Positions 1 through 64,000 of a stretch of DNA of 64,000 nt are shown piece after piece. How positions within the stretch are numbered: position 1 is the first letter of the stretch; the number at the start of each line of letters is the position of its first letter. The stretch is taken from assembly GCA_964602715.1 (NCBI GenBank), contig CAZRSB010000003.1, positions 5,783-69,782 of the forward strand, given 5' to 3'. The stretch comes from an uncultured Thermoplasmata archaeon. GTDB lineage: Archaea; Thermoplasmatota; Thermoplasmata; Halarchaeoplasmatales; Halarchaeoplasmataceae. The translations under genes were made by a program, and so were the position numbers. Below the pieces are notes generated by a model. It made no database searches, was not told the origin of the DNA, and worked only from the letters and a program-made list of their open reading frames with translations.

Positions 1-222
1 TCTCGAAAATCTCTGATAAATCTTGTGAAATATGTGGGTATCCGAAGAAAAAGAAGTCCGAAGAAGAGTGATTTAATTATCCTATTATCCCTTGTTTAAC
101 AGAAAACTTTCAATATTGAGGTACATCTTTTCATCTCCAAATATTCCTGATATAGTGTAATAATTTCTAAAAGAATTTTTTAAACTTAGAGTGATTTTAA
201 ATACTTGATTTCTATGATAGTA

Positions 223-720
223 TCAAAGATCCCGGAATTGTCTGTCCAGTTCACCGGTGTTTTTGGCTTCCTCCCAGGCAGCAATTTTTCTATGTATGAT
301 CCGTTTGTCCCTTTCGACAGAGGACATCCCTCTTTGGGTGAGATTTTTAGTGAACACTCTGAAATACACATCTTCTTCAGCATCATCCATTATGTAGTTG
401 ATCCTTTCCATAACCTCTTCAAGAGTCGGAGCTATGACGATATATCCTTCCCCAACATTACCATATGGTGGACACTCAATTACATGACCAGATTCTTTGG
501 GAGTAATGTCCTCATCATTCTGCCATACCTCTGCCATGGCTATTATATCCACGGTGGATTTTAACTTATTTCTAATCCTACTCGAAACGAAGTCGGAACC
601 TATTTGAAGAAACCCTGATTTTCCTTCACCAATCTTTTGCAGTTTAGCTTTAAGTTCATCAATCTTAGTTTTGCATTCCTTAGGACTTAAATTCTCGTAT
701 TCACTATGTGATTGAGTCAT
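223..720 (-). CDS. hypothetical protein; ORF extends to 822 but the internal ATG (MTQSHSEYEN...) at 720 is preferred as start
   Basis: Six-frame ORF 223..822. Sequence upstream of 720 is an AT-rich promoter-like stretch. No recognisable domain. Confidence 0.45.
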   Translation of the reverse strand: MTQSHSEYENLSPKECKTKIDELKAKLQKIGEGKSGFLQIGSDFVSSRIRNKLKSTVDIIAMAEVWQNDEDITPKESGHVIECPPYGNVGEGYIVIAPTLEEVMERINYIMDDAEEDVYFRVFTKNLTQRGMSSVERDKRIIHRKIAAWEEAKNTGELDRQFRDL

Positions 721-733
721 GGTTAAGGTATAG

Positions 734-1066
734 ATGTTATTAGGTAAAAATTTTTCTAATATCAAGGCTGATCGAAATTTAGAAAGCAGTTGTGAGGAGT
801 TAATAGAGGGCCACCCTACCAAAGATATAGAACGTAAAAGGATACCCTCTAAAGAGACAAATATAACGCCTTTAGCAAATGCTCCCGAGCCGATAAGAAA
901 GAAAAAACAAAAAGAGTATGATAAGGAATATAAGGAGAAAAAAGCAAACGAAAGGAGGGTGTTCTTAAAAGAACAGATAGCGAAGATAGAATCAACGATT
1001 CAAGATGTTAGAAATGACCTTAGCTATACATATTATCTGAAAAATGAACTGAGCAAAAAAAGATAA
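734..1066 (+). CDS. hypothetical Lys/Glu-rich small protein
   Basis: 110-aa ORF divergent from 223..720. Charged low-complexity composition. No motif; may be spurious. Confidence 0.25.
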   Translation: MLLGKNFSNIKADRNLESSCEELIEGHPTKDIERKRIPSKETNITPLANAPEPIRKKKQKEYDKEYKEKKANERRVFLKEQIAKIESTIQDVRNDLSYTYYLKNELSKKR

Positions 1067-1283
1067 ATTTAAAACTGACACTCCGATTTCTCTATAAACT
1101 CCAATATGAAGAAATCAAACAGAGAGAAGGACAAGCCACGTTCTTCTTCCCACGACCGCATATCATCGTGGGGAAAGAACTTTCACTTATACCGATTGCC
1201 CCGCCGATGTATAATCCTTTCACAAAAATCCGTAAACCATATATATTGTTAATTGAATATTTACCTACCAAATAAGTGAAAAA

Positions 1284-1658
1284 ATGGCAAAAGAAGGTTT
1301 GACGAACGAGGAAGAAGAATTGATAGACAGACTCATAAAAGCAGGTATTCAGAAGAACACGGCACGGACACTGGTTTTCGTTGCCAGCCAAGACGAAGCC
1401 AAAAGCAGAGAGATAGAGGATGCCACGGAGCTGAGACAGCCGGAGGTATCCATATCGATACAGGAACTGAGAGACCACGGATGGGTCAGTAGGCGGAAAA
1501 TCAAGAAAGAAGGAAGAGGAAGGCCAGTTCACGGTTATCAGCTAGATAAACCGATGGACGAGATAATCAAAGAGATAGAGGAGAAAGAAAGGGAACGTAT
1601 AGCAGAGATTGAGGAGAACTTAGAGGAAATCAAAGAACTCGTTGGATCATGCTTGTAG
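1284..1658 (+). CDS. winged-helix (TrmB/MarR-like) transcriptional regulator
   Basis: 124 aa. Helix-turn-helix with wing (TARTLVFVASQDEAKSREIEDATEL...GRGRPVHGYQL), followed by an acidic coiled-coil tail. Confidence 0.55.
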   Translation: MAKEGLTNEEEELIDRLIKAGIQKNTARTLVFVASQDEAKSREIEDATELRQPEVSISIQELRDHGWVSRRKIKKEGRGRPVHGYQLDKPMDEIIKEIEEKERERIAEIEENLEEIKELVGSCL

Positions 1659-1976
1659 ATCCAAAACAAAGAGCATTGTTTAGTCTTTCTAGAAATCTAC
1701 GTGATTAGTTATTTCAAAATCAGGCTAACATTGCCTTTTCCGTATAGTTTTTTTCTCTAACCCTACAGTGGGTATTAGGTACATTAAAAATTCTTGGATT
1801 ATGGGTTCAGTAGAAAACCTTCATTTTAGCCGATCTAAAGTTATAATAATCTTCTTCTTCGGTTTTATAACAACCTGTTTTTGCCCTAGATAGCCAATTA
1901 TTACTCCTTATTTAGAGGTTTTCTACAGAGCTAAAGAACAATAAATTTTTAATATAAAGTTAATAATGAATTACCA

Positions 1977-3074
1977 ATGCCAGAATATAAAAATCAACAT
2001 TATGTTCCACAGTATTATCTAAAGTTTTTTAATGACGGGAATAATAAGATTTGTGTTTATAATTTTGATAAAATGGATGAATTTATGGTACCAGTCTCTA
2101 ATGTATGTTCCAATACTTACTTTTATGGTGAAGGGAACATCGAAGAAAGTTTGAATGATTTTGAAACTCAATGCTCAGAATTGATTGAAAAAATAATTGA
2201 GAATGGTAATTTGAATAATATTAGCAATGAAGAGTACACTTTATTATTACAATTTATCCTATTCCAAAGAAGAAGAACAAAAAAGGCTAAAAACGAGATC
2301 GATGAAATTGTACAACACTTTTTCAGAGAGATTACAAAATATGGGGTTGAAAGCGGAGAATTAGACGAAAAAGCCTATGATTTAGCACAGAAAGGAAAAA
2401 TTAGACTAGAACATCCTATGTTTCAATACAGTCTATTATATGGTCCACTTTTTTACAGATTAATAGCCGATCTTGAACCTCTATTAATTCAAAATGAAAC
2501 AAAGAAGGACTTCGTTATAGGAGAACATCCCATAATATTTGATAACCCTTTATTTAAACATACGCAAATTCATGGTGGGATAGGACCGCTAAATAAAGGG
2601 TTGGTTATAATATGTCCATTAAGTACTGAATTTGCGATATTATTGTATGATCCTAAATCTTATAAGTTTGAGTTTGAAAATAGGTTGAAAATCAAAATTA
2701 AAGATCCTTTAGTGATTAAATCACTTAATATTTGTCAATATATCTATAGTGATTCAAATCTGTTCTATGGTCAATGTGGAAGAAAATATGAGATGAGAAC
2801 TATTCAAAAATATTTTAGAGAAGATAAACAAGAAGAAATGTCTAAACACATAGAATATACTCAATCGAATACTAAAAAATCGTTTTTACAATCAACTTCA
2901 AACCCTAGCGATTCTACACCTTATCTACCGTTCCTAAAAGAAAAAAACGGCGTCGAGTTTAAGTTAGAAAGAATAGAAGGTTTAAGTGAGGAAATCCATA
3001 AAGAAGTTTTAACGTATCTTGAAGATTTTTCTGAGTTATCAGAAGACGAGATTAAAAATCTATTCTTCACTTAA
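1977..3074 (+). CDS. DUF4238-family protein (candidate single-gene antiphage protein, Rst_DUF4238-like)
   Basis: N-terminus MPEYKNQHYVPQYYLKFF matches the HYVPQ(F/Y)YL(R/K)xF signature that opens DUF4238 (PF14022). Gene is very AT-rich relative to core genes. Confidence 0.6.
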   Translation: MPEYKNQHYVPQYYLKFFNDGNNKICVYNFDKMDEFMVPVSNVCSNTYFYGEGNIEESLNDFETQCSELIEKIIENGNLNNISNEEYTLLLQFILFQRRRTKKAKNEIDEIVQHFFREITKYGVESGELDEKAYDLAQKGKIRLEHPMFQYSLLYGPLFYRLIADLEPLLIQNETKKDFVIGEHPIIFDNPLFKHTQIHGGIGPLNKGLVIICPLSTEFAILLYDPKSYKFEFENRLKIKIKDPLVIKSLNICQYIYSDSNLFYGQCGRKYEMRTIQKYFREDKQEEMSKHIEYTQSNTKKSFLQSTSNPSDSTPYLPFLKEKNGVEFKLERIEGLSEEIHKEVLTYLEDFSELSEDEIKNLFFT

Positions 3075-3255
3075 ATTAATAATTCGACGGGTATTCTCTC
3101 CTGCATTTCGCGATCCTGCTACGGTCGATCATTCCGCTGTTCATTGCGATGGTGATGAAAGAGAAGAATATATGATGAAAAATTGATTACAACTGAGTCT
3201 AAACGATAATGTATCTCTAGATAATATAAAAAATAGTAATTAAATAAGAGGGTTT

Positions 3256-3408
3256 TTAAACATCGCTGATTCCATGCTTATGAGCACAGTCAACGTGAGC
3301 ATAGTCATCAATCTCTTCATAATAAGCTGGAGTTCCTTTTTCTCGTGTTTGACCTTCACCGCAGAATTTACAAGTCCTTCCCATTTTATATTGGAATGAC
3401 TTCTTCAT
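3256..3408 (-). CDS. small zinc-ribbon-like protein (50 aa), not in ORF track
   Basis: Manual translation: MKKSFQYKMGRTCKFCGEGQTREKGTPAYYEEIDDYAHVDCAHKHGISDV. Contains CxxC plus C/H ligands. Confidence 0.35.
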   Translation of the reverse strand: MKKSFQYKMGRTCKFCGEGQTREKGTPAYYEEIDDYAHVDCAHKHGISDV

Positions 3409-3746
3409 TCAAATAATTTTTGAGACCGTTGTTTTATGATGTCAAATTCATAATGAACCTCTACATTTTCTTTATAAAAAATTGGAACAGTATTTCATTT
3501 TCCACCTACTCAAACTCGCATCTCTCGCAATCCATCGATAGCTTCGGCACCGGGGTCTCCATCTTCAGTATGGCGAAAGAGAATAGTAAGGAGTAAGAGC
3601 ACCCAGAGGAGTACGAGTGAAAGAGATTTTTTCTGTGCTGTAATAGGTCATTAAATCACATCTGGGTCTACTGATAGTTTAGTTACCAACATCGAACAGG
3701 AAACCGTAATCATTATGAAACACCTATGTGTTTACATAGGGAGGAT

Positions 3747-4505
3747 ATGATGCGCAAGAACACTATGCTGACCTTGGAGGAGAGCGTGACAGAAACGGCC
3801 AAAACCATTGGTATAAATCTCAGTCAAGTGGCCGAGAAGGCCATAAAAGAGAGGATTCAAGAGATACTAAGACCAAGGGGAGAGGGGGTTGTTCAGATCC
3901 CCCAAACGGAAAAGGTGGTGCTAAAGAACGTCGGACATTTCCAAGGTGAGAGGGAATTTGAGTTTTCGAGCGGCGTGAATATCATAGTCGGGCCTAACGC
4001 TTCAGGAAAAACTACCATAATCGATTCGTTGAGAGCTGCCTATGGAGATGAAAGGTCTCCGACGAAGAACCAGTTCATGGAGGAAGAAGATGAGAGCTGG
4101 GTACGTGTCGTCCCTGAAAACGGAGCAATAAGAAGGAACGTTGGAGATGAGATCTCGTTCCCGCAGGGAGATACTTCTGAAAGGCTCGATCTAGAGAGAT
4201 TCGAGGGCTTAACCGAGGACGTTAAAGAGCGGCTGAAGTCTAGTGAAACTGAGAGAGCCCTATCAGAGGGAGATAGAGTTCTCAAGGAGATCATCCTCCA
4301 GTCGATGGCCACGAGAGGTAACGAATGTTATCTTAGAGATGGGACGTTGGCGATGTTAGATACAGAGATGAAAGAGATGGTTTTGGATTTCCTATATGAA
4401 CAGGAATTTCAGGTCATACTCACTTACCCTGAGAGAGGGGAGGAAGATAGCGTGATAAGTTCAGAAGATCACAACTTGATAGAATTGGGAGAGAGGAGGT
4501 CCTAA
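3747..4505 (+). CDS. compact ABC/SMC-head-like ATPase with N-terminal RHH-like segment
   Basis: GGAGG RBS at 3738-3742 precedes ATG 3747; the track ORF starts at 3726. Motifs: RHH-like MLTLEESVTETAKTIGINLSQVAEKAIKERI; Walker A GPNASGKTT in an EFEFSSGVNIIVGPNASGKTTIIDSL context typical of SMC/RecF/AAA_21 N-termini; signature-like LSEGDR; Walker-B-like TLAMLDTE; H-loop-like ILTYPE. No coiled coil. Confidence 0.55.
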   Translation: MMRKNTMLTLEESVTETAKTIGINLSQVAEKAIKERIQEILRPRGEGVVQIPQTEKVVLKNVGHFQGEREFEFSSGVNIIVGPNASGKTTIIDSLRAAYGDERSPTKNQFMEEEDESWVRVVPENGAIRRNVGDEISFPQGDTSERLDLERFEGLTEDVKERLKSSETERALSEGDRVLKEIILQSMATRGNECYLRDGTLAMLDTEMKEMVLDFLYEQEFQVILTYPERGEEDSVISSEDHNLIELGERRS

Positions 4506-4602
4506 AATATGTCAAAATTCATTCGCCCCCTATTAGAGGGTTTTAATTGTGAGAAAAAGTATTACATCCCCCGAGAGTTGAAAAGGAGGTATTGATGATC
4601 CC

Positions 4603-5814
4603 TTGGTGAAGATCATGTCAGGAAAAGAAAAACAGGGGTTACACGATCTTTCTGAGGAAGCGATGGACCATTTTATAGAAGGTGTGGAAAAGCAGGAAAA
4701 TGGTCTGTTAGAAGAGGCTATAGAAGAATATGAAAAAGTGATCTCTATCGAAACAAACGATGCTTCAACAAGGAATGATAACGTAGATGCTTCTCGTAGA
4801 AATGGAAAGTCCGGTGAGGAATCCCAGACCTATGATAAGGCCCCCTCTATCGAACCAAAACTCGTTAGAGTGTGGGGCATCAAGGGAAAGGCCCATTTTG
4901 AAAAGGAAGAGTACGATGAGGCCATAAGATGCTTGGACAGAGCCACTTTAATCGATCCCAAGTACACCAATATGTGGATCCATAAGGGAAATGCCTACTT
5001 TGGGAGGGGAGAGTATGATGAGGCTATTGAGTGCTACGATAAGGCTACTGCTATCGAAGCCAAGTATCCCGAATACGCTAAAGTCCTGAACAGCAAGGCC
5101 GAATATGCTAAAGGTTGGAATGGAAAGGGAAAAGCCTACCAAAAGAAAGGTAAGTATGATGAGGCTATTGAGTGCTACGATAAGGCTATCTCTATAGATG
5201 CTGGGGGCGGTATAACATGGGAGATCGATTCTGAGCATGCTATAGCGTGGAATAATAAAGGAAATGTATACAAGGAGAGAGGTGAGTACGATGAGGCTAT
5301 ACGATGCCTTGACAAAGCCACTTCCATCAAGCCAGAGTACACTAATGCGTGGATCAATAAAGGAGTTGCCTATGATGGAAAAGAAGAGTACGATGAGGCC
5401 ATACGATGCCATGAAAAAGCGATCTCTCTTGATTCTGAGAACGCTGGTGTATTGAATAACAAAGGATTGGCCTATGAGGGGAAGGAAGAGTATGAGAAGG
5501 CTATAGGCTTCTTTGACAAAGCCACATCCCTCGATCCTGAGTGTGTTGGAGCATGGATTAATAAAGGCAATGCCTACAGAAAGAAGGGAGAGTTTGACGA
5601 GGCGATCCGCTGTTGTGAGAAAGTTTTATCCCTAGATTCTACGGATCCTGTAGCTTCGGCCATAATCTGGGCTTCTAAAGGGATGGTACATCGGGATAAT
5701 GAGGAACTAACAGAGGCGAAAGAATGTTTTGAAAAGGCTCTTGATCTCTTTCCAGAGTTGTCAGAAGTTGAACCTGTTTTGTCTGAGGTCAAAGAAGAAC
5801 TAGCCGAAACGTGA
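4603..5814 (+). CDS. TPR-repeat protein
   Basis: About 9 tandem 34-aa repeats of the form W..KG.A.....EYDEAI.C.DKA..ID. Start codon uncertain (TTG 4603 or ATG 4615). Confidence 0.8.
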   Translation: MVKIMSGKEKQGLHDLSEEAMDHFIEGVEKQENGLLEEAIEEYEKVISIETNDASTRNDNVDASRRNGKSGEESQTYDKAPSIEPKLVRVWGIKGKAHFEKEEYDEAIRCLDRATLIDPKYTNMWIHKGNAYFGRGEYDEAIECYDKATAIEAKYPEYAKVLNSKAEYAKGWNGKGKAYQKKGKYDEAIECYDKAISIDAGGGITWEIDSEHAIAWNNKGNVYKERGEYDEAIRCLDKATSIKPEYTNAWINKGVAYDGKEEYDEAIRCHEKAISLDSENAGVLNNKGLAYEGKEEYEKAIGFFDKATSLDPECVGAWINKGNAYRKKGEFDEAIRCCEKVLSLDSTDPVASAIIWASKGMVHRDNEELTEAKECFEKALDLFPELSEVEPVLSEVKEELAET

Positions 5815-6129
5815 AGATTCAAAAACGTGGAGAGGAAAGAGAGGCTTAGATGTTAGGGGGGATTTTACCTTCCATCCAAAGCATCAGAAAGTCGAGCCCT
5901 CCCTGATAGTGATCTCTGTATTTCCTCCAAACATTTACTTGATAAATGTTTGAAAGTAAACAATATAGAGATTCTGGATGAATACATTACGTTGGCGGAC
6001 AAGAGATCAACAGGAGGCTCAACATGGTTAATCAGAAATAGCCTATAATGTCGTTGAGTCAATAAAAATTCATTCCCCAAAATGTTATATTCTTTTCATC
6101 ATTTTTACTCGAAAAAGAAGGTGAGTGGA

Positions 6130-7080
6130 ATGAAAAAATTGGAAAAGTATCTGAGAACCGATACACACCAAATGAAATTAAGTGGCTATGCCTACGACTC
6201 GGTGGGAGAGTTGATAGAAAATAAAAATATTTCGAGAGGGATATACGAAGGTTGGAAAAAAACGGGGTTGATCTCTGAACCTGAAGATTTCAAAGAAGAG
6301 GATGTTGGAATAACAAAATTGGAGACCGAGATTGATTTTCTCGCCACTTTGTCCAACTCAGACTTGAGTTGGAAGAATATAAGTGAATTTCTTTCTGAAC
6401 TCTCTAAGCCTTACCATTATGAGATTACTGGCTTATTTTATGATATAGGTAATGATAGGTTCATAGTCAAAGAAAATCTCTTGGAGGAAGAGTTGAAAAA
6501 AACTCGTGTTAGAGAATTTGAGGAGATTAATTTTGAAGACTTTTTACGCAAAAAAGAAACGAATTATGAGGATTTAAAAAAGTTAGAAACAATTGGCTTC
6601 CTCACAGATTTGCCCTCGAAGGATACAATCTTATCACTAGATGAACACAAAGAGGTCGATTTTCTCTGTGATTTATTGGAGAGCGGTTTAACTTGGGATA
6701 AAGTGAACACTCTTCTTGATAGGCTTGAGAAACCATACCAATACGATTCTAATGAACTATTATATAAGATTGAAAATGGAGAGTTCCTCACTAAAGGTGA
6801 TGTAATAGTAAATGAAATTAAAGACCAAATTATTTCTGAGGAGTACCTAAAAGAAAGAATAATGGATGAGCATGAGACTGAGATTATAGAAAGCACACTA
6901 CATAGTCTTCAGGAGAATCTCCAAGATTCAGAATTAGATTTAGTAGAAGACCAGCTAACTGAGGTTGGGGAAAAAATTATCTTTAGATGTAGGGAAATTC
7001 TAAATGAAAATATAGAGGAGATCTACGAAGAAAGAACCAAGGAGTTTGAATTAAGAAAGGATAGAAAGAGAGGTTTTTAA
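6130..7080 (+). CDS. hypothetical protein with internal ~55-aa tandem duplication
   Basis: Track ORF starts at 6082. ATG 6130 (MKKLEKY) follows an AGGTGA RBS. Two repeats: DFLATLSNSDLSWKNISEFLSELSKPYHYEITGLFYDIGNDRF and DFLCDLLESGLTWDKVNTLLDRLEKPYQYDSNELLYKIENGEF. Confidence 0.55.
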   Translation: MKKLEKYLRTDTHQMKLSGYAYDSVGELIENKNISRGIYEGWKKTGLISEPEDFKEEDVGITKLETEIDFLATLSNSDLSWKNISEFLSELSKPYHYEITGLFYDIGNDRFIVKENLLEEELKKTRVREFEEINFEDFLRKKETNYEDLKKLETIGFLTDLPSKDTILSLDEHKEVDFLCDLLESGLTWDKVNTLLDRLEKPYQYDSNELLYKIENGEFLTKGDVIVNEIKDQIISEEYLKERIMDEHETEIIESTLHSLQENLQDSELDLVEDQLTEVGEKIIFRCREILNENIEEIYEERTKEFELRKDRKRGF

Positions 7081-7254
7081 GTCTCTCTAGTCTTATTTAA
7101 AGGGTCAGAGATAGAGAGAGATTAACTTTATGCTAACATTATATCCACTAATTAGGGATGTTGGGGCTTCTGATAATAAATTAAATACCGGAGATCTTTA
7201 AACCCTAGGTCCTCTAATCCAAGGTCATGGCTAAAGATCCTCTATCTCTGTTTT

Positions 7255-8076
7255 TTAAGAGGCTTTGTACCCTTGACAGTTATCGCAGTACCATCTTTCA
7301 AATTCTTCGATAAATCGTAGAGATTTACTACAGTCTGGACACGGCGGGGAGCCGGGTTTTGGATCAGGTGAGTTAGGCTCAGATGGAGTTCTACATCTCC
7401 GTGAATCTCTAGACTTTTTTGGATCGATACCAGTCTCTCCAGTTGGCGAGTTTTCAGGTGAGCTTTCCTCTTTTTTTTCTTCGGGCGCATGTTCCTTATC
7501 CTGGTCGCTCTGGTCGTTCACCTCGATCTCTTCTTCACTGCCTTTCTCTTCGTCTATCTCTTGGGAGTTTTCCTCATCGAGTCCATCTTCCTGGACATCT
7601 ACTTTTTCACTTTCCTCTCTGAGATCCCCTTCTTCACTTTCTTCAAGAGCCTCTTCTTCCTCTACATCCTGCTGTTCCTCGTCTTCTTCACCTGCATCAG
7701 ATTCATCTTTTTCGCTTTCTTTTGTCTCTTTGGATACCTCTTCATCTCTTTCTTCTTTAGTCGGGCCCTCGCCTGGTTGGAGCGTGCTCTCTTCGCTCTT
7801 CATTTTCTTCTCTACTTCATCTTCTGAGATCTGTTCTTCCGATTTCTCAGACTTGCTCTTATTGTTCTGGATCCGATCGATGATCTCTCTGCGATCCCTG
7901 TTTTTCCTTTTCAAGTCCCTATCATTTTTCCGGTGCCATTCCTTTCGCTCTTTCATCTCATCTCTATTTGGTGGTCTGTAAAGTAGCGGAGCGTCCTCCA
8001 CGGGGGCTAAAAAAGGTTTTCGAAGTTCTTTTTCTGAGAGGGAAAACCCCTCTTCTAGATCTTCTTCAGCATGCAT
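7255..8076 (-). CDS. highly acidic, disordered protein with C-terminal zinc ribbon
   Basis: 273 aa of E/D/K/S low complexity ending in CPDCSKSLRFIEEFERWYCDNCQGY. Confidence 0.55.
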   Translation of the reverse strand: MHAEEDLEEGFSLSEKELRKPFLAPVEDAPLLYRPPNRDEMKERKEWHRKNDRDLKRKNRDRREIIDRIQNNKSKSEKSEEQISEDEVEKKMKSEESTLQPGEGPTKEERDEEVSKETKESEKDESDAGEEDEEQQDVEEEEALEESEEGDLREESEKVDVQEDGLDEENSQEIDEEKGSEEEIEVNDQSDQDKEHAPEEKKEESSPENSPTGETGIDPKKSRDSRRCRTPSEPNSPDPKPGSPPCPDCSKSLRFIEEFERWYCDNCQGYKAS

Positions 8077-8195
8077 GCTATCAATAAGTACTAGTTCGGA
8101 TAAACTATATAAATGTTTTTAATTCTACATATCACTCCATAATTATTAGCCCCTAATATTTAGATAGCATATTAGGCTCTAATAATCTGCTAAAT

Positions 8196-8489
8196 TCATC
8201 CTTTCCAGAAGCAATCATCACAAAAAACGCACCTCTTTCCTTCTAAATCTATTTTATATCGCTCTTTACACTCTTCAAAACCTTCTTGTCGCCCCTCTTC
8301 ACGGGCTTCTTCTATCTCTTTTTTGAGATCTAGACTATCTTTGATGATCTCCTCCAGCCAATCTTTTTTGCTCATATCTACTTCCTGGAGGAGTTCCTCC
8401 AATTCCTCTTTCAGTTCTCGATCAACTCGGAAATTAATAATCGGATTTTGCTTCTCATATTTCTCCCTGGAAGGCGCTTTATCAGCCAT
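8196..8489 (-). CDS. ribbon-helix-helix (CopG-like) domain protein with C-terminal Cys cluster
   Basis: PIINFRVDRELKEELEELLQEVDMSKKDWLEEIIKDSL resembles the RHH strand-helix-helix. C-terminus has CVFCDDC. Confidence 0.5.
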   Translation of the reverse strand: MADKAPSREKYEKQNPIINFRVDRELKEELEELLQEVDMSKKDWLEEIIKDSLDLKKEIEEAREEGRQEGFEECKERYKIDLEGKRCVFCDDCFWKG

Positions 8490-8532
8490 TATAATTATAA
8501 CATCACCTGCTCTATATAGTTTTTTTGTTTTC

Positions 8533-8606
8533 TACATAGTTTACTATATGGTTTTCCATACAGTTTTCCATATGGTTTGCTGTATGGTTTTCCATATCGT
8601 TTGCTA
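8533..8606. repeat. about 6 degenerate tandem copies of a 12-bp unit (TATGGTTTTCCA / TACAGTTTTCCA / TATGGTTTGCTG / TATCGTTTGCTA)
   Basis: Read directly in sequence. Lies 45-120 bp upstream of the RHH gene start (8489). The 8323..8697 ORF across it is a repeat artefact. Confidence 0.6.
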
Positions 8607-9003
8607 TGTGCAAAGGGAGATTTTCTCTTATACTCGATCATCTCCTATAAATTCTCTGGATAGCGATTTTAGTCAAGGCGTAGTAGGGGTACACTAAAAG
8701 GTGCACTATTCCTCGGAAACCGCCGCATGCGGTATATTATACCCCTTCATTTCACCCCTGCCGGCCCCAGGGGGGATGAGGGGTCCCCAAGGGACGAGAG
8801 GAAAAGATGGAAGGAGGGAGCAGGGAAGACAGAAGAAAAGCCGGAGAGGAAAGAAGTAGGAGTAAGAAGAGAGGGGCGAGGGACCGGCGGAAGAGGATGA
8901 GATAGCAGGCGGAGATGAGAAAAAAGTATAGGTAGAAATTAAGAAAGTTTATATTTTAGACGAGCACTCTTTATATGTCAGACAGACTGGAGGCATTAAA
9001 AAT

Positions 9004-9678
9004 ATGCGAGAAAGCACGATGAAAAGATCATCTGTGAGGGAAGAATTTGATATGGTGTTCGAAGAAGAAAATCTAGAAAAAGCAAGAGAAAGTCTTCAGA
9101 GGAAGATAGACGAGCTCGAAGACAAAAAGAAATTGGGAGATGCTCACTACCTTCTAGGATACATTTGCCAACGAGATGAGGACTATGATAAAGCCTACGA
9201 GCATTTGAGAGAAGCGGAGAAGTTGAGAAGAACAGTCGATGATAAAGAAGGGCTGGTAGAGACTCTCTCCTTCCTAGGAACTGTTGAAAAAGAAAAAGGG
9301 AATGAAGAGAAAGGGTTAGAAAATTTAGCTGAAGCGGCAGGTCTAGAAAGGGAACTAGAAAACTTCGAAAGTGCAGGAACATTCTACGCTATGCTCGCTA
9401 ATGGACATGATGAATTGGGTAGAACTGATGAGGTCCTTCACTATCAGAACAAAGCGATAGAGATGATGGAAGAGTTAGATAAAAAGGGCGAAAGCACCTT
9501 GAATGTAGAGGCTATGATTTTCACCAAAAAAGGTGGAGAAGAACTTCGAGACATCCATGGAAAGCGTATAGAGGCGTTTAAAGAGGAATATGAAGGTGAA
9601 TCAGAGGTGTTAACAACGTTTGAAGCCTTCGACGAGATGGAAAACTCCTTGTCAGAGTTGAGGGAAGAACTAGACTGA
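9004..9678 (+). CDS. hypothetical protein with TPR-like helical repeats
   Basis: 224 aa. GGAGG RBS 9 nt upstream. Segments such as AHYLLGYICQRDEDYDKAYEHLREAEKL are TPR-like. Confidence 0.5.
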   Translation: MRESTMKRSSVREEFDMVFEEENLEKARESLQRKIDELEDKKKLGDAHYLLGYICQRDEDYDKAYEHLREAEKLRRTVDDKEGLVETLSFLGTVEKEKGNEEKGLENLAEAAGLERELENFESAGTFYAMLANGHDELGRTDEVLHYQNKAIEMMEELDKKGESTLNVEAMIFTKKGGEELRDIHGKRIEAFKEEYEGESEVLTTFEAFDEMENSLSELREELD

Positions 9679-9802
9679 TCTGCAACGTCTTAAAACCTTT
9701 TGAATCTTTAACCCACTAGGGCAATATAGAGGACCCTAGGGATACGACAAGTTAGAGAAAAAATAAGATTTTGAAATATATACTTTAGCCTGATTCATAA
9801 TT

Positions 9803-12058
9803 TCAACCGTAATCTTCAAAATTTCTACTTATATAGGGGGCCTGCTCTTTGGGCTTCAAAGGTTCAGTCCTATTTCCTCTTCTAACAAAGAATTTTCCCT
9901 TTCCTTCTCTTTCTATAAACGAGGGGGTATCTGCATGTTCAACTTCTATTAAGCACACTTCCTTACCATTTACGGTAAAGAAAGAAACCTCAATATAATC
10001 ATTGAATTTTTCTTCCATATAGGAAGAAACTAGATTGAGTAGATGCCGTTGGAAAGCTTCTCTTTTTTCTTCCTCTTTGAACGTATCATAATCTTCTTCT
10101 AGACCGTAAACTTCTCCATCATTTTTAACGCCGATTAATAAAGTCCCTCCTTCTTCTGAGTTCAAAAATCCATTTATAGCTTTCATCGATTGATATTCCA
10201 CATCTTTTGTTCTCATACCTCTATCTTTTATATCCGTACGAAGGGTGGATTTAAACTCTAAATTTTGACCTTCACCTTCTTCGATCAACAGTTGGACATT
10301 TGTATCTTGTGCCCTTGAATCGATAACATTGAAAGTTATCCCATCCAGCTCTTCTTTGAGAAGTTCTTCGAATATCTTTATCCTCTTCTCGATAAATTCA
10401 TCGAGATATTTATGGCCCAATTCATCATCCCGGCACCAGTCAAGTATGGCCTTGGGGATTAGATGGGTTTCTAACACCTCTTCAAATCCTTCTCCATCAT
10501 AATCTTTAAGATAGTCAATTGGATTCTTGTCACTGATCTCTAGATTTGTAATCTGGGGAATATAAGCTATGTTCATAAGGCTGTCTTCGTCCAATTCATT
10601 GTCACCAGGATAATCCTCTACAAATCCACGTGGAAAGATATGATGTAGGTTTGGCTTATCTATTAAATGATAATATACTTCACTTATCACTGATCTATCG
10701 TAGTGTTTCCAGTCTTTTGGATCCTGGTTCGATAAGAGGGACAAAATAGCTCTAGAAAATCTCCCTCTATAACTGTATGATGATTCTCTCAGATCATTCC
10801 TATCCAGAATGAAAGGTTCAAATTCAAATTCTTCTCCCTGTTTGGCTTTCTCTAACTCTTCTAAATGATCATATCGAAGATGTCTTGTGTGCTTCAGTTT
10901 CTCTTCATTGTGGAACGAATAATACCAGAAGTACTTTTTTAGTAAATCATAATCAGGATCATCGTTTTCGTAGAAATAAGATGAGATAGTTATGTAGAAA
11001 TATCTGTATGGGATAAGATTTGGACCTTTCAAATGAAGATGGTTTTCAAAGAAGTCAAAAGTATCCCTAAAGGCTTCTTTCGCTCCATCCCATACCTCTT
11101 CTATTTGTTTTGCTGTGATATTATTTAGATAGGTGTCAGTGATATTGTGGACACTTGCATCTTCTATGTTCTGTCTAATTATCATCGCTAACATCTGAAG
11201 GTATGTTTGATACCCTATTCCGGAAAACTCACCTGGTGTATTGTCTTTGAAATCATCTATCATCTCTCTCAGATAGAAACCGCCCTCTGGATGCCCTTCT
11301 TGCCTAAACGTTTTAGCTACCACTATGTCAAATATGTTGAGAGGTTCACCTTCCTGATTTACTCTCTCAAATATTTCACAGACCTCATTGGTCTCTATTC
11401 CCTTCAATTCAATAAATGGGATCCTGTAGTTATCCATCACATGCTTTATCTTCCTCAAATTTTCCCTGTAAGGATGTTCGTAAGAAGTATACCCTAGATT
11501 ATGTATATTCCTTTCAATCTCATTATAGTTCTCCTTTATATCTTTCAGTTTTACGATCAGTCCCTTTTTGTATCTTTTCATCTTTGGGATGTTCTGCTTA
11601 ATCTCTCCGCCTTTGTCGTCTATCTCACCCCAACATAAGAAGCGTTTTTTATACTTTGAATCTTCCTCGTCTTCTTCCTCCTCCACCGTGAGGTCAACGT
11701 ACATAGTGGGCTCAAAGTCTCTTCTCCACTCCCCTTTAGCCCCATATAGGGAGGTTAGCAGGGCTGTTGTCCTTTGCTGCCCATCCAATATATATTTGAA
11801 GTCTGATTCTCTCTCAGAATCGTCGATCTCGTGTCCCCCGATCTTCCTATGTTTCTGCAGTTTTACATCTGTCTTCCAGACCAATATGCTCCCAATCGGG
11901 TAAAATTTATAGATACTGTCCCACAACTTTTTCACATTGTTCTTTTCCCAAATAATTTCCCTCTGGAAAGTGGGAATCTGATATTTTTTGTTCTTCAAAT
12001 TTTCAAGATATGTCCCTATAGAATCATGAGTGGGTTTGATTCTATCTGCATCTTCCAT
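9803..12058 (-). CDS. GmrSD-like type IV restriction-type nuclease (DUF262 + DUF1524) fused to a C-terminal AlbA_2/Schlafen-like domain
   Basis: N-terminal DUF262 motifs (QREIIW, ILDGQQRTTAL). Central His-Me-finger/DUF1524-like HHIFPRGF...NIAYIPQITNLEISDKNP. C-terminal EFKSTL...AINGFLNSEEGGTLLIGVKNDGEVYGLEED resembles the AlbA_2 (PF04326) core. Confidence 0.65.
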   Translation of the reverse strand: MEDADRIKPTHDSIGTYLENLKNKKYQIPTFQREIIWEKNNVKKLWDSIYKFYPIGSILVWKTDVKLQKHRKIGGHEIDDSERESDFKYILDGQQRTTALLTSLYGAKGEWRRDFEPTMYVDLTVEEEEDEEDSKYKKRFLCWGEIDDKGGEIKQNIPKMKRYKKGLIVKLKDIKENYNEIERNIHNLGYTSYEHPYRENLRKIKHVMDNYRIPFIELKGIETNEVCEIFERVNQEGEPLNIFDIVVAKTFRQEGHPEGGFYLREMIDDFKDNTPGEFSGIGYQTYLQMLAMIIRQNIEDASVHNITDTYLNNITAKQIEEVWDGAKEAFRDTFDFFENHLHLKGPNLIPYRYFYITISSYFYENDDPDYDLLKKYFWYYSFHNEEKLKHTRHLRYDHLEELEKAKQGEEFEFEPFILDRNDLRESSYSYRGRFSRAILSLLSNQDPKDWKHYDRSVISEVYYHLIDKPNLHHIFPRGFVEDYPGDNELDEDSLMNIAYIPQITNLEISDKNPIDYLKDYDGEGFEEVLETHLIPKAILDWCRDDELGHKYLDEFIEKRIKIFEELLKEELDGITFNVIDSRAQDTNVQLLIEEGEGQNLEFKSTLRTDIKDRGMRTKDVEYQSMKAINGFLNSEEGGTLLIGVKNDGEVYGLEEDYDTFKEEEKREAFQRHLLNLVSSYMEEKFNDYIEVSFFTVNGKEVCLIEVEHADTPSFIEREGKGKFFVRRGNRTEPLKPKEQAPYISRNFEDYG

Positions 12059-12490
12059 GGTATAATCACCTATTTTTGTAAAGCTAAACGATTAACAACA
12101 TAGAATATTTAAAATTAATCGCCGTAATTAATTTGATAAAAGTGTAGAAAACTACTCATTAAAGTTTCATCATCTATTCCGTTATTCTCACTTGCTACTT
12201 TTCTTCAGGCAGGAAACTTCATAAAATCTGTGTGATTTAAGAAGAAGCTAGAAATATGAATCATTCTAATATATACTTATATGAGTGTATATTCCTCACA
12301 CTCTACCGGATTTATGAAGGTGATCTTCACTTCTTTATATAGTATCACTTAAGTTTAACAGATGAAACTCGAAAATCGACGGAGAAACAGGAATTTTTAA
12401 CGATTTATCCTGATTGATTTTATTTTTTTCAAGAGGAAGAAAGAGTATTGAGGAAGAAAAGGTATGAACGGACAAAATCCCTAACGCACG

Positions 12491-12523
12491 CACGCATGCG
12501 CATTACGTAACATGTCCGGACAT
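12491..12523. repeat. three adjacent perfect palindromes (CGCATGCG, TTACGTAA, ATGTCCGGACAT)
   Basis: Read directly. Lies in the 515-bp intergenic gap between the GmrSD-like gene and the Rep-like gene. Confidence 0.55.
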
Positions 12524-12573
12524 ATCACATATAATAATACTATACGCGATCTGTCCGAAGTCCTATCTAGAGA

Positions 12574-15500
12574 TCAGTATCTACTTTCTATACCGTCTGG
12601 TGGGCGTGGTCCTTCCAACGGACTCTGATAGGGGCTTTCCCCTTCCAACTCTGTATCTCCTCCTGGGTTTATCCCGTTCAGGCCTTGATTGATCCATTTA
12701 TAGGCCACTCCTTCCTTTTTTTTGACAAGTGTATCAGTTTTCTCCTCTAGTTCATTCAGGCATCGTCGCACCTGTCTCTTTGACAAGTCGATCTTCTTTG
12801 CAATCGTCTTAGTGGTAAACTCTTCTCTTTTTTTCGCCTCTGAAAAGACTTTCTTCATCCCATCACTCCAAATATTTATGACCCCTGGTTGTGTCTCGTG
12901 AGGGACCCAATCAGGTAAAGTGTTCGTTTCGACATACACAACCGCTCCTTGTCCGTCTCTCCCGAAGCGCATTACTGCTTGAAGAGTGGCATTATGAGTC
13001 ATATGCCGATAGATTTTATTCCCAAAATCCCCATAGTCAGTATCCTCCCCTCTCCCTTCTCTTTCTACTCCCTCGTTTTGGTAGGCCCCCCATTTTTTGA
13101 TGTAATCGTCTCCGCAGTGATTCGATCCGATAACCACACCCAATCGCTTTTTTTTAAGCTTATTTGATCCTTTCAGATTACCGTAGTGAGTGTGATCATC
13201 GACGAATGTGAGCAATCCTTCTTCTTGGTATTGGTCCTTTGCTTTTTTCGTGGTGATCATAGAGGGCCTCTGATCATATAGTTCCGTTAGCTTTTGAAGA
13301 AGGAGCCGATCCGACTCGATGTTGACGTAATTCCCTGAGGAGTAGGGTTTCATGTGCTCAGTCGTGCGGATAAAATGATGATTCAATCCTTCCTTGAGGT
13401 ATTTCTTTCTTTCACTGTCATCCAATACCTGACGATGTTCTAATCTTGCACCACCAAGAGAAATTTCCCACATCTCTTTAATGGGAGTTCCATCTAATGC
13501 AATGATTTGCCTGCAGTAGTACAGATTCGGGGGTTTCATGACGTGAATTCTGTTAGTCGCTCGGTTATGAAGAACGGTGAGATGCTTATTTTTATCAAAA
13601 TAGCGCTTACGCTCGTATCCGTTGACCGTATTATCTTCATCTCCCACCATTTCAAGGAGGGCATGAATCACTGTAGGGGTAAGTGAATGTGTTTCTTCTG
13701 AGTCAAGGACCCATGTTGGGGTTTTCTCCTTCATTCCATCGAGATATTCGAGTGCTTTTTCCCGCCTTTTTTCATCATCCCTGTTTTCCAAAAGATCGGT
13801 AATGTTTTGGAAAGGGATCCTATCTTCGTCCTGAAGGTAATCCGATATGGCTTTTTTTAATTTTTCCGCTGAAAATTTTTCCTCAAAGGCATCCTCGGGA
13901 AATTCATCGAATACTACTGTTCTCTTTTTCGTAACTTTGGGAAGATGAGCACATAGATAATGCCCTATCAGAACATCGTAATATTCCGGATCGAAGTTCC
14001 AAGCCATGCTGTACGGACATGCCCCATCCTTTTGACACGGAGGAGAGCAGTATTTATGGATCTGTTGTGGGGTAAGCCCTCGTTCATACCAATCTTTTAC
14101 CTTATCTTTCCACTCTTCACCGTGTTCCCCTGTTGCTGTTGGACAACTCTGAAAAAAAGAAGGTAGCCGTTTATATGAGAGGTTCTCATCCTCGCACCAC
14201 TCTTCTATCTGTTTATACTGCTCTTTATGTCCCCGATCGGTAAGAACCGTTAGGGGTGTGTGTGTTTCTTTAGCGGCTTTGATTATACCGTTGCTCTTCC
14301 CTAACGAGGGTAGTGCATCGATGAGGATGTTTTCTTGGCTTTCTAACGCATCTACAAGGCAGTCTAACGTTTTTTTCCGTGCTTTTTCCACATGCCTTCT
14401 CCGTGGTCTGTCATCTATGAGGATGGGTTCAACAGGTAAATCACTTACATCATCAGGCTTGTTCACTGAAACTAATAGATCTGGTTTTGGAGATCCTTTT
14501 TCGAGGATGGGAATATCATATCCTCCCTCACTAAGTCCCTCTACGGCTTTCCAGAATGTCCTCCCGTCGAGTTTTTCAGCAGGAGTTGATATGAGCCCCA
14601 CTCCCAGCGCATACGCCTTGAGAGGACCACCGCCCTTATCTACTTTGTTATCTATGAACCGATTTTCTCCTTCAGGGATTGCACAAGATTTTCCGCTTTC
14701 ACTCTCCCGCCAAGAGGGGTTGAAGGTGATTTCGGATGATCTGTTCGAGGTGTCAAACTCGTCGGAAGCGTACTTTTTGACGATCTCTTTTACATCGATC
14801 CTATTAACAGCATCTACTACATCACACCAGTTATCGGTAGTTTCTAAATCAGCCAGGTTAATGTTCTTTTTACGACGCTCTTCCCGTCTCTCTTTCCGAT
14901 CTTCGGTAATTTTTTTTCGCCGTTTTTCTTTTTCCTTCTCCTCTTCAACCCAAGTCTTAAGGGCAACTTTCCAGTCCCCTTCGTAGAAATCTGGAAAGAG
15001 ATCTGAAATCATTTTGTCGAGTGGTCTATGGTTTTCGGGAACTGTGGTAAAATCTACACACCATTCTTTGACCTTTGAAATCAATTCGCTGTCTACGTCT
15101 TCCTTGCGAATCAACTTGTACTCCACGGTGGCAGTATCTATTGGATGGACCACGCCATCTATTTCTTTGTGTAAAGAGAGAGGGCCTTTATATTGCCGAT
15201 TCTTATTGTTAATCGCATCCATTTTACAGATTTCTTCTGCTCCATCAACGCTTTCAAGAACTTCAATCCTCTTTTTTTTAATCCAGTCATTCATGCGGTC
15301 CGTCAATTCATCGAATATTTTTCCCTTGCTGTTCAAATCGCTAATAGGTGCAGTGACGCCTGGAGCAGTGAATATGTAAACTCCTCCAACAGAATCCAAT
15401 AGAAAGACGTGATCCTCTCCTACCAACCTCTCGAATTCTTTTATCATCTTCTCTATCACTTTTGAGAATATTTTTTTCTTCTCAGAAGGAAGGGAGCGCT

Positions 15501-15903
15501 CTTTATGGGCATCCTTTAGGTCAATATCAACGAATAAAGCAGTGGCATAGATTTCATCATAATTAGGCAGAGGTGATTCCCCTCCCTCAAAATATGTGCC
15601 CCCATCGGTACTTTTGCATAATTTCTCTTTCAGAACATCTTTTTTCTGGTAGTTGAGCACGGCGTAATAGTGTCTGTCGATCTGATCTGCAAGTTCTCCA
15701 GCATCACCTCCCAAACTGTAAGGGCGGCCCCGATACTGATATCCTTCTTCGTAGCTTTCGATTTTCTTAGCCGGTCTTTTGTGGTACCACCCATAGTGAT
15801 CACTGATGCCAAAAGTAGTAGTCTCTTCCATCCCTCCTAGAGCTTTGAAAATCGGGATCAATTTTTGGTAATACTTCCTGTGCTCACTCCTTTTCCGTGT
15901 CAT
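12574..15903 (-). CDS. replication initiator-like protein: AEP primase-polymerase-like N-domain, P-loop NTPase, C-terminal wHTH
   Basis: AEP motif I-like ALFVDIDLKD and motif II-like DSVGGVYIF. Walker A-like LPSLGKSNG and Walker B VVFDEFPE. C-terminal helix-turn-helix KTIAKKIDLSKRQVRRCLNELEEK. 1109 aa. Confidence 0.55.
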   Translation of the reverse strand: MTRKRSEHRKYYQKLIPIFKALGGMEETTTFGISDHYGWYHKRPAKKIESYEEGYQYRGRPYSLGGDAGELADQIDRHYYAVLNYQKKDVLKEKLCKSTDGGTYFEGGESPLPNYDEIYATALFVDIDLKDAHKERSLPSEKKKIFSKVIEKMIKEFERLVGEDHVFLLDSVGGVYIFTAPGVTAPISDLNSKGKIFDELTDRMNDWIKKKRIEVLESVDGAEEICKMDAINNKNRQYKGPLSLHKEIDGVVHPIDTATVEYKLIRKEDVDSELISKVKEWCVDFTTVPENHRPLDKMISDLFPDFYEGDWKVALKTWVEEEKEKEKRRKKITEDRKERREERRKKNINLADLETTDNWCDVVDAVNRIDVKEIVKKYASDEFDTSNRSSEITFNPSWRESESGKSCAIPEGENRFIDNKVDKGGGPLKAYALGVGLISTPAEKLDGRTFWKAVEGLSEGGYDIPILEKGSPKPDLLVSVNKPDDVSDLPVEPILIDDRPRRRHVEKARKKTLDCLVDALESQENILIDALPSLGKSNGIIKAAKETHTPLTVLTDRGHKEQYKQIEEWCEDENLSYKRLPSFFQSCPTATGEHGEEWKDKVKDWYERGLTPQQIHKYCSPPCQKDGACPYSMAWNFDPEYYDVLIGHYLCAHLPKVTKKRTVVFDEFPEDAFEEKFSAEKLKKAISDYLQDEDRIPFQNITDLLENRDDEKRREKALEYLDGMKEKTPTWVLDSEETHSLTPTVIHALLEMVGDEDNTVNGYERKRYFDKNKHLTVLHNRATNRIHVMKPPNLYYCRQIIALDGTPIKEMWEISLGGARLEHRQVLDDSERKKYLKEGLNHHFIRTTEHMKPYSSGNYVNIESDRLLLQKLTELYDQRPSMITTKKAKDQYQEEGLLTFVDDHTHYGNLKGSNKLKKKRLGVVIGSNHCGDDYIKKWGAYQNEGVEREGRGEDTDYGDFGNKIYRHMTHNATLQAVMRFGRDGQGAVVYVETNTLPDWVPHETQPGVINIWSDGMKKVFSEAKKREEFTTKTIAKKIDLSKRQVRRCLNELEEKTDTLVKKKEGVAYKWINQGLNGINPGGDTELEGESPYQSPLEGPRPPDGIESRY

Positions 15904-16246
15904 TTTCAGGTTGTTCGATACTGATCCTTTCTCTCGCCAGGAGGCAGTCCTGGACGTGCCTACATCTCTTACAATCCCCAGTAATCCGATCTGATATGTT
16001 TCTAGTCCTCAATATTTCCAACTCTCTTTCCATCTCTTTGATAGCGTGGACCGCCAACCTTGCCTGATCGAAGGTGAATCCTAGCCCTTCTAGCATATCG
16101 ATCAGGATCTTGAAATCAAGAAGTTCAGATGGTCTGGGATGCTGACATTTATCAGGGAGGGGAAGTTTCTGGACGGCTTCCTTTCCAGCCTGTTCTATCT
16201 TTTCTTCCTCTTCAGATGTTAAGGCGTAGTAATTCTTCTCTGTCAT
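15884..16246 (-). CDS. hypothetical protein (element-borne), overlaps Rep start by 20 nt
   Basis: 120-aa ORF co-directional with and operonic to the Rep gene. Contains CKRCRHVQDC. Confidence 0.5.
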   Translation of the reverse strand: MTEKNYYALTSEEEEKIEQAGKEAVQKLPLPDKCQHPRPSELLDFKILIDMLEGLGFTFDQARLAVHAIKEMERELEILRTRNISDRITGDCKRCRHVQDCLLARERISIEQPENDTEKE

Positions 16247-16248
16247 AT

Positions 16249-16431
16249 TTACTCATCTCCACTGTTGGCACTTTCTTTCTTCTTTTCTTCCTCTATATCT
16301 TCTCCAGCCTGCTTTAGAATCGCTAGTGCCATCGCCCGAACTACAGTATCTCCGTGTTTAGCCAGTCGATGGAGTTTGTCTTTGTTCTTTCTGACGTATT
16401 GTTCAACATCATTCATCCTCATCACCATCAT
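16249..16431 (-). CDS. hypothetical small protein
   Basis: 60-aa ORF immediately upstream of 15884..16246 on the same strand. Confidence 0.35.
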   Translation of the reverse strand: MMVMRMNDVEQYVRKNKDKLHRLAKHGDTVVRAMALAILKQAGEDIEEEKKKESANSGDE

Positions 16432-16573
16432 TCATTTCCTTTTTACTTAAGAGAAGAAATATTCCTTCTCTCACATAACTACTCAGAGAATTACCTGTCT
16501 TTTGAGCCCGTTTTTCCAACTTTTCATAGGTAGAAGGTTTCAATCTGACAACGATCCGCCTTTTCTTAGACAT
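16409..16573 (-). CDS. ribbon-helix-helix (CopG/Arc-like) protein, 54 aa, not in ORF track
   Basis: Manual translation MSKKRRIVVRLKPSTYEKLEKRAQKTGNSLSSYVREGIFLLLSKKEMNDGDEDE. Basic beta-strand RIVVRL followed by two helices. Overlaps 16249..16431 by 23 nt. Confidence 0.5.
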   Translation of the reverse strand: MSKKRRIVVRLKPSTYEKLEKRAQKTGNSLSSYVREGIFLLLSKKEMNDGDEDE

Positions 16574-16681
16574 CGTATCGGTACACCTTTATAGTCACAT
16601 TCATCGTAATCTTTTTCACAGATGGCCGATTTTCAAGATTTGAAAATAGGTGCTTAAAGTGAAATTCGAGGTTTTCAAAAG

Positions 16682-17749
16682 ATGAAAAAAGAAGAAAATG
16701 AAGAGAAAATTTTAGACGTTTTAAGTTTCGGAAAAAACCCAACCACGCGTTCTTGGGAAATTTTGATGATAATATCTAATCAAGAAAAGATCGGATATAG
16801 TCTCGATACATTAATGGATAAACTTGAGAAATCCGGTAAGGATTACTCTAAGCAAAATGTGAGGAGAGACATAAAAAAGAGACTTAAAAAAGGTGATTTA
16901 ATTGAGGTAAAAAAGGAGAAGAAACCACAATATGGAACACCTCACAATAGGTACAAAGTCACATCTAGGGGGAAAATAGTTGCAGAGAAATTAAAAGAAA
17001 TCAAAGAGATATTGACCAATTTTGAAAAATATGAGGTAGAAAAAGATCATGAAAAATGGATCGAAAAATGGGTGGAAGAATTTACCAGCATGATAGATAA
17101 AAATGAATCGGTTGAAGATTCCGAATTAATTTCTAAATTGAAGGACTTAAGGACCTATATTAGGGATAATGACGCCTATATTGAAGTTTTTGAAAATAAA
17201 AGATTGTTAGATATTTTATGGGATTATATGGAAATCAAATCCCCTGCATACGAAGCAACATACACATTTAGGGATAAAAAACAGTATGTAGACTATCAGC
17301 TTTCTGCGTTCGTTATATATCTAGATATTCTTAAAGAAGGATTTGATCTAAACTTACCTTCTTTCCCAAAACAGGAAATGAATCGGATATGGGAAATTAT
17401 ATTTCACTTCTATATCAATTCTGAAAATTATTCTTACATAACCGATACTAAGACTAAAAAGAAAATTAAAAAGAGAGTGAACAATATTGTATCCACAATA
17501 TTTACAGATTATTATGGGGATGGAAGATCAATTGAGGAAAAATACCTTTTAGAACTTCTCGACGTTTTGTTTGATTCCTCCGGTAATATAGAAGATTCAA
17601 ATCTTCGAGATATTCTTGTTAATAAAATAAAAAACAGAAAGGATATGGAGTTCCTAAAGGAGCAGATCGAAGAGGAAATAAAAGAACAAGATGATTCAGA
17701 GTGGTTAAGAGAAATTCTAAGAGATGGGGGATACATCGAACTCATATGA
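16682..17749 (+). CDS. hypothetical protein with N-terminal winged-helix-like segment
   Basis: 355 aa, divergently transcribed from the RHH gene. N-terminus ILDVLSFGKNPTTRSWEILMIISNQEKIGYSLDTLMDKL is wHTH-like. Confidence 0.5.
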   Translation: MKKEENEEKILDVLSFGKNPTTRSWEILMIISNQEKIGYSLDTLMDKLEKSGKDYSKQNVRRDIKKRLKKGDLIEVKKEKKPQYGTPHNRYKVTSRGKIVAEKLKEIKEILTNFEKYEVEKDHEKWIEKWVEEFTSMIDKNESVEDSELISKLKDLRTYIRDNDAYIEVFENKRLLDILWDYMEIKSPAYEATYTFRDKKQYVDYQLSAFVIYLDILKEGFDLNLPSFPKQEMNRIWEIIFHFYINSENYSYITDTKTKKKIKKRVNNIVSTIFTDYYGDGRSIEEKYLLELLDVLFDSSGNIEDSNLRDILVNKIKNRKDMEFLKEQIEEEIKEQDDSEWLREILRDGGYIELI

Positions 17750-17761
17750 TATTGGTGTATT

Positions 17762-18997
17762 CTAATCAACTCTATCTTTCAATACTTTCTTGAACTCTTC
17801 CATTATCTCTTCGTTTTCGTTCATCAACTTTACCATGTCCATGAAATCCTGCATATCATCTAACACTTCTGGCTTTTCTTTTGCAAGTTGGGTAAAATCT
17901 TTGCTTACATCTTCTTTATCCTCTTCTATCTCTTGAGCGGCTTCCACACTTAGCGCTTGTCCACATCGCTGACAAAATTTAGCCTCGGGGGAGTTCTTTT
18001 CTTCACATCTAGGACAGTCTATAGGTGATAATTCGGCGTTGTCATCCTCTTCTTCCTCCTTTATCCCATGAATCTTGTCATATGCGTCATCTATATCTCT
18101 TCCGCTGAGATGCACATATTTAGAAGGTTGATCACTACCTTGGACCCATCCAAACCATTCACACATCATCGCCTCTGTGAATCTGGGGGCTAAAAATGTT
18201 GCTCTACTGTGTCGAAAATGATGTGGATTTACAGGCTTATTGATTTCTGCCTTTTCCGCTGTAGTGTTTAATGCCTTGAGTAAAGTTCTATATTCGGCTT
18301 TCTTTCCGTTATTTTTTGTACCAATATTGACCCATAACGGAGCACTATCCTCATCCCTTTTTGGATGTGAATTTAACCACTCTCTCACATCTGGAATACT
18401 GCTTACTAACGGGAGCCTTCTCGGGCCTGTCTTTCCGTTTATCACAATTTTCAGTCCGTGTTCACGATCCTCAAAATCCCCAATGGTCAGATCAATAATC
18501 TCACCGATTCTAGCGCCTGTTTCCCAGAGAAGGCTGATTAAACACCGATCTCTCGGGTTGCTAGCGTGATTTATCAACTTACTCACATCATCTTCAGTCA
18601 GCATTTTTTTCGGTAACTTACCGTTATTCTTTTTCTCTGTAGTATTGATCCAATCTACTTTATCTGGATATACCCCATCATTCAACCACTTATAGACTAC
18701 TTTTAGAACTATCTTATACTGTCTTTTAGTGGCATCAGCAATATCTCTAGAGTTTACCCAGGCTACAATCTCTTCTATTTGTTCTCTTTCAGCGCCTTTC
18801 AAGTCAAAATCGACATGTTCTAAGATTTTTTTCAAATGTGAGAGAAGTTTTTGTAAGTGAGCATCTGAATAGTCCTGTAGCATAAGATGCCTATGATATT
18901 CTTCTAAGAGTCCTTTGTTTCCTTCAGTTACTTCGTCATTCTCTTTTACCTTTTCGAGGATTTGCTCATGCCGCCCCTCATAGTCTAGGAGAGTCAT
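17762..18997 (-). CDS. int: tyrosine recombinase/integrase with C-terminal zinc ribbon
   Basis: SAM-like N-domain. Catalytic residues in TGARIGEI, HHFRHSRAT and the downstream Y region. C-terminal CPRCEEKNSPEAKFCQRCG. Confidence 0.8.
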   Translation of the reverse strand: MTLLDYEGRHEQILEKVKENDEVTEGNKGLLEEYHRHLMLQDYSDAHLQKLLSHLKKILEHVDFDLKGAEREQIEEIVAWVNSRDIADATKRQYKIVLKVVYKWLNDGVYPDKVDWINTTEKKNNGKLPKKMLTEDDVSKLINHASNPRDRCLISLLWETGARIGEIIDLTIGDFEDREHGLKIVINGKTGPRRLPLVSSIPDVREWLNSHPKRDEDSAPLWVNIGTKNNGKKAEYRTLLKALNTTAEKAEINKPVNPHHFRHSRATFLAPRFTEAMMCEWFGWVQGSDQPSKYVHLSGRDIDDAYDKIHGIKEEEEDDNAELSPIDCPRCEEKNSPEAKFCQRCGQALSVEAAQEIEEDKEDVSKDFTQLAKEKPEVLDDMQDFMDMVKLMNENEEIMEEFKKVLKDRVD

Positions 18998-19049
18998 ACT
19001 AATAACAATATACCTATTCTATAAAAGTGTTTTGAACTGTAAAGTAAAT

Positions 19050-19175
19050 GGACGCTGGGTCCACTAACAAATCTATGATTTTTAGTGGGCATAGAGAATG
19101 CTCTAACATTCTCTTGGGTCCACTAATCTCTGATTAGTGGTAAATCAGAATCTTTGATTCTGACGGGTCCATTAT
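19050..19175. repeat. cluster of direct and inverted repeats (GGGTCCACTAA x2, GGGTCCA x1, TTAGTGG x2, palindromes AGAATG-N6-CATTCT and TCAGAATC-N3-GATTCTGA): candidate att/ori
   Basis: Read directly. Starts 53 bp from the integrase start codon. Confidence 0.5.
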
Positions 19176-19548
19176 CATTACACGTCATATTAGTCCAAAT
19201 AAAATCCTTTATCAATAATCATACAAGCATATGTTAAATTCAGCATTCTAGAATAATATTCATTCTACTCAAAATTTTTGTCTGACTAGTAAAGATTACA
19301 TGTAATAGTAATAATCTGGATCTATTTCCACATTTTTTGCTTTAGACTCGGCTAAGATACCTTCTACTGAATAAGGCATTCTTATAGTGACGGTTCCTTT
19401 TTGCAAGAATGAGAAGAGTTCCAGTCAAGTTTTTTAAATGACATGATTTCTTTACAAATATATCTAATAGTGGAGGGATTTTTGCACACATTTAGAGTGA
19501 AAAATACTTTATTTCTTAAAATTATTAGTGAAATAGGGTGGTAATGCG

Positions 19549-20061
19549 ATGAAAGAAAAATCAAGATTGGGAAAGGAAAAAAAATCTAAACCTAAAAGAG
19601 GAAAAGATAGAAAAGATAAGGCGGATCATATGAAGAAGAAAGCTAAATATGACAAAAAAATTGCAAAACAGGAAAAGAAAATAGGCAAATATGAGGGTAA
19701 AATAGAAAAATATCGAAATAAAATAGAAGATTTCAAAGATAAAATAAATAAAGCAAAGGCAAAACAAAGAGAAGCACAGCAGCTTTCAGGGAGAGCACAC
19801 AAGAAAACCCAATCGAAAAAAGAGAGAGGTGACAGGGAAAATAAGGCTAAACATATGAAAGAGAAGGCAAAATATGATAAGACTATCGCAAAGCAGGAAA
19901 AGAAAATCGGTAAATATGAAGAGAAAATAAGTAAGTATAAAAATAAGATTAAAAAATATAAAAAGAAAAAGAAAGATGCTTTGGGAAAAAAGAAGGAACT
20001 GAAAAAAAAATCTAATGAAGAAAAGAAATCTATAAGAAAAGACTCTAATAAAGAAAAGTAA
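19549..20061 (+). CDS. Lys-rich protein with a ~75-aa internal duplication
   Basis: Repeats of HMKKKAKYDKKIAKQEKKIGKYEGKIEKYRNKI. GGTGG RBS. Confidence 0.5.
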   Translation: MKEKSRLGKEKKSKPKRGKDRKDKADHMKKKAKYDKKIAKQEKKIGKYEGKIEKYRNKIEDFKDKINKAKAKQREAQQLSGRAHKKTQSKKERGDRENKAKHMKEKAKYDKTIAKQEKKIGKYEEKISKYKNKIKKYKKKKKDALGKKKELKKKSNEEKKSIRKDSNKEK

Positions 20062-20407
20062 TAATTTTTTGAGAGAAAATCATTCTGTTCATTTTGATAA
20101 TAAATATGCTTGATTCAAAACGATCTATTCGCAGTAGTAAAAGATTAATAGGTGGAGAATAGATATGAAAAGTAAAAAGGGTTCAGAAACATAGAATTGA
20201 TACCTAATAGACATCATGAATCCTAAATAGGAAGATATCTCAGGAATTATGATTTAAACCAATAATTTGCTTGATGATCTGTACTGGTAATGACAATCAA
20301 AAAGTAAATGAATACGGATCTTATTGCATTTTATACGGCTTAGATATATGGGTGACTAAAACTCTCCCTCCCTTGATACTTCCTTTACTAATGAAATAAG
20401 GTTAGAT

Positions 20408-21280
20408 ATGATGGATAAATACTTACAAGCGATCAATATCACAAATAAAAAAAAGGGATTCGAATTAAAGGATGTATCATTAACTTTAAAGGAGGGGGAG
20501 ATAACCCTAATTGGAGGAAAAAACGGGTCGGGTAAAACAACATTATTGGAAACTCTTTGTTTGGTTCAAGAGCCTACCGAGGGGAGAATCGAATGCTTAG
20601 GAAAAAGGGTTTATGATGGAACTATCAACAGAAAAATTTTAAAAAATATTCAGCCAGACTTGGGTGCTCAATTTCAAAATGTCCAATTATTCAAAAATCT
20701 AACAGTAAAGGAAACATTAAATTTGTATTCAATACACCAAACATCAAGCAAGTTGGCTGAACTCATTTCTGAATGTGAGCCCATTCAGAACTATCTTGAC
20801 AAACGAATAGGACAACTTTCTTCAGGTAAAAAACAGCTTACAAAATTTTTATTGAGCATTATTAATGAACCAAAAATAGTTTTTTTAGATGAACCTGGAT
20901 CTAATTTAGACGATATCACAAAAAGATGGATATACAATAAAATCAAAAAGATGAAAAAACAAAAAGTATCATTCATAATTACCCTAAATGAGGAATGGCC
21001 CATTATCGATATCTCTGATAAACTGATTATCTTAAATGACGGAGATATAAAAAAAGAGATAAAGAACTTCAATTTGATTGGAAATGGAACGGTGATTATA
21101 ATAAATTCAGAAGAACTAACATCAGAATTGAAGGAAAAAAGTTGGATTCATAGGATAGAAAAAGTCGAAGAAGGTTTAAAAATATTTACGAATCTAAAAA
21201 AGAAAAGTGTCTTAAAAAAAATAAATTCTCTTGAATCCATTGAAGAGCTCAGGAGGATCAAACTAAATGATTTTTATTGA
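20408..21280 (+). CDS. ABC transporter ATP-binding protein
   Basis: Walker A GGKNGSGKTT, signature LSSGKKQ, Walker B VFLDEPGSNLD. Confidence 0.8.
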   Translation: MMDKYLQAINITNKKKGFELKDVSLTLKEGEITLIGGKNGSGKTTLLETLCLVQEPTEGRIECLGKRVYDGTINRKILKNIQPDLGAQFQNVQLFKNLTVKETLNLYSIHQTSSKLAELISECEPIQNYLDKRIGQLSSGKKQLTKFLLSIINEPKIVFLDEPGSNLDDITKRWIYNKIKKMKKQKVSFIITLNEEWPIIDISDKLIILNDGDIKKEIKNFNLIGNGTVIIINSEELTSELKEKSWIHRIEKVEEGLKIFTNLKKKSVLKKINSLESIEELRRIKLNDFY

Positions 21281-21283
21281 AGG

Positions 21284-22414
21284 GTGAACAGATTGAAAGA
21301 AAATCTAAAACAGATGAAAAAATTTATCGGAGCTCAATTTAAGCGGAGGTTTAGGAACAAGAAATTTCTCATTTGGATCATCATAATGCCACTAATTCTG
21401 ATGTGTTTTTTGAATTCTATAGGAGGTGGTGAAAATATTAGCGCAAGTGTAGCTGTTGTAGACGAAGATAATACATTACGGTCAAACCTTGCAGTAGCTA
21501 CCTTGGAAAATGAAGAAAGATTAAAAATTGAAGAAATCGATTCTCTAGAAAATGGAAAACAAATGATAAAAAGAGGAGATATAGAAGGCTTAGTACGGAT
21601 TCCAAAAGGATTTTCTGAACACTTAAAAGAAATTCAACAAGGAAACCATTCTGATCAATTAGCATTAGATGTTTACTATCCTGAAGGTGAAGATGAGGAT
21701 ATTTATGGATTGATATTAGATGGTATATCCTCAAAGATAAATGAATATTTCATTGAAGAAAAAATTGAAAGACCTGTTATATTACAGCACGAATCTATAG
21801 ATGTTAGGGAATGGGGGTTTTCAGACCTTCTGTTTCCAGCAGGCATGATACTTGTAATCCTTCATTTAGGATTATTCGCCTCTAGCAATACTGCCTCATC
21901 TCTTACTGAAAACAATACTTACAAGTCTTTGAAAATGCTTCCTGTAACTCAGAATTATCCTGTTTTCGGTATGATCATAACAGATTCATTATTCACTACC
22001 CTCGGAGTACTGATCGCGTTATTCTCAGGAATAATTCTATTTGGGACCTCGATATCTTTCATTAGTTTTATTGGCATTTTAATTATAATTTTAATCTCTT
22101 CTTTAATGCTGTCTTTTTTGGGTTGTTCTGTAGGTTATATATCATCAAATCAAATATCCGCCCAAGGAATCTCTTTCATTTTTGTGTTCCCTTTTATCTT
22201 TTTTTCATACAGCTATCTTTTTTCCAATCTTTTTCCAGATTACTTTTCGCAGATCTCTAAATTTTTACCTACTTACCCAATAGTGAATCAATTTGAAACC
22301 ATATTATTTCATGAAATCTCCCTATACAATTTCGTTGTTAAACTAAGCCTGCTTTTTATCTGGCTTATTGTTATCATGACTGCTTTTATGATTATACTAA
22401 AGAAAGTCAAATGA
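21284..22414 (+). CDS. ABC-2 family transporter permease
   Basis: N-terminal TM, large extracytoplasmic loop, then 5 C-terminal TM segments. Directly follows the ATPase gene. GTG start. Confidence 0.7.
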   Translation: MNRLKENLKQMKKFIGAQFKRRFRNKKFLIWIIIMPLILMCFLNSIGGGENISASVAVVDEDNTLRSNLAVATLENEERLKIEEIDSLENGKQMIKRGDIEGLVRIPKGFSEHLKEIQQGNHSDQLALDVYYPEGEDEDIYGLILDGISSKINEYFIEEKIERPVILQHESIDVREWGFSDLLFPAGMILVILHLGLFASSNTASSLTENNTYKSLKMLPVTQNYPVFGMIITDSLFTTLGVLIALFSGIILFGTSISFISFIGILIIILISSLMLSFLGCSVGYISSNQISAQGISFIFVFPFIFFSYSYLFSNLFPDYFSQISKFLPTYPIVNQFETILFHEISLYNFVVKLSLLFIWLIVIMTAFMIILKKVK

Positions 22415-22449
22415 AAAAGGTGTAATATTTTTTTGAGTTGAAAAAAGAA

Positions 22450-22525
22450 TGGTGCGGGTTCGGGGATTTGAACCCCGGTTATAGCCTTGGCAAGGCTAGG
22501 TGATACCAAACTACACCAAACCCGC
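22450..22525 (-). tRNA. tRNA-Gly(GCC): tRNA-Gly (anticodon GCC), CCA encoded
   Basis: Reverse complement folds as GCGGGTT/AACCCGC acceptor, anticodon loop TTGCCAA, T-arm CGGGG-TTCAAAT-CCCCG. 76 nt. Confidence 0.85.
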
Positions 22526-22640
22526 ATTTTAATTTCCGGGAATTCAGTTAGATATTTTTAGGTTATAAAGATTTTGCCTCCGACCGGTTATTATCCCAAA
22601 ATATATTGATTTTCAACACTTTATTATGACCTTAGATACT

Positions 22641-25565
22641 TCAAATCCCATCTAATTTAAGAATTAGTATCACGTACAATGGATTATCTTCATAATCTTT
22701 AACTATATGAAGGTCCGCCTTCCCACTCAATTCTTCACCATCCCCCGTTAAACAATCGATATCTATTTCTGTTTCTTCTATTTTTCCCGTAAAAAGTTTT
22801 TCAAGAGTATCTTTAACTTTATTTTCATATCCTTCCGATAAAAATTTATTATAAGAGTCATCAGTAAGCTGTCCTTCTGGCATCTCTAAAATTTCATAGA
22901 GACGGTCATTTGCTTCTCTTATTTTATGATCCCTATCTATCAAGATTATTGGATCCTCATAATTTTCAAATAAAACCCTAAATGATTCCTGACTTTCTCT
23001 CAATGCACCAAAGGTTTTTCTAAAGTCTGTTACGTCTGTTAAAGACACTATACATTTCTTAGTTTCTGGTATTAAAGATATTTCTACTAGGCAGTATCGG
23101 ATATCTCCAAATCGATTGATGGCTCTAAACGAATATCTATTAGGGGCTTCCCCACCTTCTCTTCTTAACTTGTGATACTTCTTCATCTTTTTTTTATCCT
23201 CTTCATAAATGAACTTTGACCAATCCATCTTTCCTTCGATCTCATCTTTTGAATAACCCACTATTTTTTCGAATTCTTCATTCACTAAAGAAATAGTTTT
23301 GTCCTCTTCGATAATCAACATAGCTGTACCTGTACTCTCAAATATTGTTCTGTATTTTTTCTCAGATTCTTTGAGTTTTTTCTGAGTGCGTTTGAGTTCC
23401 GTGATATCAACCAAAGAAAGTATAACGTGAGAAAATTTTTCTTCTGTTTCTCCTGAAGTAGTCCCTTTGCAGTAAAAATTTCTTTTCTCTCCACTCAGAG
23501 TATAATTTACCATATCACTAGTTTCAAATGTGTCAACACCCTCTGAGATCGCTACTAGTTCCTGTCTGAGACCTTCAAGACTTCTTTCTTTGAATATCTC
23601 TCCAAAATTATCTATTAGTTCTTTTTTATTCTCAGCTTCGAAAAGTTCTATAGATCTCTCATTTACATCTTTTACTCTCAAAAGTTCAACGCACTCTTCT
23701 ACAACAGAGTGTTTATCCTCTAAATATGCTTCCATATCATCAATATCTTTGTCTTTTTTTATCTTCTCTAAATATGCTTTAACCTCTGAAAAATCTTCTT
23801 CCCATATAGGTATAGGAGCCTTATCAAATAATTTTCTGTATCTTCTTTCATTTCTTTTCAGTTTTTCGAGTAATTCCACCCTTTCATGAGCCTCTCTTAC
23901 ATGTAAAAAAAGAAGTTTAAGGATGTTAAGATCTTCTTCACTAAAGTAATCTTCCATCTTTGACATGGCTTGGAACACACCAATATCCCCTATTGGAACT
24001 GTTATACCTGATCTATATCCTTCAATCCTCGGTTCTATATGTTCAGATTTACCAAAATTTAGGGTTATATCAGGTTTTTTTGTTTCCCAGACTTTGCCAA
24101 GTACACCATCATCTTTATCTCTTTTCATTAGATCTTGATCGAAATCTTCTAAATTTTCTCTGATATCGGAGGAAGCTGCTTTAAGGACTAATTTATCATC
24201 TTCTTCTACAAAAATACCTCCCATATTTATGTTCAAGATATCTTCAGCTACCTGTACGGCTGTATTATATATTGTTTCCATCTGCGTTTGTTTCTCGATC
24301 TTAGTCGTGGCTTCAAGTACACCTTCTATCTTATTCAGACTATCTTTCAATCTGTTTTCTGCTAACTTTCTATCTGTTATATCTAATGTTACCTCTACGA
24401 TACCAGTTACATCTCCTTTTTCATCTATTCTAGGAGTTGCTCTTATCAACCAGTATTTTCCATCTACCTCTTGGATCCCCTCTTGCTGACAACCTTTATC
24501 TATGGCCCTTTTTACTGGACAATCTACACATACCTCATCTCTATCTCTGATAATATTGTAGCATTTCTTACCTTTTAAATCCTCTTTTGAGATCGCACAA
24601 TATCTTTTTACTTCTTCATTAGTCCATATAATATTCAGATCTTTATCCAAATATGTTATACATTCTTTTGCCGTATCGAGTATGAGTGACTTTTCTTCCT
24701 TATTTTCAATACGTTCTACTGCTTCTTTGATATGTGATGCTAATATCTTAGCCATCTCAAGATCAAATTCATCGTAATGGTTCACCTCACGTGAAACTGT
24801 ACTGAAAATACCGAAATCCCCAACAGGGACTAGAACACCCGATTTCAATTCTTTTTGAGTCATGCCAGTATCCTGTCGTTTCGTAACGTCCTTAACCAAA
24901 AATGATTCTTTATTTTTAAAACAACGCCCTTTTAAACCGATTTCAGTTGAAACACGCTGCCCAACAGTAAATGAGCTATGACCTACAGTACATTTTACCT
25001 CTAACGCCTCACCGTCATAGATGAAAATAACACTAGTATAAAAACCAAGTATATCTCTTGCCGATTTTAAGGCTTGCTTATAAACATCTTGTTTAGTTTG
25101 GCATCTTCCCAATTTAGCACTAGCCTTGTAAAGTGCTTTTATCTTGGTCTCTCTTTCTTCTAACTTCATTCGACTATTGACTTTTTCAGTGATATCTGTG
25201 ATAACACCTTCAACCCGTTCAATTTCTCCATCATCTCTTCTTATTCCACATCCTTGTTCCCACACCCATCTCTCTTCATTTTCTTTTGTTATTATTTTAT
25301 AAGTGATTTGAAATTGTTCATCATCTTCAACAGATCTCTTTATTTCATCCCATACTTCTCCTCTAAAATCTGAATGGATTATGTCTGACCATGATAACTC
25401 CTGGTTGTCTATAAAATCCTCTGGTTTGTAACCTGTGATCTCTTCACAATTTTTGCTCAAAAATTTCATAGTCCAATCTCTATCAAACTTACATCTATAA
25501 ACTATCCCTGGAATATTTTCCAATAAAGATACCAGTCTCTCTTCCTTTTCCCTTATAACATCCAT
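22641..25565 (-). CDS. multi-PAS/GAF domain sensor protein
   Basis: 974 aa with several PAS-like and GAF-like blocks. No clear histidine kinase H-box seen. Confidence 0.7.
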   Translation of the reverse strand: MDVIREKEERLVSLLENIPGIVYRCKFDRDWTMKFLSKNCEEITGYKPEDFIDNQELSWSDIIHSDFRGEVWDEIKRSVEDDEQFQITYKIITKENEERWVWEQGCGIRRDDGEIERVEGVITDITEKVNSRMKLEERETKIKALYKASAKLGRCQTKQDVYKQALKSARDILGFYTSVIFIYDGEALEVKCTVGHSSFTVGQRVSTEIGLKGRCFKNKESFLVKDVTKRQDTGMTQKELKSGVLVPVGDFGIFSTVSREVNHYDEFDLEMAKILASHIKEAVERIENKEEKSLILDTAKECITYLDKDLNIIWTNEEVKRYCAISKEDLKGKKCYNIIRDRDEVCVDCPVKRAIDKGCQQEGIQEVDGKYWLIRATPRIDEKGDVTGIVEVTLDITDRKLAENRLKDSLNKIEGVLEATTKIEKQTQMETIYNTAVQVAEDILNINMGGIFVEEDDKLVLKAASSDIRENLEDFDQDLMKRDKDDGVLGKVWETKKPDITLNFGKSEHIEPRIEGYRSGITVPIGDIGVFQAMSKMEDYFSEEDLNILKLLFLHVREAHERVELLEKLKRNERRYRKLFDKAPIPIWEEDFSEVKAYLEKIKKDKDIDDMEAYLEDKHSVVEECVELLRVKDVNERSIELFEAENKKELIDNFGEIFKERSLEGLRQELVAISEGVDTFETSDMVNYTLSGEKRNFYCKGTTSGETEEKFSHVILSLVDITELKRTQKKLKESEKKYRTIFESTGTAMLIIEEDKTISLVNEEFEKIVGYSKDEIEGKMDWSKFIYEEDKKKMKKYHKLRREGGEAPNRYSFRAINRFGDIRYCLVEISLIPETKKCIVSLTDVTDFRKTFGALRESQESFRVLFENYEDPIILIDRDHKIREANDRLYEILEMPEGQLTDDSYNKFLSEGYENKVKDTLEKLFTGKIEETEIDIDCLTGDGEELSGKADLHIVKDYEDNPLYVILILKLDGI

Positions 25566-25759
25566 CTATATCCCCTTCTCACGGATGAGAGCTATTATTT
25601 TATTTTTCATACATATTGAATTATTTGATATGACTTTAAGTATGGAAAGATGATATTTGTGAGATAAATAGTTTCCCCCATCAAATTAAAGATATACGAT
25701 TTTGCAACCAGTAAGAGTGAAGGGAATATATTTTAATTACTTCCTTTATTTTGAATTGA

Positions 25760-26650
25760 ATGACAAAACTAAAATTTTTAAAAAGCTCTAACCCAGAGGT
25801 TATAGCACACTATTCGATTCCCTTTGCGATAATTGCAGCGTCTTTTGCCGCTATTTTTATCCGCTTTTCTAATGCTCATCCACTATCTATCGCATTTTAT
25901 AGGATGTTATTTTCCAGTTTGATTTTATTGGGATTCATTCCAAATCATACCAAGGAAATCAGATCTCTGAAAAAACAAGATTGGTTGATCTTGATTTCAA
26001 CAGGATTATTTTTAGCAATTCATTTCGCTGCTTGGATATCTTCCCTAGAATTTACTACAGTTGCATCATCTGTGATATTGGTATCCTCTCATCCTTTAGT
26101 GGTATCTTGGATAGGAGGCTGGTATTTAAAGGAAAAAAGTCCTACCAAGTTTTATTTTGGGGTGATGATCGCTCTAACAGGAGTCAGTCTTATGGTAATT
26201 TCAGATTATCAAGTTAGCGAATGGGCTTTAGCAGGAGATATTTTAGCAATAGTAGGAATGCTAGGGATGGCAGGATACATACTTAGAGGAAGAAAAATTC
26301 GACCTACCATGTCTTTAGTTCCATATGCGTTTTTAGTTTATCTCTTTAGCACGATATTTTTGGGTCTGTTTTCACTGGGCTTTTCTAATAGTTTTCAAAT
26401 ATATCCTACAAGAGAATATATATTATTTTTAAGTTTAGCAGTGATCCCAACGATGTTTGGGCATACAGTCTATAACTGGGCATTGAAATATGTCAAGGCA
26501 AGGCTTGTATCTATCAGTCTTTTTGGTGAACCAATTGGATCCTCCATACTTGCATTTTTTATTTTGAACGAGATCCCTCCGAGGCTATCTATTTTGGGTG
26601 GTATAATCACATTGTTCGGTGTATACTATTGCATCAGAAAAAAAGATTAA
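25760..26650 (+). CDS. EamA/DMT-family transporter
   Basis: About 10 TM helices in two 5-TM halves. Confidence 0.75.
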   Translation: MTKLKFLKSSNPEVIAHYSIPFAIIAASFAAIFIRFSNAHPLSIAFYRMLFSSLILLGFIPNHTKEIRSLKKQDWLILISTGLFLAIHFAAWISSLEFTTVASSVILVSSHPLVVSWIGGWYLKEKSPTKFYFGVMIALTGVSLMVISDYQVSEWALAGDILAIVGMLGMAGYILRGRKIRPTMSLVPYAFLVYLFSTIFLGLFSLGFSNSFQIYPTREYILFLSLAVIPTMFGHTVYNWALKYVKARLVSISLFGEPIGSSILAFFILNEIPPRLSILGGIITLFGVYYCIRKKD

Positions 26651-26652
26651 AT

Positions 26653-26963
26653 ACTAGGTCACCGAGGTTGGTGCTCAGCTCACCACTGAGGACCCCAAAT
26701 CCATCCTCGACCTCGCTACCCCACGAGCATCGGTAGTCCAGGTATCGGCTGCTCCCTTCCGGGCCTGGCCTGGTAAACCTGGCTAAGACAAAGGAGAACA
26801 ACCCTCCGGTTGTTCTCCAAAGCACCTCCGATCCCGTGGGACGAAGTCTCATCGTCTGGATCTGGCTCAGCGGTGGGCTGATTACACCGTCCCCGGTGGT
26901 CACCCCCGCGTATCGGCGATTTCGGTGTATAAGGGCACGCCGACCGCCCCGGTTAGACCTAGC
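26653..26963 (-). ncRNA. signal recognition particle RNA (7S RNA)
   Basis: Minus strand carries CCAGGCCAGGCCCGGAAGGGAGCAGCC, matching the conserved SRP RNA helix 8 / domain IV motif. Terminal helix CTAGGTC...GACCTAG. About 310 nt and GC-rich in an AT-rich genome. Confidence 0.75.
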
Positions 26964-26985
26964 AAAAGTTAGTTAGACCAACCTC

Positions 26986-26995
26986 ATATATAAAT
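26986..26995 (-). promoter_or_regulatory. TATA box (TTTATATAT on minus strand) about 25-30 nt upstream of the SRP RNA 5' end
   Basis: AT-rich TATA-like octamer at the expected distance from the predicted 5' end at 26963. Confidence 0.4.
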
Positions 26996-27119
26996 TCAAT
27001 GATTAGGGTCTTCGTTTCCATATCTAAAACAGAAGCAAATGAGAAAATAGAACTTTTGTTAATATAGTGATCACGTGGGTAAGTTATTAATAGGGGAGGA
27101 TATTATGAACTGAACCACT

Positions 27120-27398
27120 ATGAAGAAACCACGCAAGATTAAGGATTACTGTCCATCATGTGATACCCATACTGAAATGGAAGTTAGCAGAGGAAAAAAT
27201 AGACCAGGAAGTGAGCTCAGAAAAGGTCAGAGAAGATTTAAAAGGGTGACCTCGGGCTACGGTGGATTTCCTTGGTCTAAACCTTCTGGAGCCGGTAAAC
27301 CAGTCAAAAGAGTATACTTGAAATACACTTGTACTGATTGCGGTAAAACATGGCAGAAGAAGTGCAAAAGGGCCGGAAGATTTGAATTTGAGGAATAA
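27120..27398 (+). CDS. rpl44e: 50S ribosomal protein L44e
   Basis: 92 aa. CPSCDTH...CTDCGK zinc ribbon. C-terminal KCKRAGRFEFEE is typical of L44e. Confidence 0.9.
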   Translation: MKKPRKIKDYCPSCDTHTEMEVSRGKNRPGSELRKGQRRFKRVTSGYGGFPWSKPSGAGKPVKRVYLKYTCTDCGKTWQKKCKRAGRFEFEE

Positions 27399-27413
27399 TG
27401 GAGTGTTGAAAAC

Positions 27414-27605
27414 ATGGATCAAGAGAAAAAATTCGTAAAAATAAAATGCTCCGACTGTGAAAATGAGCAGATAACTTTCAAAAACGTCTCGTCTGAAGTC
27501 GAATGTTTAGTCTGTGGAGCATTTCTAGCCAGACCAACAGGAGGATTCTCTGATTTTGACGGAGAGATTATAGAAGAAATCGGAGCATCCGATGAGGTTG
27601 AATGA
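27414..27605 (+). CDS. rps27e: 30S ribosomal protein S27e
   Basis: FVKIKCSDCENEQITF...CLVCGAFLARPTGG. Conserved position after L44e. Confidence 0.9.
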   Translation: MDQEKKFVKIKCSDCENEQITFKNVSSEVECLVCGAFLARPTGGFSDFDGEIIEEIGASDEVE

Positions 27606-28390
27606 TGTCTGAAAAAGAAGAGTATGAATGGCCCGGAGAAGGGGAACTTGTAATCTGCGATGTGAAAACCGTAAAAGACTTTGGAGCCTTCCTAGAGTTG
27701 GAGGAATACAGTCAAAAAGAAGGTTTTGTCCATATATCCGAAATTTCTTCAGGATGGGTAAAACGAATTCAGGACCATATACAGGAAGGGGAGAAAAGAG
27801 TCTGTAAAGTTCTCAGAGTAGATAAGAATAAAGGACATATTGATCTTTCACTCAAGCAAGTTAATGATCATCAAAAGAGAGAAAAGCTACAGGCATGGAA
27901 AAACCAGAAAAAAGCCAACAAATTGCTCAAGATTGTAGCTGAAAGATATAATAAAAATTTGGAAGAATGTTACGATGAATTTGGTTTTGAACTAAGTGAT
28001 GAATTCGGTAGTTTGTATAAATCATTTGAGAAAATATCACTGAATCCAGACATATTAGAAGAAAAAGGATTCGAAGGTGAATGGATAAAGCATTTCAAAG
28101 ATGTAGCCTCTGAAAACATTTCGCCTCCGTATGTTAGTATAACAGGTTATGCAGAAATATCGTCACCTAAACCAGAAGGTGTATCTGACATAAAAGAGGC
28201 TCTGAAAATTTTTGAGGATACCGACGATTCTTTTGTGGATGTTAATTATGTGGCGGCACCTAAATACAGTATAGAAATTAAATCACAAGATTATAAGAGC
28301 GCTGAGCAAGTGTTTAAAGATCAATCCAAAAAAGTGATAAAAAAAATAGAAGAAAAGGGTGGCAAAGGGAAATTTTATAGAAAGGGTTGA
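27602..28390 (+). CDS. eif2a: translation initiation factor aIF2 alpha subunit
   Basis: S1 domain GELVICDVKTVKDFGAFLEL...GFVHISEISSGWVKRIQD. Conserved L44e-S27e-aIF2alpha operon. Confidence 0.9.
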   Translation: MMSEKEEYEWPGEGELVICDVKTVKDFGAFLELEEYSQKEGFVHISEISSGWVKRIQDHIQEGEKRVCKVLRVDKNKGHIDLSLKQVNDHQKREKLQAWKNQKKANKLLKIVAERYNKNLEECYDEFGFELSDEFGSLYKSFEKISLNPDILEEKGFEGEWIKHFKDVASENISPPYVSITGYAEISSPKPEGVSDIKEALKIFEDTDDSFVDVNYVAAPKYSIEIKSQDYKSAEQVFKDQSKKVIKKIEEKGGKGKFYRKG

Positions 28391-28773
28391 AGAGCATAGC
28401 AAGTTTAGTCAACTACCCCTCTCTAAAGGAAAGGGCTTGTATACAGCAAGACCAGACTGCATCGACAATTTAATTATCAGTGTACTCCACTCTATCCTGC
28501 AGAGCAGGAACGGAGAGGCATGTAGCTTCACGTTCGCTTCAACGTACCTGATTTAAGGGTCTGTTGACCACGACCCAAGCCGAGAAAGAACCCGTGCATG
28601 GTCAGTAGCGGGCAACCGCATTCGTTTCTTTTGCCTTCTCGGATTGCAGATATATTATTGTTTTTACAGTATTTAAATGTTCTGGATGTATTCCTCCCCG
28701 CCCTGAAGGACGGGGCCTCCTACCTTGTCTCAGGTGACTTTTTAATCTTATTTTTTGAGTAGAAGATAAGCCA

Positions 28774-29301
28774 TCACTTTTTGTAATATCTATCCCTTTC
28801 GCTGAAAATACAGCCGCAATATCCCTGTTTATAGAGGTTTAATTTATTTGCCATGTTATGATGTTCTGAAAAACCTTTCCTCAAGTCCTTATAAATAAAT
28901 TCTACATCTTTTGATCTTCCAACTCTTTTTCCTACCTTTTTGATCAATTGATGATCCTGGTATGGTGAGATAGTTAATGTTGTGGAAAATCGAGGTATTT
29001 TCTTTTCTTTAGCAATTTTTGCCGTCCTCAGAAATCTTCTTTCATAACAGATCTCACATCTATTTTCAGCTTCTAGCGCTTCTTTTAAAAAGCCTTCTAA
29101 GTGGTATTCATCTAAAAAAATAATTTTTGTATCTATCTCTTCCTCAAAGTTTTTCATAGATTCTAAGCGTTTCTCATATTCTTTAAAAGGGTGTATATTA
29201 GGATTGAACCAGATAGGTGTCACATCATCATATGCCTTTTTAAACTCTTTATAAGAGTAGGTAAGACAAGGAGCACAACAAGTATGAAGTAAGATACTCA
29301 T
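28774..29301 (-). CDS. queH: epoxyqueuosine reductase QueH (DUF208) homolog
   Basis: N-terminal LLHTCCAPC and C-terminal GYCGCIFSE match QueH hallmarks. 175 aa. Confidence 0.8.
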   Translation of the reverse strand: MSILLHTCCAPCLTYSYKEFKKAYDDVTPIWFNPNIHPFKEYEKRLESMKNFEEEIDTKIIFLDEYHLEGFLKEALEAENRCEICYERRFLRTAKIAKEKKIPRFSTTLTISPYQDHQLIKKVGKRVGRSKDVEFIYKDLRKGFSEHHNMANKLNLYKQGYCGCIFSERDRYYKK

Positions 29302-29325
29302 ATTGAGTCACCGATTTAGTTCAAA

Positions 29326-32300
29326 TCAAAAATCTAGAGAAAGTCGTTTTTTCTTTTTTTTCTCCTTTTCCGCTTTCTTTTCCTCTTTCTCTTCTTGAAA
29401 TTCATACACTACTAAATTAGTTCCGCAATCCGGACACTCCTCTTCTTCCTGAGAACAAGAGACATCATAGAGTTTACCACAGCTACAGTAAATTAGTTTT
29501 TCACCTTCATCGATCATCTCCCCACAAACTTCACATTTTTCCTTTTCCTCGGCAACTCTTAACTCTGAGCCTAGACTCACATCTAAAATTTCTTCGTCTT
29601 CAAAATTTTTATCGTCAAATATTCTAAGACCGCTAGCTACGATAGAGGCTCCCTCGTTCGAAGGTTTGATTTCACATGTGATCACGTGTTCTTCTCCAGC
29701 TTTTAGCTTTTCTTTGTTTGATATATCTCTAATCTCGCCCCCTATGAGTTCTATTTTGATATCTTTAGCGAGAGCTTGACCCTGGTTTATTAGTGAAATA
29801 TCCGCTTCATCCCATTTATCTACAGTAAATTTTCCAGAAACGTGCACTTCAATATCTGGGCTGTAATCAGAAAGCACATCCTCAATCTCTTGATGAGCTT
29901 CTTTTATTTTTTCAAAGGCTTCTATTTTGTCTTTCTCCTTTTTTATTGCCTCGGCCTCCTCTAATTTTTCTACAGCTGATTTGACGGAAGCTCCGAATTT
30001 TTTAGCATTTTTTATGGATTCCTTAACTTGGTTTAGAATCTCATCATACTCTTTCTGCTTCTTCAGACCTGAAATATTTTTAGCCTCTTCAATATATTTC
30101 GAAGCTTCTATAGGGTTATCAAACTCCATGAAAAATCTAGCTTTCTTCAGTATCTCTAACGCATTATCGACATCCTTTTCTCCTTTTTTTCTGACGTCTC
30201 CTTCTAGATTCTCAATGACGTCCCTGATCACGTCTTTATTTTCTGCTAAAATTTTATCAATATCTTCTAGAATCCTTTTAGCTTTTTTATATTGGCCATT
30301 TCTGTGATATTGGATGACTTCATTTTTCCTTTCTTCAAACTCAGATATATCTATTTCTCGATTTTCAAACTCTTCCATCAGGGTGTCAATATTATCTATA
30401 AAAAGTTTGATGTCTTCATACGCTTTCAATAGATTACTTAATTCTTCCCAAGCTTTCCAGGAATTTTCAATCACCTTAGTGTAGAAACCACTCTCATATG
30501 ATTGATTTGCTTGTTTCAGTATTTTTTTTGGTTGTTCAATTAGGATACCTTGATCCTGGAGCCTTTCTAACTCCTCTTTAGTTTTCGTAAGGCTTATGTT
30601 GGCTAATTTCTTCTGCATGCCCATCCTTTCTAGCTCACCCTCTGTTTGCATCGCGAACTTTACACCTTCGAGAAATCTCCTTTCATTTTTAGCTTTAACA
30701 GCTTTTTGAATCTTATTTTCAGCAAGAGCGGTATAAACGCCTTTATCACTTAGATCTTTTATTCTTTTTTTAGAATTGTTTATGATCTGTTCTAATCTAT
30801 CCTGCTGAGCTTTCTTACTGTCATCTAAAATTTTTTCAGCCTTTTCAAAAGCTTCATGATACCTAGCTTTTTCTATGTCTTCTTCAGCTTTTTCACTTAA
30901 CTTCCTTTCCTTACTTACATCCGCACCCATTATAGCAGCCTTCATCAAAGTGGTCTTGGCCTCAGCTAACACTTTTCTAGCTGATTTACCTTCTTCTTTA
31001 ATTTCATCAAGATCTTCTTTCAGGCCTTTTAACTTTTCTAGAGAATCCGTAATCCTTTTTTGGTTCAGCAAAGATCTTGTCCGTTTAATCTTATCTTTTT
31101 TCTCATCAACTTGAAAGCCCATCTCTTTCGCACAATCGCAGATGTCTTTAATCTTTTCTAATTCCTCATCTAAAGATTTTTCCAATATATCATTCAATTC
31201 GGTCTGTTTCTCTTTTATAATCTCCTTCACATCCGATTTTTCCCTGTCACTAACGGACTCTTTGATCTCTTGAAATTCTTCCTCGAATTCTTTAACCTCT
31301 TTATCAGAGAGCTCATAATTTTCTATTTTTTCTAATTTTTCTTCGATATTATGTGTTACCTCTTCAAAAAGATTATCAAATTCAAAGTTAGTGAGGATTT
31401 CATCAGCTTCCTGGGTTTTTTGTATGCTGTTCTCGTAATTCCTTGCTTCAAATTCTTTTTTTGCCTCTAACAATATGTTCTTTGCTGAATTGAGTTCATC
31501 ACCATCTTTTTTCTTTCTAAGATCTTTTAATTTAGATGCCGCGGCTGAAAGCATATCATAAGCTTCTTTTCTTTTATCTTTCAACTTAACCAGCTCCTTT
31601 TTCAATTTCTTTGCCGAAATTATACTATCGACAAAATTTTTTCTTTCTGTTTCTTCCTCTAAGTTTTTTAAATTTTCTTCATAAGCATCGGTTTCGACCC
31701 CCTCCTTCTTCGCCTCTTCTATCTCCTCTCTCGTTGTAGTCAGGGTTTTCTCAGCTATCAGAGATAGCGAGTTATTTAGGCTATCAAAAGCTTCTTCTAT
31801 TAAGGGCAAAGCTTCTGTTTCTTCGTCATCTTTCATGAAATCCTTAGCTTTTTCTATTTTTTCCTTTTGAGTGTCTATGTCTTCTACTTCTATCTCTTCT
31901 TTTTCAACTAGCTCTATTTTATCAAGAACCTCATCAATCTTGCTTTCTGCGGCACCCATCTTGACTCTTTTTACTTTTTTTCTTAAATGTTCTAGATTCT
32001 TTATAGAATCATCATATCTACTTTCTTCGATGCTTTTTTCACCTTTTGATACGATATCACTGAGCTCCTCCTTTGTCTCCTTTTCGATGTCTTCTATCTC
32101 GATTTGTTTTTCCCTAATTTCATCGTACTCCTGCTTTAATTTGCTTTCGATTTTTTCTGAAATTATCTCTATTCCTTTTTGAGCTATCTCAGCACTTTCT
32201 AAGTGATCAGAAGCTTCATATTTTTCACGGCTTCTTTTTATCTGATCAGAAAGTGATTCTAAATCGATATCTAATTTTTTTGCGCTTTTAGATAGATCTT

Positions 32301-33738
32301 CTAAATCACTGATCAGTGATTTAGCCTTTTCTTTTGATGCCTTAACTATTTTCTCCTGAAGCTCCTGGGATAAAGATGTTACTTTTTCTAAATTTTTTTC
32401 ATCCCATTGATATTTTATATCCTCTATTAACCCCTCTAACTCTTCAAAATCCTCCTCAAAAACGTTAATTAGTTTCCTGACTTCATCTTTCTGTTCTTGT
32501 ATCTTTTCTTTAGTTTTTTCAAACTTTTCAGTTAATTCTTGAACCTTTTCTCTTCCTTTGTGAGCCCACTCTAAAGATTCCTTGTAATCGTTCTTTTTCA
32601 AAGAATCTCTAGCAGTATTTAAAAATCGCATAGGCTCTTTTATGTCTGCACCTATCTCTTTAGCTTTTATGAAATCCTCCCTAGATTCCGCTATAGTATT
32701 CAAAACTTTATCGAATTTTTTTTCTTCAATTTTTTCTAAAGCTTCATTTAATAATCTATCAGCTTCTTCAATTTTGTCTTTTTTTTCTAAATTTTCAGCC
32801 TCCTCCCTCATCTCTTCTACTGTTTTTATAGGAGCATCTATCTCTTCTGCTTCCTCTATCTCCTCATCTAATTTCCTGAATTTTGATCCTAATATCTTTT
32901 CATCATAGATCTGATTGATCTCTTTTTTACCTTGTTTTAAATCTCTCAAAGCTTCTAAATATTTTTCCTCTTTGATTTTAGATTTTCCGTCATTTAATAA
33001 TTTATCCAAATTCGTTAATTTAATATCCTTGTTTTCTTCTAATTTCGCTTTTTTCCTTTCGATTTCGTTTATATTTTCCTGTAAGCCTTCTTCTACATGG
33101 TCTAGTATCTCTTTTTCTATATCTTGGATCAGAGACAAAGCTCTTTCAAATTCTTGAGAATCCAAAGAATACTCAGCCTTCGAAACCAACTCTTTCCCGG
33201 CCTCTTTTACATCTTCTGGTTCATCAAGGAAATCTATTAGAGACTCTAATCTTTCTTTCCTTTCTATTAAACCTTTTTCAATTATTTTCTCTGATTCCTT
33301 TTTCACCGTCACGATTTCATTTAAACCTTCTTCAATATTTCCCTTTTCTAGAAGAACCTTACAGTTTTCGATCTTTTCCTGCATCTCCTTAGATCCGCTC
33401 TCAGAATCAACTTCTTCTAGTATCTTATCTAAAGGACCAATCAACTCTTCATATTTTGAGATGCTTTGTGATTTTATAGATTCAATAACTTCTTGAAAAA
33501 TATCCAATGATTTTCTAAAATTCTTTTGTTCTAATTCTTCTTTACCTTCCTCAAATGACGTCTTCACATCTTCCAATTCTAAATCTACCTCGGAGGACTC
33601 AGCCAAATCAAGGAGTTTTTCCGTTTCTTTCATCATCTCCTGGGCATTTTTCTTTTCTTCCGCCGTCTTTTTGGCTTTTTCCTCCATCTCCTTTGCAAGT
33701 TGTCTTGCTTTTAGATACTTACCTGACAATCTTTTCAC
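29326..33738 (-). CDS. giant coiled-coil protein (1470 aa) with C-terminal beta-rich domain and zinc ribbons
   Basis: E/K-rich heptad-like sequence through about 1250 aa. C-terminus: CEVCGEMIDEGEKLIYCSCGKLYDVSCSQEEEECPDCG, then a KEKKKKK tail. Confidence 0.7.
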   Translation of the reverse strand: MKRLSGKYLKARQLAKEMEEKAKKTAEEKKNAQEMMKETEKLLDLAESSEVDLELEDVKTSFEEGKEELEQKNFRKSLDIFQEVIESIKSQSISKYEELIGPLDKILEEVDSESGSKEMQEKIENCKVLLEKGNIEEGLNEIVTVKKESEKIIEKGLIERKERLESLIDFLDEPEDVKEAGKELVSKAEYSLDSQEFERALSLIQDIEKEILDHVEEGLQENINEIERKKAKLEENKDIKLTNLDKLLNDGKSKIKEEKYLEALRDLKQGKKEINQIYDEKILGSKFRKLDEEIEEAEEIDAPIKTVEEMREEAENLEKKDKIEEADRLLNEALEKIEEKKFDKVLNTIAESREDFIKAKEIGADIKEPMRFLNTARDSLKKNDYKESLEWAHKGREKVQELTEKFEKTKEKIQEQKDEVRKLINVFEEDFEELEGLIEDIKYQWDEKNLEKVTSLSQELQEKIVKASKEKAKSLISDLEDLSKSAKKLDIDLESLSDQIKRSREKYEASDHLESAEIAQKGIEIISEKIESKLKQEYDEIREKQIEIEDIEKETKEELSDIVSKGEKSIEESRYDDSIKNLEHLRKKVKRVKMGAAESKIDEVLDKIELVEKEEIEVEDIDTQKEKIEKAKDFMKDDEETEALPLIEEAFDSLNNSLSLIAEKTLTTTREEIEEAKKEGVETDAYEENLKNLEEETERKNFVDSIISAKKLKKELVKLKDKRKEAYDMLSAAASKLKDLRKKKDGDELNSAKNILLEAKKEFEARNYENSIQKTQEADEILTNFEFDNLFEEVTHNIEEKLEKIENYELSDKEVKEFEEEFQEIKESVSDREKSDVKEIIKEKQTELNDILEKSLDEELEKIKDICDCAKEMGFQVDEKKDKIKRTRSLLNQKRITDSLEKLKGLKEDLDEIKEEGKSARKVLAEAKTTLMKAAIMGADVSKERKLSEKAEEDIEKARYHEAFEKAEKILDDSKKAQQDRLEQIINNSKKRIKDLSDKGVYTALAENKIQKAVKAKNERRFLEGVKFAMQTEGELERMGMQKKLANISLTKTKEELERLQDQGILIEQPKKILKQANQSYESGFYTKVIENSWKAWEELSNLLKAYEDIKLFIDNIDTLMEEFENREIDISEFEERKNEVIQYHRNGQYKKAKRILEDIDKILAENKDVIRDVIENLEGDVRKKGEKDVDNALEILKKARFFMEFDNPIEASKYIEEAKNISGLKKQKEYDEILNQVKESIKNAKKFGASVKSAVEKLEEAEAIKKEKDKIEAFEKIKEAHQEIEDVLSDYSPDIEVHVSGKFTVDKWDEADISLINQGQALAKDIKIELIGGEIRDISNKEKLKAGEEHVITCEIKPSNEGASIVASGLRIFDDKNFEDEEILDVSLGSELRVAEEKEKCEVCGEMIDEGEKLIYCSCGKLYDVSCSQEEEECPDCGTNLVVYEFQEEKEEKKAEKEKKKKKRLSLDF

Positions 33739-33959
33739 CTCAGCAACCTATAATTTTTTGATTAATCAATATTCCGTACACGGATTTTTTCATATTCCTA
33801 TATTATGTACTAACATATAGTCATTGGGAACGAGGTTTATTTTTTTTTCTATTTTTTGATGAGTAAAACTATGTATTGTAGGTCCAAATGTGAAAATCGA
33901 AAGATTTTTATACTCTATCAACCCTATTTTGTCATACATATCGTCAGACAGGAGTTACC

Positions 33960-34511
33960 ATGGGACGAAAATTACCTAAATACCTAAAAGAAAAAGAGGT
34001 TAGGAAGCTTCTCAAAGCTCCTGAAAGAGAAAAGATACGCGATAGGTTGATTCTGAGAATCCTATATAGATGTGGATTAAGAGTCTCAGAACTCACATCG
34101 CTTAAGATAGAGGACATTGATTTCGATGAAAATATGATAACTGTGAGAGGAGGAAAAGGGGATAAAGATAGAGTTGTTCCTATTGATCATGAAACTTTAG
34201 ATCTAATCCAGCTTTACAAAAAAGACGCAGAAAAAGGAATACTTATACTTTCACAGCGTGGACAAGGTCTCTCTACTAGACAGATCGAGAGGATAGTCAA
34301 AAAATATGCAAAGAAAGCTGGAATCGATAAAAATGTCTATCCACACATGTTGCGACATAGCTTTGCTGTACATTCTTTAAAAGCAGGAATGAATTTAAGG
34401 AGTGTGCAGAAGATGTTAGGTCATTCGTCATTGACTACTACTCAAATTTATCTAGATCTCACAGGTGAAGATATAAAGAAAGATTACGAAGAGCATCCTC
34501 TACCAGCCTAA
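33960..34511 (+). CDS. short tyrosine recombinase (catalytic domain only, 183 aa)
   Basis: RVSELTSLKIEDID...VRGGKGDKDRVVPI...HMLRHSFAVH...LGHSSLTTTQIYL gives R, K, HxxR and Y catalytic residues. No N-terminal core-binding domain. Confidence 0.75.
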   Translation: MGRKLPKYLKEKEVRKLLKAPEREKIRDRLILRILYRCGLRVSELTSLKIEDIDFDENMITVRGGKGDKDRVVPIDHETLDLIQLYKKDAEKGILILSQRGQGLSTRQIERIVKKYAKKAGIDKNVYPHMLRHSFAVHSLKAGMNLRSVQKMLGHSSLTTTQIYLDLTGEDIKKDYEEHPLPA

Positions 34512-34558
34512 TATTTATATCAGTAAACTGCTTGTTGTTTTAGCACATTACCCGAACC

Positions 34559-35806
34559 ATGAAAAAACAAGGTGAAAATATGGAAGATGTTTTCCAAAAA
34601 ATAGAAGATATGAAAAAAGAAATGAAAGAATCATTGATCAAGATGTTGAAGATCCCTGCTATCGGTCCAAGCAACGATGGAGATGGAGAAAAAAGTAGAG
34701 CAGATTTTATCTTAGACTTGATAGAAGATTTTGGATTTGATTCTATCGAGAGGTATGATGCAAAAGATGATAGAGTACCAAGTGGTATAAGACCAAACAT
34801 AATCGCTACTAAAAAGGGAAAAACAGACAAGAATTTAGTGATAATCAGCCATATGGACATAGTTCCTGAAGGTGATCTAGAAGAGTGGGATACCGATCCA
34901 TTCGATCCAATTTTTGAAGATGGAAAAATTTACGGCAGAGGTTCAGAGGATAACGGACAAGCCCTGATCTCTAGTATTTATGCAGTTAAAGCCATTACCG
35001 AAACTGAAACAAAGCCCGAATACAATATCAAGATCATGATGGTCTCTGATGAAGAAACAGGTAGCGAATATGGTGTAGATCATCTCTTAGAAAAGGGGGT
35101 TTTTGATAAAGATGATATGATACTTGTTCCCGATCATAGCGAAAAAGAAGGAAAACGAATCGAGATCGCAGAAAAGGCCGGGTTATGGGTCAGAGCGGAA
35201 GTACATGGAGAACAAGGTCACGCTGCTTATCCGGGTTACAAAACAAACGCAAATAGGGTTATGGCGAGATATCAGAATTTGGTAGATGAAGAACTCCATC
35301 ATGAATTCCAAGAAGAGAGTGAACTCTTTTCACCTTCAAAAAGTACTTTTGAGCCAACTAAAAGATTGAGTAATGTACCCAATGTCAACACAATTCCTGG
35401 AAAAGAAGTCCAGTATTTCGATTGTAGAGTATTACCCTCAATAGATCTAGATAAAGTAAAAACTACTTTCAATAAATGCGCAGAATTCTTAGAAGACGAA
35501 GTAGATTGTGAGATAAAAATCAAGTATGTCAAAGAAAGCGAGGCGCCTAAAAGAACTCCTGAAGATTCTAAAATAGTACGAAATCTGAAAAAAGCAGTGG
35601 AAGAAGTTACTGGATTTGAACCAGGTGTAGCAGGGATAGGTGGTGGAACAGTAGCTAAAAGCTTCAGAGATAAAGGCATACCAACAGCCGTTTGGTGTTC
35701 AAATAAGGGGCTTGCTCACCAACCAAATGAATTTGCTGTTTTGGATTACATGGTGAGAGACGCCAAAGTATTTGCAAAATTAGCCACCAGGCCAGATGAT
35801 AACTAA
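34559..35806 (+). CDS. M20-family metallopeptidase (ArgE/DapE-like)
   Basis: SHMDIVPEGD, GRGSEDNGQAL and the M20 dimerisation-region pattern. Confidence 0.7.
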   Translation: MKKQGENMEDVFQKIEDMKKEMKESLIKMLKIPAIGPSNDGDGEKSRADFILDLIEDFGFDSIERYDAKDDRVPSGIRPNIIATKKGKTDKNLVIISHMDIVPEGDLEEWDTDPFDPIFEDGKIYGRGSEDNGQALISSIYAVKAITETETKPEYNIKIMMVSDEETGSEYGVDHLLEKGVFDKDDMILVPDHSEKEGKRIEIAEKAGLWVRAEVHGEQGHAAYPGYKTNANRVMARYQNLVDEELHHEFQEESELFSPSKSTFEPTKRLSNVPNVNTIPGKEVQYFDCRVLPSIDLDKVKTTFNKCAEFLEDEVDCEIKIKYVKESEAPKRTPEDSKIVRNLKKAVEEVTGFEPGVAGIGGGTVAKSFRDKGIPTAVWCSNKGLAHQPNEFAVLDYMVRDAKVFAKLATRPDDN

Positions 35807-36999
35807 AAAACTGTTATCTCATCATTTAAAATCTTTTCTTTGATATCATATATTTTATTCAGTTGGTCTTTAGCTATAGCTTCTGCATTTTCTTCCTTTA
35901 CTTCAGAATCTACGTCTTCTTCAACAACTAGTTGGATACTTCCTATTTGTGGATCCGTTATTGGTTTTCCGATCTGGGAAACTAGTCTGACCAAAACCTC
36001 ATGAACTCCATCTTTTTCCTCCTCATAAATCTCTTCAGCTATCTCTTTGGCGATTATATTATAGAGTTTACCTATATGCGTAACTGGATTTTTGCCAGCA
36101 GATGCTTCCATACTCATCGGCCTGAAAGGTGTGATTAAACCATTTATTCTATTTCCCCGACCTACTGAACCATCATCTCCATTTTCCATTGATAATCCTG
36201 TGACTGTCAGATAATATATGTCCTTTTCGTAATTATCAGCGGTGTTTATCATTAAATTCAGATCTCTAGAAGTTTGTTTCACCAAATGGTCCTTAACTCT
36301 TTCTCTGAGTTCTTGGATGACACTTTTGTAATGATCAGCATCAGGAGTGAGTGAATCGATAACTGCAGCTGCTATTGTTATATCGATCTTATCTTCTTTG
36401 CGGGTAGACATCACTTTGATATCTTGACCTATTTCTGGCAAATCTTCTTTTAGAGGACTATTTATGAATCTCTCAGTATCTAATGTTATCTTTTCTGTGT
36501 CACTTAAGGGTGCATATGATACTCCAAAAGAGGTGTCATTAGCATTCTGCTGACTTGTGTCATATACCTCCTGAAGATCTACAGAGCCCTTGCCTATCCG
36601 ACAGTCTATCATAACACCTTCTTCGACATTTAGATGGGGGCAACTTTTTTCTAAATAATTTTCTGCAGTATTTAAAGCTGTAGACTTGTAGGGCAGACGT
36701 TTCCCATTTACATCGGTTGTAGCTCTGCCTGCTAGAAGAATATAAACCGGCTCTAATATCTCCCCTCCACCAAATTTTGGTTTAGCCTGTCCACCCACGA
36801 TCTGTACTTCATCAGTGTTATGATGTAATATTCTACTATGTTTTTCTAGATACATCCTTGAGAGAGACTTACTAATTTCCTCTGCAATTCCATCAGCTAT
36901 ACTATCGGGATGTCCCATACCTTTCCTTTCGACTATCTCCATCTTCTGGTCCTCAATAGGGGTTTCGTGAATTGTTTCAGCATTTATTTCGCTACACAT
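35803..36999 (-). CDS. mat: archaeal-type S-adenosylmethionine synthetase
   Basis: [16 protein letters not shown] and overall archaeal MAT architecture. 398 aa. Confidence 0.9.
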
Positions 37000-37285
37000 C
37001 TCATATCTCCTCTTAAATCTTTTAATTTAAAATTCAAAGTAGGATGGTTTATTTAATATTAGTGACATCCTCACCAGCCAAAGTTGATGAGGTTGCATTC
37101 TGCTCGCCGACTTGACTGTCTTTTCTGCTTTCATCTCCTCAGCTTTACAGGATCTTTTAGATATTTGAGTGTTCATCAAGGGGAAGGGTAAAAGTGAAAC
37201 GCCGATCCATCAGCGGTGATAACGAGGATGAAGAGGACGATAATCCTTGCGGAAGGTGTCTTCTCGGTCACCTATGTATAATTGA

Positions 37286-39034
37286 TCAATATCCCCAGAA
37301 ATCCTTTTCTTTTTGTTTTATCTCCCTGATTTCTTCTAAAATTCTTTCTTCATCAAAGGTAAGGTCTAAATCTCTCAATTCTCTTGCATCACCTTCTGGA
37401 ATATCCACATATAGTTCCTCCTTCTCTTCGATCTGTCTTCCAACAGTAACTCCTTCTATCGCAACCGCCACTTCCTCCCCCTGTTCTGCACAATCTAAGG
37501 ATTGCTCCCCACTCCTTATACTTCTTATCTCACCAACAACTCTACCATTATTCTTCAGGATCCTTCCCTTCGGTCTCAGATTACCGGCGAGGACCCTCAC
37601 CCCTACAATAGCTGGTTTAGACATTCTAAAGACATGATCTTCTAAAATTCTAAATTTAACTGGATGCACAACCTTTTCTCTTCTTTTTTTCTCCAACTCT
37701 TTTTCCTTTTCTTCTTTCCATTCTTGATATTCTTCTACAAGTCTATAAACAACATCATTTTTAAATAAAGTTACATCTTCCTCTTTCAGTTCTTCTTTAG
37801 CCTCGGGAAGAACCCCAACGTTGAAGGCAAGGATAACCTTCTCTAGGGGATTCTCAACTGTTGTAGCATCAGTTATGTCTTTCTTAGAAACATCTCCTAC
37901 GTCTGCCCTCACTATAGGTATATCTTCTTCTTGTAGTTCGAAGGCTAACCCCTCTAAAGAGCCTATAGCATCAGCTTTGACGACTACTCCTTCATCTTCA
38001 GTTTCTATGTTAGCTTTGCTTTCTTTTTTTATCATTTCAATTATTTCTTCTAATTCTTGTTCTCTAACGACCTTGATAGGAGCTCCAGCTAAAACACCCT
38101 CACATTCCGGAGTGACCAACTTCACCCCTGAAGCTGCACTTACCTCATCGATCTCCTGAAATTTTTCCCTAGGGTCTCGTATCTCGTCCATAGGTCTCGG
38201 TCTTAATAAAGCCTTGACTTTAGTGTGTATAGGATTATTTTTAGTTCCTATGACGACTTCGTCTCCTTTACATATGATGCCATCGTGAATAATAGTATCA
38301 AAAGTTGTTCCAAGGCCAGTTTCTTCTTTGACTTCCAAAATAGTCCCCTCTCCTGGACCATCTTCAACTTGTATTTGATCCTCCAGATAAGTTTGAGCTA
38401 AACCGATAAGAGTCATCAATATGTCTTCTATTCCTTCCCCTGTCTTAGCACTCATCGGCACTATCCCAATATTATTTGAAAAATTGTTGACCCTATCATA
38501 TCTATCAGCAGAAAACCCTTTGTCATAAAGATCCCCTATAATCTCATATAAGGAATCAGTCATCCTACTTTTTGCATCTTCTGATTGGTTTTGTAAATTT
38601 TTAACAAAGGGTTCATCCTTTGAATTCCACCCAGGAACTTTGTCCAATTTATTTGCTCCCACAACAAAAGGTGTCTTTTCTCTCTTTAAAATATCCAAAG
38701 ATTCTTTAGTTTGGGGCATGAAGCCATCGTTTATATCCACAATCAACACTGCTAAATCAGCTAACGAGCCTCCTCTTGACCTTAGGTTTATAAAAGAATG
38801 ATGACCTGGTGTGTCGATGAACAACAGACCTGGTAGTCTAAACTCAACTTCACATCCTAGTTTAGAGCATGCCTTTTCCAATGCTTCAATGGGGACCTCA
38901 GTAGCTCCAATATGTTGAGTGATAGCACCAGCCTCTCTTTCCTGGACAGCGGTTCCTCTGATCCTATCTAAAAAAGTAGTCTTACCGTGATCAACATGTC
39001 CCAGAACGCTGACTATAGGCTGGCTAGTTCTCAT
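37286..39034 (-). CDS. infB: translation initiation factor aIF5B (IF2 homolog)
   Basis: QPIVSVLGHVDHGKTTFLDRIRG, DTPGH, NKLDK. 582 aa. Confidence 0.9.
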   Translation of the reverse strand: MRTSQPIVSVLGHVDHGKTTFLDRIRGTAVQEREAGAITQHIGATEVPIEALEKACSKLGCEVEFRLPGLLFIDTPGHHSFINLRSRGGSLADLAVLIVDINDGFMPQTKESLDILKREKTPFVVGANKLDKVPGWNSKDEPFVKNLQNQSEDAKSRMTDSLYEIIGDLYDKGFSADRYDRVNNFSNNIGIVPMSAKTGEGIEDILMTLIGLAQTYLEDQIQVEDGPGEGTILEVKEETGLGTTFDTIIHDGIICKGDEVVIGTKNNPIHTKVKALLRPRPMDEIRDPREKFQEIDEVSAASGVKLVTPECEGVLAGAPIKVVREQELEEIIEMIKKESKANIETEDEGVVVKADAIGSLEGLAFELQEEDIPIVRADVGDVSKKDITDATTVENPLEKVILAFNVGVLPEAKEELKEEDVTLFKNDVVYRLVEEYQEWKEEKEKELEKKRREKVVHPVKFRILEDHVFRMSKPAIVGVRVLAGNLRPKGRILKNNGRVVGEIRSIRSGEQSLDCAEQGEEVAVAIEGVTVGRQIEEKEELYVDIPEGDARELRDLDLTFDEERILEEIREIKQKEKDFWGY

Positions 39035-39092
39035 GTTTTGCCTTAAGAAGAAATGCTATATAACTCTTTTTCGATTTTGACCATAAAAAGCT

Positions 39093-39848
39093 TCAAATCT
39101 CTTTTTTCTTACCACTGTACCAATGATGCTCTCCACGAATCTCAAAACCGAGATCCCTAGCTAGTGAGAGTGAGGGAGAGTTGTCTTTAAAAATTTGGAC
39201 CGCAGGTATTAAATTCATATCCTTTGCATCGAGACAGAGTTTTTCAGTGATTTCTTTCGCAAAACCCATGCGACGCCAATCTTTTTTGATGTGTAACATA
39301 CCAAACATGATGGTTTGATCAGTTATAAAATGAGTCAAACTCCAACCGATCAGATCTCCATTTTTCCTTATACCATATGCTGGGCCTTTCCTAATCCTTT
39401 GTTTTATGTAATCTGTAGAGTCTGTATCAGAAAGACCCCAATAATCATTTATGATCCTCGCATCTTTGTCTTCAAGGGGTTGAATCTCGGATTCAGGAAA
39501 AATTGGCTCACGATATGTTCTTTTCAATAGCCAGGTTGGTCGGTCATCTTCTACCTCAACGACCGCTTTACTAATCTCAAAAGAAATAGGATCAACAGCG
39601 TGAAACCTGTATATTCTTCCTTCATCCAGGTTTTCTTTCAATAGTTTTTCCATTTGAACTCCATCACCTCTTATTGTTATGGTTTCATCTTTCTTTATCA
39701 ATATCGCTGAAACCTTATCATCTTTTATAGAAGCGAAAATTTCGGTATCTTTCTCTTCCAGTCTAGCCAATTGGTAGGAATTGACCACTGGTTCTTTTTG
39801 AAGATATTTCTTAACTGTTCTTTTTGATTTTGAATTTGTAACGTGCAT
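39093..39848 (-). CDS. GNAT-family acetyltransferase-like protein
   Basis: C-terminal half has motif-A-like HIKKDWRRMGFAKEI. Confidence 0.5.
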   Translation of the reverse strand: MHVTNSKSKRTVKKYLQKEPVVNSYQLARLEEKDTEIFASIKDDKVSAILIKKDETITIRGDGVQMEKLLKENLDEGRIYRFHAVDPISFEISKAVVEVEDDRPTWLLKRTYREPIFPESEIQPLEDKDARIINDYWGLSDTDSTDYIKQRIRKGPAYGIRKNGDLIGWSLTHFITDQTIMFGMLHIKKDWRRMGFAKEITEKLCLDAKDMNLIPAVQIFKDNSPSLSLARDLGFEIRGEHHWYSGKKKEI

Positions 39849-39912
39849 GATTTCAAAAAAAAATAAGAGGTATTTGGTTCTTTTTGAGCGAAAATAAAAA
39901 ATAACCTGTCAC

Positions 39913-40356
39913 ATGTATCGAATGTATATGGAATCATTTGAACTTGATCTAATTTTTGCCGTACATATCCTTTTGGCTATAGCTATGGGAGGACTTATAG
40001 GATTAGAAAGGGAACACGAAAAAAAGAAACCCCAAGTTATAGCAGGAGTCCGAACATTCCCACTTACAGCTCTCTCAGGAGTACTATTTTCTTTTCTTTC
40101 GGGAGCTGTCGGCATGAGATTTATAGAAGTGGGTGTAATTATTTTTGGAGGTTTTTCGATCATATTGGCTTATCTAAAATATGAAATCAAAACCATTGGT
40201 ATCACAACTTCTGTAGCTCTCTTTATTACATTCCTTATTGGAATATATATCCAACAAGGTTACGTACTTGAAGCAGGATTTGTGACTGTTGTAGTAACTG
40301 TACTTTTATTGACCAAAGAAAGGCTGCATAAGATAGCGAGGGAACTAGGAAGATGA
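39913..40356 (+). CDS. MgtC/SapB-family membrane protein
   Basis: GGLIGLEREHEKK...AGVRTF matches the MgtC N-terminal signature. 4 TM. Confidence 0.55.
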   Translation: MYRMYMESFELDLIFAVHILLAIAMGGLIGLEREHEKKKPQVIAGVRTFPLTALSGVLFSFLSGAVGMRFIEVGVIIFGGFSIILAYLKYEIKTIGITTSVALFITFLIGIYIQQGYVLEAGFVTVVVTVLLLTKERLHKIARELGR

Positions 40357-40424
40357 ATGTGACTCAATATTTAGATAATTTTAGAAGCAAAAGTATAAAT
40401 ATATCATAGATAAGACTATTTTGT

Positions 40425-41663
40425 ATGAGATACAGAGACGAAATCAAAAAGGCAATAAAAGAAGATCTCTGTGATAATTGCTTTGGTAGACTATTTGCTC
40501 AACTGGGTACTGGGATCACAAACAAGGAAAGAGGAAAAAGTCTCCGAATTTTATTTGCAATGTTTCTCTCCGATGAAAAAAGGTGTGAAATTCCTGAAGA
40601 GTCTGGTGACTGCATATTATGCTCGAATATATTGAATGAAGTTGATAACTTAGCTGAGCTTGCGATAGAAGAACTTCAAAAATATGAATTCGATGACTTT
40701 TTGATAGGTACGAGAGTGGATCCTGAAATAGAAGAAAAAGAAGAAAATATTTGGTCGGAACTGAATTTGACTACTGGTGAACAAATAAAATCGGAATTGA
40801 ATAGGAGTATAGGAAAAAGAGTTCAGGATGAACTCAAAAAAGAAGTCGATCTAGAAAAACCAGATATAAAAGCAATTATCGATACCCGTTTCGATTCCAT
40901 TGAAATAGAGATATCACCTCTCTTCGTTTATGGGCGATATAAAAAACTTAGTAGAGATATACCTCAAACAAAGTGGATGTGCATAAGATGCAGAGGAAAA
41001 GGTTGTGAAAAGTGTGGTGGGAAAGGAAAGATGTATGAAAGTAGTGTAGAAGAGATCATAGGTATACCCATGATGAAAATGGTAGAAGGAGAGGATTATA
41101 CTCTCCATGGACTCGGTAGAGAAGATATTGATGCTAAGATGTTAGGAAATGGAAGGCCATTTGTCATGGAGATCAAAGATCCGGTCAAACGTGAATTCGA
41201 TTTCGAACAACTCAAAAGAAAAGTAAATGAAGATGGAAGAGTGAAAATAAAAGATCTAGAATACACTATAAGAGAAAAAATTCAAGAATTAAAAGATGCG
41301 AGGGCTGATAAAAGGTATAGAGTCTATATAGGGGTAAAAAAACCGGTAGAAAGGGCAAAGTTTAAAAAGGTCATAAAGGAATTGCAGGGTCGAAATATTT
41401 CGCAAAGAACTCCTACTCGCGTTGATCATAGACGAGCGGACAAAGTAAGGAAACGTGAAGTAATTGAGATAGACTTGATCTCTCTTGAAAATGATCAGGC
41501 CGTTCTAGAACTTACATGCGAAGCAGGAACTTACGTTAAAGAATTCATCCATGGGGATGATAAAAGAACCCAGCCTAATTTGGCTGAGGTTCTTGGAATA
41601 ACATGTGAAGTAAAAAAATTAGATGTAATTGAAGTCAAATATCCTAAAGGTGAAGGAAAATGA
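40425..41663 (+). CDS. pus10: tRNA pseudouridine synthase Pus10
   Basis: N-terminal CDNCFGRL zinc-ribbon/THUMP-like region. Conserved position upstream of L21e-RpoF. Confidence 0.8.
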   Translation: MRYRDEIKKAIKEDLCDNCFGRLFAQLGTGITNKERGKSLRILFAMFLSDEKRCEIPEESGDCILCSNILNEVDNLAELAIEELQKYEFDDFLIGTRVDPEIEEKEENIWSELNLTTGEQIKSELNRSIGKRVQDELKKEVDLEKPDIKAIIDTRFDSIEIEISPLFVYGRYKKLSRDIPQTKWMCIRCRGKGCEKCGGKGKMYESSVEEIIGIPMMKMVEGEDYTLHGLGREDIDAKMLGNGRPFVMEIKDPVKREFDFEQLKRKVNEDGRVKIKDLEYTIREKIQELKDARADKRYRVYIGVKKPVERAKFKKVIKELQGRNISQRTPTRVDHRRADKVRKREVIEIDLISLENDQAVLELTCEAGTYVKEFIHGDDKRTQPNLAEVLGITCEVKKLDVIEVKYPKGEGK

Positions 41664-41950
41664 AAAAATCTAAAGGTACCCGGCAGGGAACGCGTAAAAT
41701 CCTTAGAAAAAAGCCAAGTGAAAGAGGACTCATTCCTGTAAATAGAGCCTTGCAGGAATTTGAGAAAGGTGAAGTAGTCAAAATAAAGATTGAGCCAAGC
41801 GTCCATAAAGGACAACCACATAGACGTTTTCATGGTAGAACAGGAGAAATTAAAGGTAAGCAAGGCGACGCTTTCGTAGTTAAGGTGAAAGATGGTGGTA
41901 TAGTAAAAAAGGTGATCACTAGATCTGAACACCTTAGGAAATTGGAATGA
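41660..41950 (+). CDS. rpl21e: 50S ribosomal protein L21e
   Basis: KKSKGTRQGTRKIL...HRRFHGRTGEI. Confidence 0.9.
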   Translation: MKKSKGTRQGTRKILRKKPSERGLIPVNRALQEFEKGEVVKIKIEPSVHKGQPHRRFHGRTGEIKGKQGDAFVVKVKDGGIVKKVITRSEHLRKLE

Positions 41951-41951
41951 G

Positions 41952-42293
41952 GTGTATTCATTTATGGCAAGTGATGACCCTAGATTTGTTTCGTTGGCTG
42001 AGGTGAAGGAATTGTTGAGTAAAGAGTCTGAAAAAAGAGAATTAGGGTACGAACAAACCCTTGCTTTAGGCCATGCAGAAACATTTGTTAAACTCTCAGT
42101 CGAAGAAACCAAAGAGTTGATAGGCGAACTGAAAGAAGAATTTGATTTCATCGATGAAAGAAAGGCCTATAAAATAGCCGATACGCTTCCAGAAGATAAA
42201 GATGGATTGAGGGCTGTATTCCAGCAAGACAGATACACCCCTTCAGATGATGAAGTAGAAAAAATTATAAATACCATAAAAAAATATCTTTGA
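41952..42293 (+). CDS. rpoF: DNA-directed RNA polymerase subunit F (Rpo4)
   Basis: 113 aa. Conserved position after L21e. Confidence 0.75.
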   Translation: MYSFMASDDPRFVSLAEVKELLSKESEKRELGYEQTLALGHAETFVKLSVEETKELIGELKEEFDFIDERKAYKIADTLPEDKDGLRAVFQQDRYTPSDDEVEKIINTIKKYL

Positions 42294-42856
42294 AGGAGGA
42301 AAATATGGAGGACTATGCCTACGTACTAGATTATCTGCCAGAAGGTAGACATGATTCGAGTGATTATCAACACGAAAGCTTAGTACTAGCTTTGGGTAAA
42401 GATGAATTCAAACTTTTTGAACTCATACCAAAACAAGATAAAAACTTCCTTGTGGGTGATAGAGTTTATATTGGCAAGGATATGGATAAAAGAGAAAAAA
42501 TAAAACATGTTAAAAATCGAATCAGCTGGGATAAACTTACTCACGCTGCGCAAAGTGAGGTCCCTTATATAATAGAAGACATAATTGTAAACGAAGAGGA
42601 GCGGTTTTTAGAATTTTTCAATAAAGCTCATCCTATCACTAAAAAATACCATATGCTACAATTGCTACCAGGACTTGGTAAAAAAAAGATGAATGCAGTC
42701 CTAGACGATAGGAAGAAAAATGGTGATTTTGAATCTTTTAACGATCTAAAAGAAAGAGTACCAATGCTACATAAACCCAAAAAGATGATCAGAGACAGAA
42801 TTTTAGAAGAGCTCAAAGAAGAAAATGTAAAGTACAAGGTTTGGGTCGCCGAATGA
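42290..42856 (+). CDS. DUF655-family protein
   Basis: MEDYAYVLDYLPEG N-terminus. Conserved partner downstream of rpoF in archaea. Confidence 0.75.
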   Translation: MKEENMEDYAYVLDYLPEGRHDSSDYQHESLVLALGKDEFKLFELIPKQDKNFLVGDRVYIGKDMDKREKIKHVKNRISWDKLTHAAQSEVPYIIEDIIVNEEERFLEFFNKAHPITKKYHMLQLLPGLGKKKMNAVLDDRKKNGDFESFNDLKERVPMLHKPKKMIRDRILEELKEENVKYKVWVAE

Positions 42857-43229
42857 AAGTTAAAGGGTAAAATATGTTGCAAAATACTGATATTTCTGAA
42901 AACAATTTGACTCTGGAAGCTCAGTCTGACGATTACATAACCATGTTTTTTCTGTTTGATTCCGTTTTAGAGAATAGTGAGATCCAGTCACAAACAGCCA
43001 TACAATTATTTAAGAACATCCAGAACCAAGGACTACAATAGTTAAGATAATTAGCCTATTTTTTTATTCAAATCCCCAAAACTTTTATAGGATTAAACAC
43101 CTTTAGTATCTTGTCCGACGTATCAATGCTTTACGTCGGACGACACATCCCACGGGATGGGATTAAAATGCACTGTAAAACCTTAAAATCTAATCCTTTA
43201 AAGATCCAGTTCCTTGGAGGAAGATAATT

Positions 43230-46200
43230 TTGCACCTTAAAAAGGTTAGGATGGAAAATTTTAAGTCATTTGGAAAGAAGATGGAGATTCCCTTCAAAAA
43301 AGGTTACACAAATATTACTGGTCCAAATGGATCAGGGAAATCTAATATCGCAGACGCTATTTTATTCATCTTAGGTCCTAAAAGCTCTAAAGAGATAAGA
43401 GCTGGACGTCTGACAGATCTAGTATTCAACGGAGGTAAAAATGATGAAGCCGCAGATTATTGCAAAGTGAGTCTAATCTTTGAAAATGAAGATCGTACCA
43501 TTCCTCTTGATGAGGATCAAGTTACATTTACGAGAAAGGTAAAAAAGTCAAATAACGAGCAAGGATATAATTCTTATTTCTACGTAAATGGTAGATCTTC
43601 AACACTAACTGAATTTCAAGATCTATTAGCTCACGCACGTATATCCCCAGGAGGATATAACATAGTACAGCAAGGAGACATATCCAAAATCGTAGAGATG
43701 AGTTCTACAGAAAGAAGAAGAATATTAGATGATATATCCGGCATAAGTTCCTATGATGACGAGATAGAGGAAGCTGAGGAAAAGAAAGAAGAAGTAATCA
43801 ACGACCTAGACAGGATAAGTATACTCCTTGATGAGATCTCTACTCAAGTAGAGGAGTTAGAAGAAGATAGGGATCAAGCTCTAAAATACCAAGAATTAAA
43901 GGATAGAGCCTCTGAAGCCGAGCAAAAGAAAACTTGGAAATTGATACAAAACACTGAAAAAAATATAGCATCAATTCAACAAGATATAAAGGACAACAAA
44001 GATCATATAGAAAAAAAGGAAGAGAAAAAGAAAGAACTTGAAAATAACATCAAAAAGCTTGTTGAAGATATCGAAAAGATAAAAAAAGAACTAAAAGAGA
44101 AGGGTAGTGAAAAAAGTAAGGAATTACAAAGGAAAATAAATGAACTTAGATTAGAAATAGGAAGAGCCGATGATAGAAAAGAGGATGCAGAGTTCACTAT
44201 TGAATCTAACAAAAAGAAAAGAAAAAAATTACAAGAAAATCTGAAAGAAAGGAAAAAGGATCTAAAGGAAATAAAGGATGAAAAAAGAAGTTTAAAAGAA
44301 GAAAAAAGTGAGAAAGAAGAGAAGCTCAAAAAATTAAAAGAAAATATAGAAGAGGTAGAAGATAAACAATCTGATTCTGACGAAAGAATAAGAGACCTAA
44401 AAAAAGAAATTATTGGCTTGGAGAATAAGATCGGTGAAAAAAAAGAAAAACTCTCGAAAAAAAAGATAGAATTAGAGACGGTAAAAGATAAAATAGAAAG
44501 AATCGGTGAAGAGATAGCAGAGCTGGAAGAAGAAAAAGAAGACATCGAATTTGAAAAAAGAGAAAAAGAAATAGAACTCGAAGACATAAGTGAAAAAAAT
44601 ACAACTCAAAAAAATAAGCTATCTGAGCTCAAAGAAGAATTTCATAAAAAAAAGAAAAAAGAGAAAAGATTGAGAGACGATAAGGATGATCTAGAAGACA
44701 GAGTAAAAAGATTAAAAAGAAAATATGAACAGTTAAAAGCACAAAAGCATGCTGCTAAATCGGTAAAAAAAGGCTACAGCAACGCCGTTTCAAGCATATT
44801 AGAAGCTAGAGATAAGGGTCAATTAGAAGGAATACACGGCACCATTGCGGAACTAGCTGATGTAAATGATGAATACGAGGAAGCTCTAAAAGTGGCTGCA
44901 GGAGGGAGGATGCAATGTATTGTGGTCGAGAACGACTCAGTTGCAACTGAAGCCATAGAACATTTAAAAAAGAAAAAATCTGGACGAGCGACTTTTTTAC
45001 CACTAAATAAAATGAGAAGTGGACGCCCTAGAGGTAAAGCTTTAAGAACTGTTAAAACTGACAGAGCTGTAGATTTTGCCATCGAGTTAGTGGATTATGA
45101 TGATAAATATGATAATGTATTTTGGTATGTTTTTCATGATACAGTTGTGATGGAAGATATTGATTCAGCTAGAGAACAGATGGGAGGGGTGAGGATGGTC
45201 ACCCTGAATGGTGAAAAGATCGAAAAGAGCGGGGCTATGGTCGGAGGCACACTAAAAAAGAATATGATCGGGTTCAGTGCTCCAGATAGAGGCAAATTAG
45301 AGAAAGTGAGTACAGACTTGAGGAATAGTAGAGAAAATCTGAAGATGGTTGAAAATTCTTTAAATGATGTAAAAAACGAAGTCCAAAAAATACAAGATGA
45401 AATACAAGATCTAAAGAACGAAAGTGATCAACAGCGACAATCAGAACTTGAAGCACATATCGGAAGGTTGGAATCAAAAATAAAGAAAAAGGAAAATAAG
45501 ATCCAGGAGAAAAAAAATGAAGAGAATGACCTAGAATCTAAAGAAGAAAAATTGACTAAATCAGTAGGTCATTTAGAGGATGTAATAGATAATCTCAAAC
45601 AAGAAAAAGATACAATAAAAGAAAAGGTTAGAGAGATCAGCCCAGAAGAACTCTCTCAAAAATTGAGAGAACAGAAAAACAGAGAAGTGGAATTGGATAA
45701 AAAAGTGAATAAATTAGAATCAAAACTTGACAAGAAGAAAAACGAGATAGAACATATAGAAAATAAAATACAAGATATAAAGGAGAAAAGGGAAGAGCTA
45801 GGAGAAGAGATAGAGAGAAAAAAGAGTGAGATAAAAAAATCCTTTTCCATAATAGAAGAGAAAAAATCAAAATTGGAGGAGTTAGAAAACGAAGAATCAG
45901 AAGTAGACGATGAATTGGAAGAGTTAAGAGATGAACTCGAAGAAAAAAAGGAAGAAAGACTGGAAAAAAAACATGAAATCGATCAGTTAGATACAGAGAT
46001 AGAATCTAAACGAGAATTTATTATTAGTTCAAAAAGAAAGATGAGTACCGAAAAAGAAAAGCTCGAAGATTTGAAGGAAGATATAGATGAAGATATTGAT
46101 TTTTCAGATAAAAAACTTCCCACAATGAAAGAACTGAAAAACACAGTTAGAAGATGTAAAAATAAGATGGAAGAACTGCAGCCAGTCAATATGAGAGCTT

Positions 46201-46835
46201 TAGAAGATTATGAAAAGAAAAAAGAAAGAAAAGAAGAACTTCAAGAAGAATTCTCAGAGCTGGAAAAACGGAAAGAAGAATTAGACAAATTGATAGAAGA
46301 ATTGGACGAAAAAAAGAAAGAAGGATTATTAAAAGTAAAAGATGAGATAAACAAAAACTTCGGAAAAGTTTACGAGGAGCTATCAGATGGTGGTGAGGCA
46401 CATCTAGAATTGGAAAATCCAAATGATCCTTTTGAAGGTGGACTGACTATAAAAGCACGACCACCGGGTAAAAAGGTACATTTGATCAACGCTCTTTCTG
46501 GTGGAGAAAAAAGCCTAGTGTCTATGGCATTTATTTTTTCTATCCAGATATATGATCCCTCTCCATTTTATCTTTTAGATGAGATTGATCAAAATCTAGA
46601 TGCAGTTAACGCCGAAAATGTTGCAAAAATGATAAAAGATAATTCGAAAAGCGCACAGTTCATACAGATATCACTAAGAAAAGTCACCTTGAAAAAATCT
46701 GACCATATCATTGGCGTAACTATAAACGACGATGGTATATCAGATGTGATCATGAAAGTAAATATAGGTGAAGAAGAAGAAAAAGATCTTCCCGAGCTTT
46801 CAGATGTTAGTGGACTAAAACCAGAGGTGAATTGA
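43230..46835 (+). CDS. smc: chromosome segregation protein SMC
   Basis: TTG start after a GGAGG RBS. N-terminus MHLKKVRMENFKSFG...GPNGSGKSN, long coiled coils, hinge, C-terminal LSGGEKSL and LLDEID. Confidence 0.9.
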   Translation: MHLKKVRMENFKSFGKKMEIPFKKGYTNITGPNGSGKSNIADAILFILGPKSSKEIRAGRLTDLVFNGGKNDEAADYCKVSLIFENEDRTIPLDEDQVTFTRKVKKSNNEQGYNSYFYVNGRSSTLTEFQDLLAHARISPGGYNIVQQGDISKIVEMSSTERRRILDDISGISSYDDEIEEAEEKKEEVINDLDRISILLDEISTQVEELEEDRDQALKYQELKDRASEAEQKKTWKLIQNTEKNIASIQQDIKDNKDHIEKKEEKKKELENNIKKLVEDIEKIKKELKEKGSEKSKELQRKINELRLEIGRADDRKEDAEFTIESNKKKRKKLQENLKERKKDLKEIKDEKRSLKEEKSEKEEKLKKLKENIEEVEDKQSDSDERIRDLKKEIIGLENKIGEKKEKLSKKKIELETVKDKIERIGEEIAELEEEKEDIEFEKREKEIELEDISEKNTTQKNKLSELKEEFHKKKKKEKRLRDDKDDLEDRVKRLKRKYEQLKAQKHAAKSVKKGYSNAVSSILEARDKGQLEGIHGTIAELADVNDEYEEALKVAAGGRMQCIVVENDSVATEAIEHLKKKKSGRATFLPLNKMRSGRPRGKALRTVKTDRAVDFAIELVDYDDKYDNVFWYVFHDTVVMEDIDSAREQMGGVRMVTLNGEKIEKSGAMVGGTLKKNMIGFSAPDRGKLEKVSTDLRNSRENLKMVENSLNDVKNEVQKIQDEIQDLKNESDQQRQSELEAHIGRLESKIKKKENKIQEKKNEENDLESKEEKLTKSVGHLEDVIDNLKQEKDTIKEKVREISPEELSQKLREQKNREVELDKKVNKLESKLDKKKNEIEHIENKIQDIKEKREELGEEIERKKSEIKKSFSIIEEKKSKLEELENEESEVDDELEELRDELEEKKEERLEKKHEIDQLDTEIESKREFIISSKRKMSTEKEKLEDLKEDIDEDIDFSDKKLPTMKELKNTVRRCKNKMEELQPVNMRALEDYEKKKERKEELQEEFSELEKRKEELDKLIEELDEKKKEGLLKVKDEINKNFGKVYEELSDGGEAHLELENPNDPFEGGLTIKARPPGKKVHLINALSGGEKSLVSMAFIFSIQIYDPSPFYLLDEIDQNLDAVNAENVAKMIKDNSKSAQFIQISLRKVTLKKSDHIIGVTINDDGISDVIMKVNIGEEEEKDLPELSDVSGLKPEVN

Positions 46836-46836
46836 C

Positions 46837-47841
46837 ATGGTCTCTGAAACCAAAGAATCAAGTTTTCATTTAGGTGATCACACTGAAGATATCATCCAAC
46901 ACCTCACATTTCACAAGTCTATCATCGACGAAAAAAGGAATGGTGAAAGGATAGATGACTATATAAAAATGATAGAAGAGATGGATGATGGGGAAAAGGA
47001 ACTATCTGATGATCCTCTAGACAACGCTATAGCTTCGATTTTTAAATTAGTCATAGAAGAAAAAATGGATCCATGGGAAATCGATCTTGTATCTTTTACT
47101 CAACTATATTTGGAACAAGCAAAGGAAAAAGACGGACTAAATTTTATAGTGACTGGGCAACTAGTCAACATGGCCTGGTCTATTTTAAAGATGCAGTGCG
47201 AAAAAGTACTATCAAGTGCCGAAAAAGAAGAAGGGCAGGAAACTCAAGATCAAGAGGAGGATTTTTTTACCGAATGGGATATGGAAATATATGAAGAAGG
47301 GATCTATGAGGAACCAGAAGATATCGATTTTGAGGAAGAGATCGTAGAAGATGAAAAAACCCCATTAGAAAAAGCTGTGAGGAGGGAAGAAAAAAAACCT
47401 GTTTCTTTAATACAGCTAGTGGACGCTTTCGAGGACGCTAAGAGAGAAGCAAAATATAGAGAAAAAATGGAAAAAATCAGAAAAGAGAAAAAAAGAAAGA
47501 AAGAAGAAGAGTTAAAAGAAAGAAAAGAAAACTATGAAACAAGATCACATGAGGAAGACCTTCAGAGTGACATCTCTACTGTATGGAAAAGGATTTGCTG
47601 TTATGAGCAAAAATTTTTAACATTTAACATGATCCACGACGATAGAAAAAAAGATATCATTACAGCTTTGACTTCTCTTCTTTTCTTGAATAAAGAAGGT
47701 AGAATAAATATTAAACAACTAGATTACCCTAATGGTCAGATACTCCTAGAAAATTTAGTGCCTAAAAAGGAAAGGCAAAATGGTTTGATGGAGCTCGTGC
47801 CTGAGACTCAAAACGAAGCTCTAACTATCATAAAATACTAA
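46837..47841 (+). CDS. scpA: segregation and condensation protein ScpA (kleisin)
   Basis: Immediately downstream of smc with a 1-nt gap. N-terminal EEKMDPWEIDLVSFTQLYL. Confidence 0.75.
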   Translation: MVSETKESSFHLGDHTEDIIQHLTFHKSIIDEKRNGERIDDYIKMIEEMDDGEKELSDDPLDNAIASIFKLVIEEKMDPWEIDLVSFTQLYLEQAKEKDGLNFIVTGQLVNMAWSILKMQCEKVLSSAEKEEGQETQDQEEDFFTEWDMEIYEEGIYEEPEDIDFEEEIVEDEKTPLEKAVRREEKKPVSLIQLVDAFEDAKREAKYREKMEKIRKEKKRKKEEELKERKENYETRSHEEDLQSDISTVWKRICCYEQKFLTFNMIHDDRKKDIITALTSLLFLNKEGRINIKQLDYPNGQILLENLVPKKERQNGLMELVPETQNEALTIIKY

Positions 47842-47852
47842 ATATTATTATT

Positions 47853-49613
47853 TTAATCGATATAATAGTATTCGCCCTGAGTTTTTTGCTTCCTATCCAA
47901 ACGTGATTTAGGTTTATTAACTCTTGGACGGTTGGTATCTGCATCTCTTCTAAAGGTTATATCCACTTCTTTCAAAAATTTATTCATACCTTTTCTCATC
48001 TCATAGGGACCTTGCCCTTTTCCATATTGTCCTGGGTCTCCTGAAAAATTCATTATCAAGTCTGAAACGTAATCTATAAAATAAACATCATGGTCTACGA
48101 TCATCCCACCTTTCTCGATTTTTTCCATGAATCTTCTTATGACTTTAGCCGCTGTCATCCTTCTGCCAGCATCAAGATAAGCACTAGGTTCATCTATCAG
48201 ATAAAGATCAGCATCTCTTCCAAGACATAAAGCGAGAACGACTCTCTGAAGTTCACCACCGCTGAGATTAGGTACTTCTCTTTCATAAAGATCTTCTAAA
48301 TTCAAAGGCTTAAGCACGTTAGATTTAAAAAATCCTTCATTCAAACGTTTATTTATCTCAGTCCTGTATAGATCTATTACTCTGCCTTCATAGTCAGGCT
48401 TGATGTACTGGGGTTTATAACTGACTGTTATATCTTTTTCAATCTCTCCTTGAGTAGGCTCTATTACTTCAGCTAACATCTTGACAAATGTGGTTTTACC
48501 AGTAGCATTGGGGCCCACGATCCCTATGACCTCTCCTTCTGGAATTTCTCCTTTTTCCGTTTCAAGTTTAAAAGAATCCCATTCCTTCACCAGTTTCCCA
48601 TATTTGACCACTGGTTTTCCATGCCAGTCAGATTTTGGAGCTCTTTTTTCAAAAGTTATCTCATCATCTCTAAATCTAACATTTTCTTCATCTAAGAAGC
48701 CTCTAAGATAAGCATTTATTGCTACTCTAACACTCATCGGATGAGATGCGATTCCATAAGCTCCTCTAGAACCATACAACAGATGTACATTCTCAGCAAG
48801 AAAATCTAAAACTGCAAGATCATGTTCTATAACGATTACTCTATTTTCTTCACTTTTTTCTCTGATTACATCTCCAACTCTCATCCTTTGTCTTATGTCA
48901 AGATAAGAGGAAGGTTCATCATAAAAGTAAACGTCAGCCTCTTTTGTGGAGGTAGCAGCTATAGCTACTCTTTGGAGCTCTCCACCGGAAAGATTACTTA
49001 CCTTTGAATCTAACGTATTTTCTATTTCTAGAATTTTAACCCACTTATCATATCCGTCCCCTATCCTAGATAATAGATCTTCGACCTTACCTGTATAATG
49101 AGCAGGGATCCTATCCACATATTGTGGTTTGAGCGCTGTTTCTATTTCCCCATTATCCAAGGCCTTAAAGTACTCACCCATCGCTGTGCCAGAGTATTTT
49201 TCTATTATTCTCTCCCCTGTTACATCTTTTTCGTATGCTCCAAGGTTTGGGATTATCTCTCCTGAGAGCAATCTGATTGCAGTGGTTTTACCTATTCCAT
49301 TCGCCCCTAGTAATCCGGTTACTATCCCTTCTTTAGGGAGAGGTAAACGGTAAAGTCTAAAACTATTTTCACCGAACTGATGGATGAGATCTTCATCTAA
49401 TTCTTCTGGAAGATTTATTATCTTGATCGCATCAAATGGGCATTTATCAACACAAATACCACACCCTTCACATAACTCTTCAGAGATTTTGACACCATCT
49501 TCAGTCTTCACTATAGTTTCATTACCAGTTCTTACCATAGGACAGTAGTTTATGCACTCGTAACTGCACTTTTCAGGTTGACACTTTTCTTCGAGTAATA
49601 CAGCTATCCTCAT
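47853..49613 (-). CDS. abce1: ABCE1 (RNase L inhibitor / ribosome recycling factor)
   Basis: N-terminal 4Fe-4S CxxCxxC clusters plus two ABC ATPase domains. Confidence 0.9.
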   Translation of the reverse strand: MRIAVLLEEKCQPEKCSYECINYCPMVRTGNETIVKTEDGVKISEELCEGCGICVDKCPFDAIKIINLPEELDEDLIHQFGENSFRLYRLPLPKEGIVTGLLGANGIGKTTAIRLLSGEIIPNLGAYEKDVTGERIIEKYSGTAMGEYFKALDNGEIETALKPQYVDRIPAHYTGKVEDLLSRIGDGYDKWVKILEIENTLDSKVSNLSGGELQRVAIAATSTKEADVYFYDEPSSYLDIRQRMRVGDVIREKSEENRVIVIEHDLAVLDFLAENVHLLYGSRGAYGIASHPMSVRVAINAYLRGFLDEENVRFRDDEITFEKRAPKSDWHGKPVVKYGKLVKEWDSFKLETEKGEIPEGEVIGIVGPNATGKTTFVKMLAEVIEPTQGEIEKDITVSYKPQYIKPDYEGRVIDLYRTEINKRLNEGFFKSNVLKPLNLEDLYEREVPNLSGGELQRVVLALCLGRDADLYLIDEPSAYLDAGRRMTAAKVIRRFMEKIEKGGMIVDHDVYFIDYVSDLIMNFSGDPGQYGKGQGPYEMRKGMNKFLKEVDITFRRDADTNRPRVNKPKSRLDRKQKTQGEYYYID

Positions 49614-49659
49614 CTGCTAACCTCATTTTATAGGTGTTATTTTAGATTGATGGAATTTA

Positions 49660-51588
49660 TCATCTAGCTTCAAAACCGTCCCGTACTCTTGCTGCTAGAC
49701 CCTTATCTAGAGTATCGATCTCCTCTTCGTTAAGGAAAATCCTACCAACAGCAACAAGATCATCTTCTTTATCTACAACTAAAGCTTCATCACCAGGTCT
49801 TAAATCTGATGATATAGAACTTACAAATTTTGAGAATACACTCTTTCCTTGTCTGTTGAACTCCACGCTGTCCTCGACAACTTCAATTCTAAGATCTGGT
49901 GGCGAAAATTCTTTCCATAATCTCCTAGCTCCTCCTTCCTTTAAGGTGAAAAATCCATCGTAATGCCTCATAGAAAGTATGTGTTCTCCATCTAGTATAA
50001 CGTTCTTAATCCTTCCTTTCTTGTTTTTGACGTAATCTAACTCTCCATCCGTTAGCACTTCTCCTGCACCTTTAATGAATTGATAATCCGCTACTGCCTT
50101 GATCCTCATCTCATCAAAATCTAGATCTTCTTTTCTAGAAAGACTATCGAGAGTCCCCTCTCCTTCCCACAAGATCAACTCGTCTATCTGTTTTTCGTCT
50201 TTATAATCATCTAAAGATAACAACGGAGTTACGTGAGAGGGTAAAATAGATTGAGCTATAGGATATATCTCATCAAGTTCTAAAGGTACAGGTCCAAATA
50301 CTGTCGATACGAGTAGATTAACATCATATTCCTCTAGTAGAGATATCTCTTTTCTAAGTGCTCGGGCATAAGGTTTTCTCTCAGGCTCTTCAAAATAGAC
50401 AGTAGGACCATCTTTTGGAGGAGAATAACTTTCCATTATCCAATTCTGGATCCTTCTAAAATTAGGACGGAATGATGTTTCCTTACCCGTGTAAAGAGCT
50501 GCACCTTCTCTACTTCGGGGCTCATATCTTTCTAAATAATCGTATTCACCTTTCAAGACATCTAAAGAATCTAACAACAATGGATGTCCTCGAACTCTTT
50601 GTTCAGTGAATTCCCAAAGCTTACCTTCCATTATGGCCTGCTTTATCCTATCAATCTCCCGGAAGCTAACCCATAGATTGTGCTCAGCGATTGGTGCTAT
50701 ATCTCCTTTATCAAATTTATATTCTAGTTCTTCGGCTTGGTGAGAAGTACAAACAGGACACTCACAACCCAAATATTTTATATTTTTTATATTTTTAGTA
50801 CCAGAGGAATACATCATATCCCCTCTCTTGGCATATTTAGCATAAGAACTGGAATCAAATAAATCACATCCTAATAGAACAGCCAAAGAGTAAAGCATAG
50901 GATGTCCTGCACCAAAAAGATGTACAGGACCTCTAGGGCCTAATCCTTTTTTAGAAGCTAATATCACTTCCACAAGTTCGCGAAATCGGTATTCTTCCAT
51001 TAAAGGTACAACCCCTCCTATCGGATAAACTCCTCCTCCTAATTCCCCCATTACCTCAGCACAATATTTTCTTAAATCTGGAAACAATGATCCCTGGACA
51101 GGAAAAGCTATCTCACCTTTTAGACTATCATGTATCTTCTTGGCTTCTTTCGCTCTTTTCACTGTTTTTTCTACTTTTTTATTGGCTATTTCACGAGAAT
51201 CATGAGGTTCGGTAAATTCATCTAGGATCGTTAATATGTCTGAGCCGATCTCCTTCTGGAACTTCAAGATCTCTTTGGCTTCTATATCTATATCGCCATA
51301 TACGTGGGCCTGAAAAGTTCCTGAATCAGTCATGACAGGGCCTGAAAAGTTCAAGAGTCCACGAACACTTTTTTCCCTAGCCTTTTCTTTAAATTTTTCA
51401 TTAGTATATATAATGTAGGAATTAGTGATCAATATTTGTACATCAAACTCCTCCTCTAATCTCTTTATAGGTATCAGTTCTATAGAAGGATTCACTACTG
51501 GCATTATGGCTGGAGTCTGAATCGTACCGTGTATGAGTTCAAGCTTCCCGATCCTTGCTAATCCATCTTTTTGTTTGATCTCGAACAT
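49660..51588 (-). CDS. tgtA: archaeosine tRNA-guanine transglycosylase
   Basis: TGT catalytic domain with zinc site CxCxxC, plus C-terminal PUA domain. 642 aa. Confidence 0.9.
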   Translation of the reverse strand: MFEIKQKDGLARIGKLELIHGTIQTPAIMPVVNPSIELIPIKRLEEEFDVQILITNSYIIYTNEKFKEKAREKSVRGLLNFSGPVMTDSGTFQAHVYGDIDIEAKEILKFQKEIGSDILTILDEFTEPHDSREIANKKVEKTVKRAKEAKKIHDSLKGEIAFPVQGSLFPDLRKYCAEVMGELGGGVYPIGGVVPLMEEYRFRELVEVILASKKGLGPRGPVHLFGAGHPMLYSLAVLLGCDLFDSSSYAKYAKRGDMMYSSGTKNIKNIKYLGCECPVCTSHQAEELEYKFDKGDIAPIAEHNLWVSFREIDRIKQAIMEGKLWEFTEQRVRGHPLLLDSLDVLKGEYDYLERYEPRSREGAALYTGKETSFRPNFRRIQNWIMESYSPPKDGPTVYFEEPERKPYARALRKEISLLEEYDVNLLVSTVFGPVPLELDEIYPIAQSILPSHVTPLLSLDDYKDEKQIDELILWEGEGTLDSLSRKEDLDFDEMRIKAVADYQFIKGAGEVLTDGELDYVKNKKGRIKNVILDGEHILSMRHYDGFFTLKEGGARRLWKEFSPPDLRIEVVEDSVEFNRQGKSVFSKFVSSISSDLRPGDEALVVDKEDDLVAVGRIFLNEEEIDTLDKGLAARVRDGFEAR

Positions 51589-51704
51589 CTAGCTCACATC
51601 GACTTTTTATCATAACAAAATTATGATATGGAAATAACCGATATCAAATCTGAAAAAATAAAAAGTGTTTAAAGTTTTTTGTATGCTATCTATTACTCCT
51701 CGTT

Positions 51705-54700
51705 CTAGTCTTCCTCATCCTCAGAAGGTTTCTTAACGACCCTCTTTTTCACTTTTTTCCTTTTCTTCGGTTTTTTCTTCGTTGTTTCTGGAGATTCGTC
51801 GATCGTCTCTTTCTTATCTTGTTCCTCTTGTTTCTCACTAACATCTTTACTTTTTTCGCTTTCTGTTACTTCTAGGTCTTCATCCTCTAATGATGATATC
51901 TCTTCATCTATATCTAATTCCTCCTCGATCTCTGCGATCTCCTGTAAATCTTCTTCAGCTGCTTCTGACATCTCTTCATCCACCTCCTCGTCTTCTTGTT
52001 CCATCTCAATTTCTCCAAATTCGATAAGACTTTCACCACACTTCTGACAAACAGCCGCATCTACATTATTCAATGTTCCACATTCAGGACATTCTTTACT
52101 GCCCTCTCTCCTCTGTTTTTCTTTTCTTTCTAACCATTCGTCAAAAGTAACAAATGACGGTTGTTCTTTCCACCATTCCATGAACTCTTCTCTAGTTAGT
52201 TCAGTATCTAATTCCTCTTCTGCTCTTCGTTTTTGTTTATCCACAAACTTCCTAAATTGTTTTCTCATTCGCTCAGTGTAATCTTCGACCTCTTCCCCAG
52301 TTTTTACGAATTGGGCATCACACTCTGGACATGTATCAGCATCGGCTGGAATCCATTCTTCACATTCACTACATTTAACGGTATTCAAGTCGAACTCAAC
52401 ACCGCATTTTGGACAATTATTAGCATCAGCTGAGATCGTAGAACCGCAATTACCGCACTCGACCATCTCCCTTTCTCGGAAGAATTTAAAGTAAGCTACA
52501 GTTGATCCTGAACCACCTGCTGCTATTATCACAATAACCAAAAGTACCCACCAAGGCATACCTAGTATCTCCAATGTTTCAGTTTGTGCATTGAATGCCT
52601 CTGAGAAAGTATAATCAGGGCTAGCTTCTGTATGAGCTTGGATAATGATATCATATTCACCTTCCTCTTCAGGTATCTCAATATCCACGGAGAAATCACC
52701 ATTACTATCGGTATCAGTCATCTCGCTTACTTCAGAATCGCCTATTTTCAAAGTGATTGTGACTCCTGTATTAACCAATGGTCTACCATCACCTCTCTCT
52801 AATGTCCCTTCAAAAGTGTATGTGCCTCCAGTGTAAGGGCTTTCAGGGAAGTTCTCATTCGTTATTACAATTTCCTGTATCTCATCTATATCAAGCGACC
52901 ATGAAGTAGAATTGTATAGATATTCCTCTTCTGCCGCTGGGCCGATATACATATTTAAGGTTACTAACTGATCTCCTTGCCCAAACTCAACTGTCCACTC
53001 ATCTTCGATCTCTACAGTATCCTCTTGTTCCAAAACAACTTCATCGTATTCATCCCCTAGGAGTTCATTAGAAGTTTCGTCAGGATATTCGATGTTGATG
53101 TAGGCGGCACCCAGATCTAGAGCAGTTTCATTTGTATTCTGAACTGTTCCACTAAATCGAATCTCACCTTTTTCAATTAGGCTAGTATCCATATCATTAG
53201 GGTAAAATGACTCCCACTCGCCATTTTCTTTAACTTCCCAGGATTCTTCGACCAGAACCAGGTTAGGAGGAGACTTTAAATGCAGTTCTACTTGACCTTC
53301 TCTTACGTTGTTTTGTAGATACTTGTCCCTTTCATTCACGGTTTCTCCATCTATTTCTACCTGAACATCCTCTTTTATCTCAGCTATAATGATGTAATCA
53401 TCCGGAACAGCATCTGAGGTATCCCACTGGAATGTGATCTCAGTATTATGTTCTTCATAACCATCTCTTACATCAAGCGTCTCATCAAAGGTAAGATTGC
53501 CAATCCGTGTTTTTTCTGGTTCAGCAACTCCTACTTCTTGTTTATAATATTCAATCTCAAAATTGGTCACCCTCAGATCACCTTCATTTACTATAGTTGA
53601 GGTGATTACAACAGGGTCTCCTTTAGTTCTTTCCTCTGGGTAATCGATCTCTCCTGTAATAGCTAAATCAACATGTCGCTCAATATTTATCTCATCTGTT
53701 ATACTCAATATGTCTTCGTCTTCTTCCTCCTGATAAGGGTCTAGATCAACTTCTACTCTTATATCTCTAGCTTCTTCAATAGCTCCTAAGTAATGTGTCA
53801 GCATCTCGGCCTCCCAAATCATAGATAAGGTCTCCTCATCTCCGCTCTCTATTCCTTCTTCTAGATTCTCTGAACCAATCTCTATATATTCTCCGTCCTC
53901 ATCTTCAACAAGGAAATCAGCGTTAACTTCTTCTGAAACCCATCCTCCTATGTTCTCAATCGTCGTTTTTATTTCCACTTCCTCACCCACTCTAATGGGG
54001 TCTTCAGAGAATTCAATCGCTTCAATAGTTAATTGAGGTCTTTCAAGTATTGAAAATGATTTGGTCATTCTATCTTCTGTGCCCTCTACATTTTGCTCTC
54101 CATTTTCTACAGATATATCAACATATAATTCATAATCACCAGATTCAACTTCGTCAGTACTCCATTGAATATCTTCAAATGGTTTTACTTGGTCGGGTTC
54201 AAGATAAATACTGTCATTATTATAAATTGAGGATTCTTCTCCTTCAATCCCGATCTCAACTTCAGCACCATATATATCGTCTGCACCAGAATTCTGGACT
54301 TCTGCAGAAAAGGTAATATCCTTACCATCCATAACCTCTCCTTCACGGAAGAAATTGTCCTCATGGAAATTTATCGCATCAACTTCAAGACCCGCTCTTC
54401 TCTTTACAGTCAGATCGGTTGTTTGATAGAGGTTACCTTCTTTACTGTCTAGATCTAACGTCTCTTGGTCTATACTTGCGGTTATCTCTCTTACTTCAGT
54501 AAGATCTTCTACATCCTCACTCATCTCTGCGGTCCAGGTGAAATCAATAGGTTGTGTTTCTATGCCTGGTTCAATGTCAGCAGTATGGATAGATTCCTCA
54601 TCATCTAAAATGAACTCAACTGTTGTAGCTTCGGATGGCCATTCTCCTAAGTTTTCTATATCAGCGGATATCTGTACATTTTCTCCGATATAGTTATCCT

Positions 54701-57440
54701 CTATATCATATAATGTGAGAGAAAGTTCAGGTTTGCTCAATACAGTTATTTCTTCTTCTAGTCTACTTTCAGTTCCTTCTAATTCAACGCTAACTGTATA
54801 ATCACCTAAATCTCCAGGTTCCCATTCAAGTGGATCCGTCTCGTTATACGAATAGGGAGGTCCTGAAATACTTTCTTGCAGTGCTGCCATATCTCCCCCT
54901 GGAGCCCCTTCTATATCAACCTTGAACTCTTCGTGTTCCACCATTACTCCGTCTTTATCAGTTATGTTTATCCAAACTGACAAATCATCTATACCAAACT
55001 CGCCTTCGTTGATTATCCCTGCATAGACATTTACCTTTTCATCTACTAAAAGTTGCCGATTCTCATTCATCCTAATTTCATATTCTTCAGCATCGATATG
55101 TATCTGATCAACTGAAAGATCAGGACCTTCAGTCACAGTTATATTGATTTCATCTATGTTATTCTCACGACACTCTTCTAAGATCTCTTGTTCCGGGTCT
55201 ATTTCAGCAGTTAAAGTATAATCACCTCTACCTACCTCCTCTTCTCCTGGCCACTCAACATATAAAGTCTCATTTTCACCAGGCCCAAGGTCGGACCAAT
55301 CTTTTTCCTCTACAAATTTAATCTTTTCCTCATCTTCTCGTTGACGGTAATAAAAAGCCAGATCGATATTTTTTGCTTCTGACTCTCCAATATTTTTAAC
55401 GGTAAGACCTAATTCTCCCGACTCATCTTCAGGCAGCCTATGTGTCTCTTCACCTTCATATCTAAAGCTCAGATCTTCAACTTCGAGATCCGGTAGGGGA
55501 ACGGGGATGACCACATTGGTAATTTGCGGGTTTTCCATGGTAGGGAAATCTTCAAGATGATCTATCTTTACTTCTTCCTCGACTGAAATGTCATCATCAG
55601 TATAATTTACATAAAGATCATAATTACCAACGAATTTGCTGTTGGGCCAATCTTCAGGATAATTCAACCTGTCGCTCGCTAAAAACATAGTTGTGTTGCC
55701 GTCATCTCCACTCACGTACATTTCTTCGTCGGGGTCGTAATAGCCATATCCTGTTTCATTCAGAAAATCCCAAGCAGCCTGATTATGGGGTTCTGTAAGA
55801 TCATTGGCAAAGTTTATCTCCTCCTCTAAATCATCTTCTATTGCGGGTTTTGGATCAAGTCTGACTCCAGGTAGACCTATACCTCCTTCTGTTGTCACTT
55901 GTAACTCCACTTGTCTGTAAATCCAAGTCTTGTTGTGCTCTTCCTCAGTATTCAAAATCCAAGGATCAACATCATAATTATGATCGCTCACATTATCGTC
56001 AGCTATCTCTAAACCATAGCTCCTAAATTCGCTACCCCCGTACAATCTTATCGTTCTATGGTCCATGTTGGCGTTGTGTAGATATGTTTCTTTACAAGTA
56101 TCTACGTCGTTACCTCTTGGATCAACGTCGCTTTTTTCTATATCTACATCTATAAAACTGTCTATAGCCGTAAATATAGAATTTTCTACATGGATATCAT
56201 TATCATAGGAAGAAACAAGTCTCAGCTCAGTTACGTTTACATAATTATCGCCATCTATGTCATGTCCCTCATGATGTAAACTCAGATCCAGATCAAATAA
56301 CCATCTCCATTGGTCTCCGCGCTCTTCCTCGTAAAATCTACTCAAATCCATTTCCCATATATTTAGGAATTTTTCCCCTAGTGTTTCCGTTTCATCCAAT
56401 TGTATCGCTTCTTCGATCCACCCTTCTTCCGGACTTGAATAATTCAGATAAGCTTCACCATCATAGTCCTCAGAAGTATCATATTCTACCTCTATATATA
56501 AAGAGCTGATCAAATCTACCGGGTTTATATAGGGATATTCTTCTAGATATTCATGTGGAACCATAGGGTTTGAAAGGAACCATTCTCCTATTTCAAGCTC
56601 ATCAATACCTATATCATTATCGTTATCTTGGAGTTCTTCAATTGGCTCACCATCATCGTCCAGCGGGTACCAGGTCATCTCATCGGTGTTATACTCTGTA
56701 TCTCCTTCTGGAAAGTTATCATTCGTATAATAATCATTTATCTCTGATCTTTCCATATATACTTCTGAATTTTGAACAAATAACCTTGGACCGTCATTAT
56801 TGTCCTCTTGAGCTTGAGTTTCTAAATCTCCATCCCACAGATAATCATAATTAGGTATCTCGTCTTCATCTAGAGCTTCGAATCGTGATCCGATCATATC
56901 AAATTCAGAATCTTGGATGTGCACAAATCCAGGAAAAGAGAAGGAGGAATCATTATTTAAAGACAAAAATGATCCATCTTTAATGGTGACATCTGTTTTT
57001 AAAAACGGATGGGACCAACCTTCCTCTTCAGAATCAATCCAGGTCGTGATCGTACTGTTATCAAGGTCAAGAGTTCCAGAATGCACAGTTATATTGTACT
57101 GGTTTTCTGTATCTTGCCTTAAAGTGATCGTCGAATTTATCATTATTAGAGTACCTTCTTCTTCGATTATCACATCTCCATCTACCAAAAGGTCCCTGTC
57201 TTCTTCGATCCGGGTTTCTCCTTCTTCGATGATGAGATCCCCCTCGATATAATCATACCCCATCATACCGACTCCCTTTGGCACTGCTCGTTCAGTTGAA
57301 AGACTTGCACTCCCTACCGCTGATCCTATAGTCGGAGCAACTAGTCCCAAAATTAAAGCAGTCGCGATAATCATGCTCAACATTTTATGTATAGCATCTT
57401 TTTCATCAATCATGGTTTTCCACCGGGATAGTAAATCCAA
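51705..57440 (-). CDS. giant acidic surface protein (1911 aa): signal peptide, CARDB-like repeats, C-terminal TM, cytoplasmic triple zinc-ribbon tail
   Basis: N-terminal hydrophobic segment. Repeated DLSV...VKNIGESEAKN-like CARDB motifs. TM WWVLLVIVIIAAGG near residue 1640. Tail has three CxxC-N12-CxxC zinc ribbons followed by an acidic/K-rich tail. Confidence 0.7.
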   Translation of the reverse strand: MDLLSRWKTMIDEKDAIHKMLSMIIATALILGLVAPTIGSAVGSASLSTERAVPKGVGMMGYDYIEGDLIIEEGETRIEEDRDLLVDGDVIIEEEGTLIMINSTITLRQDTENQYNITVHSGTLDLDNSTITTWIDSEEEGWSHPFLKTDVTIKDGSFLSLNNDSSFSFPGFVHIQDSEFDMIGSRFEALDEDEIPNYDYLWDGDLETQAQEDNNDGPRLFVQNSEVYMERSEINDYYTNDNFPEGDTEYNTDEMTWYPLDDDGEPIEELQDNDNDIGIDELEIGEWFLSNPMVPHEYLEEYPYINPVDLISSLYIEVEYDTSEDYDGEAYLNYSSPEEGWIEEAIQLDETETLGEKFLNIWEMDLSRFYEEERGDQWRWLFDLDLSLHHEGHDIDGDNYVNVTELRLVSSYDNDIHVENSIFTAIDSFIDVDIEKSDVDPRGNDVDTCKETYLHNANMDHRTIRLYGGSEFRSYGLEIADDNVSDHNYDVDPWILNTEEEHNKTWIYRQVELQVTTEGGIGLPGVRLDPKPAIEDDLEEEINFANDLTEPHNQAAWDFLNETGYGYYDPDEEMYVSGDDGNTTMFLASDRLNYPEDWPNSKFVGNYDLYVNYTDDDISVEEEVKIDHLEDFPTMENPQITNVVIPVPLPDLEVEDLSFRYEGEETHRLPEDESGELGLTVKNIGESEAKNIDLAFYYRQREDEEKIKFVEEKDWSDLGPGENETLYVEWPGEEEVGRGDYTLTAEIDPEQEILEECRENNIDEINITVTEGPDLSVDQIHIDAEEYEIRMNENRQLLVDEKVNVYAGIINEGEFGIDDLSVWINITDKDGVMVEHEEFKVDIEGAPGGDMAALQESISGPPYSYNETDPLEWEPGDLGDYTVSVELEGTESRLEEEITVLSKPELSLTLYDIEDNYIGENVQISADIENLGEWPSEATTVEFILDDEESIHTADIEPGIETQPIDFTWTAEMSEDVEDLTEVREITASIDQETLDLDSKEGNLYQTTDLTVKRRAGLEVDAINFHEDNFFREGEVMDGKDITFSAEVQNSGADDIYGAEVEIGIEGEESSIYNNDSIYLEPDQVKPFEDIQWSTDEVESGDYELYVDISVENGEQNVEGTEDRMTKSFSILERPQLTIEAIEFSEDPIRVGEEVEIKTTIENIGGWVSEEVNADFLVEDEDGEYIEIGSENLEEGIESGDEETLSMIWEAEMLTHYLGAIEEARDIRVEVDLDPYQEEEDEDILSITDEINIERHVDLAITGEIDYPEERTKGDPVVITSTIVNEGDLRVTNFEIEYYKQEVGVAEPEKTRIGNLTFDETLDVRDGYEEHNTEITFQWDTSDAVPDDYIIIAEIKEDVQVEIDGETVNERDKYLQNNVREGQVELHLKSPPNLVLVEESWEVKENGEWESFYPNDMDTSLIEKGEIRFSGTVQNTNETALDLGAAYINIEYPDETSNELLGDEYDEVVLEQEDTVEIEDEWTVEFGQGDQLVTLNMYIGPAAEEEYLYNSTSWSLDIDEIQEIVITNENFPESPYTGGTYTFEGTLERGDGRPLVNTGVTITLKIGDSEVSEMTDTDSNGDFSVDIEIPEEEGEYDIIIQAHTEASPDYTFSEAFNAQTETLEILGMPWWVLLVIVIIAAGGSGSTVAYFKFFREREMVECGNCGSTISADANNCPKCGVEFDLNTVKCSECEEWIPADADTCPECDAQFVKTGEEVEDYTERMRKQFRKFVDKQKRRAEEELDTELTREEFMEWWKEQPSFVTFDEWLERKEKQRREGSKECPECGTLNNVDAAVCQKCGESLIEFGEIEMEQEDEEVDEEMSEAAEEDLQEIAEIEEELDIDEEISSLEDEDLEVTESEKSKDVSEKQEEQDKKETIDESPETTKKKPKKRKKVKKRVVKKPSEDEED

Positions 57441-57577
57441 GTTATAAACCTAGTTATACCTATAAATTTTTTTGCCCTAAACACCAACGGCGGCTTTCTT
57501 ACAATATTTATAGATTATCAATGTACTTTTTATATAATCTTCACTTACTAAAACAGTGATATTGAGGTGTCAAATAT

Positions 57578-58135
57578 ATGGACGTATACAATGCAATAAA
57601 GAAGAGAAGAAGTATAAGAAGATTTAGAGAGAAAAAAGTATCTGAAAAGACACTTGAAAAATGCATCGATGCTGCCAGATTGTCTCCCACTGGAGCTAAC
57701 AAACAACCTCTAAAATTTATAACTATAAAAGAGGAATTAGAGAATGTATTTCAATACACAAATTGGGCAGGATACATAGATTGGAATCCTTCTGAAAAGG
57801 AAATGCCAAGAGCATATATCGCTATCACAAAACATGCCAAAAAGGGATCTAAAATTGATATCGGAATAGCAGCTCAAAGTATCTGTCTCACAGCATTAAA
57901 CGAGGGGTTGGGTAGCTGTATGTTGGGAGCTATAGATAAAAAGAATCTTACCAGAATTTTACCGATACCTAAAAATCACGAACTCGAGCTTCTGATAGGT
58001 CTAGGCTATCCCAACGAAAATCCAAAAATAATTGAGAACCCTAAAAAAATAGAGTATTACAAGGAAAACAACGATTTGGTAGTTCCAAAAAAACCTATAG
58101 AAGAAGTATGGATCAAGCGGAATAAAGATGATTAG
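57578..58135 (+). CDS. nitroreductase-family protein
   Basis: MDVYNAIKKRRSIRRF N-terminus and nitroreductase fold length. Confidence 0.75.
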   Translation: MDVYNAIKKRRSIRRFREKKVSEKTLEKCIDAARLSPTGANKQPLKFITIKEELENVFQYTNWAGYIDWNPSEKEMPRAYIAITKHAKKGSKIDIGIAAQSICLTALNEGLGSCMLGAIDKKNLTRILPIPKNHELELLIGLGYPNENPKIIENPKKIEYYKENNDLVVPKKPIEEVWIKRNKDD

Positions 58136-58218
58136 GATTTAAAATGATGATGAGCACCAAAAGGGACACATTTAAATACATGTTATCGTTAAGTCGATAG
58201 TTGCAGTTCGTTGTTTAT

Positions 58219-58353
58219 GGGCCTGTAGCTCAGCCAGGTAGGAAAAAGGTTTATTTCCTTTTCCCTGGAAAGAGCATCTGGCTTTTAACCAGATGGCCTG
58301 GGGTTCGAAAATGAATCATCGAAAGGTGGTTCTCGAAAATCCCCACAGGCCCA
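58219..58353 (+). tRNA. tRNA-Lys(UUU): tRNA-Lys (anticodon TTT) with two predicted non-canonical introns
   Basis: Acceptor stem GGGCCTG/CAGGCCC. D-arm GCTC-AGCCAGGTA-[~30 nt insert]-GAGC. Anticodon arm TCTGG-CTTTTAA-CCAGA. T-arm TGGGG-TTCGAA[~30 nt insert]T-CCCCA. CCA not encoded. Exonic length is about 74 nt after removing both inserts. Confidence 0.7.
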
Positions 58354-58399
58354 TTAACTAAGAAGATCTCCCGCAATTCAAAAAGAATGGGGGCTAAAA

Positions 58400-58666
58400 A
58401 TGGGTAAAAAGGATGACATAAACGTACTAAATCATGGGCTTGTTCCCGAGCATGAACTTGTTCCTAGAGAACAAGAGAAACAGATTCTAGAGGAACTTGA
58501 TGTAGAGAGAGAAAATCTGCCTAAGATCAGAAAGACTGATCCAGTAATAAAACAATTAGAGAAAGTGCATGGGAACATCGAGGTAGGTAGGATGATTGAA
58601 GTTAAAAGGAAGAGCAAAACAGCCGGTTTTGCGAAGGCTTATCGGCTCGTTGTAAAAAGGCAATAG
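58400..58666 (+). CDS. rpoH: DNA-directed RNA polymerase subunit H (Rpo5)
   Basis: 88 aa immediately upstream of rpoB. Conserved archaeal order. Confidence 0.9.
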   Translation: MGKKDDINVLNHGLVPEHELVPREQEKQILEELDVERENLPKIRKTDPVIKQLEKVHGNIEVGRMIEVKRKSKTAGFAKAYRLVVKRQ

Positions 58667-58685
58667 TTTATAGGTGGTTTAAAAA

Positions 58686-61600
58686 ATGAGAGAATTAGTA
58701 GATGCTTTTTTCGGAGAATTTAGCATCGTAGGACATCATATTGAATCGTACAACGATTTTATACCAACAATTGACAATCCCAATAGTAGAGCTCAAAAAA
58801 TAATCGACAATTTGAGAATCGGTTTCGATGAAGGTGGTTGGGGAAAAATTAAACTCGATCCAGAAAAAGTTAACGGACAAGATATCCAGATAAGAGTCGG
58901 TAGAAAAAGAGGAGAAGATGGTAGGATCAAGCAAAATTCTGAACCTACTATACGTGTAAGAAAACCAACTATACGAGAGGCTAGCGGCTCTGAGCACAAG
59001 TTGACTCCTCACGAGGCGCGACTTAGAGATCTCTATTATGATGCAGAACTGGAGATGCAGTTTACTATAATAAGGGAAGGCATAGAAGAGGAGCCACAAT
59101 GGCTGTCTGTTGGTCGTTTACCTGTGATGATCGGATCGAAGATATGTAATCTTAATGAAAACAATATAGATAGTACAGTAGAAGAAGTTCTCAATAAGGA
59201 CATAGAGAGTCCTGATTATATTGAAAAATCCTACGAAGACAAGCTTGTCGATTTGGGAGAAGATCCTGTAGATCCTCAAGGTTATTTTATAATCGGAGGA
59301 ACAGAGAGAAACTTGATGGCTGTAGAAGATATGGCTACCAATAGAGTGATGTGTGAAATAAAAGAAAAATACGGAAGAGAACATGAAGTTGCTAAGATAT
59401 TCTCACAAAGGCATGGATTTAGAGCACTAACAGTGATGGAGAAAAAGAAAGACGGAATGATAGCCGTTTCTGTCCCCTCAGCCCGGGGAGACATTCCTCT
59501 TGTGATATTGATGAAGGCACTGGGCATGGATGAAGATGAGGAAATATACAACTCTATAGTTACAGATCCAGAGATGGCAAGTTTGATTTTCGCTAATATC
59601 GAGATGTGCCAAGATGAGGATGAATATTCACCAGATGGAGTGTACGATCAGGAGGACGCACTAGCTTATCTTGAGAGGAAATTTGCGACAGGACAAGCGG
59701 AAGAGTACAGAAGAAGGAAAATAGAATCCATCTTAGATAGGTCATTGCTTCCACATCTAGGCGATAAGAAAGAAAATAGGATGAAAAAGGCAGTATTCTT
59801 AGGAAGGATGGCAAGAGCTATACTCGAATTGAACATGGGTGAAAGAGAAGCTGACGATAAGGATCACTATGCTAACAAAAGATTGAAACTAGCAGGTGAT
59901 CTCATGTCTGATCTTTTTAGAGTTTCTGTAGTCAATTTACTCAAGGATTTAAAGTATCAACTTGAAAGAAACTTTAGAAAAAAAGGAGATATAAGGATCA
60001 AATCCTCTATACGGCCGGACCTACTGAGCAATAAATTACAGCACTCGATGGCCACTGGGAACTGGGTTGGAGGTAGAACTGGTATATCTCAGTTGCTAGA
60101 TAGAACTTCAAATATGGCTACGATAAGTCACCTAAGAAGGGTCAAATCACCGTTATCTAGAAGCCAGCCTCACTTTGATGCTCGAGAACTACATCCTACT
60201 CATTGGGGTCGCTTATGTCCAAACGAAACTCCTGAAGGTCAGAATTGTGGGTTAGTCAAAACTTCTGCCTTGATGGTTAATGTTTCAAAAGGCTCTGAGC
60301 CTATGGAAGTAAGATGGAACCTGCATGAATTAGGGCTTAAAGATATAGGATCTGAAACCGATGCAACAACAAAAGTATATCTTAATGGAGATCTGATTGG
60401 TTTAGTAGAACAGCCAGAAAATTTTGTGGAAAAGATCAAGGAGGAAAGAAGAACAGGAGAACTATCTGATCAGGTGAATATTAAATTCGAGCAAAAGATG
60501 GACGAAGTTATAGTCAATTGTGATGAGGGCCGGGTTCGAAGACCTCTTTTGGCACTCGAAGATGGGAAACTAAAGTTAACTGCTGAAGTTGTCGAAGAGC
60601 TCCTTGATGATAAAAGAGAGATTAAATCCCTCTTTGAAGAAGGCTATATGGAATGGATCGATACTGAAGAAGAAGAAAATCTATACGTAGCTTTATTCCC
60701 CTTCAATATTCCAGAGATGTGTGAAAATTGTAACTCAGCCATCTCCGAGGCAGATATTAAGTGGATCAATATGGGTAAGGGGGAAGATAAGGCTAAACTA
60801 AAATGCAAGGACTGCGGAGAGATAATGGAAGAAGAGATAAAATTAGAAGAAGAACACACCCATATGGAAGTTGATCCATTGCTGATCTTGGGAGCATCAA
60901 CAGGTCTAGTTCCATTTGCAGAACACAATGCAGCTCCCCGGTGTTCGATGGGAGCCAACATGATGAAACAAGCTCTTGGACTAAATGCTTCAAATTACAG
61001 ATATAGACCTGATACTCGAGAACACCTTTTGCACTACCCACAACTCTCATTGATTCAAACAAAAACGATGGAATATGTTAACTACAATAAAAGACCAGCT
61101 GGTCAAAACTTTATCGTGGCTGTTATGCCCTATCATGGTTACAATATGGAAGATGCCTTAATTATGAGTCGAGCTTCTATTGATAGAGCACTTGCAAGAT
61201 CCACATTCTTCCGAACATATACAACAGAGGAAAGAAAATATCCTGGTGGTCAAGAAGACCAATTTGAAATTCCTGATCCAGACGTTAGAGGAGCAAGGAG
61301 TGATCAGCAATATAGTAAACTGGATACTGATGGAATGATAAATCCCGAAACACAAGTCGATGGAGGTGAAGTGATCGTAGGGAAGACTTCACCACCAAGA
61401 TTTTTAGAGGAAGATACAGACTTGATGGCACCTCAAAAAAGAAGAGAAACTTCAGAGACGATGAGACCTAGAGAAAAGGGATGGGTAGATTCTGTGATGT
61501 TGACTGAATCTGAAGACGGGAGTAGGATAGTCAAAACAAAGATAAGAGATCAGAGGATACCTGAGCTAGGTGATAAATTTACCTCAAGGCACGGTCAGAA

Positions 61601-62309
61601 AGGAGTGATCGGAAAATTGGTAGAGCCAGAGGATCTTCCATTCACTGAGGAAGGTGTGGTACCAGACTTGATCGCTAATCCTCATGCGATTCCATCTAGA
61701 ATGACTGTTGCCCATATGCTTGAAATGCTTGGGGGAAAAGTAGCTTCTCTAAAAGGACGAACTATCGATGGCACGCCTTTCAGCGGTGAGAGCGAAGAGG
61801 CTCTCAAGGAAGCATTAAAAGATTCAGGCTTCAAATCAAATGGAACCGAAATATTATACGATGGTAAGAGCGGAAAGATGATGGAAGCTGAAATTTATGT
61901 TGGCGTTATATATTATCAAAAATTACATCACATGGTAGCCGGAAAACTCCACAGCAGATCACGAGGTCCAGTACAGATACTGACAAGACAGCCAACTGAA
62001 GGACGTTCTCGAAAAGGTGGTTTAAGATTTGGTGAGATGGAAAGAAATACGCTTATTGGTCATGGTACCGCAATGGTGATCAAAGATAGACTTTTGGATC
62101 AGTCCGATGGAACTAAAGAGTTTGTTTGTGGAAATGAAGAATGTGGTCATCTAGCCATCTTAGATAGTAATGGTGAACTACGATGTCCTGTATGTGATGA
62201 AAAATCTGATGTCCATCAGATTCAGACTAGTTTTGCATTTAAACTTCTGATGGATGAATTAAGATCACTTGGAGTAACCATGAGATTGAATGTGGAGGAT
62301 CAACGATGA
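58686..62309 (+). CDS. rpoB: DNA-directed RNA polymerase subunit B (unsplit)
   Basis: 1207 aa. Conserved Rpb2/RpoB blocks and C-terminal zinc ribbon. Has an extra internal Cys4 insertion. Confidence 0.95.
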   Translation: MRELVDAFFGEFSIVGHHIESYNDFIPTIDNPNSRAQKIIDNLRIGFDEGGWGKIKLDPEKVNGQDIQIRVGRKRGEDGRIKQNSEPTIRVRKPTIREASGSEHKLTPHEARLRDLYYDAELEMQFTIIREGIEEEPQWLSVGRLPVMIGSKICNLNENNIDSTVEEVLNKDIESPDYIEKSYEDKLVDLGEDPVDPQGYFIIGGTERNLMAVEDMATNRVMCEIKEKYGREHEVAKIFSQRHGFRALTVMEKKKDGMIAVSVPSARGDIPLVILMKALGMDEDEEIYNSIVTDPEMASLIFANIEMCQDEDEYSPDGVYDQEDALAYLERKFATGQAEEYRRRKIESILDRSLLPHLGDKKENRMKKAVFLGRMARAILELNMGEREADDKDHYANKRLKLAGDLMSDLFRVSVVNLLKDLKYQLERNFRKKGDIRIKSSIRPDLLSNKLQHSMATGNWVGGRTGISQLLDRTSNMATISHLRRVKSPLSRSQPHFDARELHPTHWGRLCPNETPEGQNCGLVKTSALMVNVSKGSEPMEVRWNLHELGLKDIGSETDATTKVYLNGDLIGLVEQPENFVEKIKEERRTGELSDQVNIKFEQKMDEVIVNCDEGRVRRPLLALEDGKLKLTAEVVEELLDDKREIKSLFEEGYMEWIDTEEEENLYVALFPFNIPEMCENCNSAISEADIKWINMGKGEDKAKLKCKDCGEIMEEEIKLEEEHTHMEVDPLLILGASTGLVPFAEHNAAPRCSMGANMMKQALGLNASNYRYRPDTREHLLHYPQLSLIQTKTMEYVNYNKRPAGQNFIVAVMPYHGYNMEDALIMSRASIDRALARSTFFRTYTTEERKYPGGQEDQFEIPDPDVRGARSDQQYSKLDTDGMINPETQVDGGEVIVGKTSPPRFLEEDTDLMAPQKRRETSETMRPREKGWVDSVMLTESEDGSRIVKTKIRDQRIPELGDKFTSRHGQKGVIGKLVEPEDLPFTEEGVVPDLIANPHAIPSRMTVAHMLEMLGGKVASLKGRTIDGTPFSGESEEALKEALKDSGFKSNGTEILYDGKSGKMMEAEIYVGVIYYQKLHHMVAGKLHSRSRGPVQILTRQPTEGRSRKGGLRFGEMERNTLIGHGTAMVIKDRLLDQSDGTKEFVCGNEECGHLAILDSNGELRCPVCDEKSDVHQIQTSFAFKLLMDELRSLGVTMRLNVEDQR

Positions 62310-64000
62310 AACACGATAGAGGAATATCAAAAAGGGTAGGTAGTATACAATTCGCTTACATGTCCCCAGAGGAAAAAAGAAATCTCTCTGCGACCAAGAT
62401 CATAACCCCTGACACTTACGACGACGATGGATTCCCAATAGAAATGGGATTGATGGATCCCCATCTTGGAGTTATCGAACCTGGTTTGCGATGTAAAACA
62501 TGTGGTGGAAGAGTTGACGAATGCTCAGGTCACTTTGGTAACATCGAATTAGCAATGCCTGTAATCCATATAGGTTATGTTAAAGAGATCAAAAAATTAT
62601 TACGATCTACCTGCAGCGAATGTGGAAGGATATTACTCCCCGAAGAAGAGAAAAATCAATATGTGGATAGGATGGAAGAGATGAGAAATATGGGGGCCGA
62701 TCTCTTGGATATCCGTTCATTAGCTAAAGACGTATCAAAAAAGGCACGTAAAAACAACGTCTGTCCTCACTGTAAAACAGAACAGCGAAAAATCAAATTA
62801 GATAAACCAACTACCTTCCGTGAAGAAAAAACTAAGCTTACCCCAAAAGAAGTAAGGGCTAGACTAGAAAAAATTCCTGACGATGATTTATGGCCACTTG
62901 GAATAAATCCCGAAGTTACTAGACCAGAATATATGGTTTTGAAAGTATTATTAGTGCCCCCTGTAACAGTAAGACCTTCTATTACTCTAGAATCTGGAGA
63001 TAGATCCGAGGATGATCTCACTCATAAATTAGTTGACATCTTAAGGATCAATCAAAGATTAAGAGAGAACCGAGATGTAGGGTCTCCTCAACTCATCGTT
63101 GAAGATCTTTGGGATCTATTACAATATCATATAACAACTTATTTCGATAATCAAACTTCAGGTATACCTCCAGCTAGACATAGAAGTGGAAGAACATTGA
63201 AGACTTTGATCCAACGTTTGAAGGGTAAGGAAGGGCGATTCCGACAGAACTTGAGTGGAAAAAGAGTTAACTTTTCTGCCCGAAGTGTTATCTCACCAGA
63301 TCCTTGGTTATCGATAAATGAGGTAGGTGTTCCAGAAAAGGCTGCTCGTGAGTTGACTGTACCACTTAATGTGACCCCTCTTAATCTCGAAAATGCTAGA
63401 GAAATAGTTGCAAGAGGGCCATCTCCTAGAGAAGATGGCGAATATGCACCAGGAGCAAACTACATGATAAGACCAGATGGACGGAGAATTAAAGTAACAG
63501 AAAAAAATGCTGAAACAGTAGCAGAAAAAGTAGAGCCAGGTTTCACAATTGAGAGAGAATTAAAAAATGGCGATATAGTTCTATTCAACCGACAACCCTC
63601 TCTACATAGAATGTCAATGATGGCACATGAAGTTAAAGTCGTACCAGGAAAAACATTCAGGCTCAATTTAGCTGTATGTCCTCCTTATAACGCTGACTTT
63701 GATGGTGATGAGATGAATCTCCATGTGCTCCAGAGCGAAGAAGCAAGAGCAGAAGCAAAAGTACTGATGAAAGTTCAGGAACACATATTATCACCAAGAT
63801 TTGGCGGGCCTATAATAGGTGCAATACAAGATCATATAAGTGGGTTATTTTTCTTAACTAATGAAAATCCTACTTTTTCAAGGAAAGATATGATAAGTAT
63901 ATTTTCAAATCTAAAAACTGAAAGCTTCCCTGATCCAGTCATTGAGGACGGAGAAAAAATATGGAAGGGAAAAAAGATTTTCAGCCACTTTTTACCTGAT
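62306..64000 (+). CDS. rpoA1: DNA-directed RNA polymerase subunit A' (3' partial, continues beyond window)
   Basis: ATG 62306 overlaps the rpoB stop. Manual translation MKHDRGISKRVGSIQFAYMSPEEKR...CKTCGGRVDECSGHFGNIELAMPVIHIGY matches the RpoA' N-terminus. No stop within window. Confidence 0.9.
   Translation, partial: MKHDRGISKRVGSIQFAYMSPEEKRNLSATKIITPDTYDDDGFPIEMGLMDPHLGVIEPGLRCKTCGGRVDECSGHFGNIELAMPVIHIGYVKEIKKLLRSTCSECGRILLPEEEKNQYVDRMEEMRNMGADLLDIRSLAKDVSKKARKNNVCPHCKTEQRKIKLDKPTTFREEKTKLTPKEVRARLEKIPDDDLWPLGINPEVTRPEYMVLKVLLVPPVTVRPSITLESGDRSEDDLTHKLVDILRINQRLRENRDVGSPQLIVEDLWDLLQYHITTYFDNQTSGIPPARHRSGRTLKTLIQRLKGKEGRFRQNLSGKRVNFSARSVISPDPWLSINEVGVPEKAARELTVPLNVTPLNLENAREIVARGPSPREDGEYAPGANYMIRPDGRRIKVTEKNAETVAEKVEPGFTIERELKNGDIVLFNRQPSLHRMSMMAHEVKVVPGKTFRLNLAVCPPYNADFDGDEMNLHVLQSEEARAEAKVLMKVQEHILSPRFGGPIIGAIQDHISGLFFLTNENPTFSRKDMISIFSNLKTESFPDPVIEDGEKIWKGKKIFSHFLPD

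Follow-up and report, generated by a model that had tools for sequence, protein, structure and literature searches.

The window, a stretch of 64,000 nt, comes from the chromosome of a Thermoplasmatota archaeon of a haloalkaliphilic, soda-lake lineage (e.g. Ca. Natronoplasma, Ca. Saliniplasma). The locus studied here comprises genes for a wHTH regulator, a DUF4238 protein, an RHH-ATPase and a TPR protein, together with a 50-aa ORF carrying a CxxC...HxxCxH signature (Zn-ORF). All five ORFs reported in an earlier note on this DNA were found at or near the coordinates claimed for them, and the domain assignments were upheld by Pfam and NCBIfam searches. The short gaps of the proposed cluster were not borne out: they measure 318 nt (wHTH/DUF4238), 672 nt (DUF4238/ATPase, containing the opposite-strand Zn-ORF) and 109 nt (ATPase/TPR). 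Inspection of the sequence located TATA-like elements separately before the DUF4238, ATPase and TPR genes, which makes a single operon, that is, one transcription unit across the five genes, unlikely. The features are collected in Table 1.

Table 1. Features of the locus and its surroundings, in positions of the window
Feature	Position	Strand	Basis or remark
wHTH promoter/leader, conserved	1205..1283	+	window/L011 DNA alignment
wHTH, MreA/TrmBL2-type regulator	1284-1658	+	124 aa; Pfam MarR_2/TrmB; NCBIfam MreA NF053756
Variable cargo slot	1700..3689		low GC; unrelated or absent in close relatives
DUF4238 protein	1977-3074	+	365 aa; Pfam PF14022
50-aa CxxC...HxxCxH ORF (Zn-ORF)	3256-3408	-	ORF call; also called by independent gene callers on identical contigs
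ATPase leader, conserved	3690..3746	+	holds inverted repeat, then GGAGG
Inverted repeat CCTATGT-GTTT-ACATAGG, candidate RHH operator	3723-3740	+	paired boxes kept across lineages
RHH (CcdA-like) + ABC/SMC-head ATPase	ORF 3726-4505, likely gene 3747..4505	+	Pfam CcdA, AAA_23, SMC_N
TPR-only protein, ~8 repeats	ORF 4603-5814, likely gene 4615..5814	+	Pfam TPR_1, 8 stretches
GmrSD_N + Schlafen AlbA_2 protein, type IV restriction-like	9803-12058	-	Pfam; PADLOC HEC-05 / PDC-M55C
Tyrosine integrase with zinc ribbon	17762..18997	-	Pfam Phage_integrase 1.4e-18
L44e-S27e-aIF2alpha operon	27117..28390	+	tblastx vs L100; Pfam EIF_2_alpha

The wHTH protein scored 123.4 bits against the NCBIfam MreA model (cut-off 100) and has no sensor domain within its 124 aa. 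In this respect, and in its high conservation, wide distribution and housekeeping neighbourhood, it resembles MreA of Methanosarcina acetivorans and TrmBL2 of the Thermococcales (PMC3419521), which are likewise short TrmB-like winged helices without a sensor domain. The family is phylum-wide: species-representative genomes gave at least 592 matches. Of 80 species loci, 45 have aIF2alpha divergent from the wHTH gene and <1.5 kb away (L44e-S27e-aIF2alpha operon); relatives at 74-80% identity occupy housekeeping contexts, and none of the 80 loci has a DUF4238, ATPase or Zn-ORF gene nearby. By these comparisons the wHTH gene is a core-type, housekeeping-type regulator gene. It differs from the MreA/TrmBL2 systems in two ways. 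The host is a non-methanogen, therefore the regulon must differ from that of MreA and the function is not transferable. Island DNA occupies the place of the canonical neighbours: RpiA-topoI is absent from the window, a recombinase fragment lies at the synteny break, and the family's ancestral neighbour, the L44e-S27e-aIF2alpha operon, is located ~25 kb away. The window copy falls in a subclade apart from copies in the canonical context, and the samples with the window's contig also contained another copy, 82% identical, in a TFIIB/Alba context. The gene may be the core-gene ortholog moved from its original place, or a paralog on a mobile element.

The start of the ATPase gene is more likely the ATG at 3747 than position 3726, as judged from the choice of the gene callers, a GGAGG 5-6 nt upstream and the M(R/K)KNTML beginning of all homologues. 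Residues 10-47 of the 252-aa protein match Pfam CcdA with 26.5 bits (cut-off 22.4). In the AF2 model this RHH domain contains helices at 12-21 and 25-41 at low confidence, as expected for an RHH domain modelled as a monomer. The whole model (pLDDT 73) returned the SMC head, Rad50 and ABC NBDs as top Foldseek matches, and the motifs GPNASGKTT (Walker A), LSEGD (LSGGQ-like signature), CYLRD (Walker B Asp) and LAMLD (D-loop) are likewise shared with SMC/Rad50/RecF- and transporter-type ABC heads. Unlike SMC/Rad50 proper, the protein has no coiled-coil insertion between the head halves, which are joined by ~40 poorly modelled residues; it also lacks the H-loop His, the region reading QVILTYP, and the catalytic Glu, with which Gly199 aligns when compared to a canonical NBD (hhalign). 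Of 10 close family members, 9 have G, K or D at the latter position, and P0133 alone has E. Its motifs predict that the ABC head can bind ATP and dimerise even so, and the protein probably works not as a motor but as a nucleotide switch that binds DNA. The family is tiny: 5.8 billion proteins yielded just 6 clusters, and 1.84 billion yielded 7 representatives below E = 1e-30. A search of IMG/VR viral contigs gave no match; to our knowledge, no family with a fusion of RHH and ABC head has been described. Assignment to a Gabija-, Septu- or Lamassu-type system was rejected: the GajA, PtuA and LmuB matches span the P-loop only (~residues 62-120) and there is no partner gene.

Paired CCTATGT-type boxes, 11-12 nt apart, lie just 5' of the ATPase ATG in every lineage examined and are conserved across ATPase identities from 40% to 100%. 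The box 8-mer occurs only twice in the 64-kb window, and no conserved boxes were found before the cargo genes, only at the ATPase's own promoter. Their presence there in every lineage suggests that the ATPase is probably autoregulated, with its RHH domain bound to the boxes as a candidate operator; the N-terminal RHH of the ATPase is CcdA-like, and RHH repressors such as CcdA, MetJ and Arc also have tandem or inverted boxes at their own promoters.

Three close lineages, including L011 and L106, have a TPR gene 3' of the ATPase gene (57-58% identity in L011). That of the window likely starts at the ATG at 4615, contains a 102-nt repeat family and encodes a protein scoring above the Pfam TPR-S cut-off. 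In three distant lineages (L003, L005, L113) the neighbour is instead an AAA+ gene matching IetA at 2e-38 to 6e-39, which recalls the Iet (IetA-IetS) system; in contrast to that system, no IetS-type protease was recognised beside these AAA+ genes, and the window has no such AAA+ gene. An EVE-AAA_5 protein is encoded near the ATPase relative in L003. Overall, ATPase relatives at 40-60% identity reside in unrelated elements without wHTH, DUF4238 or TPR genes, some of them MCM-bearing and single-strand-oriented, and nothing except the ATPase is common to these distant relatives or MCM elements and the window.

Comparison with close relatives revealed where the locus is conserved and where it is not. 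The DNA of the window and of contig L011 is near-identical starting ~75 nt 5' of the wHTH ATG and unrelated farther upstream, the wHTH leader marking the left edge of their homology, which is restricted to the wHTH gene with its promoter and to a segment that begins 55 nt before the ATPase gene and extends over the TPR gene. Against L011, L108 and L111 alike, homology ends 20-40 nt past the wHTH stop and restarts ~55 nt before the ATPase ATG. The intervening slot, from the wHTH stop to the ATPase promoter, was found in six states among relatives with ATPases 75-100% identical. It is empty in L108, where the ATPase follows the wHTH gene directly across a 196-nt gap; it contains DUF4238 and the Zn-ORF in the window, ApeA (PADLOC PDC-S58, 2.8e-61) and PDDEXK_4 (PDC-S26) in L011, two unrelated ORFs between the wHTH 3' end and the ATPase in L111 (98% identity to the window in the ATPase N-terminus), and further ORF sets, different from each other and from the others, in L109 and L104. 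The recognisable defence-type cargo consists of DUF4238, ApeA and PDDEXK_4. Since no defence-domain match was obtained in L109, L111 and L104, three of the five filled states, the term defence applies to part of the cargo only. The relatives are short metagenomic contigs (about ten) from a few soda-lake samples, and the sampling is therefore narrow.

The slot is also compositionally distinct, with a GC content of 0.29-0.32 vs 0.44-0.47 in the flanks (window, L011, L109 and L111); in the window the values are 0.316 and, for the flanking genes, 0.46-0.47. Across relatives the cargo genes lie on either strand and have their own promoters. In L011 the cargo is bounded on the right by 64 nt that resemble the wHTH 3' end (~83% identity), a degenerate copy that reads as an insertion footprint. 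Neither att repeats nor a footprint could be demonstrated in the window, where repeats of the wHTH 3' end are not distinguishable from background, and no integrase was found inside any slot examined.

The DUF4238 protein of the window matches PF14022 over model positions 1-277 of 281 (E = 2e-37, 129.6 bits, cut-off 27), and a separate TATA-like element, TTTTTAATATAAAG, precedes its gene by 25-38 nt. The family includes a single-gene anti-phage defence validated against T7, the protection having been shown only for an E. coli P2-hotspot DUF4238 protein (PMC9122126). Like that system (Rousset et al., 2022; DefenseFinder 'DUF4238'), the window gene stands alone, encodes PF14022 in full length and lies in a variable hotspot, and by analogy it may be anti-viral. 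It differs in being archaeal, ~25-33% identical to any relative found (26-33% for the nearest), and without a PADLOC v2.0.0 match at E <= 0.01. These relatives occur in changing contexts, including haloarchaeal plasmids: the neighbours in L114/L115 differ from those on the Haloprofundus and Halobacterium plasmids, no partner gene is conserved, and no solved structure was found among the sequence relatives. The Zn-ORF had no homologue in 100+ loci or viral contigs, no family match in Pfam, PADLOC or NCBIfam searches and is not conserved beside other DUF4238 genes; it is a putative orphan zinc-ribbon gene, either part of the cargo or a leftover.

That the locus sits in a defence island, as had been proposed, agrees with the validated DUF4238 family, with the GmrSD/AlbA_2 gene (confirmed downstream, as claimed) and tyrosine integrase on one side, and with a PLD-type nuclease and an MmeI-like type IIG enzyme encoded just upstream of the window on an identical contig. 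Conserved flanks, differing inserts and an empty site in close relatives, by which core-flanked hotspots are recognised, were all observed. The core-gene-flanked hotspots of Pseudomonas aeruginosa (PMC10250203) and E. coli (PMC10121019) and those of P2/P4 phages (PMC9122126) share with this locus the conserved flanking genes, the fixed left junction, the empty-site variant and compositionally foreign cargo, here in part recognisably conflict-related, that differs among close relatives. They differ in that the host here is an archaeon, an MreA-type regulator and an RHH-ATPase take the place of the bacterial marker genes as flanks, the slot has no integrase, and the basis is about ten metagenomic contigs vs hundreds of genomes.

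The earlier note had interpreted the five genes as a possible composite defence locus, to be checked by synteny across relatives, with scattering of the genes as the outcome that would speak against it. That outcome is what was found. The five genes are scattered in relatives, and no more than three of them, those for the wHTH, ATPase and TPR proteins, remain linked, within a single narrow lineage. The locus is no single defence machine of five components. One co-evolving composite defence locus, for which the adjacency of the genes, the common strand of four of the five and the island setting could be cited, is highly improbable given the lack of co-occurrence in all 80 wHTH loci and in any ATPase relative at <=60% identity, the swapping or loss of DUF4238 and the Zn-ORF where ATPases are 75-98% identical, the wide gaps and a cargo composition unlike the flanks. 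Somewhat better placed, yet still doubtful, is a modular system in which the RHH-ATPase and a partner (TPR or IetA-like AAA+) serve as a sensor/regulator core that regulates or works with whichever effector occupies the slot, an arrangement known from systems with exchangeable effectors, or form a defence system of their own. It would account for the conflict-type genes beside the ATPase in every lineage (DUF4238, ApeA/PDDEXK_4, EVE-AAA_5, IetA-like AAA+), the ATPase-TPR pairing in three lineages, the TPR-S score and the P-loop matches to the defence ABC ATPases GajA, PtuA, LmuB and MADS3. However, those PADLOC matches span only ~50 residues around Walker A, the ATPase is present even when the slot is empty, both ApeA and DUF4238 have been described as systems of one autonomous gene, and distant relatives have only the ATPase in common with the window; the strand and promoters of the cargo and the confinement of the boxes to the ATPase promoter also argue against it.

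The most serious competitor, possible although less probable than the insertion hotspot, holds that the wHTH, ATPase and TPR genes, together with everything as far as the integrase (~1.2-19 kb), are the backbone of one integrated element, and that the slot is its internal hotspot, as in P2/P4 phages, and not a site of the chromosome. The integrase itself, the occurrence of ATPase relatives in MCM-bearing elements, the distinct wHTH subclade and the loss of the RpiA-topoI neighbours with a recombinase fragment at the break are consistent with such an element. Against it, no att repeats were found in the window and tRNA-Gly is not duplicated, IMG/VR viral contigs gave no ATPase match, the ATPase is all that is common to the window and the MCM elements, and no more than 26 kb separates the wHTH gene from aIF2alpha, its ancestral neighbour.

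We therefore favour an insertion hotspot in which two conserved units, the MreA/TrmBL2-type wHTH gene on the left and the RHH-ABC-ATPase gene followed by the TPR gene on the right, frame a slot. Foreign low-GC DNA with self-contained conflict genes would be gained, lost and swapped just past the wHTH stop codon, either by recombination between the conserved flanks or by integration at the wHTH 3' end; the cargo in the window would be the DUF4238 gene with its own promoter and the orphan Zn-ORF, and the RHH domain of the ATPase would most likely act on the paired boxes over its own promoter. With a probability of roughly three in four, the locus is an insertion hotspot of a defence island; features of this kind are known, and this one would be an example from a little-studied archaeal lineage.

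Comparison with its closest relatives identified this locus as an insertion hotspot with exchangeable cargo and not as a conserved multi-gene system. The earlier note had grouped five ORFs (encoding a wHTH regulator, a DUF4238 protein, a zinc-ribbon protein on the opposite strand, an RHH-ATPase and a TPR protein) into a possible composite defense unit. This proposal did not withstand the comparison: the slot, i.e. the variable DNA at about 1700–3689 between the wHTH stop codon and the ATPase leader, is swapped or empty in close relatives, and the wHTH and ATPase genes are found elsewhere without the other genes. The domain labels given to the five ORFs were essentially correct, as evidenced by matches to Pfam PF14022, NCBIfam MreA and other families. 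The gaps between the genes, described as short, proved not to be tight: 318 nt separate wHTH from DUF4238, 672 nt (enclosing the opposite-strand ORF) separate DUF4238 from the ATPase, and 109 nt separate the ATPase from the TPR gene.

Features of the window, followed by the slot contents of contigs carrying close ATPase relatives
Feature or contig	Position	Strand	Description
wHTH, 124 aa	1284–1658	+	domain label confirmed
DUF4238 protein, 365 aa	1977–3074	+	PF14022, E = 2e-37
CxxC/HxxCxH ORF (Zn-ORF), 50 aa	3256–3408	-
RHH-ATPase	3726–4505 as listed	+	CcdA-like RHH fused to AAA_23/SMC_N ATPase; start most likely 3747
TPR protein	4603/4615–5814	+	about eight TPR units
332-aa ORF	6082–7080	+
97-aa ORF	8196–8489	-
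12-nt tandem array	8527–8610
GmrSD-like gene	9803–12058	-	GmrSD_N + Schlafen/AlbA_2
1109-aa ORF	12574–15903	-
Tyrosine integrase	17762–18997
Archaeal SRP RNA	26652–26964		tRNA-Gly also in the window
Recombinase fragment, 183 aa	33960–34511	+
L108			ATPase 83% identical to the window's; slot empty, 196 nt from wHTH stop to ATPase ATG
L111			ATPase 98% identical (N-terminus); wHTH 3′ end, 172-aa ORF (209–724, -; R-N-S-L-A-H motif, Rx4H, HEPN-like), 530-aa zinc-ribbon ORF (970–2559, +), ATPase
L109			ATPase 75% identical to the window's; two ORFs without annotation, 332 and 360 aa (249–2286, -)
L104			ATPase 84% identical to the window's; start of a secreted protein, minus strand
L106			ATPase 76% identical; 154 nt upstream of the ATPase on the contig, slot outside view; ATPase-TPR pair present

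The relatives were found on short metagenomic contigs from few samples; L104, L106, L108, L109 and L111 belong to one soda-lake sediment metagenome, and other related contigs to a few further samples. In the contig L011, whose ATPase and wHTH are 81–82% and 80% identical to those of the window, homology is limited to two stretches. The first begins about 75 nt ahead of the wHTH ATG and ends 20–40 nt beyond its stop; the second begins about 55 nt ahead of the ATPase ATG, spans the ATPase and enters the TPR gene (57–58% identical). The slot between them is occupied, on the minus strand, by PDDEXK_4 (PADLOC PDC-S26) and ApeA HEPN (PDC-S58, 2.8e-61) genes, which replace DUF4238 and the Zn-ORF. The empty-slot contig L108 also has an upstream 110-aa ORF in common with the window. 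The window, L011 and L111 have the same left slot junction and differing right junctions, and the GC content is 29–32% in slot DNA and 44–47% in the flanks. The fixed flanks, the alternative cargoes, the empty site and the GC contrast among close relatives make up the anatomy of an insertion hotspot. To the right, the cargo of L011 ends at a degenerate repeat, 64 nt long, of the wHTH 3′ end, stop codon included; it is the footprint of an insertion at the 3′ end of that gene. When such a remnant was sought in the window, local alignment gave a best score of 33, a value reached by 5 of 500 shuffles, and an equally good match to the wHTH 3′ end was found elsewhere in the slot; a remnant is therefore not claimed for the window. 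Three cargo sets (L109, L111 and L104) are without annotation, and neither the two L109 ORFs nor the 172-aa and 530-aa ORFs of L111 gave a Pfam or PADLOC match. By their position, the two L111 ORFs are candidate new defense genes.

The gene that forms the left flank is of core type and not a defense accessory. The wHTH protein scored 123 bits against NCBIfam MreA (curated cut-off 100), a family of sensor-less TrmB/TrmBL2-like global regulators described in Methanosarcina (PMC3419521). Homologs of 124 aa and 60–84% identity are present in MAGs labeled Thermoplasmatota, Ca. Natronoplasma and Ca. Saliniplasma, and at least 592 matches were obtained in species-representative genomes of Thermoplasmata, Methanomassiliicoccales, DHVE2 and others. 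Among the best 80 loci of these matches, 45 have aIF2alpha less than 1.5 kb upstream of the wHTH gene on the opposite strand; at 74–80% wHTH identity the context is enolase-Usp-wHTH-RpiA-L40e-topoisomerase I-1467 aa-QueH-aIF2alpha-S27e-L44e. The window is archaeal, and a Methanosarcina origin, suggested by the MreA match, was rejected, since the names of the homologs and the 80 loci point to Thermoplasmatota. The synteny check that the earlier note had called for revealed no co-occurrence at these loci: relatives of DUF4238, the ATPase or the Zn-ORF were found in none of the 80 loci, and weak TPR matches in three. L44e-S27e-aIF2alpha-QueH-1470 aa is retained in the window at 27.1–33.7 kb, and synteny comparison with the wHTH relatives showed RpiA, topoisomerase I and enolase to be absent from it. 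A recombinase fragment, comprising only a tyrosine-recombinase catalytic domain (Pfam 6.7e-48), is placed exactly at the synteny break of the relatives, between the 1470-aa gene and topoisomerase I-L40e-RpiA-wHTH. The window wHTH falls in a subclade separate from the canonical-context copies, and the same samples contain a copy of 82% identity that has a TFIIB/Alba neighborhood; the window gene may be either a displaced ortholog or a paralog. Within the family (homologous proteins P0012–P0059), the C-terminal residue is almost always aromatic (...SAF/SVF/SIY); the ending is ...SCL in the window's subclade, ...ACF in the L108 empty-slot copy and ...PCF in the displaced L011 remnant.

The defense-island setting put forward in the earlier note was borne out, and the GmrSD-like gene that it placed downstream is present. 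On L001, a contig identical to the window and reaching further left, the stretch directly left of the window start (L001 1–6005) encodes a TPR-containing, MmeI-like type IIG methyltransferase/endonuclease (>1055 aa) and a PLDc_2/NgoFVII-like (PLD-type) nuclease, both upstream of the wHTH, so that defense genes stand on both sides of the latter. Together with the GmrSD_N/AlbA_2 gene and the integrase downstream, these genes demonstrate that the setting is real. No Pfam, NCBIfam or PADLOC match was obtained for the 332-aa and 1109-aa island ORFs. A search for att sites, as direct repeats around the island or a duplicated tRNA-Gly 3′ end, yielded no match longer than 15 nt, a length expected by chance. 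The 12-nt tandem array (GTTTTCCATATG-like, about 7 units, given by the repeat finder as 5 overlapping 36-nt copies at 12-nt spacing) stands 40–120 nt upstream of the 97-aa ORF, whose N-terminus is RHH/CopG-like by look (IINFRVDRELKEELEELL) and whose C-terminus contains CxxCxxC; the two may represent an iteron or operator plus a small regulator.

The DUF4238 cargo of the window adds a divergent new member to a known defense family. Strong T7 resistance was conferred by one DUF4238-domain protein, encoded in a P2-prophage hotspot of E. coli, its molecular function being unknown then (PMC9122126), and DefenseFinder-based surveys now list "DUF4238" as a system by name. The window copy spans the whole Pfam model. 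Its nearest relatives, at 26–33% identity, have the invariant N-terminus MPEYKNQHYVPQ in common, and more distant ones are located on plasmids of Halobacterium, Haloprofundus, Haloarcula and Natribaculum, amid transposases, HEPN and restriction genes; the neighbors of DUF4238 relatives are different each time. No solved structure was found by sequence for any DUF4238 relative. A TATA-like element (TTTTTAATATAAAG), read straight from the sequence, lies 25–38 nt upstream of the DUF4238 ATG, and we infer both the promoters at the locus and an antiviral activity of the window copy. The Zn-ORF, which is not conserved beside other DUF4238 genes and has no relatives in the 80 wHTH loci or in IMG/VR, is treated as an orphan, putative gene; it was rejected as a DUF4238 partner, showing no similarity to small ORFs adjoining haloarchaeal DUF4238 genes. 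A viral origin was also rejected, since IMG/VR holds no relatives of the ATPase, the Zn-ORF or the window's DUF4238 clade; one weak DUF4238 match occurs in an Oscillospiraceae phage. Structured RNA was discounted for the wHTH-ATPase leader (z = -0.18) and for a 41-nt imperfect inverted repeat at 1780–1956 (z = -1.0), and Rfam at E <= 1 returned a chance miRNA match only.

The ATPase of the right flank belongs to a tiny family that moves independently, with only six 90%-identity clusters among 5.8 billion proteins and seven proteins below E = 1e-30 in a profile search of 1.84 billion representatives. At 60% (L003/L004) and 48% (L005–L010) identity, its distant relatives reside in single-orientation elements that carry an MCM helicase and DUF2201 (L005–L010) or an EVE-AAA_5 protein (L003), and in all of them the ATPase is followed by an AAA+ gene. 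In the contig L113, the ATPase gene (about 50% identity) is oriented divergently from a cluster in which the AAA+ gene adjoins a VWA protein and the Mre11-like and Rad50-like genes. The AAA+ neighbors, of about 500 aa (L003 8071–9576, L005 10849–12405, L113 5077–6585), are mutually 35–57% identical, and those of L003 and L005, which were the ones scanned, matched PADLOC IetA at 2e-38 to 6e-39; no IetS-type protease was recognized beside the three genes, and no IetA-like AAA+ gene was found in the window. The ATPase is the only gene common to the window and the MCM/AAA+ elements.

The RHH-ABC fusion constitutes a small undescribed family made of ordinary components. The ATPase possesses a Walker A motif (GPNASGKTT), an LSGGQ-like signature (LSEGD), the Walker B Asp and a D-loop (LAMLD), and it lacks the H-loop His (QVILTYP). 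Profile alignment to a canonical ABC transporter ATPase of the same window placed Gly199 at the position of the catalytic Glu, which is G, K or D in nine of ten close family members; the tenth (P0133) has E. The AF2 model built on 16 sequences (pLDDT 73, ATPase core confident) matched SMC head, Rad50 and ABC NBD folds, and the protein has no coiled coil; an earlier model from 6 sequences (pLDDT 38) was unusable.

Two CCTATGT-type boxes, 11–12 nt apart, precede the ATPase start in every lineage (40–100% protein identity). They form an inverted repeat in the window (3723–3740), L011, L104, L108, L109, L111 and the related contig L112, a direct repeat in L003 and L005, and in L113, where the variant is CATATGT, a perfect palindrome of 18 nt. 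In L003 and L005 (14–21 kb loci), the 7-mer has at most two further occurrences outside the ATPase leader; the whole 64 kb window contains the 8-mer two times. The RHH domain would bind the paired boxes and repress the ATPase's own promoter, and the degenerate ABC head would serve as an ATP-binding dimerization switch, not a motor. Beyond the ATPase stop, 50 nt are partly conserved in four lineages (window 4506–4560 and the equivalents in L011, L003 and L005), with a C-rich pattern, TGAAAnAT.TC.A..TTCA.....CCCC, followed by a TATA-like box; this segment may serve as terminator, promoter or second operator. Because of the TATA-like element and the C-rich stretch, the downstream gene, whether TPR or AAA+, probably has its own promoter.

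According to the leading rival to the hotspot reading, the ATPase-TPR pair acts as a regulator or sensor in conflict modules. The pair is kept in L011 and L106, and the ATPase has an AAA+ gene as its neighbor in the more distant elements; we consider this idea unlikely. In a broader proposal, the RHH-degenerate-ABC protein and the partner that it can exchange (TPR or IetA-like AAA+) would form a so far undescribed nucleotide-sensing regulator or defense module of archaea, heading conflict-gene arrays and gating their expression or the acquisition of neighboring cargo; this is likewise improbable in our estimate.

In its organization, this hotspot resembles the core-flanked defense hotspots of bacteria (PMC10250203, PMC10121019) and those of P2/P4 (PMC9122126), but differs from them in its archaeal host and its flanking genes. 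The mapping of defense hotspots that lie between conserved genes has centered on bacteria and their phages, and the locus provides a clear Thermoplasmatota case from soda lakes, in which the site is either empty or filled by one of at least five alternative cargoes. "Guilt by slot" is a cheap route to new archaeal defense candidates, such as the unannotated ORFs of L109, L111 and L104. DUF4238, validated only in E. coli, is now seen in an archaeal defense-type setting and on haloarchaeal plasmids. For annotation, the case cautions against taking "defense-flavored" domains in a co-directional row as evidence of a composite system. A conserved operator-like element accompanies the RHH-ABC protein, whose head probably binds ATP and barely hydrolyzes it; the protein may be a nucleotide-dependent repressor. 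If the nucleotide-sensing proposal is true, the right "flank" would be an active player and not a passive landmark.

Follow-up and report, generated by a model that had tools for sequence, protein, structure and literature searches.

A divergent, stand-alone DUF4238 gene on an integrase-bearing island of a halophilic Thermoplasmatota archaeon: a plausible antiviral candidate

The stretch of DNA analyzed here (64,000 nucleotides; hereafter the window) carries, at 1977..3074 (+), a DUF4238 gene that is real, intact, and divergent; it belongs to the archaeal long-form clade and encodes a stand-alone protein of 365 aa (ORF listing, Pfam). Homology to the family spans the full domain, relatives of the gene occur in defense-island and prophage contexts, and the predicted fold has no solved relative. 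By analogy with its distant homologue Rst_DUF4238, the protein may act as a single-gene system of antiviral or anti-mobile-element defense, a reading to which an even chance is assigned.

The DUF4238 domain and its predicted structure

The open reading frame fits 1977..3074 exactly, beginning with ATG and running for 365 codons, and the encoded N-terminus reads MPEYKNQHYVPQYYLKFF (also given as MPEYKNQHYVPQYYLKFFNDG). Because residues M1-P11 are unchanged in the four closest word-index homologues, the ATG start codon is backed by homology. A first-pass annotation, made from the sequence without database searches, had assigned the gene to DUF4238 on the strength of an N-terminal hallmark, HYVPQYYLKFF, and this is indeed found at residues 8-18; residues 8-15 (HYVPQYYL) match the family motif HY[VI]PQxYL, and the corresponding stretch of the Pfam domain, NQHYVPQYYLKFF, lies at 1992-2030 (+) in the Pfam alignment. 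Similarity reaches far beyond this motif and the first 10 residues. In a Pfam profile search, PF14022 (DUF4238) was matched at E=2e-37 and 129.6 bits, relative to a gathering threshold of 27 bits, and the alignment pairs residues 6-264 (1992..2768, +) with profile positions 1-277 of 281, i.e., a near full-length domain, so that the proposed membership is borne out across the whole domain. Searches against NCBIfam and PHROGs returned no informative match. An identical DUF4238 protein was called on two metagenome contigs, both copies being the same in the gene.

Across 149 diverse family members, approximately twenty mostly polar positions are near-invariant, the core being made up of E56, E63, R100-T101, D165, N173, S-D-x-P at 182-185, N190, G203, G208, P214, D225, Y229, N251, and Q254; near the N-terminus, H8 is found in 148/148 and P11 in 146/148 aligned members. 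The window protein keeps every core position except S182 and D183, which are replaced by G and E, respectively. The resulting G182-E183-H184-P185 (2520..2531, +) is identified from family alignment column counts as a lineage variant of S-D-x-P, the columns of which hold S in 137/149, D in 144/149, and P in all 149 members. Such an abundance of invariant polar residues suggests an enzyme active site.

The AF2 model built from a 143-sequence alignment is confident throughout (pLDDT 93.3, pTM 0.91), the model from a 31-sequence alignment being poorer (pLDDT 74). Four parts are predicted: an N-terminal beta element bearing H8; a helical bundle (55-76, 84-99, 102-125) bearing E56, E63, and R100-T101; a central beta-sheet region, given as 167-264, to which D165 is assigned together with N173, the GEHP loop, N190, D225, Y229, N251, and Q254; and a C-terminal extension. 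This last part (residues 265-365; 2769..3071, +) lies outside the Pfam domain, as delimited by the family alignment, the AF2 model, and an hhalign match that ends at query column 272. It is confidently modeled as a helix, a beta-hairpin, and two helices, and contains the conserved residues F319 and R332 (the latter in 143/145 sequences). Searches of solved structures (PDB), by single sequence as well as by profile, gave no match to the protein. Likewise, no transmembrane segment was found in it, and its pI of 5.26 equals the window median.

Relatives and comparison with Rst_DUF4238

A single-sequence search returned only four homologues (28-33% identity) and a profile search 31, nearly all of them haloarchaeal; in data holding one genome per species, the ten best loci are all from Halobacteria (28-34% identity), followed by Bacteria (23-29%). 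An exhaustive HMMER search retrieved 11,102 representatives (50% identity clusters) at E<=1e-3 and 1,716 at E<=1e-30, and at 50% identity clustering the window protein is its own representative. The closest relative, the metagenomic protein P0080, is 39% identical over its full length and is encoded on an archaeal contig, approximately 1 kb from an integrase gene. In a neighbor-joining tree (Poisson distances, 100 bootstraps), the window protein is placed in a subclade of six (bootstrap 97), itself part of an exclusively archaeal clade of 36 members (bootstrap 97); bacterial and IMG/VR sequences together make up the sister group of the latter (bootstrap 60). A phylogeny had been put forward earlier as a means of seeing whether the archaeal copies nest within bacterial clades; the archaeal grouping is firm, whereas its nesting within bacteria is only suggested, at a sister-group support of 60 and with sampling biased by N-terminal search patterns.

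Archaeal DUF4238 proteins from Haloarcula montana (L003), Halococcus thailandensis (L004), and Haloarcula sp. H-GB4 (P0007), as well as P0080, belong to the same clade as the window protein (bootstrap 97) and share with it the length class (362-388 aa), the C-terminal extension, low-GC island contexts, and a conserved N-terminus around K5-N6-Q7-H8-Y9-V10-P11 (MPEYKNQHYVPQ in the closest word-index homologues), in which N6-P11 is invariant in family alignment A2. Identity to these relatives is nevertheless just 25-39%, the host of the window protein is a low-GC member of the Thermoplasmatota rather than of the Halobacteria, and G-E-x-P stands in place of S-D-x-P, a variant that among them only P0080 has in common with it. 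More distant still are bacterial and phage-borne relatives (12-26% identity), namely the uncharacterized protein V9IQH5 of Stenotrophomonas phage Smp131, whose fold matches that of the window protein over approximately 330 columns (Foldseek E=1.4e-6, probability 1.00), and prophage-borne long-form homologues such as that of Xanthomonas euroxanthea (P0031, identical to IMG/VR locus L052).

The experimental reference for the family is Rst_DUF4238 of E. coli TA007, a single-gene system from a P2-like prophage hotspot that, on plasmid pFR101, gave strong protection against T7 (Rousset et al. 2022, PMC9122126); the sequence used here was taken from the supplement of that work. Its anti-phage mechanism is given as unknown in the same paper (PMC9122126), and DUF4238 was unclassifiable in a 2024 survey. 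The description of the window gene as an Rst_DUF4238-type candidate survives as homology, not in the operational sense of that system. Alignment of the window clade profile with the E. coli protein by hhalign covers 261 columns (query 4-272 versus E. coli 1-297) at 98.4% probability, E=4.8e-15, and 19% identity, but pairwise BLASTP aligns residues 1-138 only (25% identity, E=1e-5). Detection with PADLOC, which had also been suggested, failed: model PDLC03000 ('DUF4238-Pers') gave no hit to the window protein at E<=1, although the E. coli protein, as a positive control, scored 718 bits (E=2.5e-217). On these comparisons, the two proteins are judged to be homologous throughout the domain and to belong to different subfamilies.

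Both proteins contain the same Pfam domain along its whole length, both are encoded by single genes without a partner on mobile DNA, and both have H8, E56, E63, R100-T101, (S/G)(D/E)xP, G203, and P214. Their identity is just 16-19%, however, and Rst_DUF4238, at 309 aa, lacks the conserved C-terminal ~100 residues of the long form as well as its near-invariant P11, Y50, D165, N173, N190, G208, D225, Y229, N251, and Q254. Their carriers differ too, an archaeal integrase-bearing island without virion genes as opposed to a P2 hotspot; the prophage or satellite hotspot location mentioned in the first-pass annotation does not apply to the window gene, and some of its relatives are prophage-borne. 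As the absence of a PADLOC hit for the window protein illustrates, members of the archaeal long-form clade would escape standard defense finders, and the clade is probably underrepresented in present catalogues of archaeal genes.

Genomic setting of the gene and its relatives

A TATA-like element, TTTTTAATATAAA, can be read directly from the sequence at 1946..1958 (+), approximately 24 nt before the ATG; it suggests a promoter of the gene's own and a leaderless or near-leaderless mRNA, although a chance match is possible in so AT-rich a region. The upstream neighbor, 318 nt away, encodes a MarR/TrmB-type winged-helix regulator (1284..1658, +; Pfam MarR_2 6.8e-07, TrmB 2.5e-05; GC 0.459). On the other side, a convergent 50-aa ORF (3256..3408, -; ORF call) has a CxxC...C/H pattern, is small and zinc-ribbon-like, and lacks a family match; it was also called as a gene on the metagenome contigs L001 and L002. 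The downstream neighbor (3726..4505, +) encodes a 259-aa protein with a CcdA-like RHH and an AAA_23/SMC_N P-loop head (Pfam), for which partial PADLOC matches were obtained (mad3 5.6e-11, GajA 1.3e-09). Only its N-terminal head resembles GajA/LmuB/PtuA-type ATPases, and the product may represent an ABC-type ATPase in truncated or minimal form.

Across 21 related loci, no family of ORFs was present within ±4 kb at three or more of them, which, together with the 318-nt upstream gap and its TATA-like element, indicates that the DUF4238 gene is an autonomous single-gene unit with no obligatory partner. Two other arrangements were considered and set aside: an operon with the MarR regulator or the AAA_23 ATPase, neither of which recurs at other loci, and a type III TA-like RNA partner, for which neither an Rfam match nor a tandem repeat was found in the vicinity of the gene. 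A search for flanking repeats or target duplications around the gene was negative.

With a GC of 0.291 and a GC3 of 0.232, the latter being second lowest of the 38 window genes, the gene lies together with the convergent 50-aa ORF in an AT-rich islet (1700..3500; 200-nt composition profile, per-gene GC/GC3). The islet reported in the first-pass annotation is real, its GC being 0.245-0.36 over approximately 1700-3500 as compared with 0.45-0.50 in the genes on both sides; the two genes that bound it have a GC of 0.46-0.47. Its flanks had been taken for core genes, a view that does not hold: the flanking genes are island cargo with a GC3 of 0.50-0.53, whereas the 23 core-like genes past approximately 19 kb, among them those for aIF2-alpha, aIF5B, SAM synthetase, Pus10, SMC, ABCE1, archaeosine TGT, and RpoB, average 0.355±0.029 in GC and 0.295±0.019 in GC3. 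Most genes from position 1 to 19 kb are GC-richer than this core (GC3 0.37-0.53), which makes the region a compositional mosaic, and the DUF4238 gene falls below its neighbors and core alike (z=-2.2 for GC, -3.4 for GC3). A GC content lower than that of the surroundings characterizes the family: at 30 of 37 non-redundant related loci, the DUF4238 gene is poorer in GC than the ±8 kb on its two sides (median difference -7.5 points; Wilcoxon p=4.6e-7).

Further island genes lie on either side. To the left of the window, the near-identical metagenome contig L001 extends the region by 8 kb and encodes a DrmMI/type IIG methylase-like protein of 1055 aa (PADLOC 4e-69) and a PLD-family nuclease (DrmC/PbeA-like). 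To the right of the DUF4238 gene are TPR proteins (4603..5814, 9004..9678; Pfam), a 751-aa fusion of GmrSD_N (DUF262) and Schlafen AlbA_2 (9803..12058, -; Pfam 1.4e-31 and 4.2e-16), a 1109-aa protein (12574..15903, -) that has only a weak C-terminal HTH and no Pfam, PHROG, or PADLOC match, and a tyrosine integrase with a zinc ribbon (17762..18997, -; Pfam Phage_integrase 1.4e-18, PHROG integrase 4e-30), past which GC3 is back at core-like values. The fusion protein, which matches the PADLOC candidate systems PDC-M55C (2.5e-41) and HEC-05 (1.6e-35), is probably a modification-dependent nuclease-type defense gene product. A PHROG search detected no virion genes in the window island, and comparison of the left edge of the island (L001) with the integrase side for att-site direct repeats gave 12-13-nt chance matches only. 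The description that fits the region best is that of a defense or mobile island with an integrase, and the earlier suggestion of horizontally mobile defense cargo agrees with this context (GmrSD-Schlafen, ABC-type ATPase, DrmMI/type IIG methylase, PLD nuclease, and integrase).

Several other features of the region deserve record. A PCNA fragment upstream, in L001 1-7775 (window -8023 to -249), has a non-core composition (GC3 0.54 versus 0.29 in the core), and the island may stretch past it and thus include a gene for a sliding clamp of its own. A 12-nt tandem repeat, GTTTTCTATATG, is present in 6.8 copies at 8527-8607 (also readable as a 36-nt period); it adjoins an Arc/RHH-like gene (8196-8489, -) and looks like a plasmid-like iteron or operator. 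Just past the integrase, a 170-aa ORF (19549-20061, +; 43% Lys+Arg, pI 10.2) is encoded on 20-21-nt tandem repeats, with three TRF arrays between 19645 and 19969, and may be either a real basic protein or a repeat artifact. Two giant proteins are encoded at 51705-57440 (-) and 29326-33738 (-): one of 1911 aa, extremely acidic (pI 4.05), with a CARDB domain and a double zinc ribbon, and one of 1470 aa with no Pfam match at all.

The archaeal origin proposed in the first-pass annotation is upheld by aIF2-alpha, an archaeal SAM synthetase, Pus10, an archaeal SRP RNA (26652-26964, -), and an unsplit RpoB of 1207 aa (58686-62309, +) that is closest to Thermoplasmatota, being 84-86% identical to RpoB of MAGs labelled Thermoplasmata, Thermoplasmatota, or 'Candidatus Natronoplasma'; a tRNA-Gly is also present in the window. 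From the RpoB identity and the SRP RNA, the host is assigned to the halophilic Thermoplasmatota, near "Ca. Natronoplasma", rather than to the haloarchaea or the methanogens.

Relatives of the gene occupy varied settings. One haloarchaeal relative (L042 4986-9140) follows McrBC after a gap of 23 nt, in the vicinity of a DUF1156/DUF499 pair, PIN-RHH, and an integrase, and another (L046 4983-9143) lies downstream of an AAA+DUF6414 pair, described in a survey as the Dodola system, after a gap of approximately 440 nt; the DUF4238 homologues that follow McrBC or AAA+DUF6414 may form co-transcribed defense modules with them. A further relative has an integrase gene on each side and a type I R-M system at a distance of 3 kb, one in a Xanthomonas prophage sits between the portal/minor-head gene and downstream ORFs, one is carried by an Oscillospiraceae phage, and several haloarchaeal relatives are found merely in ORFan-rich variable regions. 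Two bacterial long-form loci (L014 9298-12195 and L015 9298-10889; Pelagicoccus and a Nitrospirales MAG) have two homologous downstream genes in common, the sole recurrent neighbor pair seen, which may be a co-travelling module.

Candidate functions and significance

The antiviral reading draws on distant homology and on guilt by association from the neighborhood, and is given roughly even odds. Under this proposal, the product would be a soluble, cytoplasmic, single-gene protein, and the archaeal long-form clade would move horizontally among archaea of hypersaline habitats (Halobacteria and halophilic Thermoplasmatota) on integrase-bearing islands. The protein may be a self-contained sensor-effector enzyme with a putative active site composed of H8, E56, E63, R100-T101, D165, N173, (S/G)(D/E)xP182-185, N190, D225, Y229, N251, and Q254, and its action after infection would block virus replication, possibly via abortive infection.

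Three other explanations were weighed against this proposal. Rather than the host, the protein might serve the mobile element itself, as a factor of the addiction or exclusion type directed at plasmids or proviruses that compete with it or in the life cycle of the element, and hence travel with integrases. DUF4238 genes are repeatedly found by integrases and in ORFan-rich, low-GC variable regions, relatives also come from IMG/VR contigs and from the head module of a prophage, and several of their contexts lack recognizable defense genes; yet the one family member put to the test confers protection from an unrelated lytic phage, neither a conserved partner nor a constant placement with respect to integrases or replication genes is seen, and the moron-type prophage placement is typical of superinfection-exclusion or defense cargo. 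This explanation is considered unlikely, if worth keeping in view. Decidedly less probable is an ordinary accessory enzyme or regulator, without a tie to genetic conflict, whose position in a variable region is accidental. DUF4238 is a domain of unknown function, clades may differ in function in a family with so many representatives at E<=1e-3, and the pI fits the host proteome, but such a role sits poorly with a patchy, horizontally mobile distribution, with GC below that of the flanks, with carriage by prophages, and with relatives that adjoin McrBC, Dodola, and R-M systems, nor is there a link to any metabolic operon.

Finally, replacement of the near-invariant S-D of S-D-x-P by G-E could mark an inactivated or decaying copy, given that G occupies position 182 in just 10/149 members and E occupies position 183 in just 3/149. 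Decay is nevertheless highly improbable: the ORF is full-length, its model is confident from end to end, every other near-invariant position is kept, and the change from D to E is conservative. As G-E-x-P is also kept in P0080, at 39% identity and hence through long divergence, the variant is best read as a retained lineage feature.

The preferred reading, that of single-gene antiviral defense, makes the window gene a plausible antiviral gene of the known DUF4238 family and not a new kind of system. A broader proposition may also be entertained tentatively, though it is at present more doubtful than not: the long form of DUF4238 (about 360-380 aa, with the conserved C-terminal extension) could constitute a distinct and widespread single-protein immune family of archaea, bacteria, and their viruses, with a fold lacking a solved relative, an unrecognized catalytic chemistry, and an archaeal clade exchanged between Halobacteria and halophilic Thermoplasmatota. 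If this were true, the locus would give access to an antiviral mechanism that is new and at work in archaea too. DUF4238 is a validated anti-phage determinant, and the locus adds to this already named family a further divergent member in a typical defense-island setting. Concrete targets for mutagenesis follow from the confident model and from the few residues that are near-invariant.

Follow-up and report, generated by a model that had tools for sequence, protein, structure and literature searches.

Near the left end of a 64,000-nucleotide stretch of archaeal DNA (hereafter the window), a gene encoding a small ATPase with a DNA-binding N-terminus lies between a DUF4238 gene and a TPR protein gene, raising the question of whether the three form a single defence system or whether the ATPase serves a function of its own. 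The window is chromosomal, encoding a genuine SMC, an unsplit RpoB, aIF2-alpha, aIF5B and ArcTGT. The gene and the two domains of its product, P0001, are:

3747..4505, plus strand: RHH-mini-ABC ATPase gene encoding P0001, 252 aa (ORF list, Pfam, homologues, AF2, dN/dS)
3747..3869, plus strand: ribbon-helix-helix (RHH) DNA-binding domain, residues 1-41 (Pfam CcdA, AF2 secondary structure, invariant residues)
3903..4487, plus strand: minimal ABC head of the Rad50/SMC/RecF class, residues about 53-247, with no coiled coil and a reduced lobe II

The open reading frame is listed as 3726..4505(+) in the window, and because protein comparison shows that the homologues begin M(R/K)KNTML, translation is placed at 3747 or 3750, giving 252 aa. 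A dN/dS of 0.12 relative to the 82%-identical homologue in the closest related locus, L009, indicates that the gene is a functional coding sequence under purifying selection. The N-terminal domain is assembled from the strand KNTMLTL and helices 12-21 and 25-41, with M7, L8, T9, A18, K19, N24 and S26 invariant across the seven-member clade that includes P0001. Pfam CcdA (PF07362) matches residues 3-40 with 26.6 bits against a cutoff of 22.4, covering profile positions 1-38 of 71. An AF2 model built from an alignment of 28 diverse relatives (pLDDT 84, pTM 0.82) places an unpaired N-terminal strand region ahead of the same two helices, consistent with RHH topology, followed by an alpha/beta domain.

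The identity of that second domain emerges from profile comparison. Pfam AAA_23 matches with an E-value of 7e-16, while SMC_N (38 bits, cutoff 40), AAA_21 (26.8 bits, cutoff 27) and AAA_15 (24.9 bits, cutoff 32.1) fall under their cutoffs and AAA_29 matches more weakly. Matches to NCBIfam and PADLOC are limited to approximately 50 residues around the P-loop, where PADLOC aligns residues about 55-115 of the protein with roughly the first 60 positions of models 370-700 positions long. A family profile aligns end to end with the Pyrococcus furiosus Rad50 head (E 1.6e-15), and the Rad50 coiled coil and lobe II appear in this alignment as a single insertion; thus, P0001 can be described as a stripped head of approximately 195 aa fused to an RHH. 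The N-lobe strands are separated from the signature helix by some 40 residues (132-170) that are of low confidence in the AF2 model. The fold is that of an ABC protein and not of ParA, and in clustering the ATPase falls among Rad50, SMC and RecF and not beside AbiEii. P0001 is thereby confirmed as an RHH fused to a coiled-coil-less head of the Rad50/SMC/RecF class, with no match to any named family.

The conserved motifs of the head were assigned by alignment:

3990..4016, plus strand: Walker A GPNASGKTT, residues 82-90 (G82, G87 and K88 conserved in 85-87 of 90 family members)
4260..4277, plus strand: ABC signature LSEGDR, residues 172-177, equivalent to LSGGQ/E (aligns with LSGGE of P0016 and P0019)
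4326..4343, plus strand: Walker B CYLRD198 followed by G199, catalytic carboxylate missing (alignment to Rad50 FFIDEG)
4347..4361, plus strand: D-loop LAMLD205 (aligns to Rad50 SSLD; D205 invariant in the clade)
4410..4427, plus strand: Q222-V-I-L-T226-Y227, the strand before the H-loop position, with Tyr in place of His (compare the RecF-like QxxxT)

The Walker A Lys, Walker B Asp, signature Ser and Gly (S173 and G175, both invariant in the seven-member clade) and D-loop Asp are all retained in the alignments, as expected of a head capable of ATP binding and dimerization. The residues associated with turnover are a different matter. Alignment to FFIDEGFSSLD of Thermotoga maritima Rad50 equates D198 with the Walker B Asp and G199 with the catalytic Glu, and position 199 is G or K in all seven clade members; the H-loop His is replaced by Y227, and the window protein has a Q-loop-like FPQGD that the clade as a whole does not conserve. 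This pattern suggests that the window clade binds ATP and dimerizes but hydrolyzes poorly. The family at large is more varied: among 90 distinct sequences the Walker B Asp is followed by D 41 times, by E 19 times, by G 15 times, by N 6 times and by K twice, so that 60 of 90, about two-thirds, carry an acidic residue there and hydrolysis may matter in the family as a whole. The Q222 position is conserved in 88 of 90 sequences and T226 in 72 of 90, His is rare, and the signature motif is absent from many of the shorter members.

The first-pass annotation of this DNA had described a gene product of about 250 aa with an RHH-like N-terminus and an SMC/RecF-type head lacking a coiled-coil arm, and this domain reading stands: the reading frame is under selection, CcdA scores above its cutoff, the coiled coil is an insertion in the Rad50 alignment and the structural model yields an alpha/beta head with an RHH. 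Its Walker A and its signature-like LSEGDR were likewise correctly placed. The segment LAMLD, proposed there as the Walker B, has been reassigned to the D-loop with CYLRD198-G199 as the Walker B, and of the proposed H-loop only the strand from Q222 to T226 survives, the His itself having given way to Tyr.

A clue to what the RHH may recognize lies immediately upstream of the gene:

3723..3740, no strand: operator-like inverted repeat CCTATGT-GTTT-ACATAGG, 6 nt upstream of the start codon, within a 56-nt promoter stretch conserved with L009

Every clade member carries a repeat of this half-site upstream of its gene, the clade motif being ACCTATGT twice, with the ACCTATGT pair arranged as an inverted repeat in the window, L009 and L012 and as a direct repeat with a 12-bp period in L001 and L003. 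The CCTATGT heptamer is not enriched in the window (7 matches versus 5.1 expected) and occurs as a pair only at 3723-3740, indicating a single putative operator. Throughout the broad family the corresponding element is CATATG-N2-CATATG(T/G)A, situated just upstream of the start codon and often right behind a TATA-like box, at 12-56 nt from the KKNT codon. Using a permissive regular expression, we found paired half-sites in 49 of 51 family promoters versus 52 of 10,196 background 70-nt windows from the same loci (0.5%), and the two misses are obvious variants of the paired motif. The strict motif occurs 41 times in 373,585 bp, a scan covering flanks of up to 8 kb, and 38 of these occurrences are at the gene's own promoter. 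Members with the RHH strand KNTLLYL carry CATATG in 42 of 45 cases and those with KNTMLTL carry CCTATG in 6 of 7, counts that are not phylogenetically independent. This comparative evidence points to the paired half-sites as the signature of an RHH autoregulator and as a putative operator overlapping its own core promoter.

The relationship of the ATPase to its neighbors was assessed by aligning the window with L009, which defined the following features:

1284..1658, plus strand: MarR-family wHTH gene, conserved left flank of the variable slot (Pfam MarR_2; 78% aa identity to the L009 gene)
1699..3690, no strand: variable cargo slot (defence hotspot), context lying outside the ATPase unit (blastn boundaries between the window and L009 at 1698 and 3691)
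1977-3074, plus strand: DUF4238 gene, in the slot
3256-3408, minus strand: 50-aa Zn-ribbon ORF, in the slot
4615..5814, plus strand: TPR protein gene, downstream of the ATPase gene on the same strand, conserved only in the closest relative, L009

The flanks of the slot are well conserved, with amino acid identities between the window and L009 of 78% for MarR, 82% for the RHH-ATPase and 57% for the TPR protein, which in L009 starts 3 nt past the ATPase stop codon. The DNA between the MarR gene and the ATPase promoter is wholly different (1699-3690 in the window versus 973-4349 in L009), and in place of DUF4238 the L009 slot contains a PDDEXK_4 (PDC-S26) gene and an ApeA-HEPN (PDC-S58) gene. DUF4238 has been described as a single-protein anti-phage defence system from a P2 prophage hotspot (Rousset et al. 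2022, PMC9122126). With conserved flanks, differing cargo and a DUF4238 gene published as a defence system in its own right, the slot behaves as a hotspot of exchangeable stand-alone defence cargo. As the comparison of the two slot alleles seen shows, the RHH-ATPase gene and its promoter constitute the fixed right border of this slot, drawn at the 56-nt promoter stretch, and DUF4238 is swappable cargo and not a partner of the ATPase.

More distant loci present the same picture. DUF4238 is absent from every other ATPase-carrying locus examined, and at 48-60% identity (L001, L003 and L008) both DUF4238 and an adjacent TPR gene are missing, the ATPase being linked instead to an approximately 500-aa IetA-like classical AAA+ ATPase with 35-57% identity between loci; in L003 the same-strand cluster additionally includes an MCM helicase, a MoxR-like ATPase and a DUF2201/VWA protein. 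When the remaining window ORFs (60 aa or longer) were compared with the distant loci L001-L008, none had a homologue there. The functional half of the first-pass annotation, which viewed the RHH-ATPase, DUF4238 and TPR genes as a possible defence system and looked to relatives for conservation of that neighborhood, is therefore not supported, while its domain half remains sound.

Extending the search beyond the immediate relatives revealed that RHH-mini-ABC is a broad, unnamed and previously uncharacterized family. The close family is very small, with seven clusters of metagenomic origin, soda-lake sediment samples and Thermoplasmata MAGs being among the sources. An exhaustive profile search returned 940 proteins at E<=1e-3, of which 47 reached E<=1e-10, and many of the best matches are 200-260 aa long and combine the RHH (KKNTLLYLD...) with the head; screening metagenomes with a degenerate DNA pattern for KKNTLLYLD yielded approximately 50 further members with flanks. 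The collection comprises approximately 90 distinct sequences, and one member is from an MSBL1 archaeon. A word-indexed search with a broad profile returned mostly RecF proteins of CPR bacteria, and one with an RHH-only profile returned for the most part fragments. Source annotations of family members are "hypothetical", generic or wrong, and in the literature covered, which did not include the ABC classification of Krishnan et al. 2020, we found no description of the fused family. In L032, L050 and L074 the RHH and ATPase parts occupy two neighboring ORFs, in keeping with a two-module design.

The neighborhoods are heterogeneous. The commonest neighbor, an integrase-like protein of approximately 440 aa, occurs in 9 of 55 loci, a frequency that no neighbor family exceeds, followed by an RHH-less paralogue directly downstream (4 loci) and an AAA+ ATPase (3 loci); MCM, DNA methylases, wHTH regulators and resolvases also occur, among mostly unannotated genes. 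A downstream ORF could be called in approximately 45 loci and is co-directional within 150 nt in 21, a heterogeneous set, and convergent in 20, so no co-directional downstream partner is obligatory. The family sits in variable, mobile-element-like regions of genomes that are archaeal wherever they could be assigned. Two scans of IMG/VR with two short peptide patterns each found no viral copies.

The window itself fits this setting, as its left ~19 kb form an island with DUF4238, a GmrSD-Schlafen fusion and a tyrosine integrase, continuing beyond the window edge (in L010) with a type IIG/DrmMI-like enzyme and a PLD nuclease. Two genes outside the ATPase neighborhood are relevant here:

17762-18997: tyrosine integrase
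43230-46835: full-length host SMC, separate from RHH-mini-ABC

A search around the island for att-like direct repeats found none, and the term "integrated element" accordingly denotes a probable identity suggested by gene content, with borders not located.

Taken together, we favor, with somewhat more belief than doubt, a model in which RHH-mini-ABC is a self-contained, autoregulated DNA-binding ATP switch residing on an integrated-element or genomic-island backbone and not part of DUF4238 defence. The RHH would dimerize through its beta-strand and bind the paired CCTATGT half-sites at 3723-3740, a step for which the comparative evidence is strong, and would thereby act as a repressor of its own gene, and also of the TPR gene should the two share a transcript. 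ATP would be sandwiched between two C-terminal heads, whose fold and motifs supply the predicted binding and dimerization elements, and this engagement may couple two operator-bound RHH dimers or clamp or bridge further DNA, in the manner of engaged Rad50, SMC and RecF heads. With neither the catalytic Glu (G199) nor the H-loop His (Y227) in place, and without a conserved Q-loop, proteins of the window clade are likely to stay ATP-bound for long, suggesting a latch or sensor rather than a motor. A repressor with its own promoter as sole target would have no obvious output; our best guess is that the output is element maintenance, regulation or immunity.

Several other readings of the gene compete with this model. 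By analogy with AriA/AriB, PtuA/PtuB, GajA/GajB and LmuB/LmuA, RHH-mini-ABC could serve an anti-virus system as its ATPase or sensor subunit, with the TPR protein as adjacent effector here and the IetA-like AAA+ elsewhere. We consider this unlikely, although not negligible, since the PADLOC matches are confined to the P-loop surroundings, no effector recurs (downstream lie a paralogue, an AAA+, a NUDIX protein, an AAA_14-DUF4143 protein or unknowns), the ATPase gene stands alone in the 20 of 45 loci with a convergent downstream gene, and the defence genes next to it have been swapped while it stayed in place. A maintenance or partition device, doubtful on present evidence, would anchor the RHH to a site on the element and use the ATP-engaged head to bind DNA non-specifically, pairing copies or tethering the element to the chromosome much as ParG/ParF do with two proteins, or as does type Ia ParA, in which autorepressor and ATPase are combined in one polypeptide. 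Engaged Rad50, SMC and RecF heads are DNA binders, the family is enriched beside integrase, MCM and other mobile-element genes, and the RHH-plus-ATPase logic parallels both the known partition pairs and the DNA-scanning pair of DndE (RHH) and DndD (ABC). However, each locus has one putative operator of two half-sites, a centromere-like array is absent at the gene, the ATPase is of another type than ParA/MinD, and the window copy is chromosomal beside an integrase, where partition would be unnecessary.

The operator within its own promoter is also a layout typical of type II toxin-antitoxin loci, which invites a reading as a fused addiction or abortive module, with a CcdA-like RHH "antitoxin" and an AAA_21/AbiEii-like ATPase "toxin" under toxin-antitoxin-style autoregulation. 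CcdA antitoxin is the best Pfam match of the RHH, JGI names stand-alone RHH homologues "post-segregation antitoxin", and AAA_21 gives its weak, sub-cutoff match; yet the CcdA match covers only the DNA-binding half of the profile, there is no toxin partner, no CcdB and no evident toxic domain, and the ATPase groups with Rad50, SMC and RecF instead of AbiEii. We consider such a module improbable. The loss of the catalytic Glu, H-loop His and conserved Q-loop with retention of the dimerization motifs would, by analogy, suit a counter-defence decoy, a hydrolysis-dead free head that forms heterodimers with SMC-like or Rad50-like immune or repair complexes of the host and poisons them, while the fused RHH limits its expression as in Aca-Acr fusions. 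The mobile-element context agrees with this, and the tight autoregulation resembles Aca logic (PMC13551039). Against it, two-thirds of the family keep the catalytic carboxylate and the IMG/VR search, of limited sensitivity, gave no viral-contig matches, and of all these readings we hold it the most improbable.

A bolder reading we offer as a long shot: the family may be a minimal single-polypeptide SMC/Rad50-like DNA machine, a sequence-specific RHH anchor with a coiled-coil-less head that clamps or bridges DNA on ATP-driven engagement, by which archaeal integrative elements silence, pair or tether themselves, or its hydrolysis-dead clade may be a free "head mimic" with which these elements poison SMC/Rad50-type complexes of host immunity or repair. 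Either version, if true, would represent a new functional class of ABC protein carrying its own conserved operator. Should the switch model itself hold, P0001 would rank among the smallest SMC/Rad50-class heads known and would apparently be the first reported case of such a head fused to a sequence-specific DNA-binding domain whose cognate site can be identified, providing a tractable system for asking what an ABC head does on DNA without coiled coils. The family-wide putative operator is a new and testable result, and supplies a concrete cis-element in the form of CATATG/CCTATG pairs overlapping putative archaeal promoters. The gene may also serve as a marker for poorly charted archaeal integrative elements, and the archaeal defence-gene hotspot bounded by MarR and the RHH-ATPase could be mined for new cargo. 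For annotation, the lesson is that an ABC ATPase adjoining defence genes need not belong to their system.

Among characterized systems, P0001 would operate most like a Rad50/SMC/RecF head coupled to a CopG/CcdA-type autoregulator, and it lacks a defining feature of SMC/Rad50, RecF, CcdAB and ParA systems and of the AAA_15/21 defence ATPases alike. With SMC and Rad50 it shares an ABC head whose Walker A, signature, Walker B and D-loop derive from N- and C-terminal halves, but the long antiparallel coiled coil with hinge or zinc hook is absent and D198-G199 and T226-Y227 stand where the catalytic Glu and H-loop His would be; relative to Rad50, SMC and RecF, only a head of approximately 195 aa is left, most of lobe II is gone and an RHH has been added at the N-terminus. 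RecF is also larger (about 350-370 aa), with a helical lobe II arm and a dnaN-recF-gyrB or recFOR context, none of which P0001 has. GajA, PtuA, AriA, LmuB, MADS mad3 and OLD (AAA_15/AAA_21) have a similar N-terminal P-loop region and overall head fold but measure 400-700 aa, with inserted helical or coiled-coil domains, Toprim or dedicated nuclease partners, whereas P0001 matches no full-length Gabija, Septu, PARIS, Lamassu or OLD model and the 55 RHH-mini-ABC loci show no conserved effector linkage of the kind found in those systems. The deviant Walker A, ParA/MinD fold and iteron centromere array of ParA/ParG are likewise absent. The DUF4238 gene, for its part, conforms to the published system, a single protein needing no ATPase partner, and its slot resembles the P2/P4 hotspots (PMC9122126) in holding differing stand-alone defence genes between conserved genes, here MarR and the RHH-ATPase promoter, although the host is archaeal, only two alleles have been seen and the element is undefined.

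The closest parallels are found on the DNA-binding side. CcdA, CopG and Arc autoregulators possess the same beta-alpha-alpha domain and paired short repeats overlapping their own promoters, but carry a toxin-binding tail or nothing where P0001 carries an ABC ATPase; relative to CcdA/CcdB specifically, the RHH N-domain is present, while the CcdB-binding tail and adjacent ccdB are replaced by the ABC head and then the TPR gene. F55 of the virus SSV1 binds tandem repeats. This lysogeny regulator has been named a CopG-like RHH regulator (PMC4158269). In the Dnd system, DndE (a double RHH) and the DndD/CxC ABC ATPase act as a DNA-scanning pair (PMC10853773). Although these are separate proteins, with a coiled coil in DndD and linkage to modification genes that P0001 does not share, their combination of an RHH DNA-recognition module with a dimerizing SMC-like ABC ATPase makes Dnd the nearest conceptual analogue of P0001.

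A second form of the head accompanies some members of the RHH-mini-ABC family, in which a ribbon-helix-helix (RHH) domain is joined to a minimal Rad50/SMC-type head. In four loci, a 185-190-aa mini-ABC head paralogue without the RHH domain lies downstream of the RHH-ABC gene, either overlapping it or separated from it by no more than 6 nt. This neighbouring paralogue suggests that the heads of some family members are heterodimeric. In three other loci, two adjacent or overlapping ORFs specify an RHH of 51-61 aa and an ATPase of 150-181 aa, which points to a natural split or else to a frameshift, and RHH homologues are also found as stand-alone proteins of 43-97 aa. The loci concerned, and the gene cluster discussed next, are:

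L103 2950-3507 (-), RHH-less paralogue
L107 87-653 (-), RHH-less paralogue
L126 2771-3343 (-), RHH-less paralogue
L027 1695-2258 (+), RHH-less paralogue
L032 1867-2525, separate RHH and ATPase ORFs
L050 372-1066, separate RHH and ATPase ORFs
L074 1822-2473, separate RHH and ATPase ORFs
L003 1-16768, same-strand gene cluster with HTH-CBS genes on its flanks

The L003 cluster, which resembles an integrated plasmid or provirus, encodes an MCM helicase, three paralogous ~270-aa proteins of unknown function, the RHH-ATPase and an IetA-like AAA+ protein, together with a MoxR-like ATPase (phrog_1297), a DUF2201/VWA protein (phrog_1314) and a TPR protein. The RHH-ATPase and the AAA+ protein are all that L003 has in common with both L001 and L008; L001 and L003 have a few more unknown genes in common.

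The RNA polymerase subunit B of the window is a single unsplit protein, as expected for Thermoplasmata, and the closest homologues of the RHH-ATPase likewise come from Thermoplasmata metagenome-assembled genomes (MAGs). A family member is also present on a 3.3-kb contig from a Bacteroidetes MAG bin (L015, PWHJ01000098.1), and the family-profile score of its predicted product is identical to that of the protein P0005 from a Thermoplasmata MAG. The assignment of this contig to Bacteroidetes may be a binning error, or the contig may belong to a mobile element common to both bins.

The features of the window and of L009, the locus with the closest relative of the RHH-ATPase, are:

Window 1699-3690, hotspot content: DUF4238 and a 50-aa Zn-ribbon ORF
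L009 973-4349, hotspot content: PDDEXK_4 (PDC-S26) and ApeA-HEPN (PDC-S58)
Window 7255-8076 (-), 273-aa protein, extremely acidic and low-complexity, with a C-terminal Cys-rich motif CPDC...CDNC
Window 8196-8489 (-), 97-aa ORF with a tandem 12-nt array directly upstream
Window 8527-8607, tandem array, 12-nt unit x 6.8 copies, consensus GTTTTCTATATG / GTTTTCCATATG
Window 9803-12058 (-), 751-aa protein joining a GmrSD N-terminal domain (DUF262-type) to a C-terminal Schlafen/AlbA_2 domain (PADLOC: PDC-M55C, HEC-05)
Window 12574-15903 (-), very large ORF, 1109 aa, inside the island
Window 17762-18997 (-), tyrosine integrase, zinc ribbon at its C-terminus
Window 22450-22525 (-), tRNA-Gly(GCC) gene
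Window 29326-33738 (-), very large ORF, 1470 aa
Window 58686-62309 (+), RNA polymerase subunit B, 1207 aa

Comparison of the two loci defines a defence-gene hotspot that extends from a conserved MarR gene to the promoter of the RHH-ATPase and is filled differently in each. On the other side of the ATPase gene, a 28-aa ORF (window 4509-4595(+)) lies 3 nt from the ATPase stop, the same distance as the L009 TPR gene, and its initial ATGTCAA is identical to the start of that gene. Judged from these sequences, the ORF appears to be what is left of the ancestral TPR start; in the window, the TPR gene now starts at 4615.

The tyrosine integrase and the tRNA-Gly(GCC) gene are ~3.5 kb apart with an ABC-2 transporter pair between them, and no att-like direct repeats were found in window 1-23000. 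The 1109-aa ORF and the acidic protein had no match in Pfam or PADLOC, and the 1470-aa ORF had none in Pfam; the cysteine-rich end of the acidic protein resembles a zinc ribbon. From its N-terminus, NPIINFRVDRELKEELEELLQEVDMSKKDWLEEIIKDSL, the 97-aa ORF looks like a second RHH protein. The upstream array may serve the island as an operator, a centromere or an origin, and its iteron core is similar to the CATATG half-sites, the paired predicted operator motif of the broad RHH-mini-ABC family.

Follow-up and report, generated by a model that had tools for sequence, protein, structure and literature searches.

The gene at 9803..12058 on the minus strand of the window, that is, of the whole 64,000-nucleotide stretch of an uncultured Thermoplasmata archaeon analysed here, raises the question of what a BrxU/GmrSD-like restriction enzyme does with a Schlafen domain at its C-terminus. 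Each of the two parts comes from a family with a known place in defence, the BrxU/GmrSD enzymes through restriction of modified DNA and the prokaryotic Schlafens through tRNA cleavage. The open reading frame starts with ATG and specifies a product of 751 residues with three domains, namely DUF262, a His-Me finger (HNH) centre and a C-terminal Schlafen/AlbA_2 domain. Homologue alignments begin at residue 1 of this protein, and an identical protein is carried by four public contigs. The features of the gene are the following:

9803..12058, minus strand: complete gene, its product a BrxU-like GmrSD enzyme that ends in a Schlafen domain (ORF list, translation)
11309..12007, minus strand: DUF262/GmrSD_N (ParB-like NTPase) domain, residues 18-250 (PF03235)
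11915..11929, minus strand: KLWDS, residues 44-48, putative nucleotide-binding motif (aligned with BrxU RLFDS)
11771..11785, minus strand: DGQQR, NTP-hydrolysis motif, residues 92-96 (translation)
10739..11308, minus strand: mostly alpha-helical linker, residues 251-440, boundaries approximate (AlphaFold secondary structure; collinear with PADLOC HEC-05/BrxU)
10319..10738, minus strand: His-Me finger (HNH, DUF1524-like) nuclease domain, residues ~441-580
10631..10645, minus strand: HHIFP, residues 472-476, counterpart of BrxU DHIYP (translation)
10520..10573, minus strand: NIAYIPQITNLEISDKNP, residues 496-513, His-Me finger segment with its second strand and helix (translation)
9857..10273, minus strand: Schlafen/AlbA_2 domain, residues 596-734 (PF04326)
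10250..10273, minus strand: EGQNLEFK, residues 596-603, Ex4ExK Schlafen nuclease motif with E596, E601 and K603 (translation)
10118..10123, minus strand: N646-D647 in GVKNDG, where the third acidic residue of the active site is expected (motif scan, alignment)

The answer that we favour, and hold to be reasonably probable, is that the protein acts as a single-polypeptide dual-nuclease enzyme in defence against viruses and other mobile DNA. Its residues 1-580 would constitute a complete type IV restriction enzyme of the BrxU type (GmrSD family), in which nucleotide binding and hydrolysis by the DUF262 NTPase would, by analogy with BrxU, toggle the protein between dimer and monomer, and in which the HNH/His-Me finger (H473, N496, N505) would cleave foreign DNA, probably base-modified. 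The Schlafen nuclease, with its intact Ex4ExK motif, would most likely serve as a second effector that, upon engagement of the enzyme, attacks tRNA or another RNA, such that direct restriction and translation shut-off would be joined in one protein.

The N-terminal half has the clearest affinities. As the sequence-only reading had proposed, it is a DUF262 domain with a DGQQR motif: PF03235 matches it above the gathering score with E=1.4e-31. DGQQR is invariant in an alignment of 54 homologues and present in 19 of 19 distant fused representatives checked, and W46, D47 and S48 of KLWDS are likewise invariant among the 54, the aligned RLFDS of BrxU being a nucleotide-binding motif (PMC8565348). 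A search of PDB sequences with the family profile recovered BrxU (7p9k, residues 7-253, E=3e-16) and nothing beyond this N-terminus, and hhalign of the same profile against the single BrxU sequence gave a probability of 97.8% over an alignment that covers residues 17-337 only. The PADLOC model HEC-05 (PDLC04151), on which BrxU itself scores 776 bits, matches residues 12-572 in one collinear stretch. An NCBIfam search returned no match. The matches behind the three-domain assignment lie far beyond chance, and both the architecture and the kinship with GmrSD, BrxU and SspE that had been suggested earlier are correct. The protein nevertheless differs from BrxU, with which it shares only ~16% identity in structural alignments. 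It retains DGQQR, has KLWDS for RLFDS and HHIFP for DHIYP, carries an additional Schlafen domain of 170 residues, fails the Pfam model PF07510, and is encoded in an archaeal host outside a BREX locus. The phosphorothioate-sensing DUF262 enzymes SspE and DndI show far weaker similarity to it than does BrxU; the C-terminal domain of SspE is a DUF1524 domain, and neither enzyme has a Schlafen domain.

The assignment of the C-terminus to AlbA_2/Schlafen holds equally well: PF04326 matches residues 596-734 with E=4.2e-16, again above the gathering score. Foldseek matches for this domain are DIP2311 (3lmm, 8e-5), SAMD9 (7ksp, 9e-4) and the rSAMD9 tRNase domain (9o0d, 1.2e-3), as well as SLFN13 and SLFN14. 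The AlbA_2 fold and the Ex4(E/D)xK motif, the catalytic motif of Schlafen nucleases (PMC13056530), are thus common to the window protein, eukaryotic Schlafens, the SAMD9 tRNase domains and Cash, the CRISPR-associated Schlafen. Unlike these, the window protein bears a single AlbA_2 lobe on a restriction enzyme, lacks helicase, Csx15 and SAM domains, and has an ambiguous third acidic residue. Its clade shows GVKNDG in place of the GVxDDG of most relatives, and the third acidic Schlafen residue may therefore be missing or displaced; the match of the Schlafen profile to SLFN11 (E=0.052) is not strong enough to place the catalytic Asp in register. The Schlafen part of the copy in the fused locus L010, 88% identical, gives dN=0.109 and dS of ~3, which indicates purifying selection as a qualitative statement only, since nearly every comparison shows saturation at synonymous sites.

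The sequence-only reading took this domain for a second sensor. In its fullest form such a proposal would make the HNH domain, whose residues are invariant, the sole effector, with the Schlafen/AlbA_2 part as a non-cutting module that binds or senses nucleic acids and broadens or gates the recognition of targets. This would accord with the substitution of N646 in the window clade for the Asp of most relatives, with the lack of catalytic residues in certain mammalian Schlafens, and with the crystallisation of the SAMD9 AlbA_2 fold with DNA as a DNA-binding domain (7ksp), though that domain has now also been deposited as a tRNase (9o0d). However, all 21 close fused relatives keep an unchanged Ex4ExK and 19 of 19 distant fused proteins checked have it, which is more conservation than binding alone needs, and the prokaryotic Schlafen domains tested to date are effectors; they are described as tRNases and not as sensors (PMC13056530), tRNA cleavage having been demonstrated for RorSlfn5 and CbCash, both distant from the window protein. 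On account of the invariant motif and of the tRNA cleavage by tested prokaryotic domains, a role as second sensor is less likely than one as effector, and we consider an HNH-only enzyme unlikely. The Schlafen domain of the proposed dual nuclease is probably a tRNA-cutting nuclease.

At the centre of the protein the earlier proposal of a DUF1524-type His-Me domain stands as to its residues, which both the alignment and the predicted structure show, but not as to the Pfam model: PF07510 matched neither the full-length sequence at E<=1 nor the isolated centre at E<=10. H473 is presumed to be the catalytic histidine of the HNH domain; H472, H473, P476, N496, N505 and P513 are invariant in the 54 homologues. 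A by-eye alignment matches NIAYIPQITNLEISDKNP with PNLQLLEGTINNQKRQKMP of BrxU, and within this segment the AlphaFold model places residues 497-501 in a strand and 502-505 in a helix. A His-Me finger fold, with catalytic His and Asn ligands following a helical linker, is present in the protein. Both features on which the sequence-only reading stood or fell, the AlbA_2 match and the His-Me residues, are hence found. The best PF07510 value among the 54 family members is E=0.11, reached by just one of them, and two distant fused relatives give E=2.8e-4 and 4.4e-3, both under the gathering score. Since PF07510 misses the protein itself, the His-Me/HNH call relies on the HEC-05 match, the invariant residues and the PF07510 matches of the distant relatives, and 'DUF1524-type' is a statement on fold and not on Pfam membership. 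The mutants D474A and H475A of BrxU abolish defence (PMC8565348). The catalytic His is preceded by His in the window protein, as against Asp or Glu in BrxU and HEC-06.

The fusion of DUF262 to Schlafen is itself known, and the earlier impression that no GmrSD-Schlafen fusion had been described is outdated. Such fusions form class pSlfn7, with 109 proteins or 1.8% of prokaryotic Schlafens (bioRxiv 10.1101/2025.07.24.666596; PMC13056530), and the window protein has the 'DUF262.pSlfn' arrangement of this class, PF04326 fused to PF03235. A catalogued member, NC_013159.1_200 (765 residues, Pfam domains at 13-229 and 603-750; PMC13056530), shares with it the spacing of the two domains. The window protein has a three-part form with a complete BrxU-like enzyme (DUF262 and HNH); the only paper found to list fusions of DUF262 with Schlafen is silent on any HNH domain in them (PMC13056530). 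The class includes EcoSlfn7 from E. coli UC4224 (WP_028985442.1), which cuts T7 plating 538-fold (PMC13056530). EcoSlfn7 and the window protein have in common an N-terminal PF03235 domain, a C-terminal PF04326 domain with Ex4ExK and a single gene on a mobile element, the gene of EcoSlfn7 being surrounded by P2-like prophage genes. EcoSlfn7, however, has 589 residues and a DUF262 domain of the NsnA/PD-T4-2 type with DGLQR in place of DGQQR, shows no visible HNH-type motif in its sequence, and aligns with the window protein at 29% identity across just 72 residues; it probably stems from a separate fusion event. As it is remote, lacks DGQQR and the HNH motif, and acts on T7, which is not known to carry hypermodified bases, it gives little information on the trigger of the window enzyme.

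The protection conferred by EcoSlfn7 without such a motif bears on a further alternative, namely that the GmrSD-like body, including a catalytically weak HNH, would only sense infection, and that the Schlafen tRNase would be the sole effector of pure abortive infection. Perez Taboada et al. read the domains fused to prokaryotic Schlafens as sensors (PMC13056530), and both the failure of the centre to match PF07510 and its D-to-H change, a deviation from the DUF1524 consensus, would suit a weakened nuclease. Against this, H472, H473, N496 and N505 are invariant, and (D/H)H-x-x-P occurs at the matching position in 17 of 19 distant fused representatives. The HH pair occurs widely in HNH motifs, the colicin DNases being one example. 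In addition, unfused relatives with 55-65% identity carry the HNH nuclease alone, in BREX loci like BrxU, and we regard a purely sensory body as distinctly improbable.

The proposed dual nuclease has relatives in two tiers. The 21 close fused relatives group as one clade in a tree built from residues 1-572, and the fusion arose once within this subfamily; the named members of the clade are haloarchaeal, and a Thermoplasmatota MAG fragment joins them. Farther out, at least 20 clusters at 50% identity have representatives of 700 residues or more that match across the HNH region and the Schlafen domain, and both GmrSD_N and SLFN_AlbA_2 were found in 10 of 10 of those tested. One distant fused representative has an extra N-terminal EVE domain. 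EVE domains are known readers of modified bases, and this one provides the only indirect hint at cleavage of modified DNA. The distribution of the fused protein is patchy: a GTDB genome scan with a single-protein query gave no match, and an alignment- and pattern-based scan of 185,579 species genomes gave a single one, in Haloarcula montana GH36.

Gene neighborhoods were surveyed for another seven loci with the fusion, which represent six distinct contexts, and for three loci of unfused relatives. Among the former, one has PglZ and a SNF2 helicase immediately upstream (L010), two lie alongside type I R-M genes HsdM/S/R (L013/L014), one lies alongside a DEAD helicase and an MrfA zinc-binding (DUF1998-type) protein (L017), and three adjoin TGT/DpdA-like and preQ0-synthesis (7-deazaguanine) genes (L006, L007, L018). 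The unfused relatives lie within BREX-like loci or beside Zorya-like genes, and L010, L039 and L041 are in or directly beside a BREX locus. A split form, with a separate Schlafen gene beside the unfused relatives, was looked for and is absent from all three loci.

The window gene, by contrast with these relatives, stands alone; its surroundings, with an integrase nearby and many ORFs of no recognised function, resemble an integrated element. The gene has no neighbours of the BREX, R-M or Dpd-like kind in the window, and tblastn of the window with PglZ, BrxC, a methyltransferase of a BREX locus, SNF2 helicases and further defence proteins encoded in relatives' loci gave no match. There are no ssp or dnd genes among the window ORFs scanned, up to ~35.8 kb, the region beyond being covered by tblastn with a few defence proteins only, and no convincing att direct repeats in positions 1-23000. 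Upstream of the gene lie the following:

12059..12573, minus strand: AT-rich upstream spacer, 515 bp (read directly from sequence)
~12106-12113, minus strand: TTTAAATA in the upstream spacer (read directly from sequence)
12066-12070, minus strand: GGTGA in the upstream spacer (read directly from sequence)

This spacer would probably furnish the gene with its own promoter. A two-gene system with the upstream 1109-residue ORF (12574-15903), which has no PDB or PADLOC match, was rejected because of the 515-bp gap and because the loci of other proteins with the fusion lack that ORF. A tie to the TGT homologue of the window (49660-51588) was likewise rejected; it is ~40 kb distant, has 24% identity to DpdA-like genes, and is most likely a housekeeping archaeosine enzyme. 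That the gene serves no defence but a housekeeping or element-encoded role in DNA processing, such as partition, repair or plasmid maintenance, would be in keeping with the membership of DUF262 in the ParB-like superfamily and with an apparent integrated element devoid of recognised defence neighbours, but is very improbable given that the seven fused and three unfused loci adjoin BREX, R-M, Zorya-like, helicase/DUF1998 or Dpd-like genes, that the distribution is so patchy, and that the protein matches PADLOC defence models.

Within the dual-nuclease reading, we tentatively raise the possibility of a two-layer immune enzyme, in which the BrxU-like body would recognise modified viral DNA and cut it with the HNH domain, and this recognition would also activate the Schlafen tRNase, such that failed restriction would lead to translation arrest. 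Because fused relatives repeatedly adjoin 7-deazaguanine (Dpd-like) clusters, there are hints that deazaguanine-modified viral DNA may be a target.

In the window gene and many relatives a complete restriction enzyme is joined to a Schlafen nuclease with all three catalytic motifs kept. The Pfam DUF1524 model overlooks a large BrxU-like subfamily with HH for DH, and its members are consequently annotated merely as 'DUF262 domain-containing'. If both nucleases are active, the family would provide a simple one-protein model for the coupling of direct DNA restriction to RNA-level shut-off, and would enlarge the small set of defence enzymes known in halophilic and methanogenic archaea. Should the two-layer reading be true, the protein would represent, in a clade that is mainly archaeal, the first case of an abortive-infection arm built into a type IV restriction enzyme.

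The reverse-strand ORF that encodes the window protein is a sound gene model, because four public contigs carry an identical protein and homologue alignments start at residue 1. All the motifs quoted by the sequence-only reading were recovered in the translation where it had placed them, and its claim of an AlbA_2/Schlafen-like C-terminus is borne out by Pfam:

9803..12058, minus strand: 751-codon ORF (ORF list and translation)
Residues 18-250: GmrSD_N/DUF262 domain (PF03235; Pfam, E=1.4e-31, well over gathering score)
Residues 92-96: DGQQR (translation)
Residues 472-476: HHIFP (translation)
Residues 496-513: NIAYIPQITNLEISDKNP (translation)
Residues 596-734: SLFN_AlbA_2 domain (PF04326; Pfam, E=4.2e-16, well over gathering score)
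Residues 596-603: EGQNLEFK (translation)

The centre had been read as a DUF1524-type His-Me finger. The Pfam DUF1524 model itself (PF07510) matches neither the whole protein nor its isolated centre, and a single one of 54 family members gets to E=0.11; hhalign against a single BrxU sequence aligned the N-terminal 337 residues alone. However, the His-Me residues are present: H472, H473, P476, N496, N505 and P513 show no change in an alignment of 54 homologues, and in an AlphaFold model of the full-length protein (pLDDT 82.7) these invariant residues fall on a strand, strand, helix pattern. Residues 12-572 form one collinear match to the PADLOC HEC-05 model PDLC04151 (model positions 26-594 of 600, E=1.6e-35), on which BrxU scores 776 bits; HEC-05 is BrxU (Payne et al.). 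Foldseek searches with the full-length model recovered BrxU (7p9k, E=2.7e-11) and SspE (3.7e-4), in keeping with the likeness proposed earlier. By eye, PNLHHIFPRG...MNIAYIPQITNLEISDKNP of the window protein can be matched to FHVDHIYPKG...PNLQLLEGTINNQKRQKMP of BrxU, in which D474A and H475A abolish defense (Payne et al.; PMC8565348). The sole departure is a His in place of Asp/Glu before the catalytic His, and distant fused relatives have HH or DH at this site. The HEC-05 match, the Foldseek match to BrxU and the invariant residues on a fitting predicted fold together show that the centre is, at the level of profile and model, an HNH/His-Me finger domain of the BrxU type.

BrxU cuts DNA carrying 5mC, 5hmC or glucosyl-hmC in an NTP- and metal-dependent manner; ATP drives a dimer-to-monomer switch, and residues of the DGQQR and DHIYP motifs are required (PMC8565348). 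As the window protein retains counterparts of both motifs, the region preceding the Schlafen domain would most likely function as an NTP-gated HNH restriction enzyme. As in the model of Perez Taboada et al. for prokaryotic Schlafens, this body may instead be a mere sensor for a Schlafen effector.

Foldseek searches with the C-terminus recovered DIP2311 (3lmm), the AlbA_2 domain of SAMD9 (7ksp and 9o0d, the latter deposited as a 'tRNase domain'), SLFN13 and SLFN14. The Ex4ExK motif, the catalytic signature of prokaryotic Schlafens (Perez Taboada et al., bioRxiv 10.1101/2025.07.24.666596; PMC13056530), does not vary among the 21 close relatives that carry the fusion, and in CbCash its mutation abolished tRNA cleavage. 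This intact motif suggests that the Schlafen domain is a second effector, which would cleave tRNA or other RNA, though it may, as first proposed, only bind or sense nucleic acid. The expected site of the third acidic residue reads GVKNDG in the window protein, its relative P0002 and the L010 protein, and GVxDDG in most relatives; the alignment of the Schlafen part with SLFN11 is too weak to set the register of this residue. The Schlafen part evolves more quickly than the body (80% versus 89% identity to L010), and is still under purifying selection (dN=0.109 against L010, with dS ~3 and saturated). Overall, the observation of the fusion stood and its interpretation was supported in part.

Database searches recovered some 22 clusters that share this fusion (57-84% identity) and a very large unfused family of ~588 aa, whose members are 55-65% identical to the query across its first 77%. 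The fused proteins with a named source (Haloarcula montana, Halorubrum aquaticum, Halorientalis) bear no annotation beyond 'DUF262/GmrSD domain-containing protein', and a Thermoplasmatota MAG fragment is entered as 'RNA-binding domain-containing'. Among 185,579 species genomes, a pattern-based scan matched Haloarcula montana alone, and a metagenome scan gave ten further close loci. A neighbour-joining tree built on the first 572 residues places all 21 fused proteins in a single clade without any unfused member, which indicates that the fusion arose once in this subfamily. An exhaustive search with residues 440-751 recovered at least 20 representatives of 50%-identity clusters (>=700 aa) matching across the HNH region and Schlafen domain. 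GmrSD_N and SLFN_AlbA_2 were found in 10 of 10 representatives tested, two of which also had sub-threshold PF07510 matches; DGQQR and Ex4ExK are kept in 19/19 distant representatives checked, and (D/H)H-x-x-P lies where expected in 17. The three-part, three-motif architecture is therefore, judged by these motifs, widespread, old and more than a one-off. Three distant GmrSD-HNH-Schlafen fusions, P0174 (908 aa), P0175 (1176 aa) and P0256 (991 aa), bear further N-terminal extensions, with an EVE domain in P0174 and a weak match to a His-tRNA-synthetase-like region in P0175. EVE domains are known readers of modified bases. These extensions suggest repeated addition of recognition modules in the family.

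The loci of relatives show the following neighbours:

L010: PglZ and SNF2 helicase, 74 bp upstream of the fused gene
L013/L014: type I R-M genes (HsdM, HsdS, HsdR, YgjP)
L017: DEAD helicase and MrfA zinc-binding (DUF1998-type) protein
L006, L007: TGT/DpdA-like gene with BrxC/BrxD-like ATPase and 300-aa ORF
L006, L018: QueD/QueE/FolE/QueC
L006 1-7426 (Haloarcula montana GH36), L007 12345-15422, L018 9234-11819: Dpd-like genes
L037 442-8193, L039 and L041 2299-13102: loci of unfused relatives

Genes resembling a 7-deazaguanine DNA-modification (Dpd-like) cluster lie within 10 kb of the fused gene in three independent loci, which may reflect defense-island clustering alone or a functional link between a modification system and a type IV-like enzyme. 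Unfused relatives (55-65% identity) lie between BrxC/PglY (DUF6079-type) and a methyltransferase with SNF2 helicase in BREX-like loci, a setting shared with BrxU, or before a ZorA/ZorB-like operon. Their sole label in public records is 'DUF262 domain-containing protein', as their HH-type HNH domain escapes the Pfam DUF1524 model. The gene may have no defense role at all, and in the window tblastn with relatives' defense proteins detected no BREX, R-M or helicase defense genes, but the contexts of fused and unfused relatives point to defense.

In the window, the 515-bp spacer upstream of the gene is AT-rich and contains a TATA-like box and a GGTGA site. The gene's neighbours include a small RHH protein (54 aa), several ORFs without known function and:

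12574-15903, minus strand: 1109-aa ORF, directly upstream of the fused gene
17762-18997: tyrosine integrase with zinc ribbon, near the fused gene

These surroundings look like an integrated element; no convincing att repeats were found in window 1-23000. The 1109-aa ORF has a weak C-terminal HTH as its sole Pfam domain and matches nothing in PADLOC or, by sequence, the PDB; it was rejected as a conserved partner, being absent from the loci of other fused relatives. The ORF, the RHH protein, the integrase and a PadR-like protein of 355 aa together resemble the core of an archaeal integrative element of an uncharacterised kind. An aIF2-alpha gene at 27602, PAS/GAF and TPR proteins and ~37% GC mark the host as an archaeon. 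Beside aIF2-alpha lies a strong match to QueH (epoxyqueuosine reductase; 28774-29301, minus strand; E=4e-55), unexpected in archaea, which normally make archaeosine rather than queuosine. A 1470-aa ORF without Pfam or PADLOC match (29326-33738, minus strand) adjoins a second, short tyrosine recombinase (183 aa; 33960-34511, plus strand), and the two could be another mobile or defense-related unit. To the left are a DUF4238 protein (1977-3074, plus strand), an intergenic tandem array of about seven 12-nt GTTTTCCATATG-like units (8527-8610) and a 259-aa ORF (3726-4505, plus strand) with a CcdA-like N-terminus followed by the N-terminal P-loop part alone of a GajA/AAA_23-type ATPase. The last may be a truncated defense ATPase, which hints that this flank is also defense-island-like.

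The extra domains of GmrSD proteins listed by Machnicka et al. (2015) are DUF4268, DUF4357 and DNA_binding_1, AlbA_2 not being among them, and our literature search found no paper naming both 'AlbA_2' and 'DUF262'. Perez Taboada et al. (PMC13056530) catalogue DUF262-pSlfn proteins as pSlfn7 (109 proteins, defense score 0.76), including a 765-aa entry with the domain spacing of the window protein; their text mentions neither GmrSD nor HNH. Their tested member, EcoSlfn7, reduced T7 plating 538-fold. Unlike the 751-aa window protein, EcoSlfn7 has 589 aa, an NsnA/PD-T4-2-type DUF262 with DGLQR and no visible HNH-type motif, and the two share 29% identity over 72 residues. As pSlfn7 is already listed and EcoSlfn7 is built differently, the window protein belongs to a catalogued class, yet is by its predicted domains an uncharacterised two-nuclease variant. 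Given the modularity of defense proteins, the joining of a BrxU-type enzyme to a Schlafen nuclease is unsurprising; the window protein is a well-conserved candidate restriction enzyme with what would be a built-in RNA-level arm.
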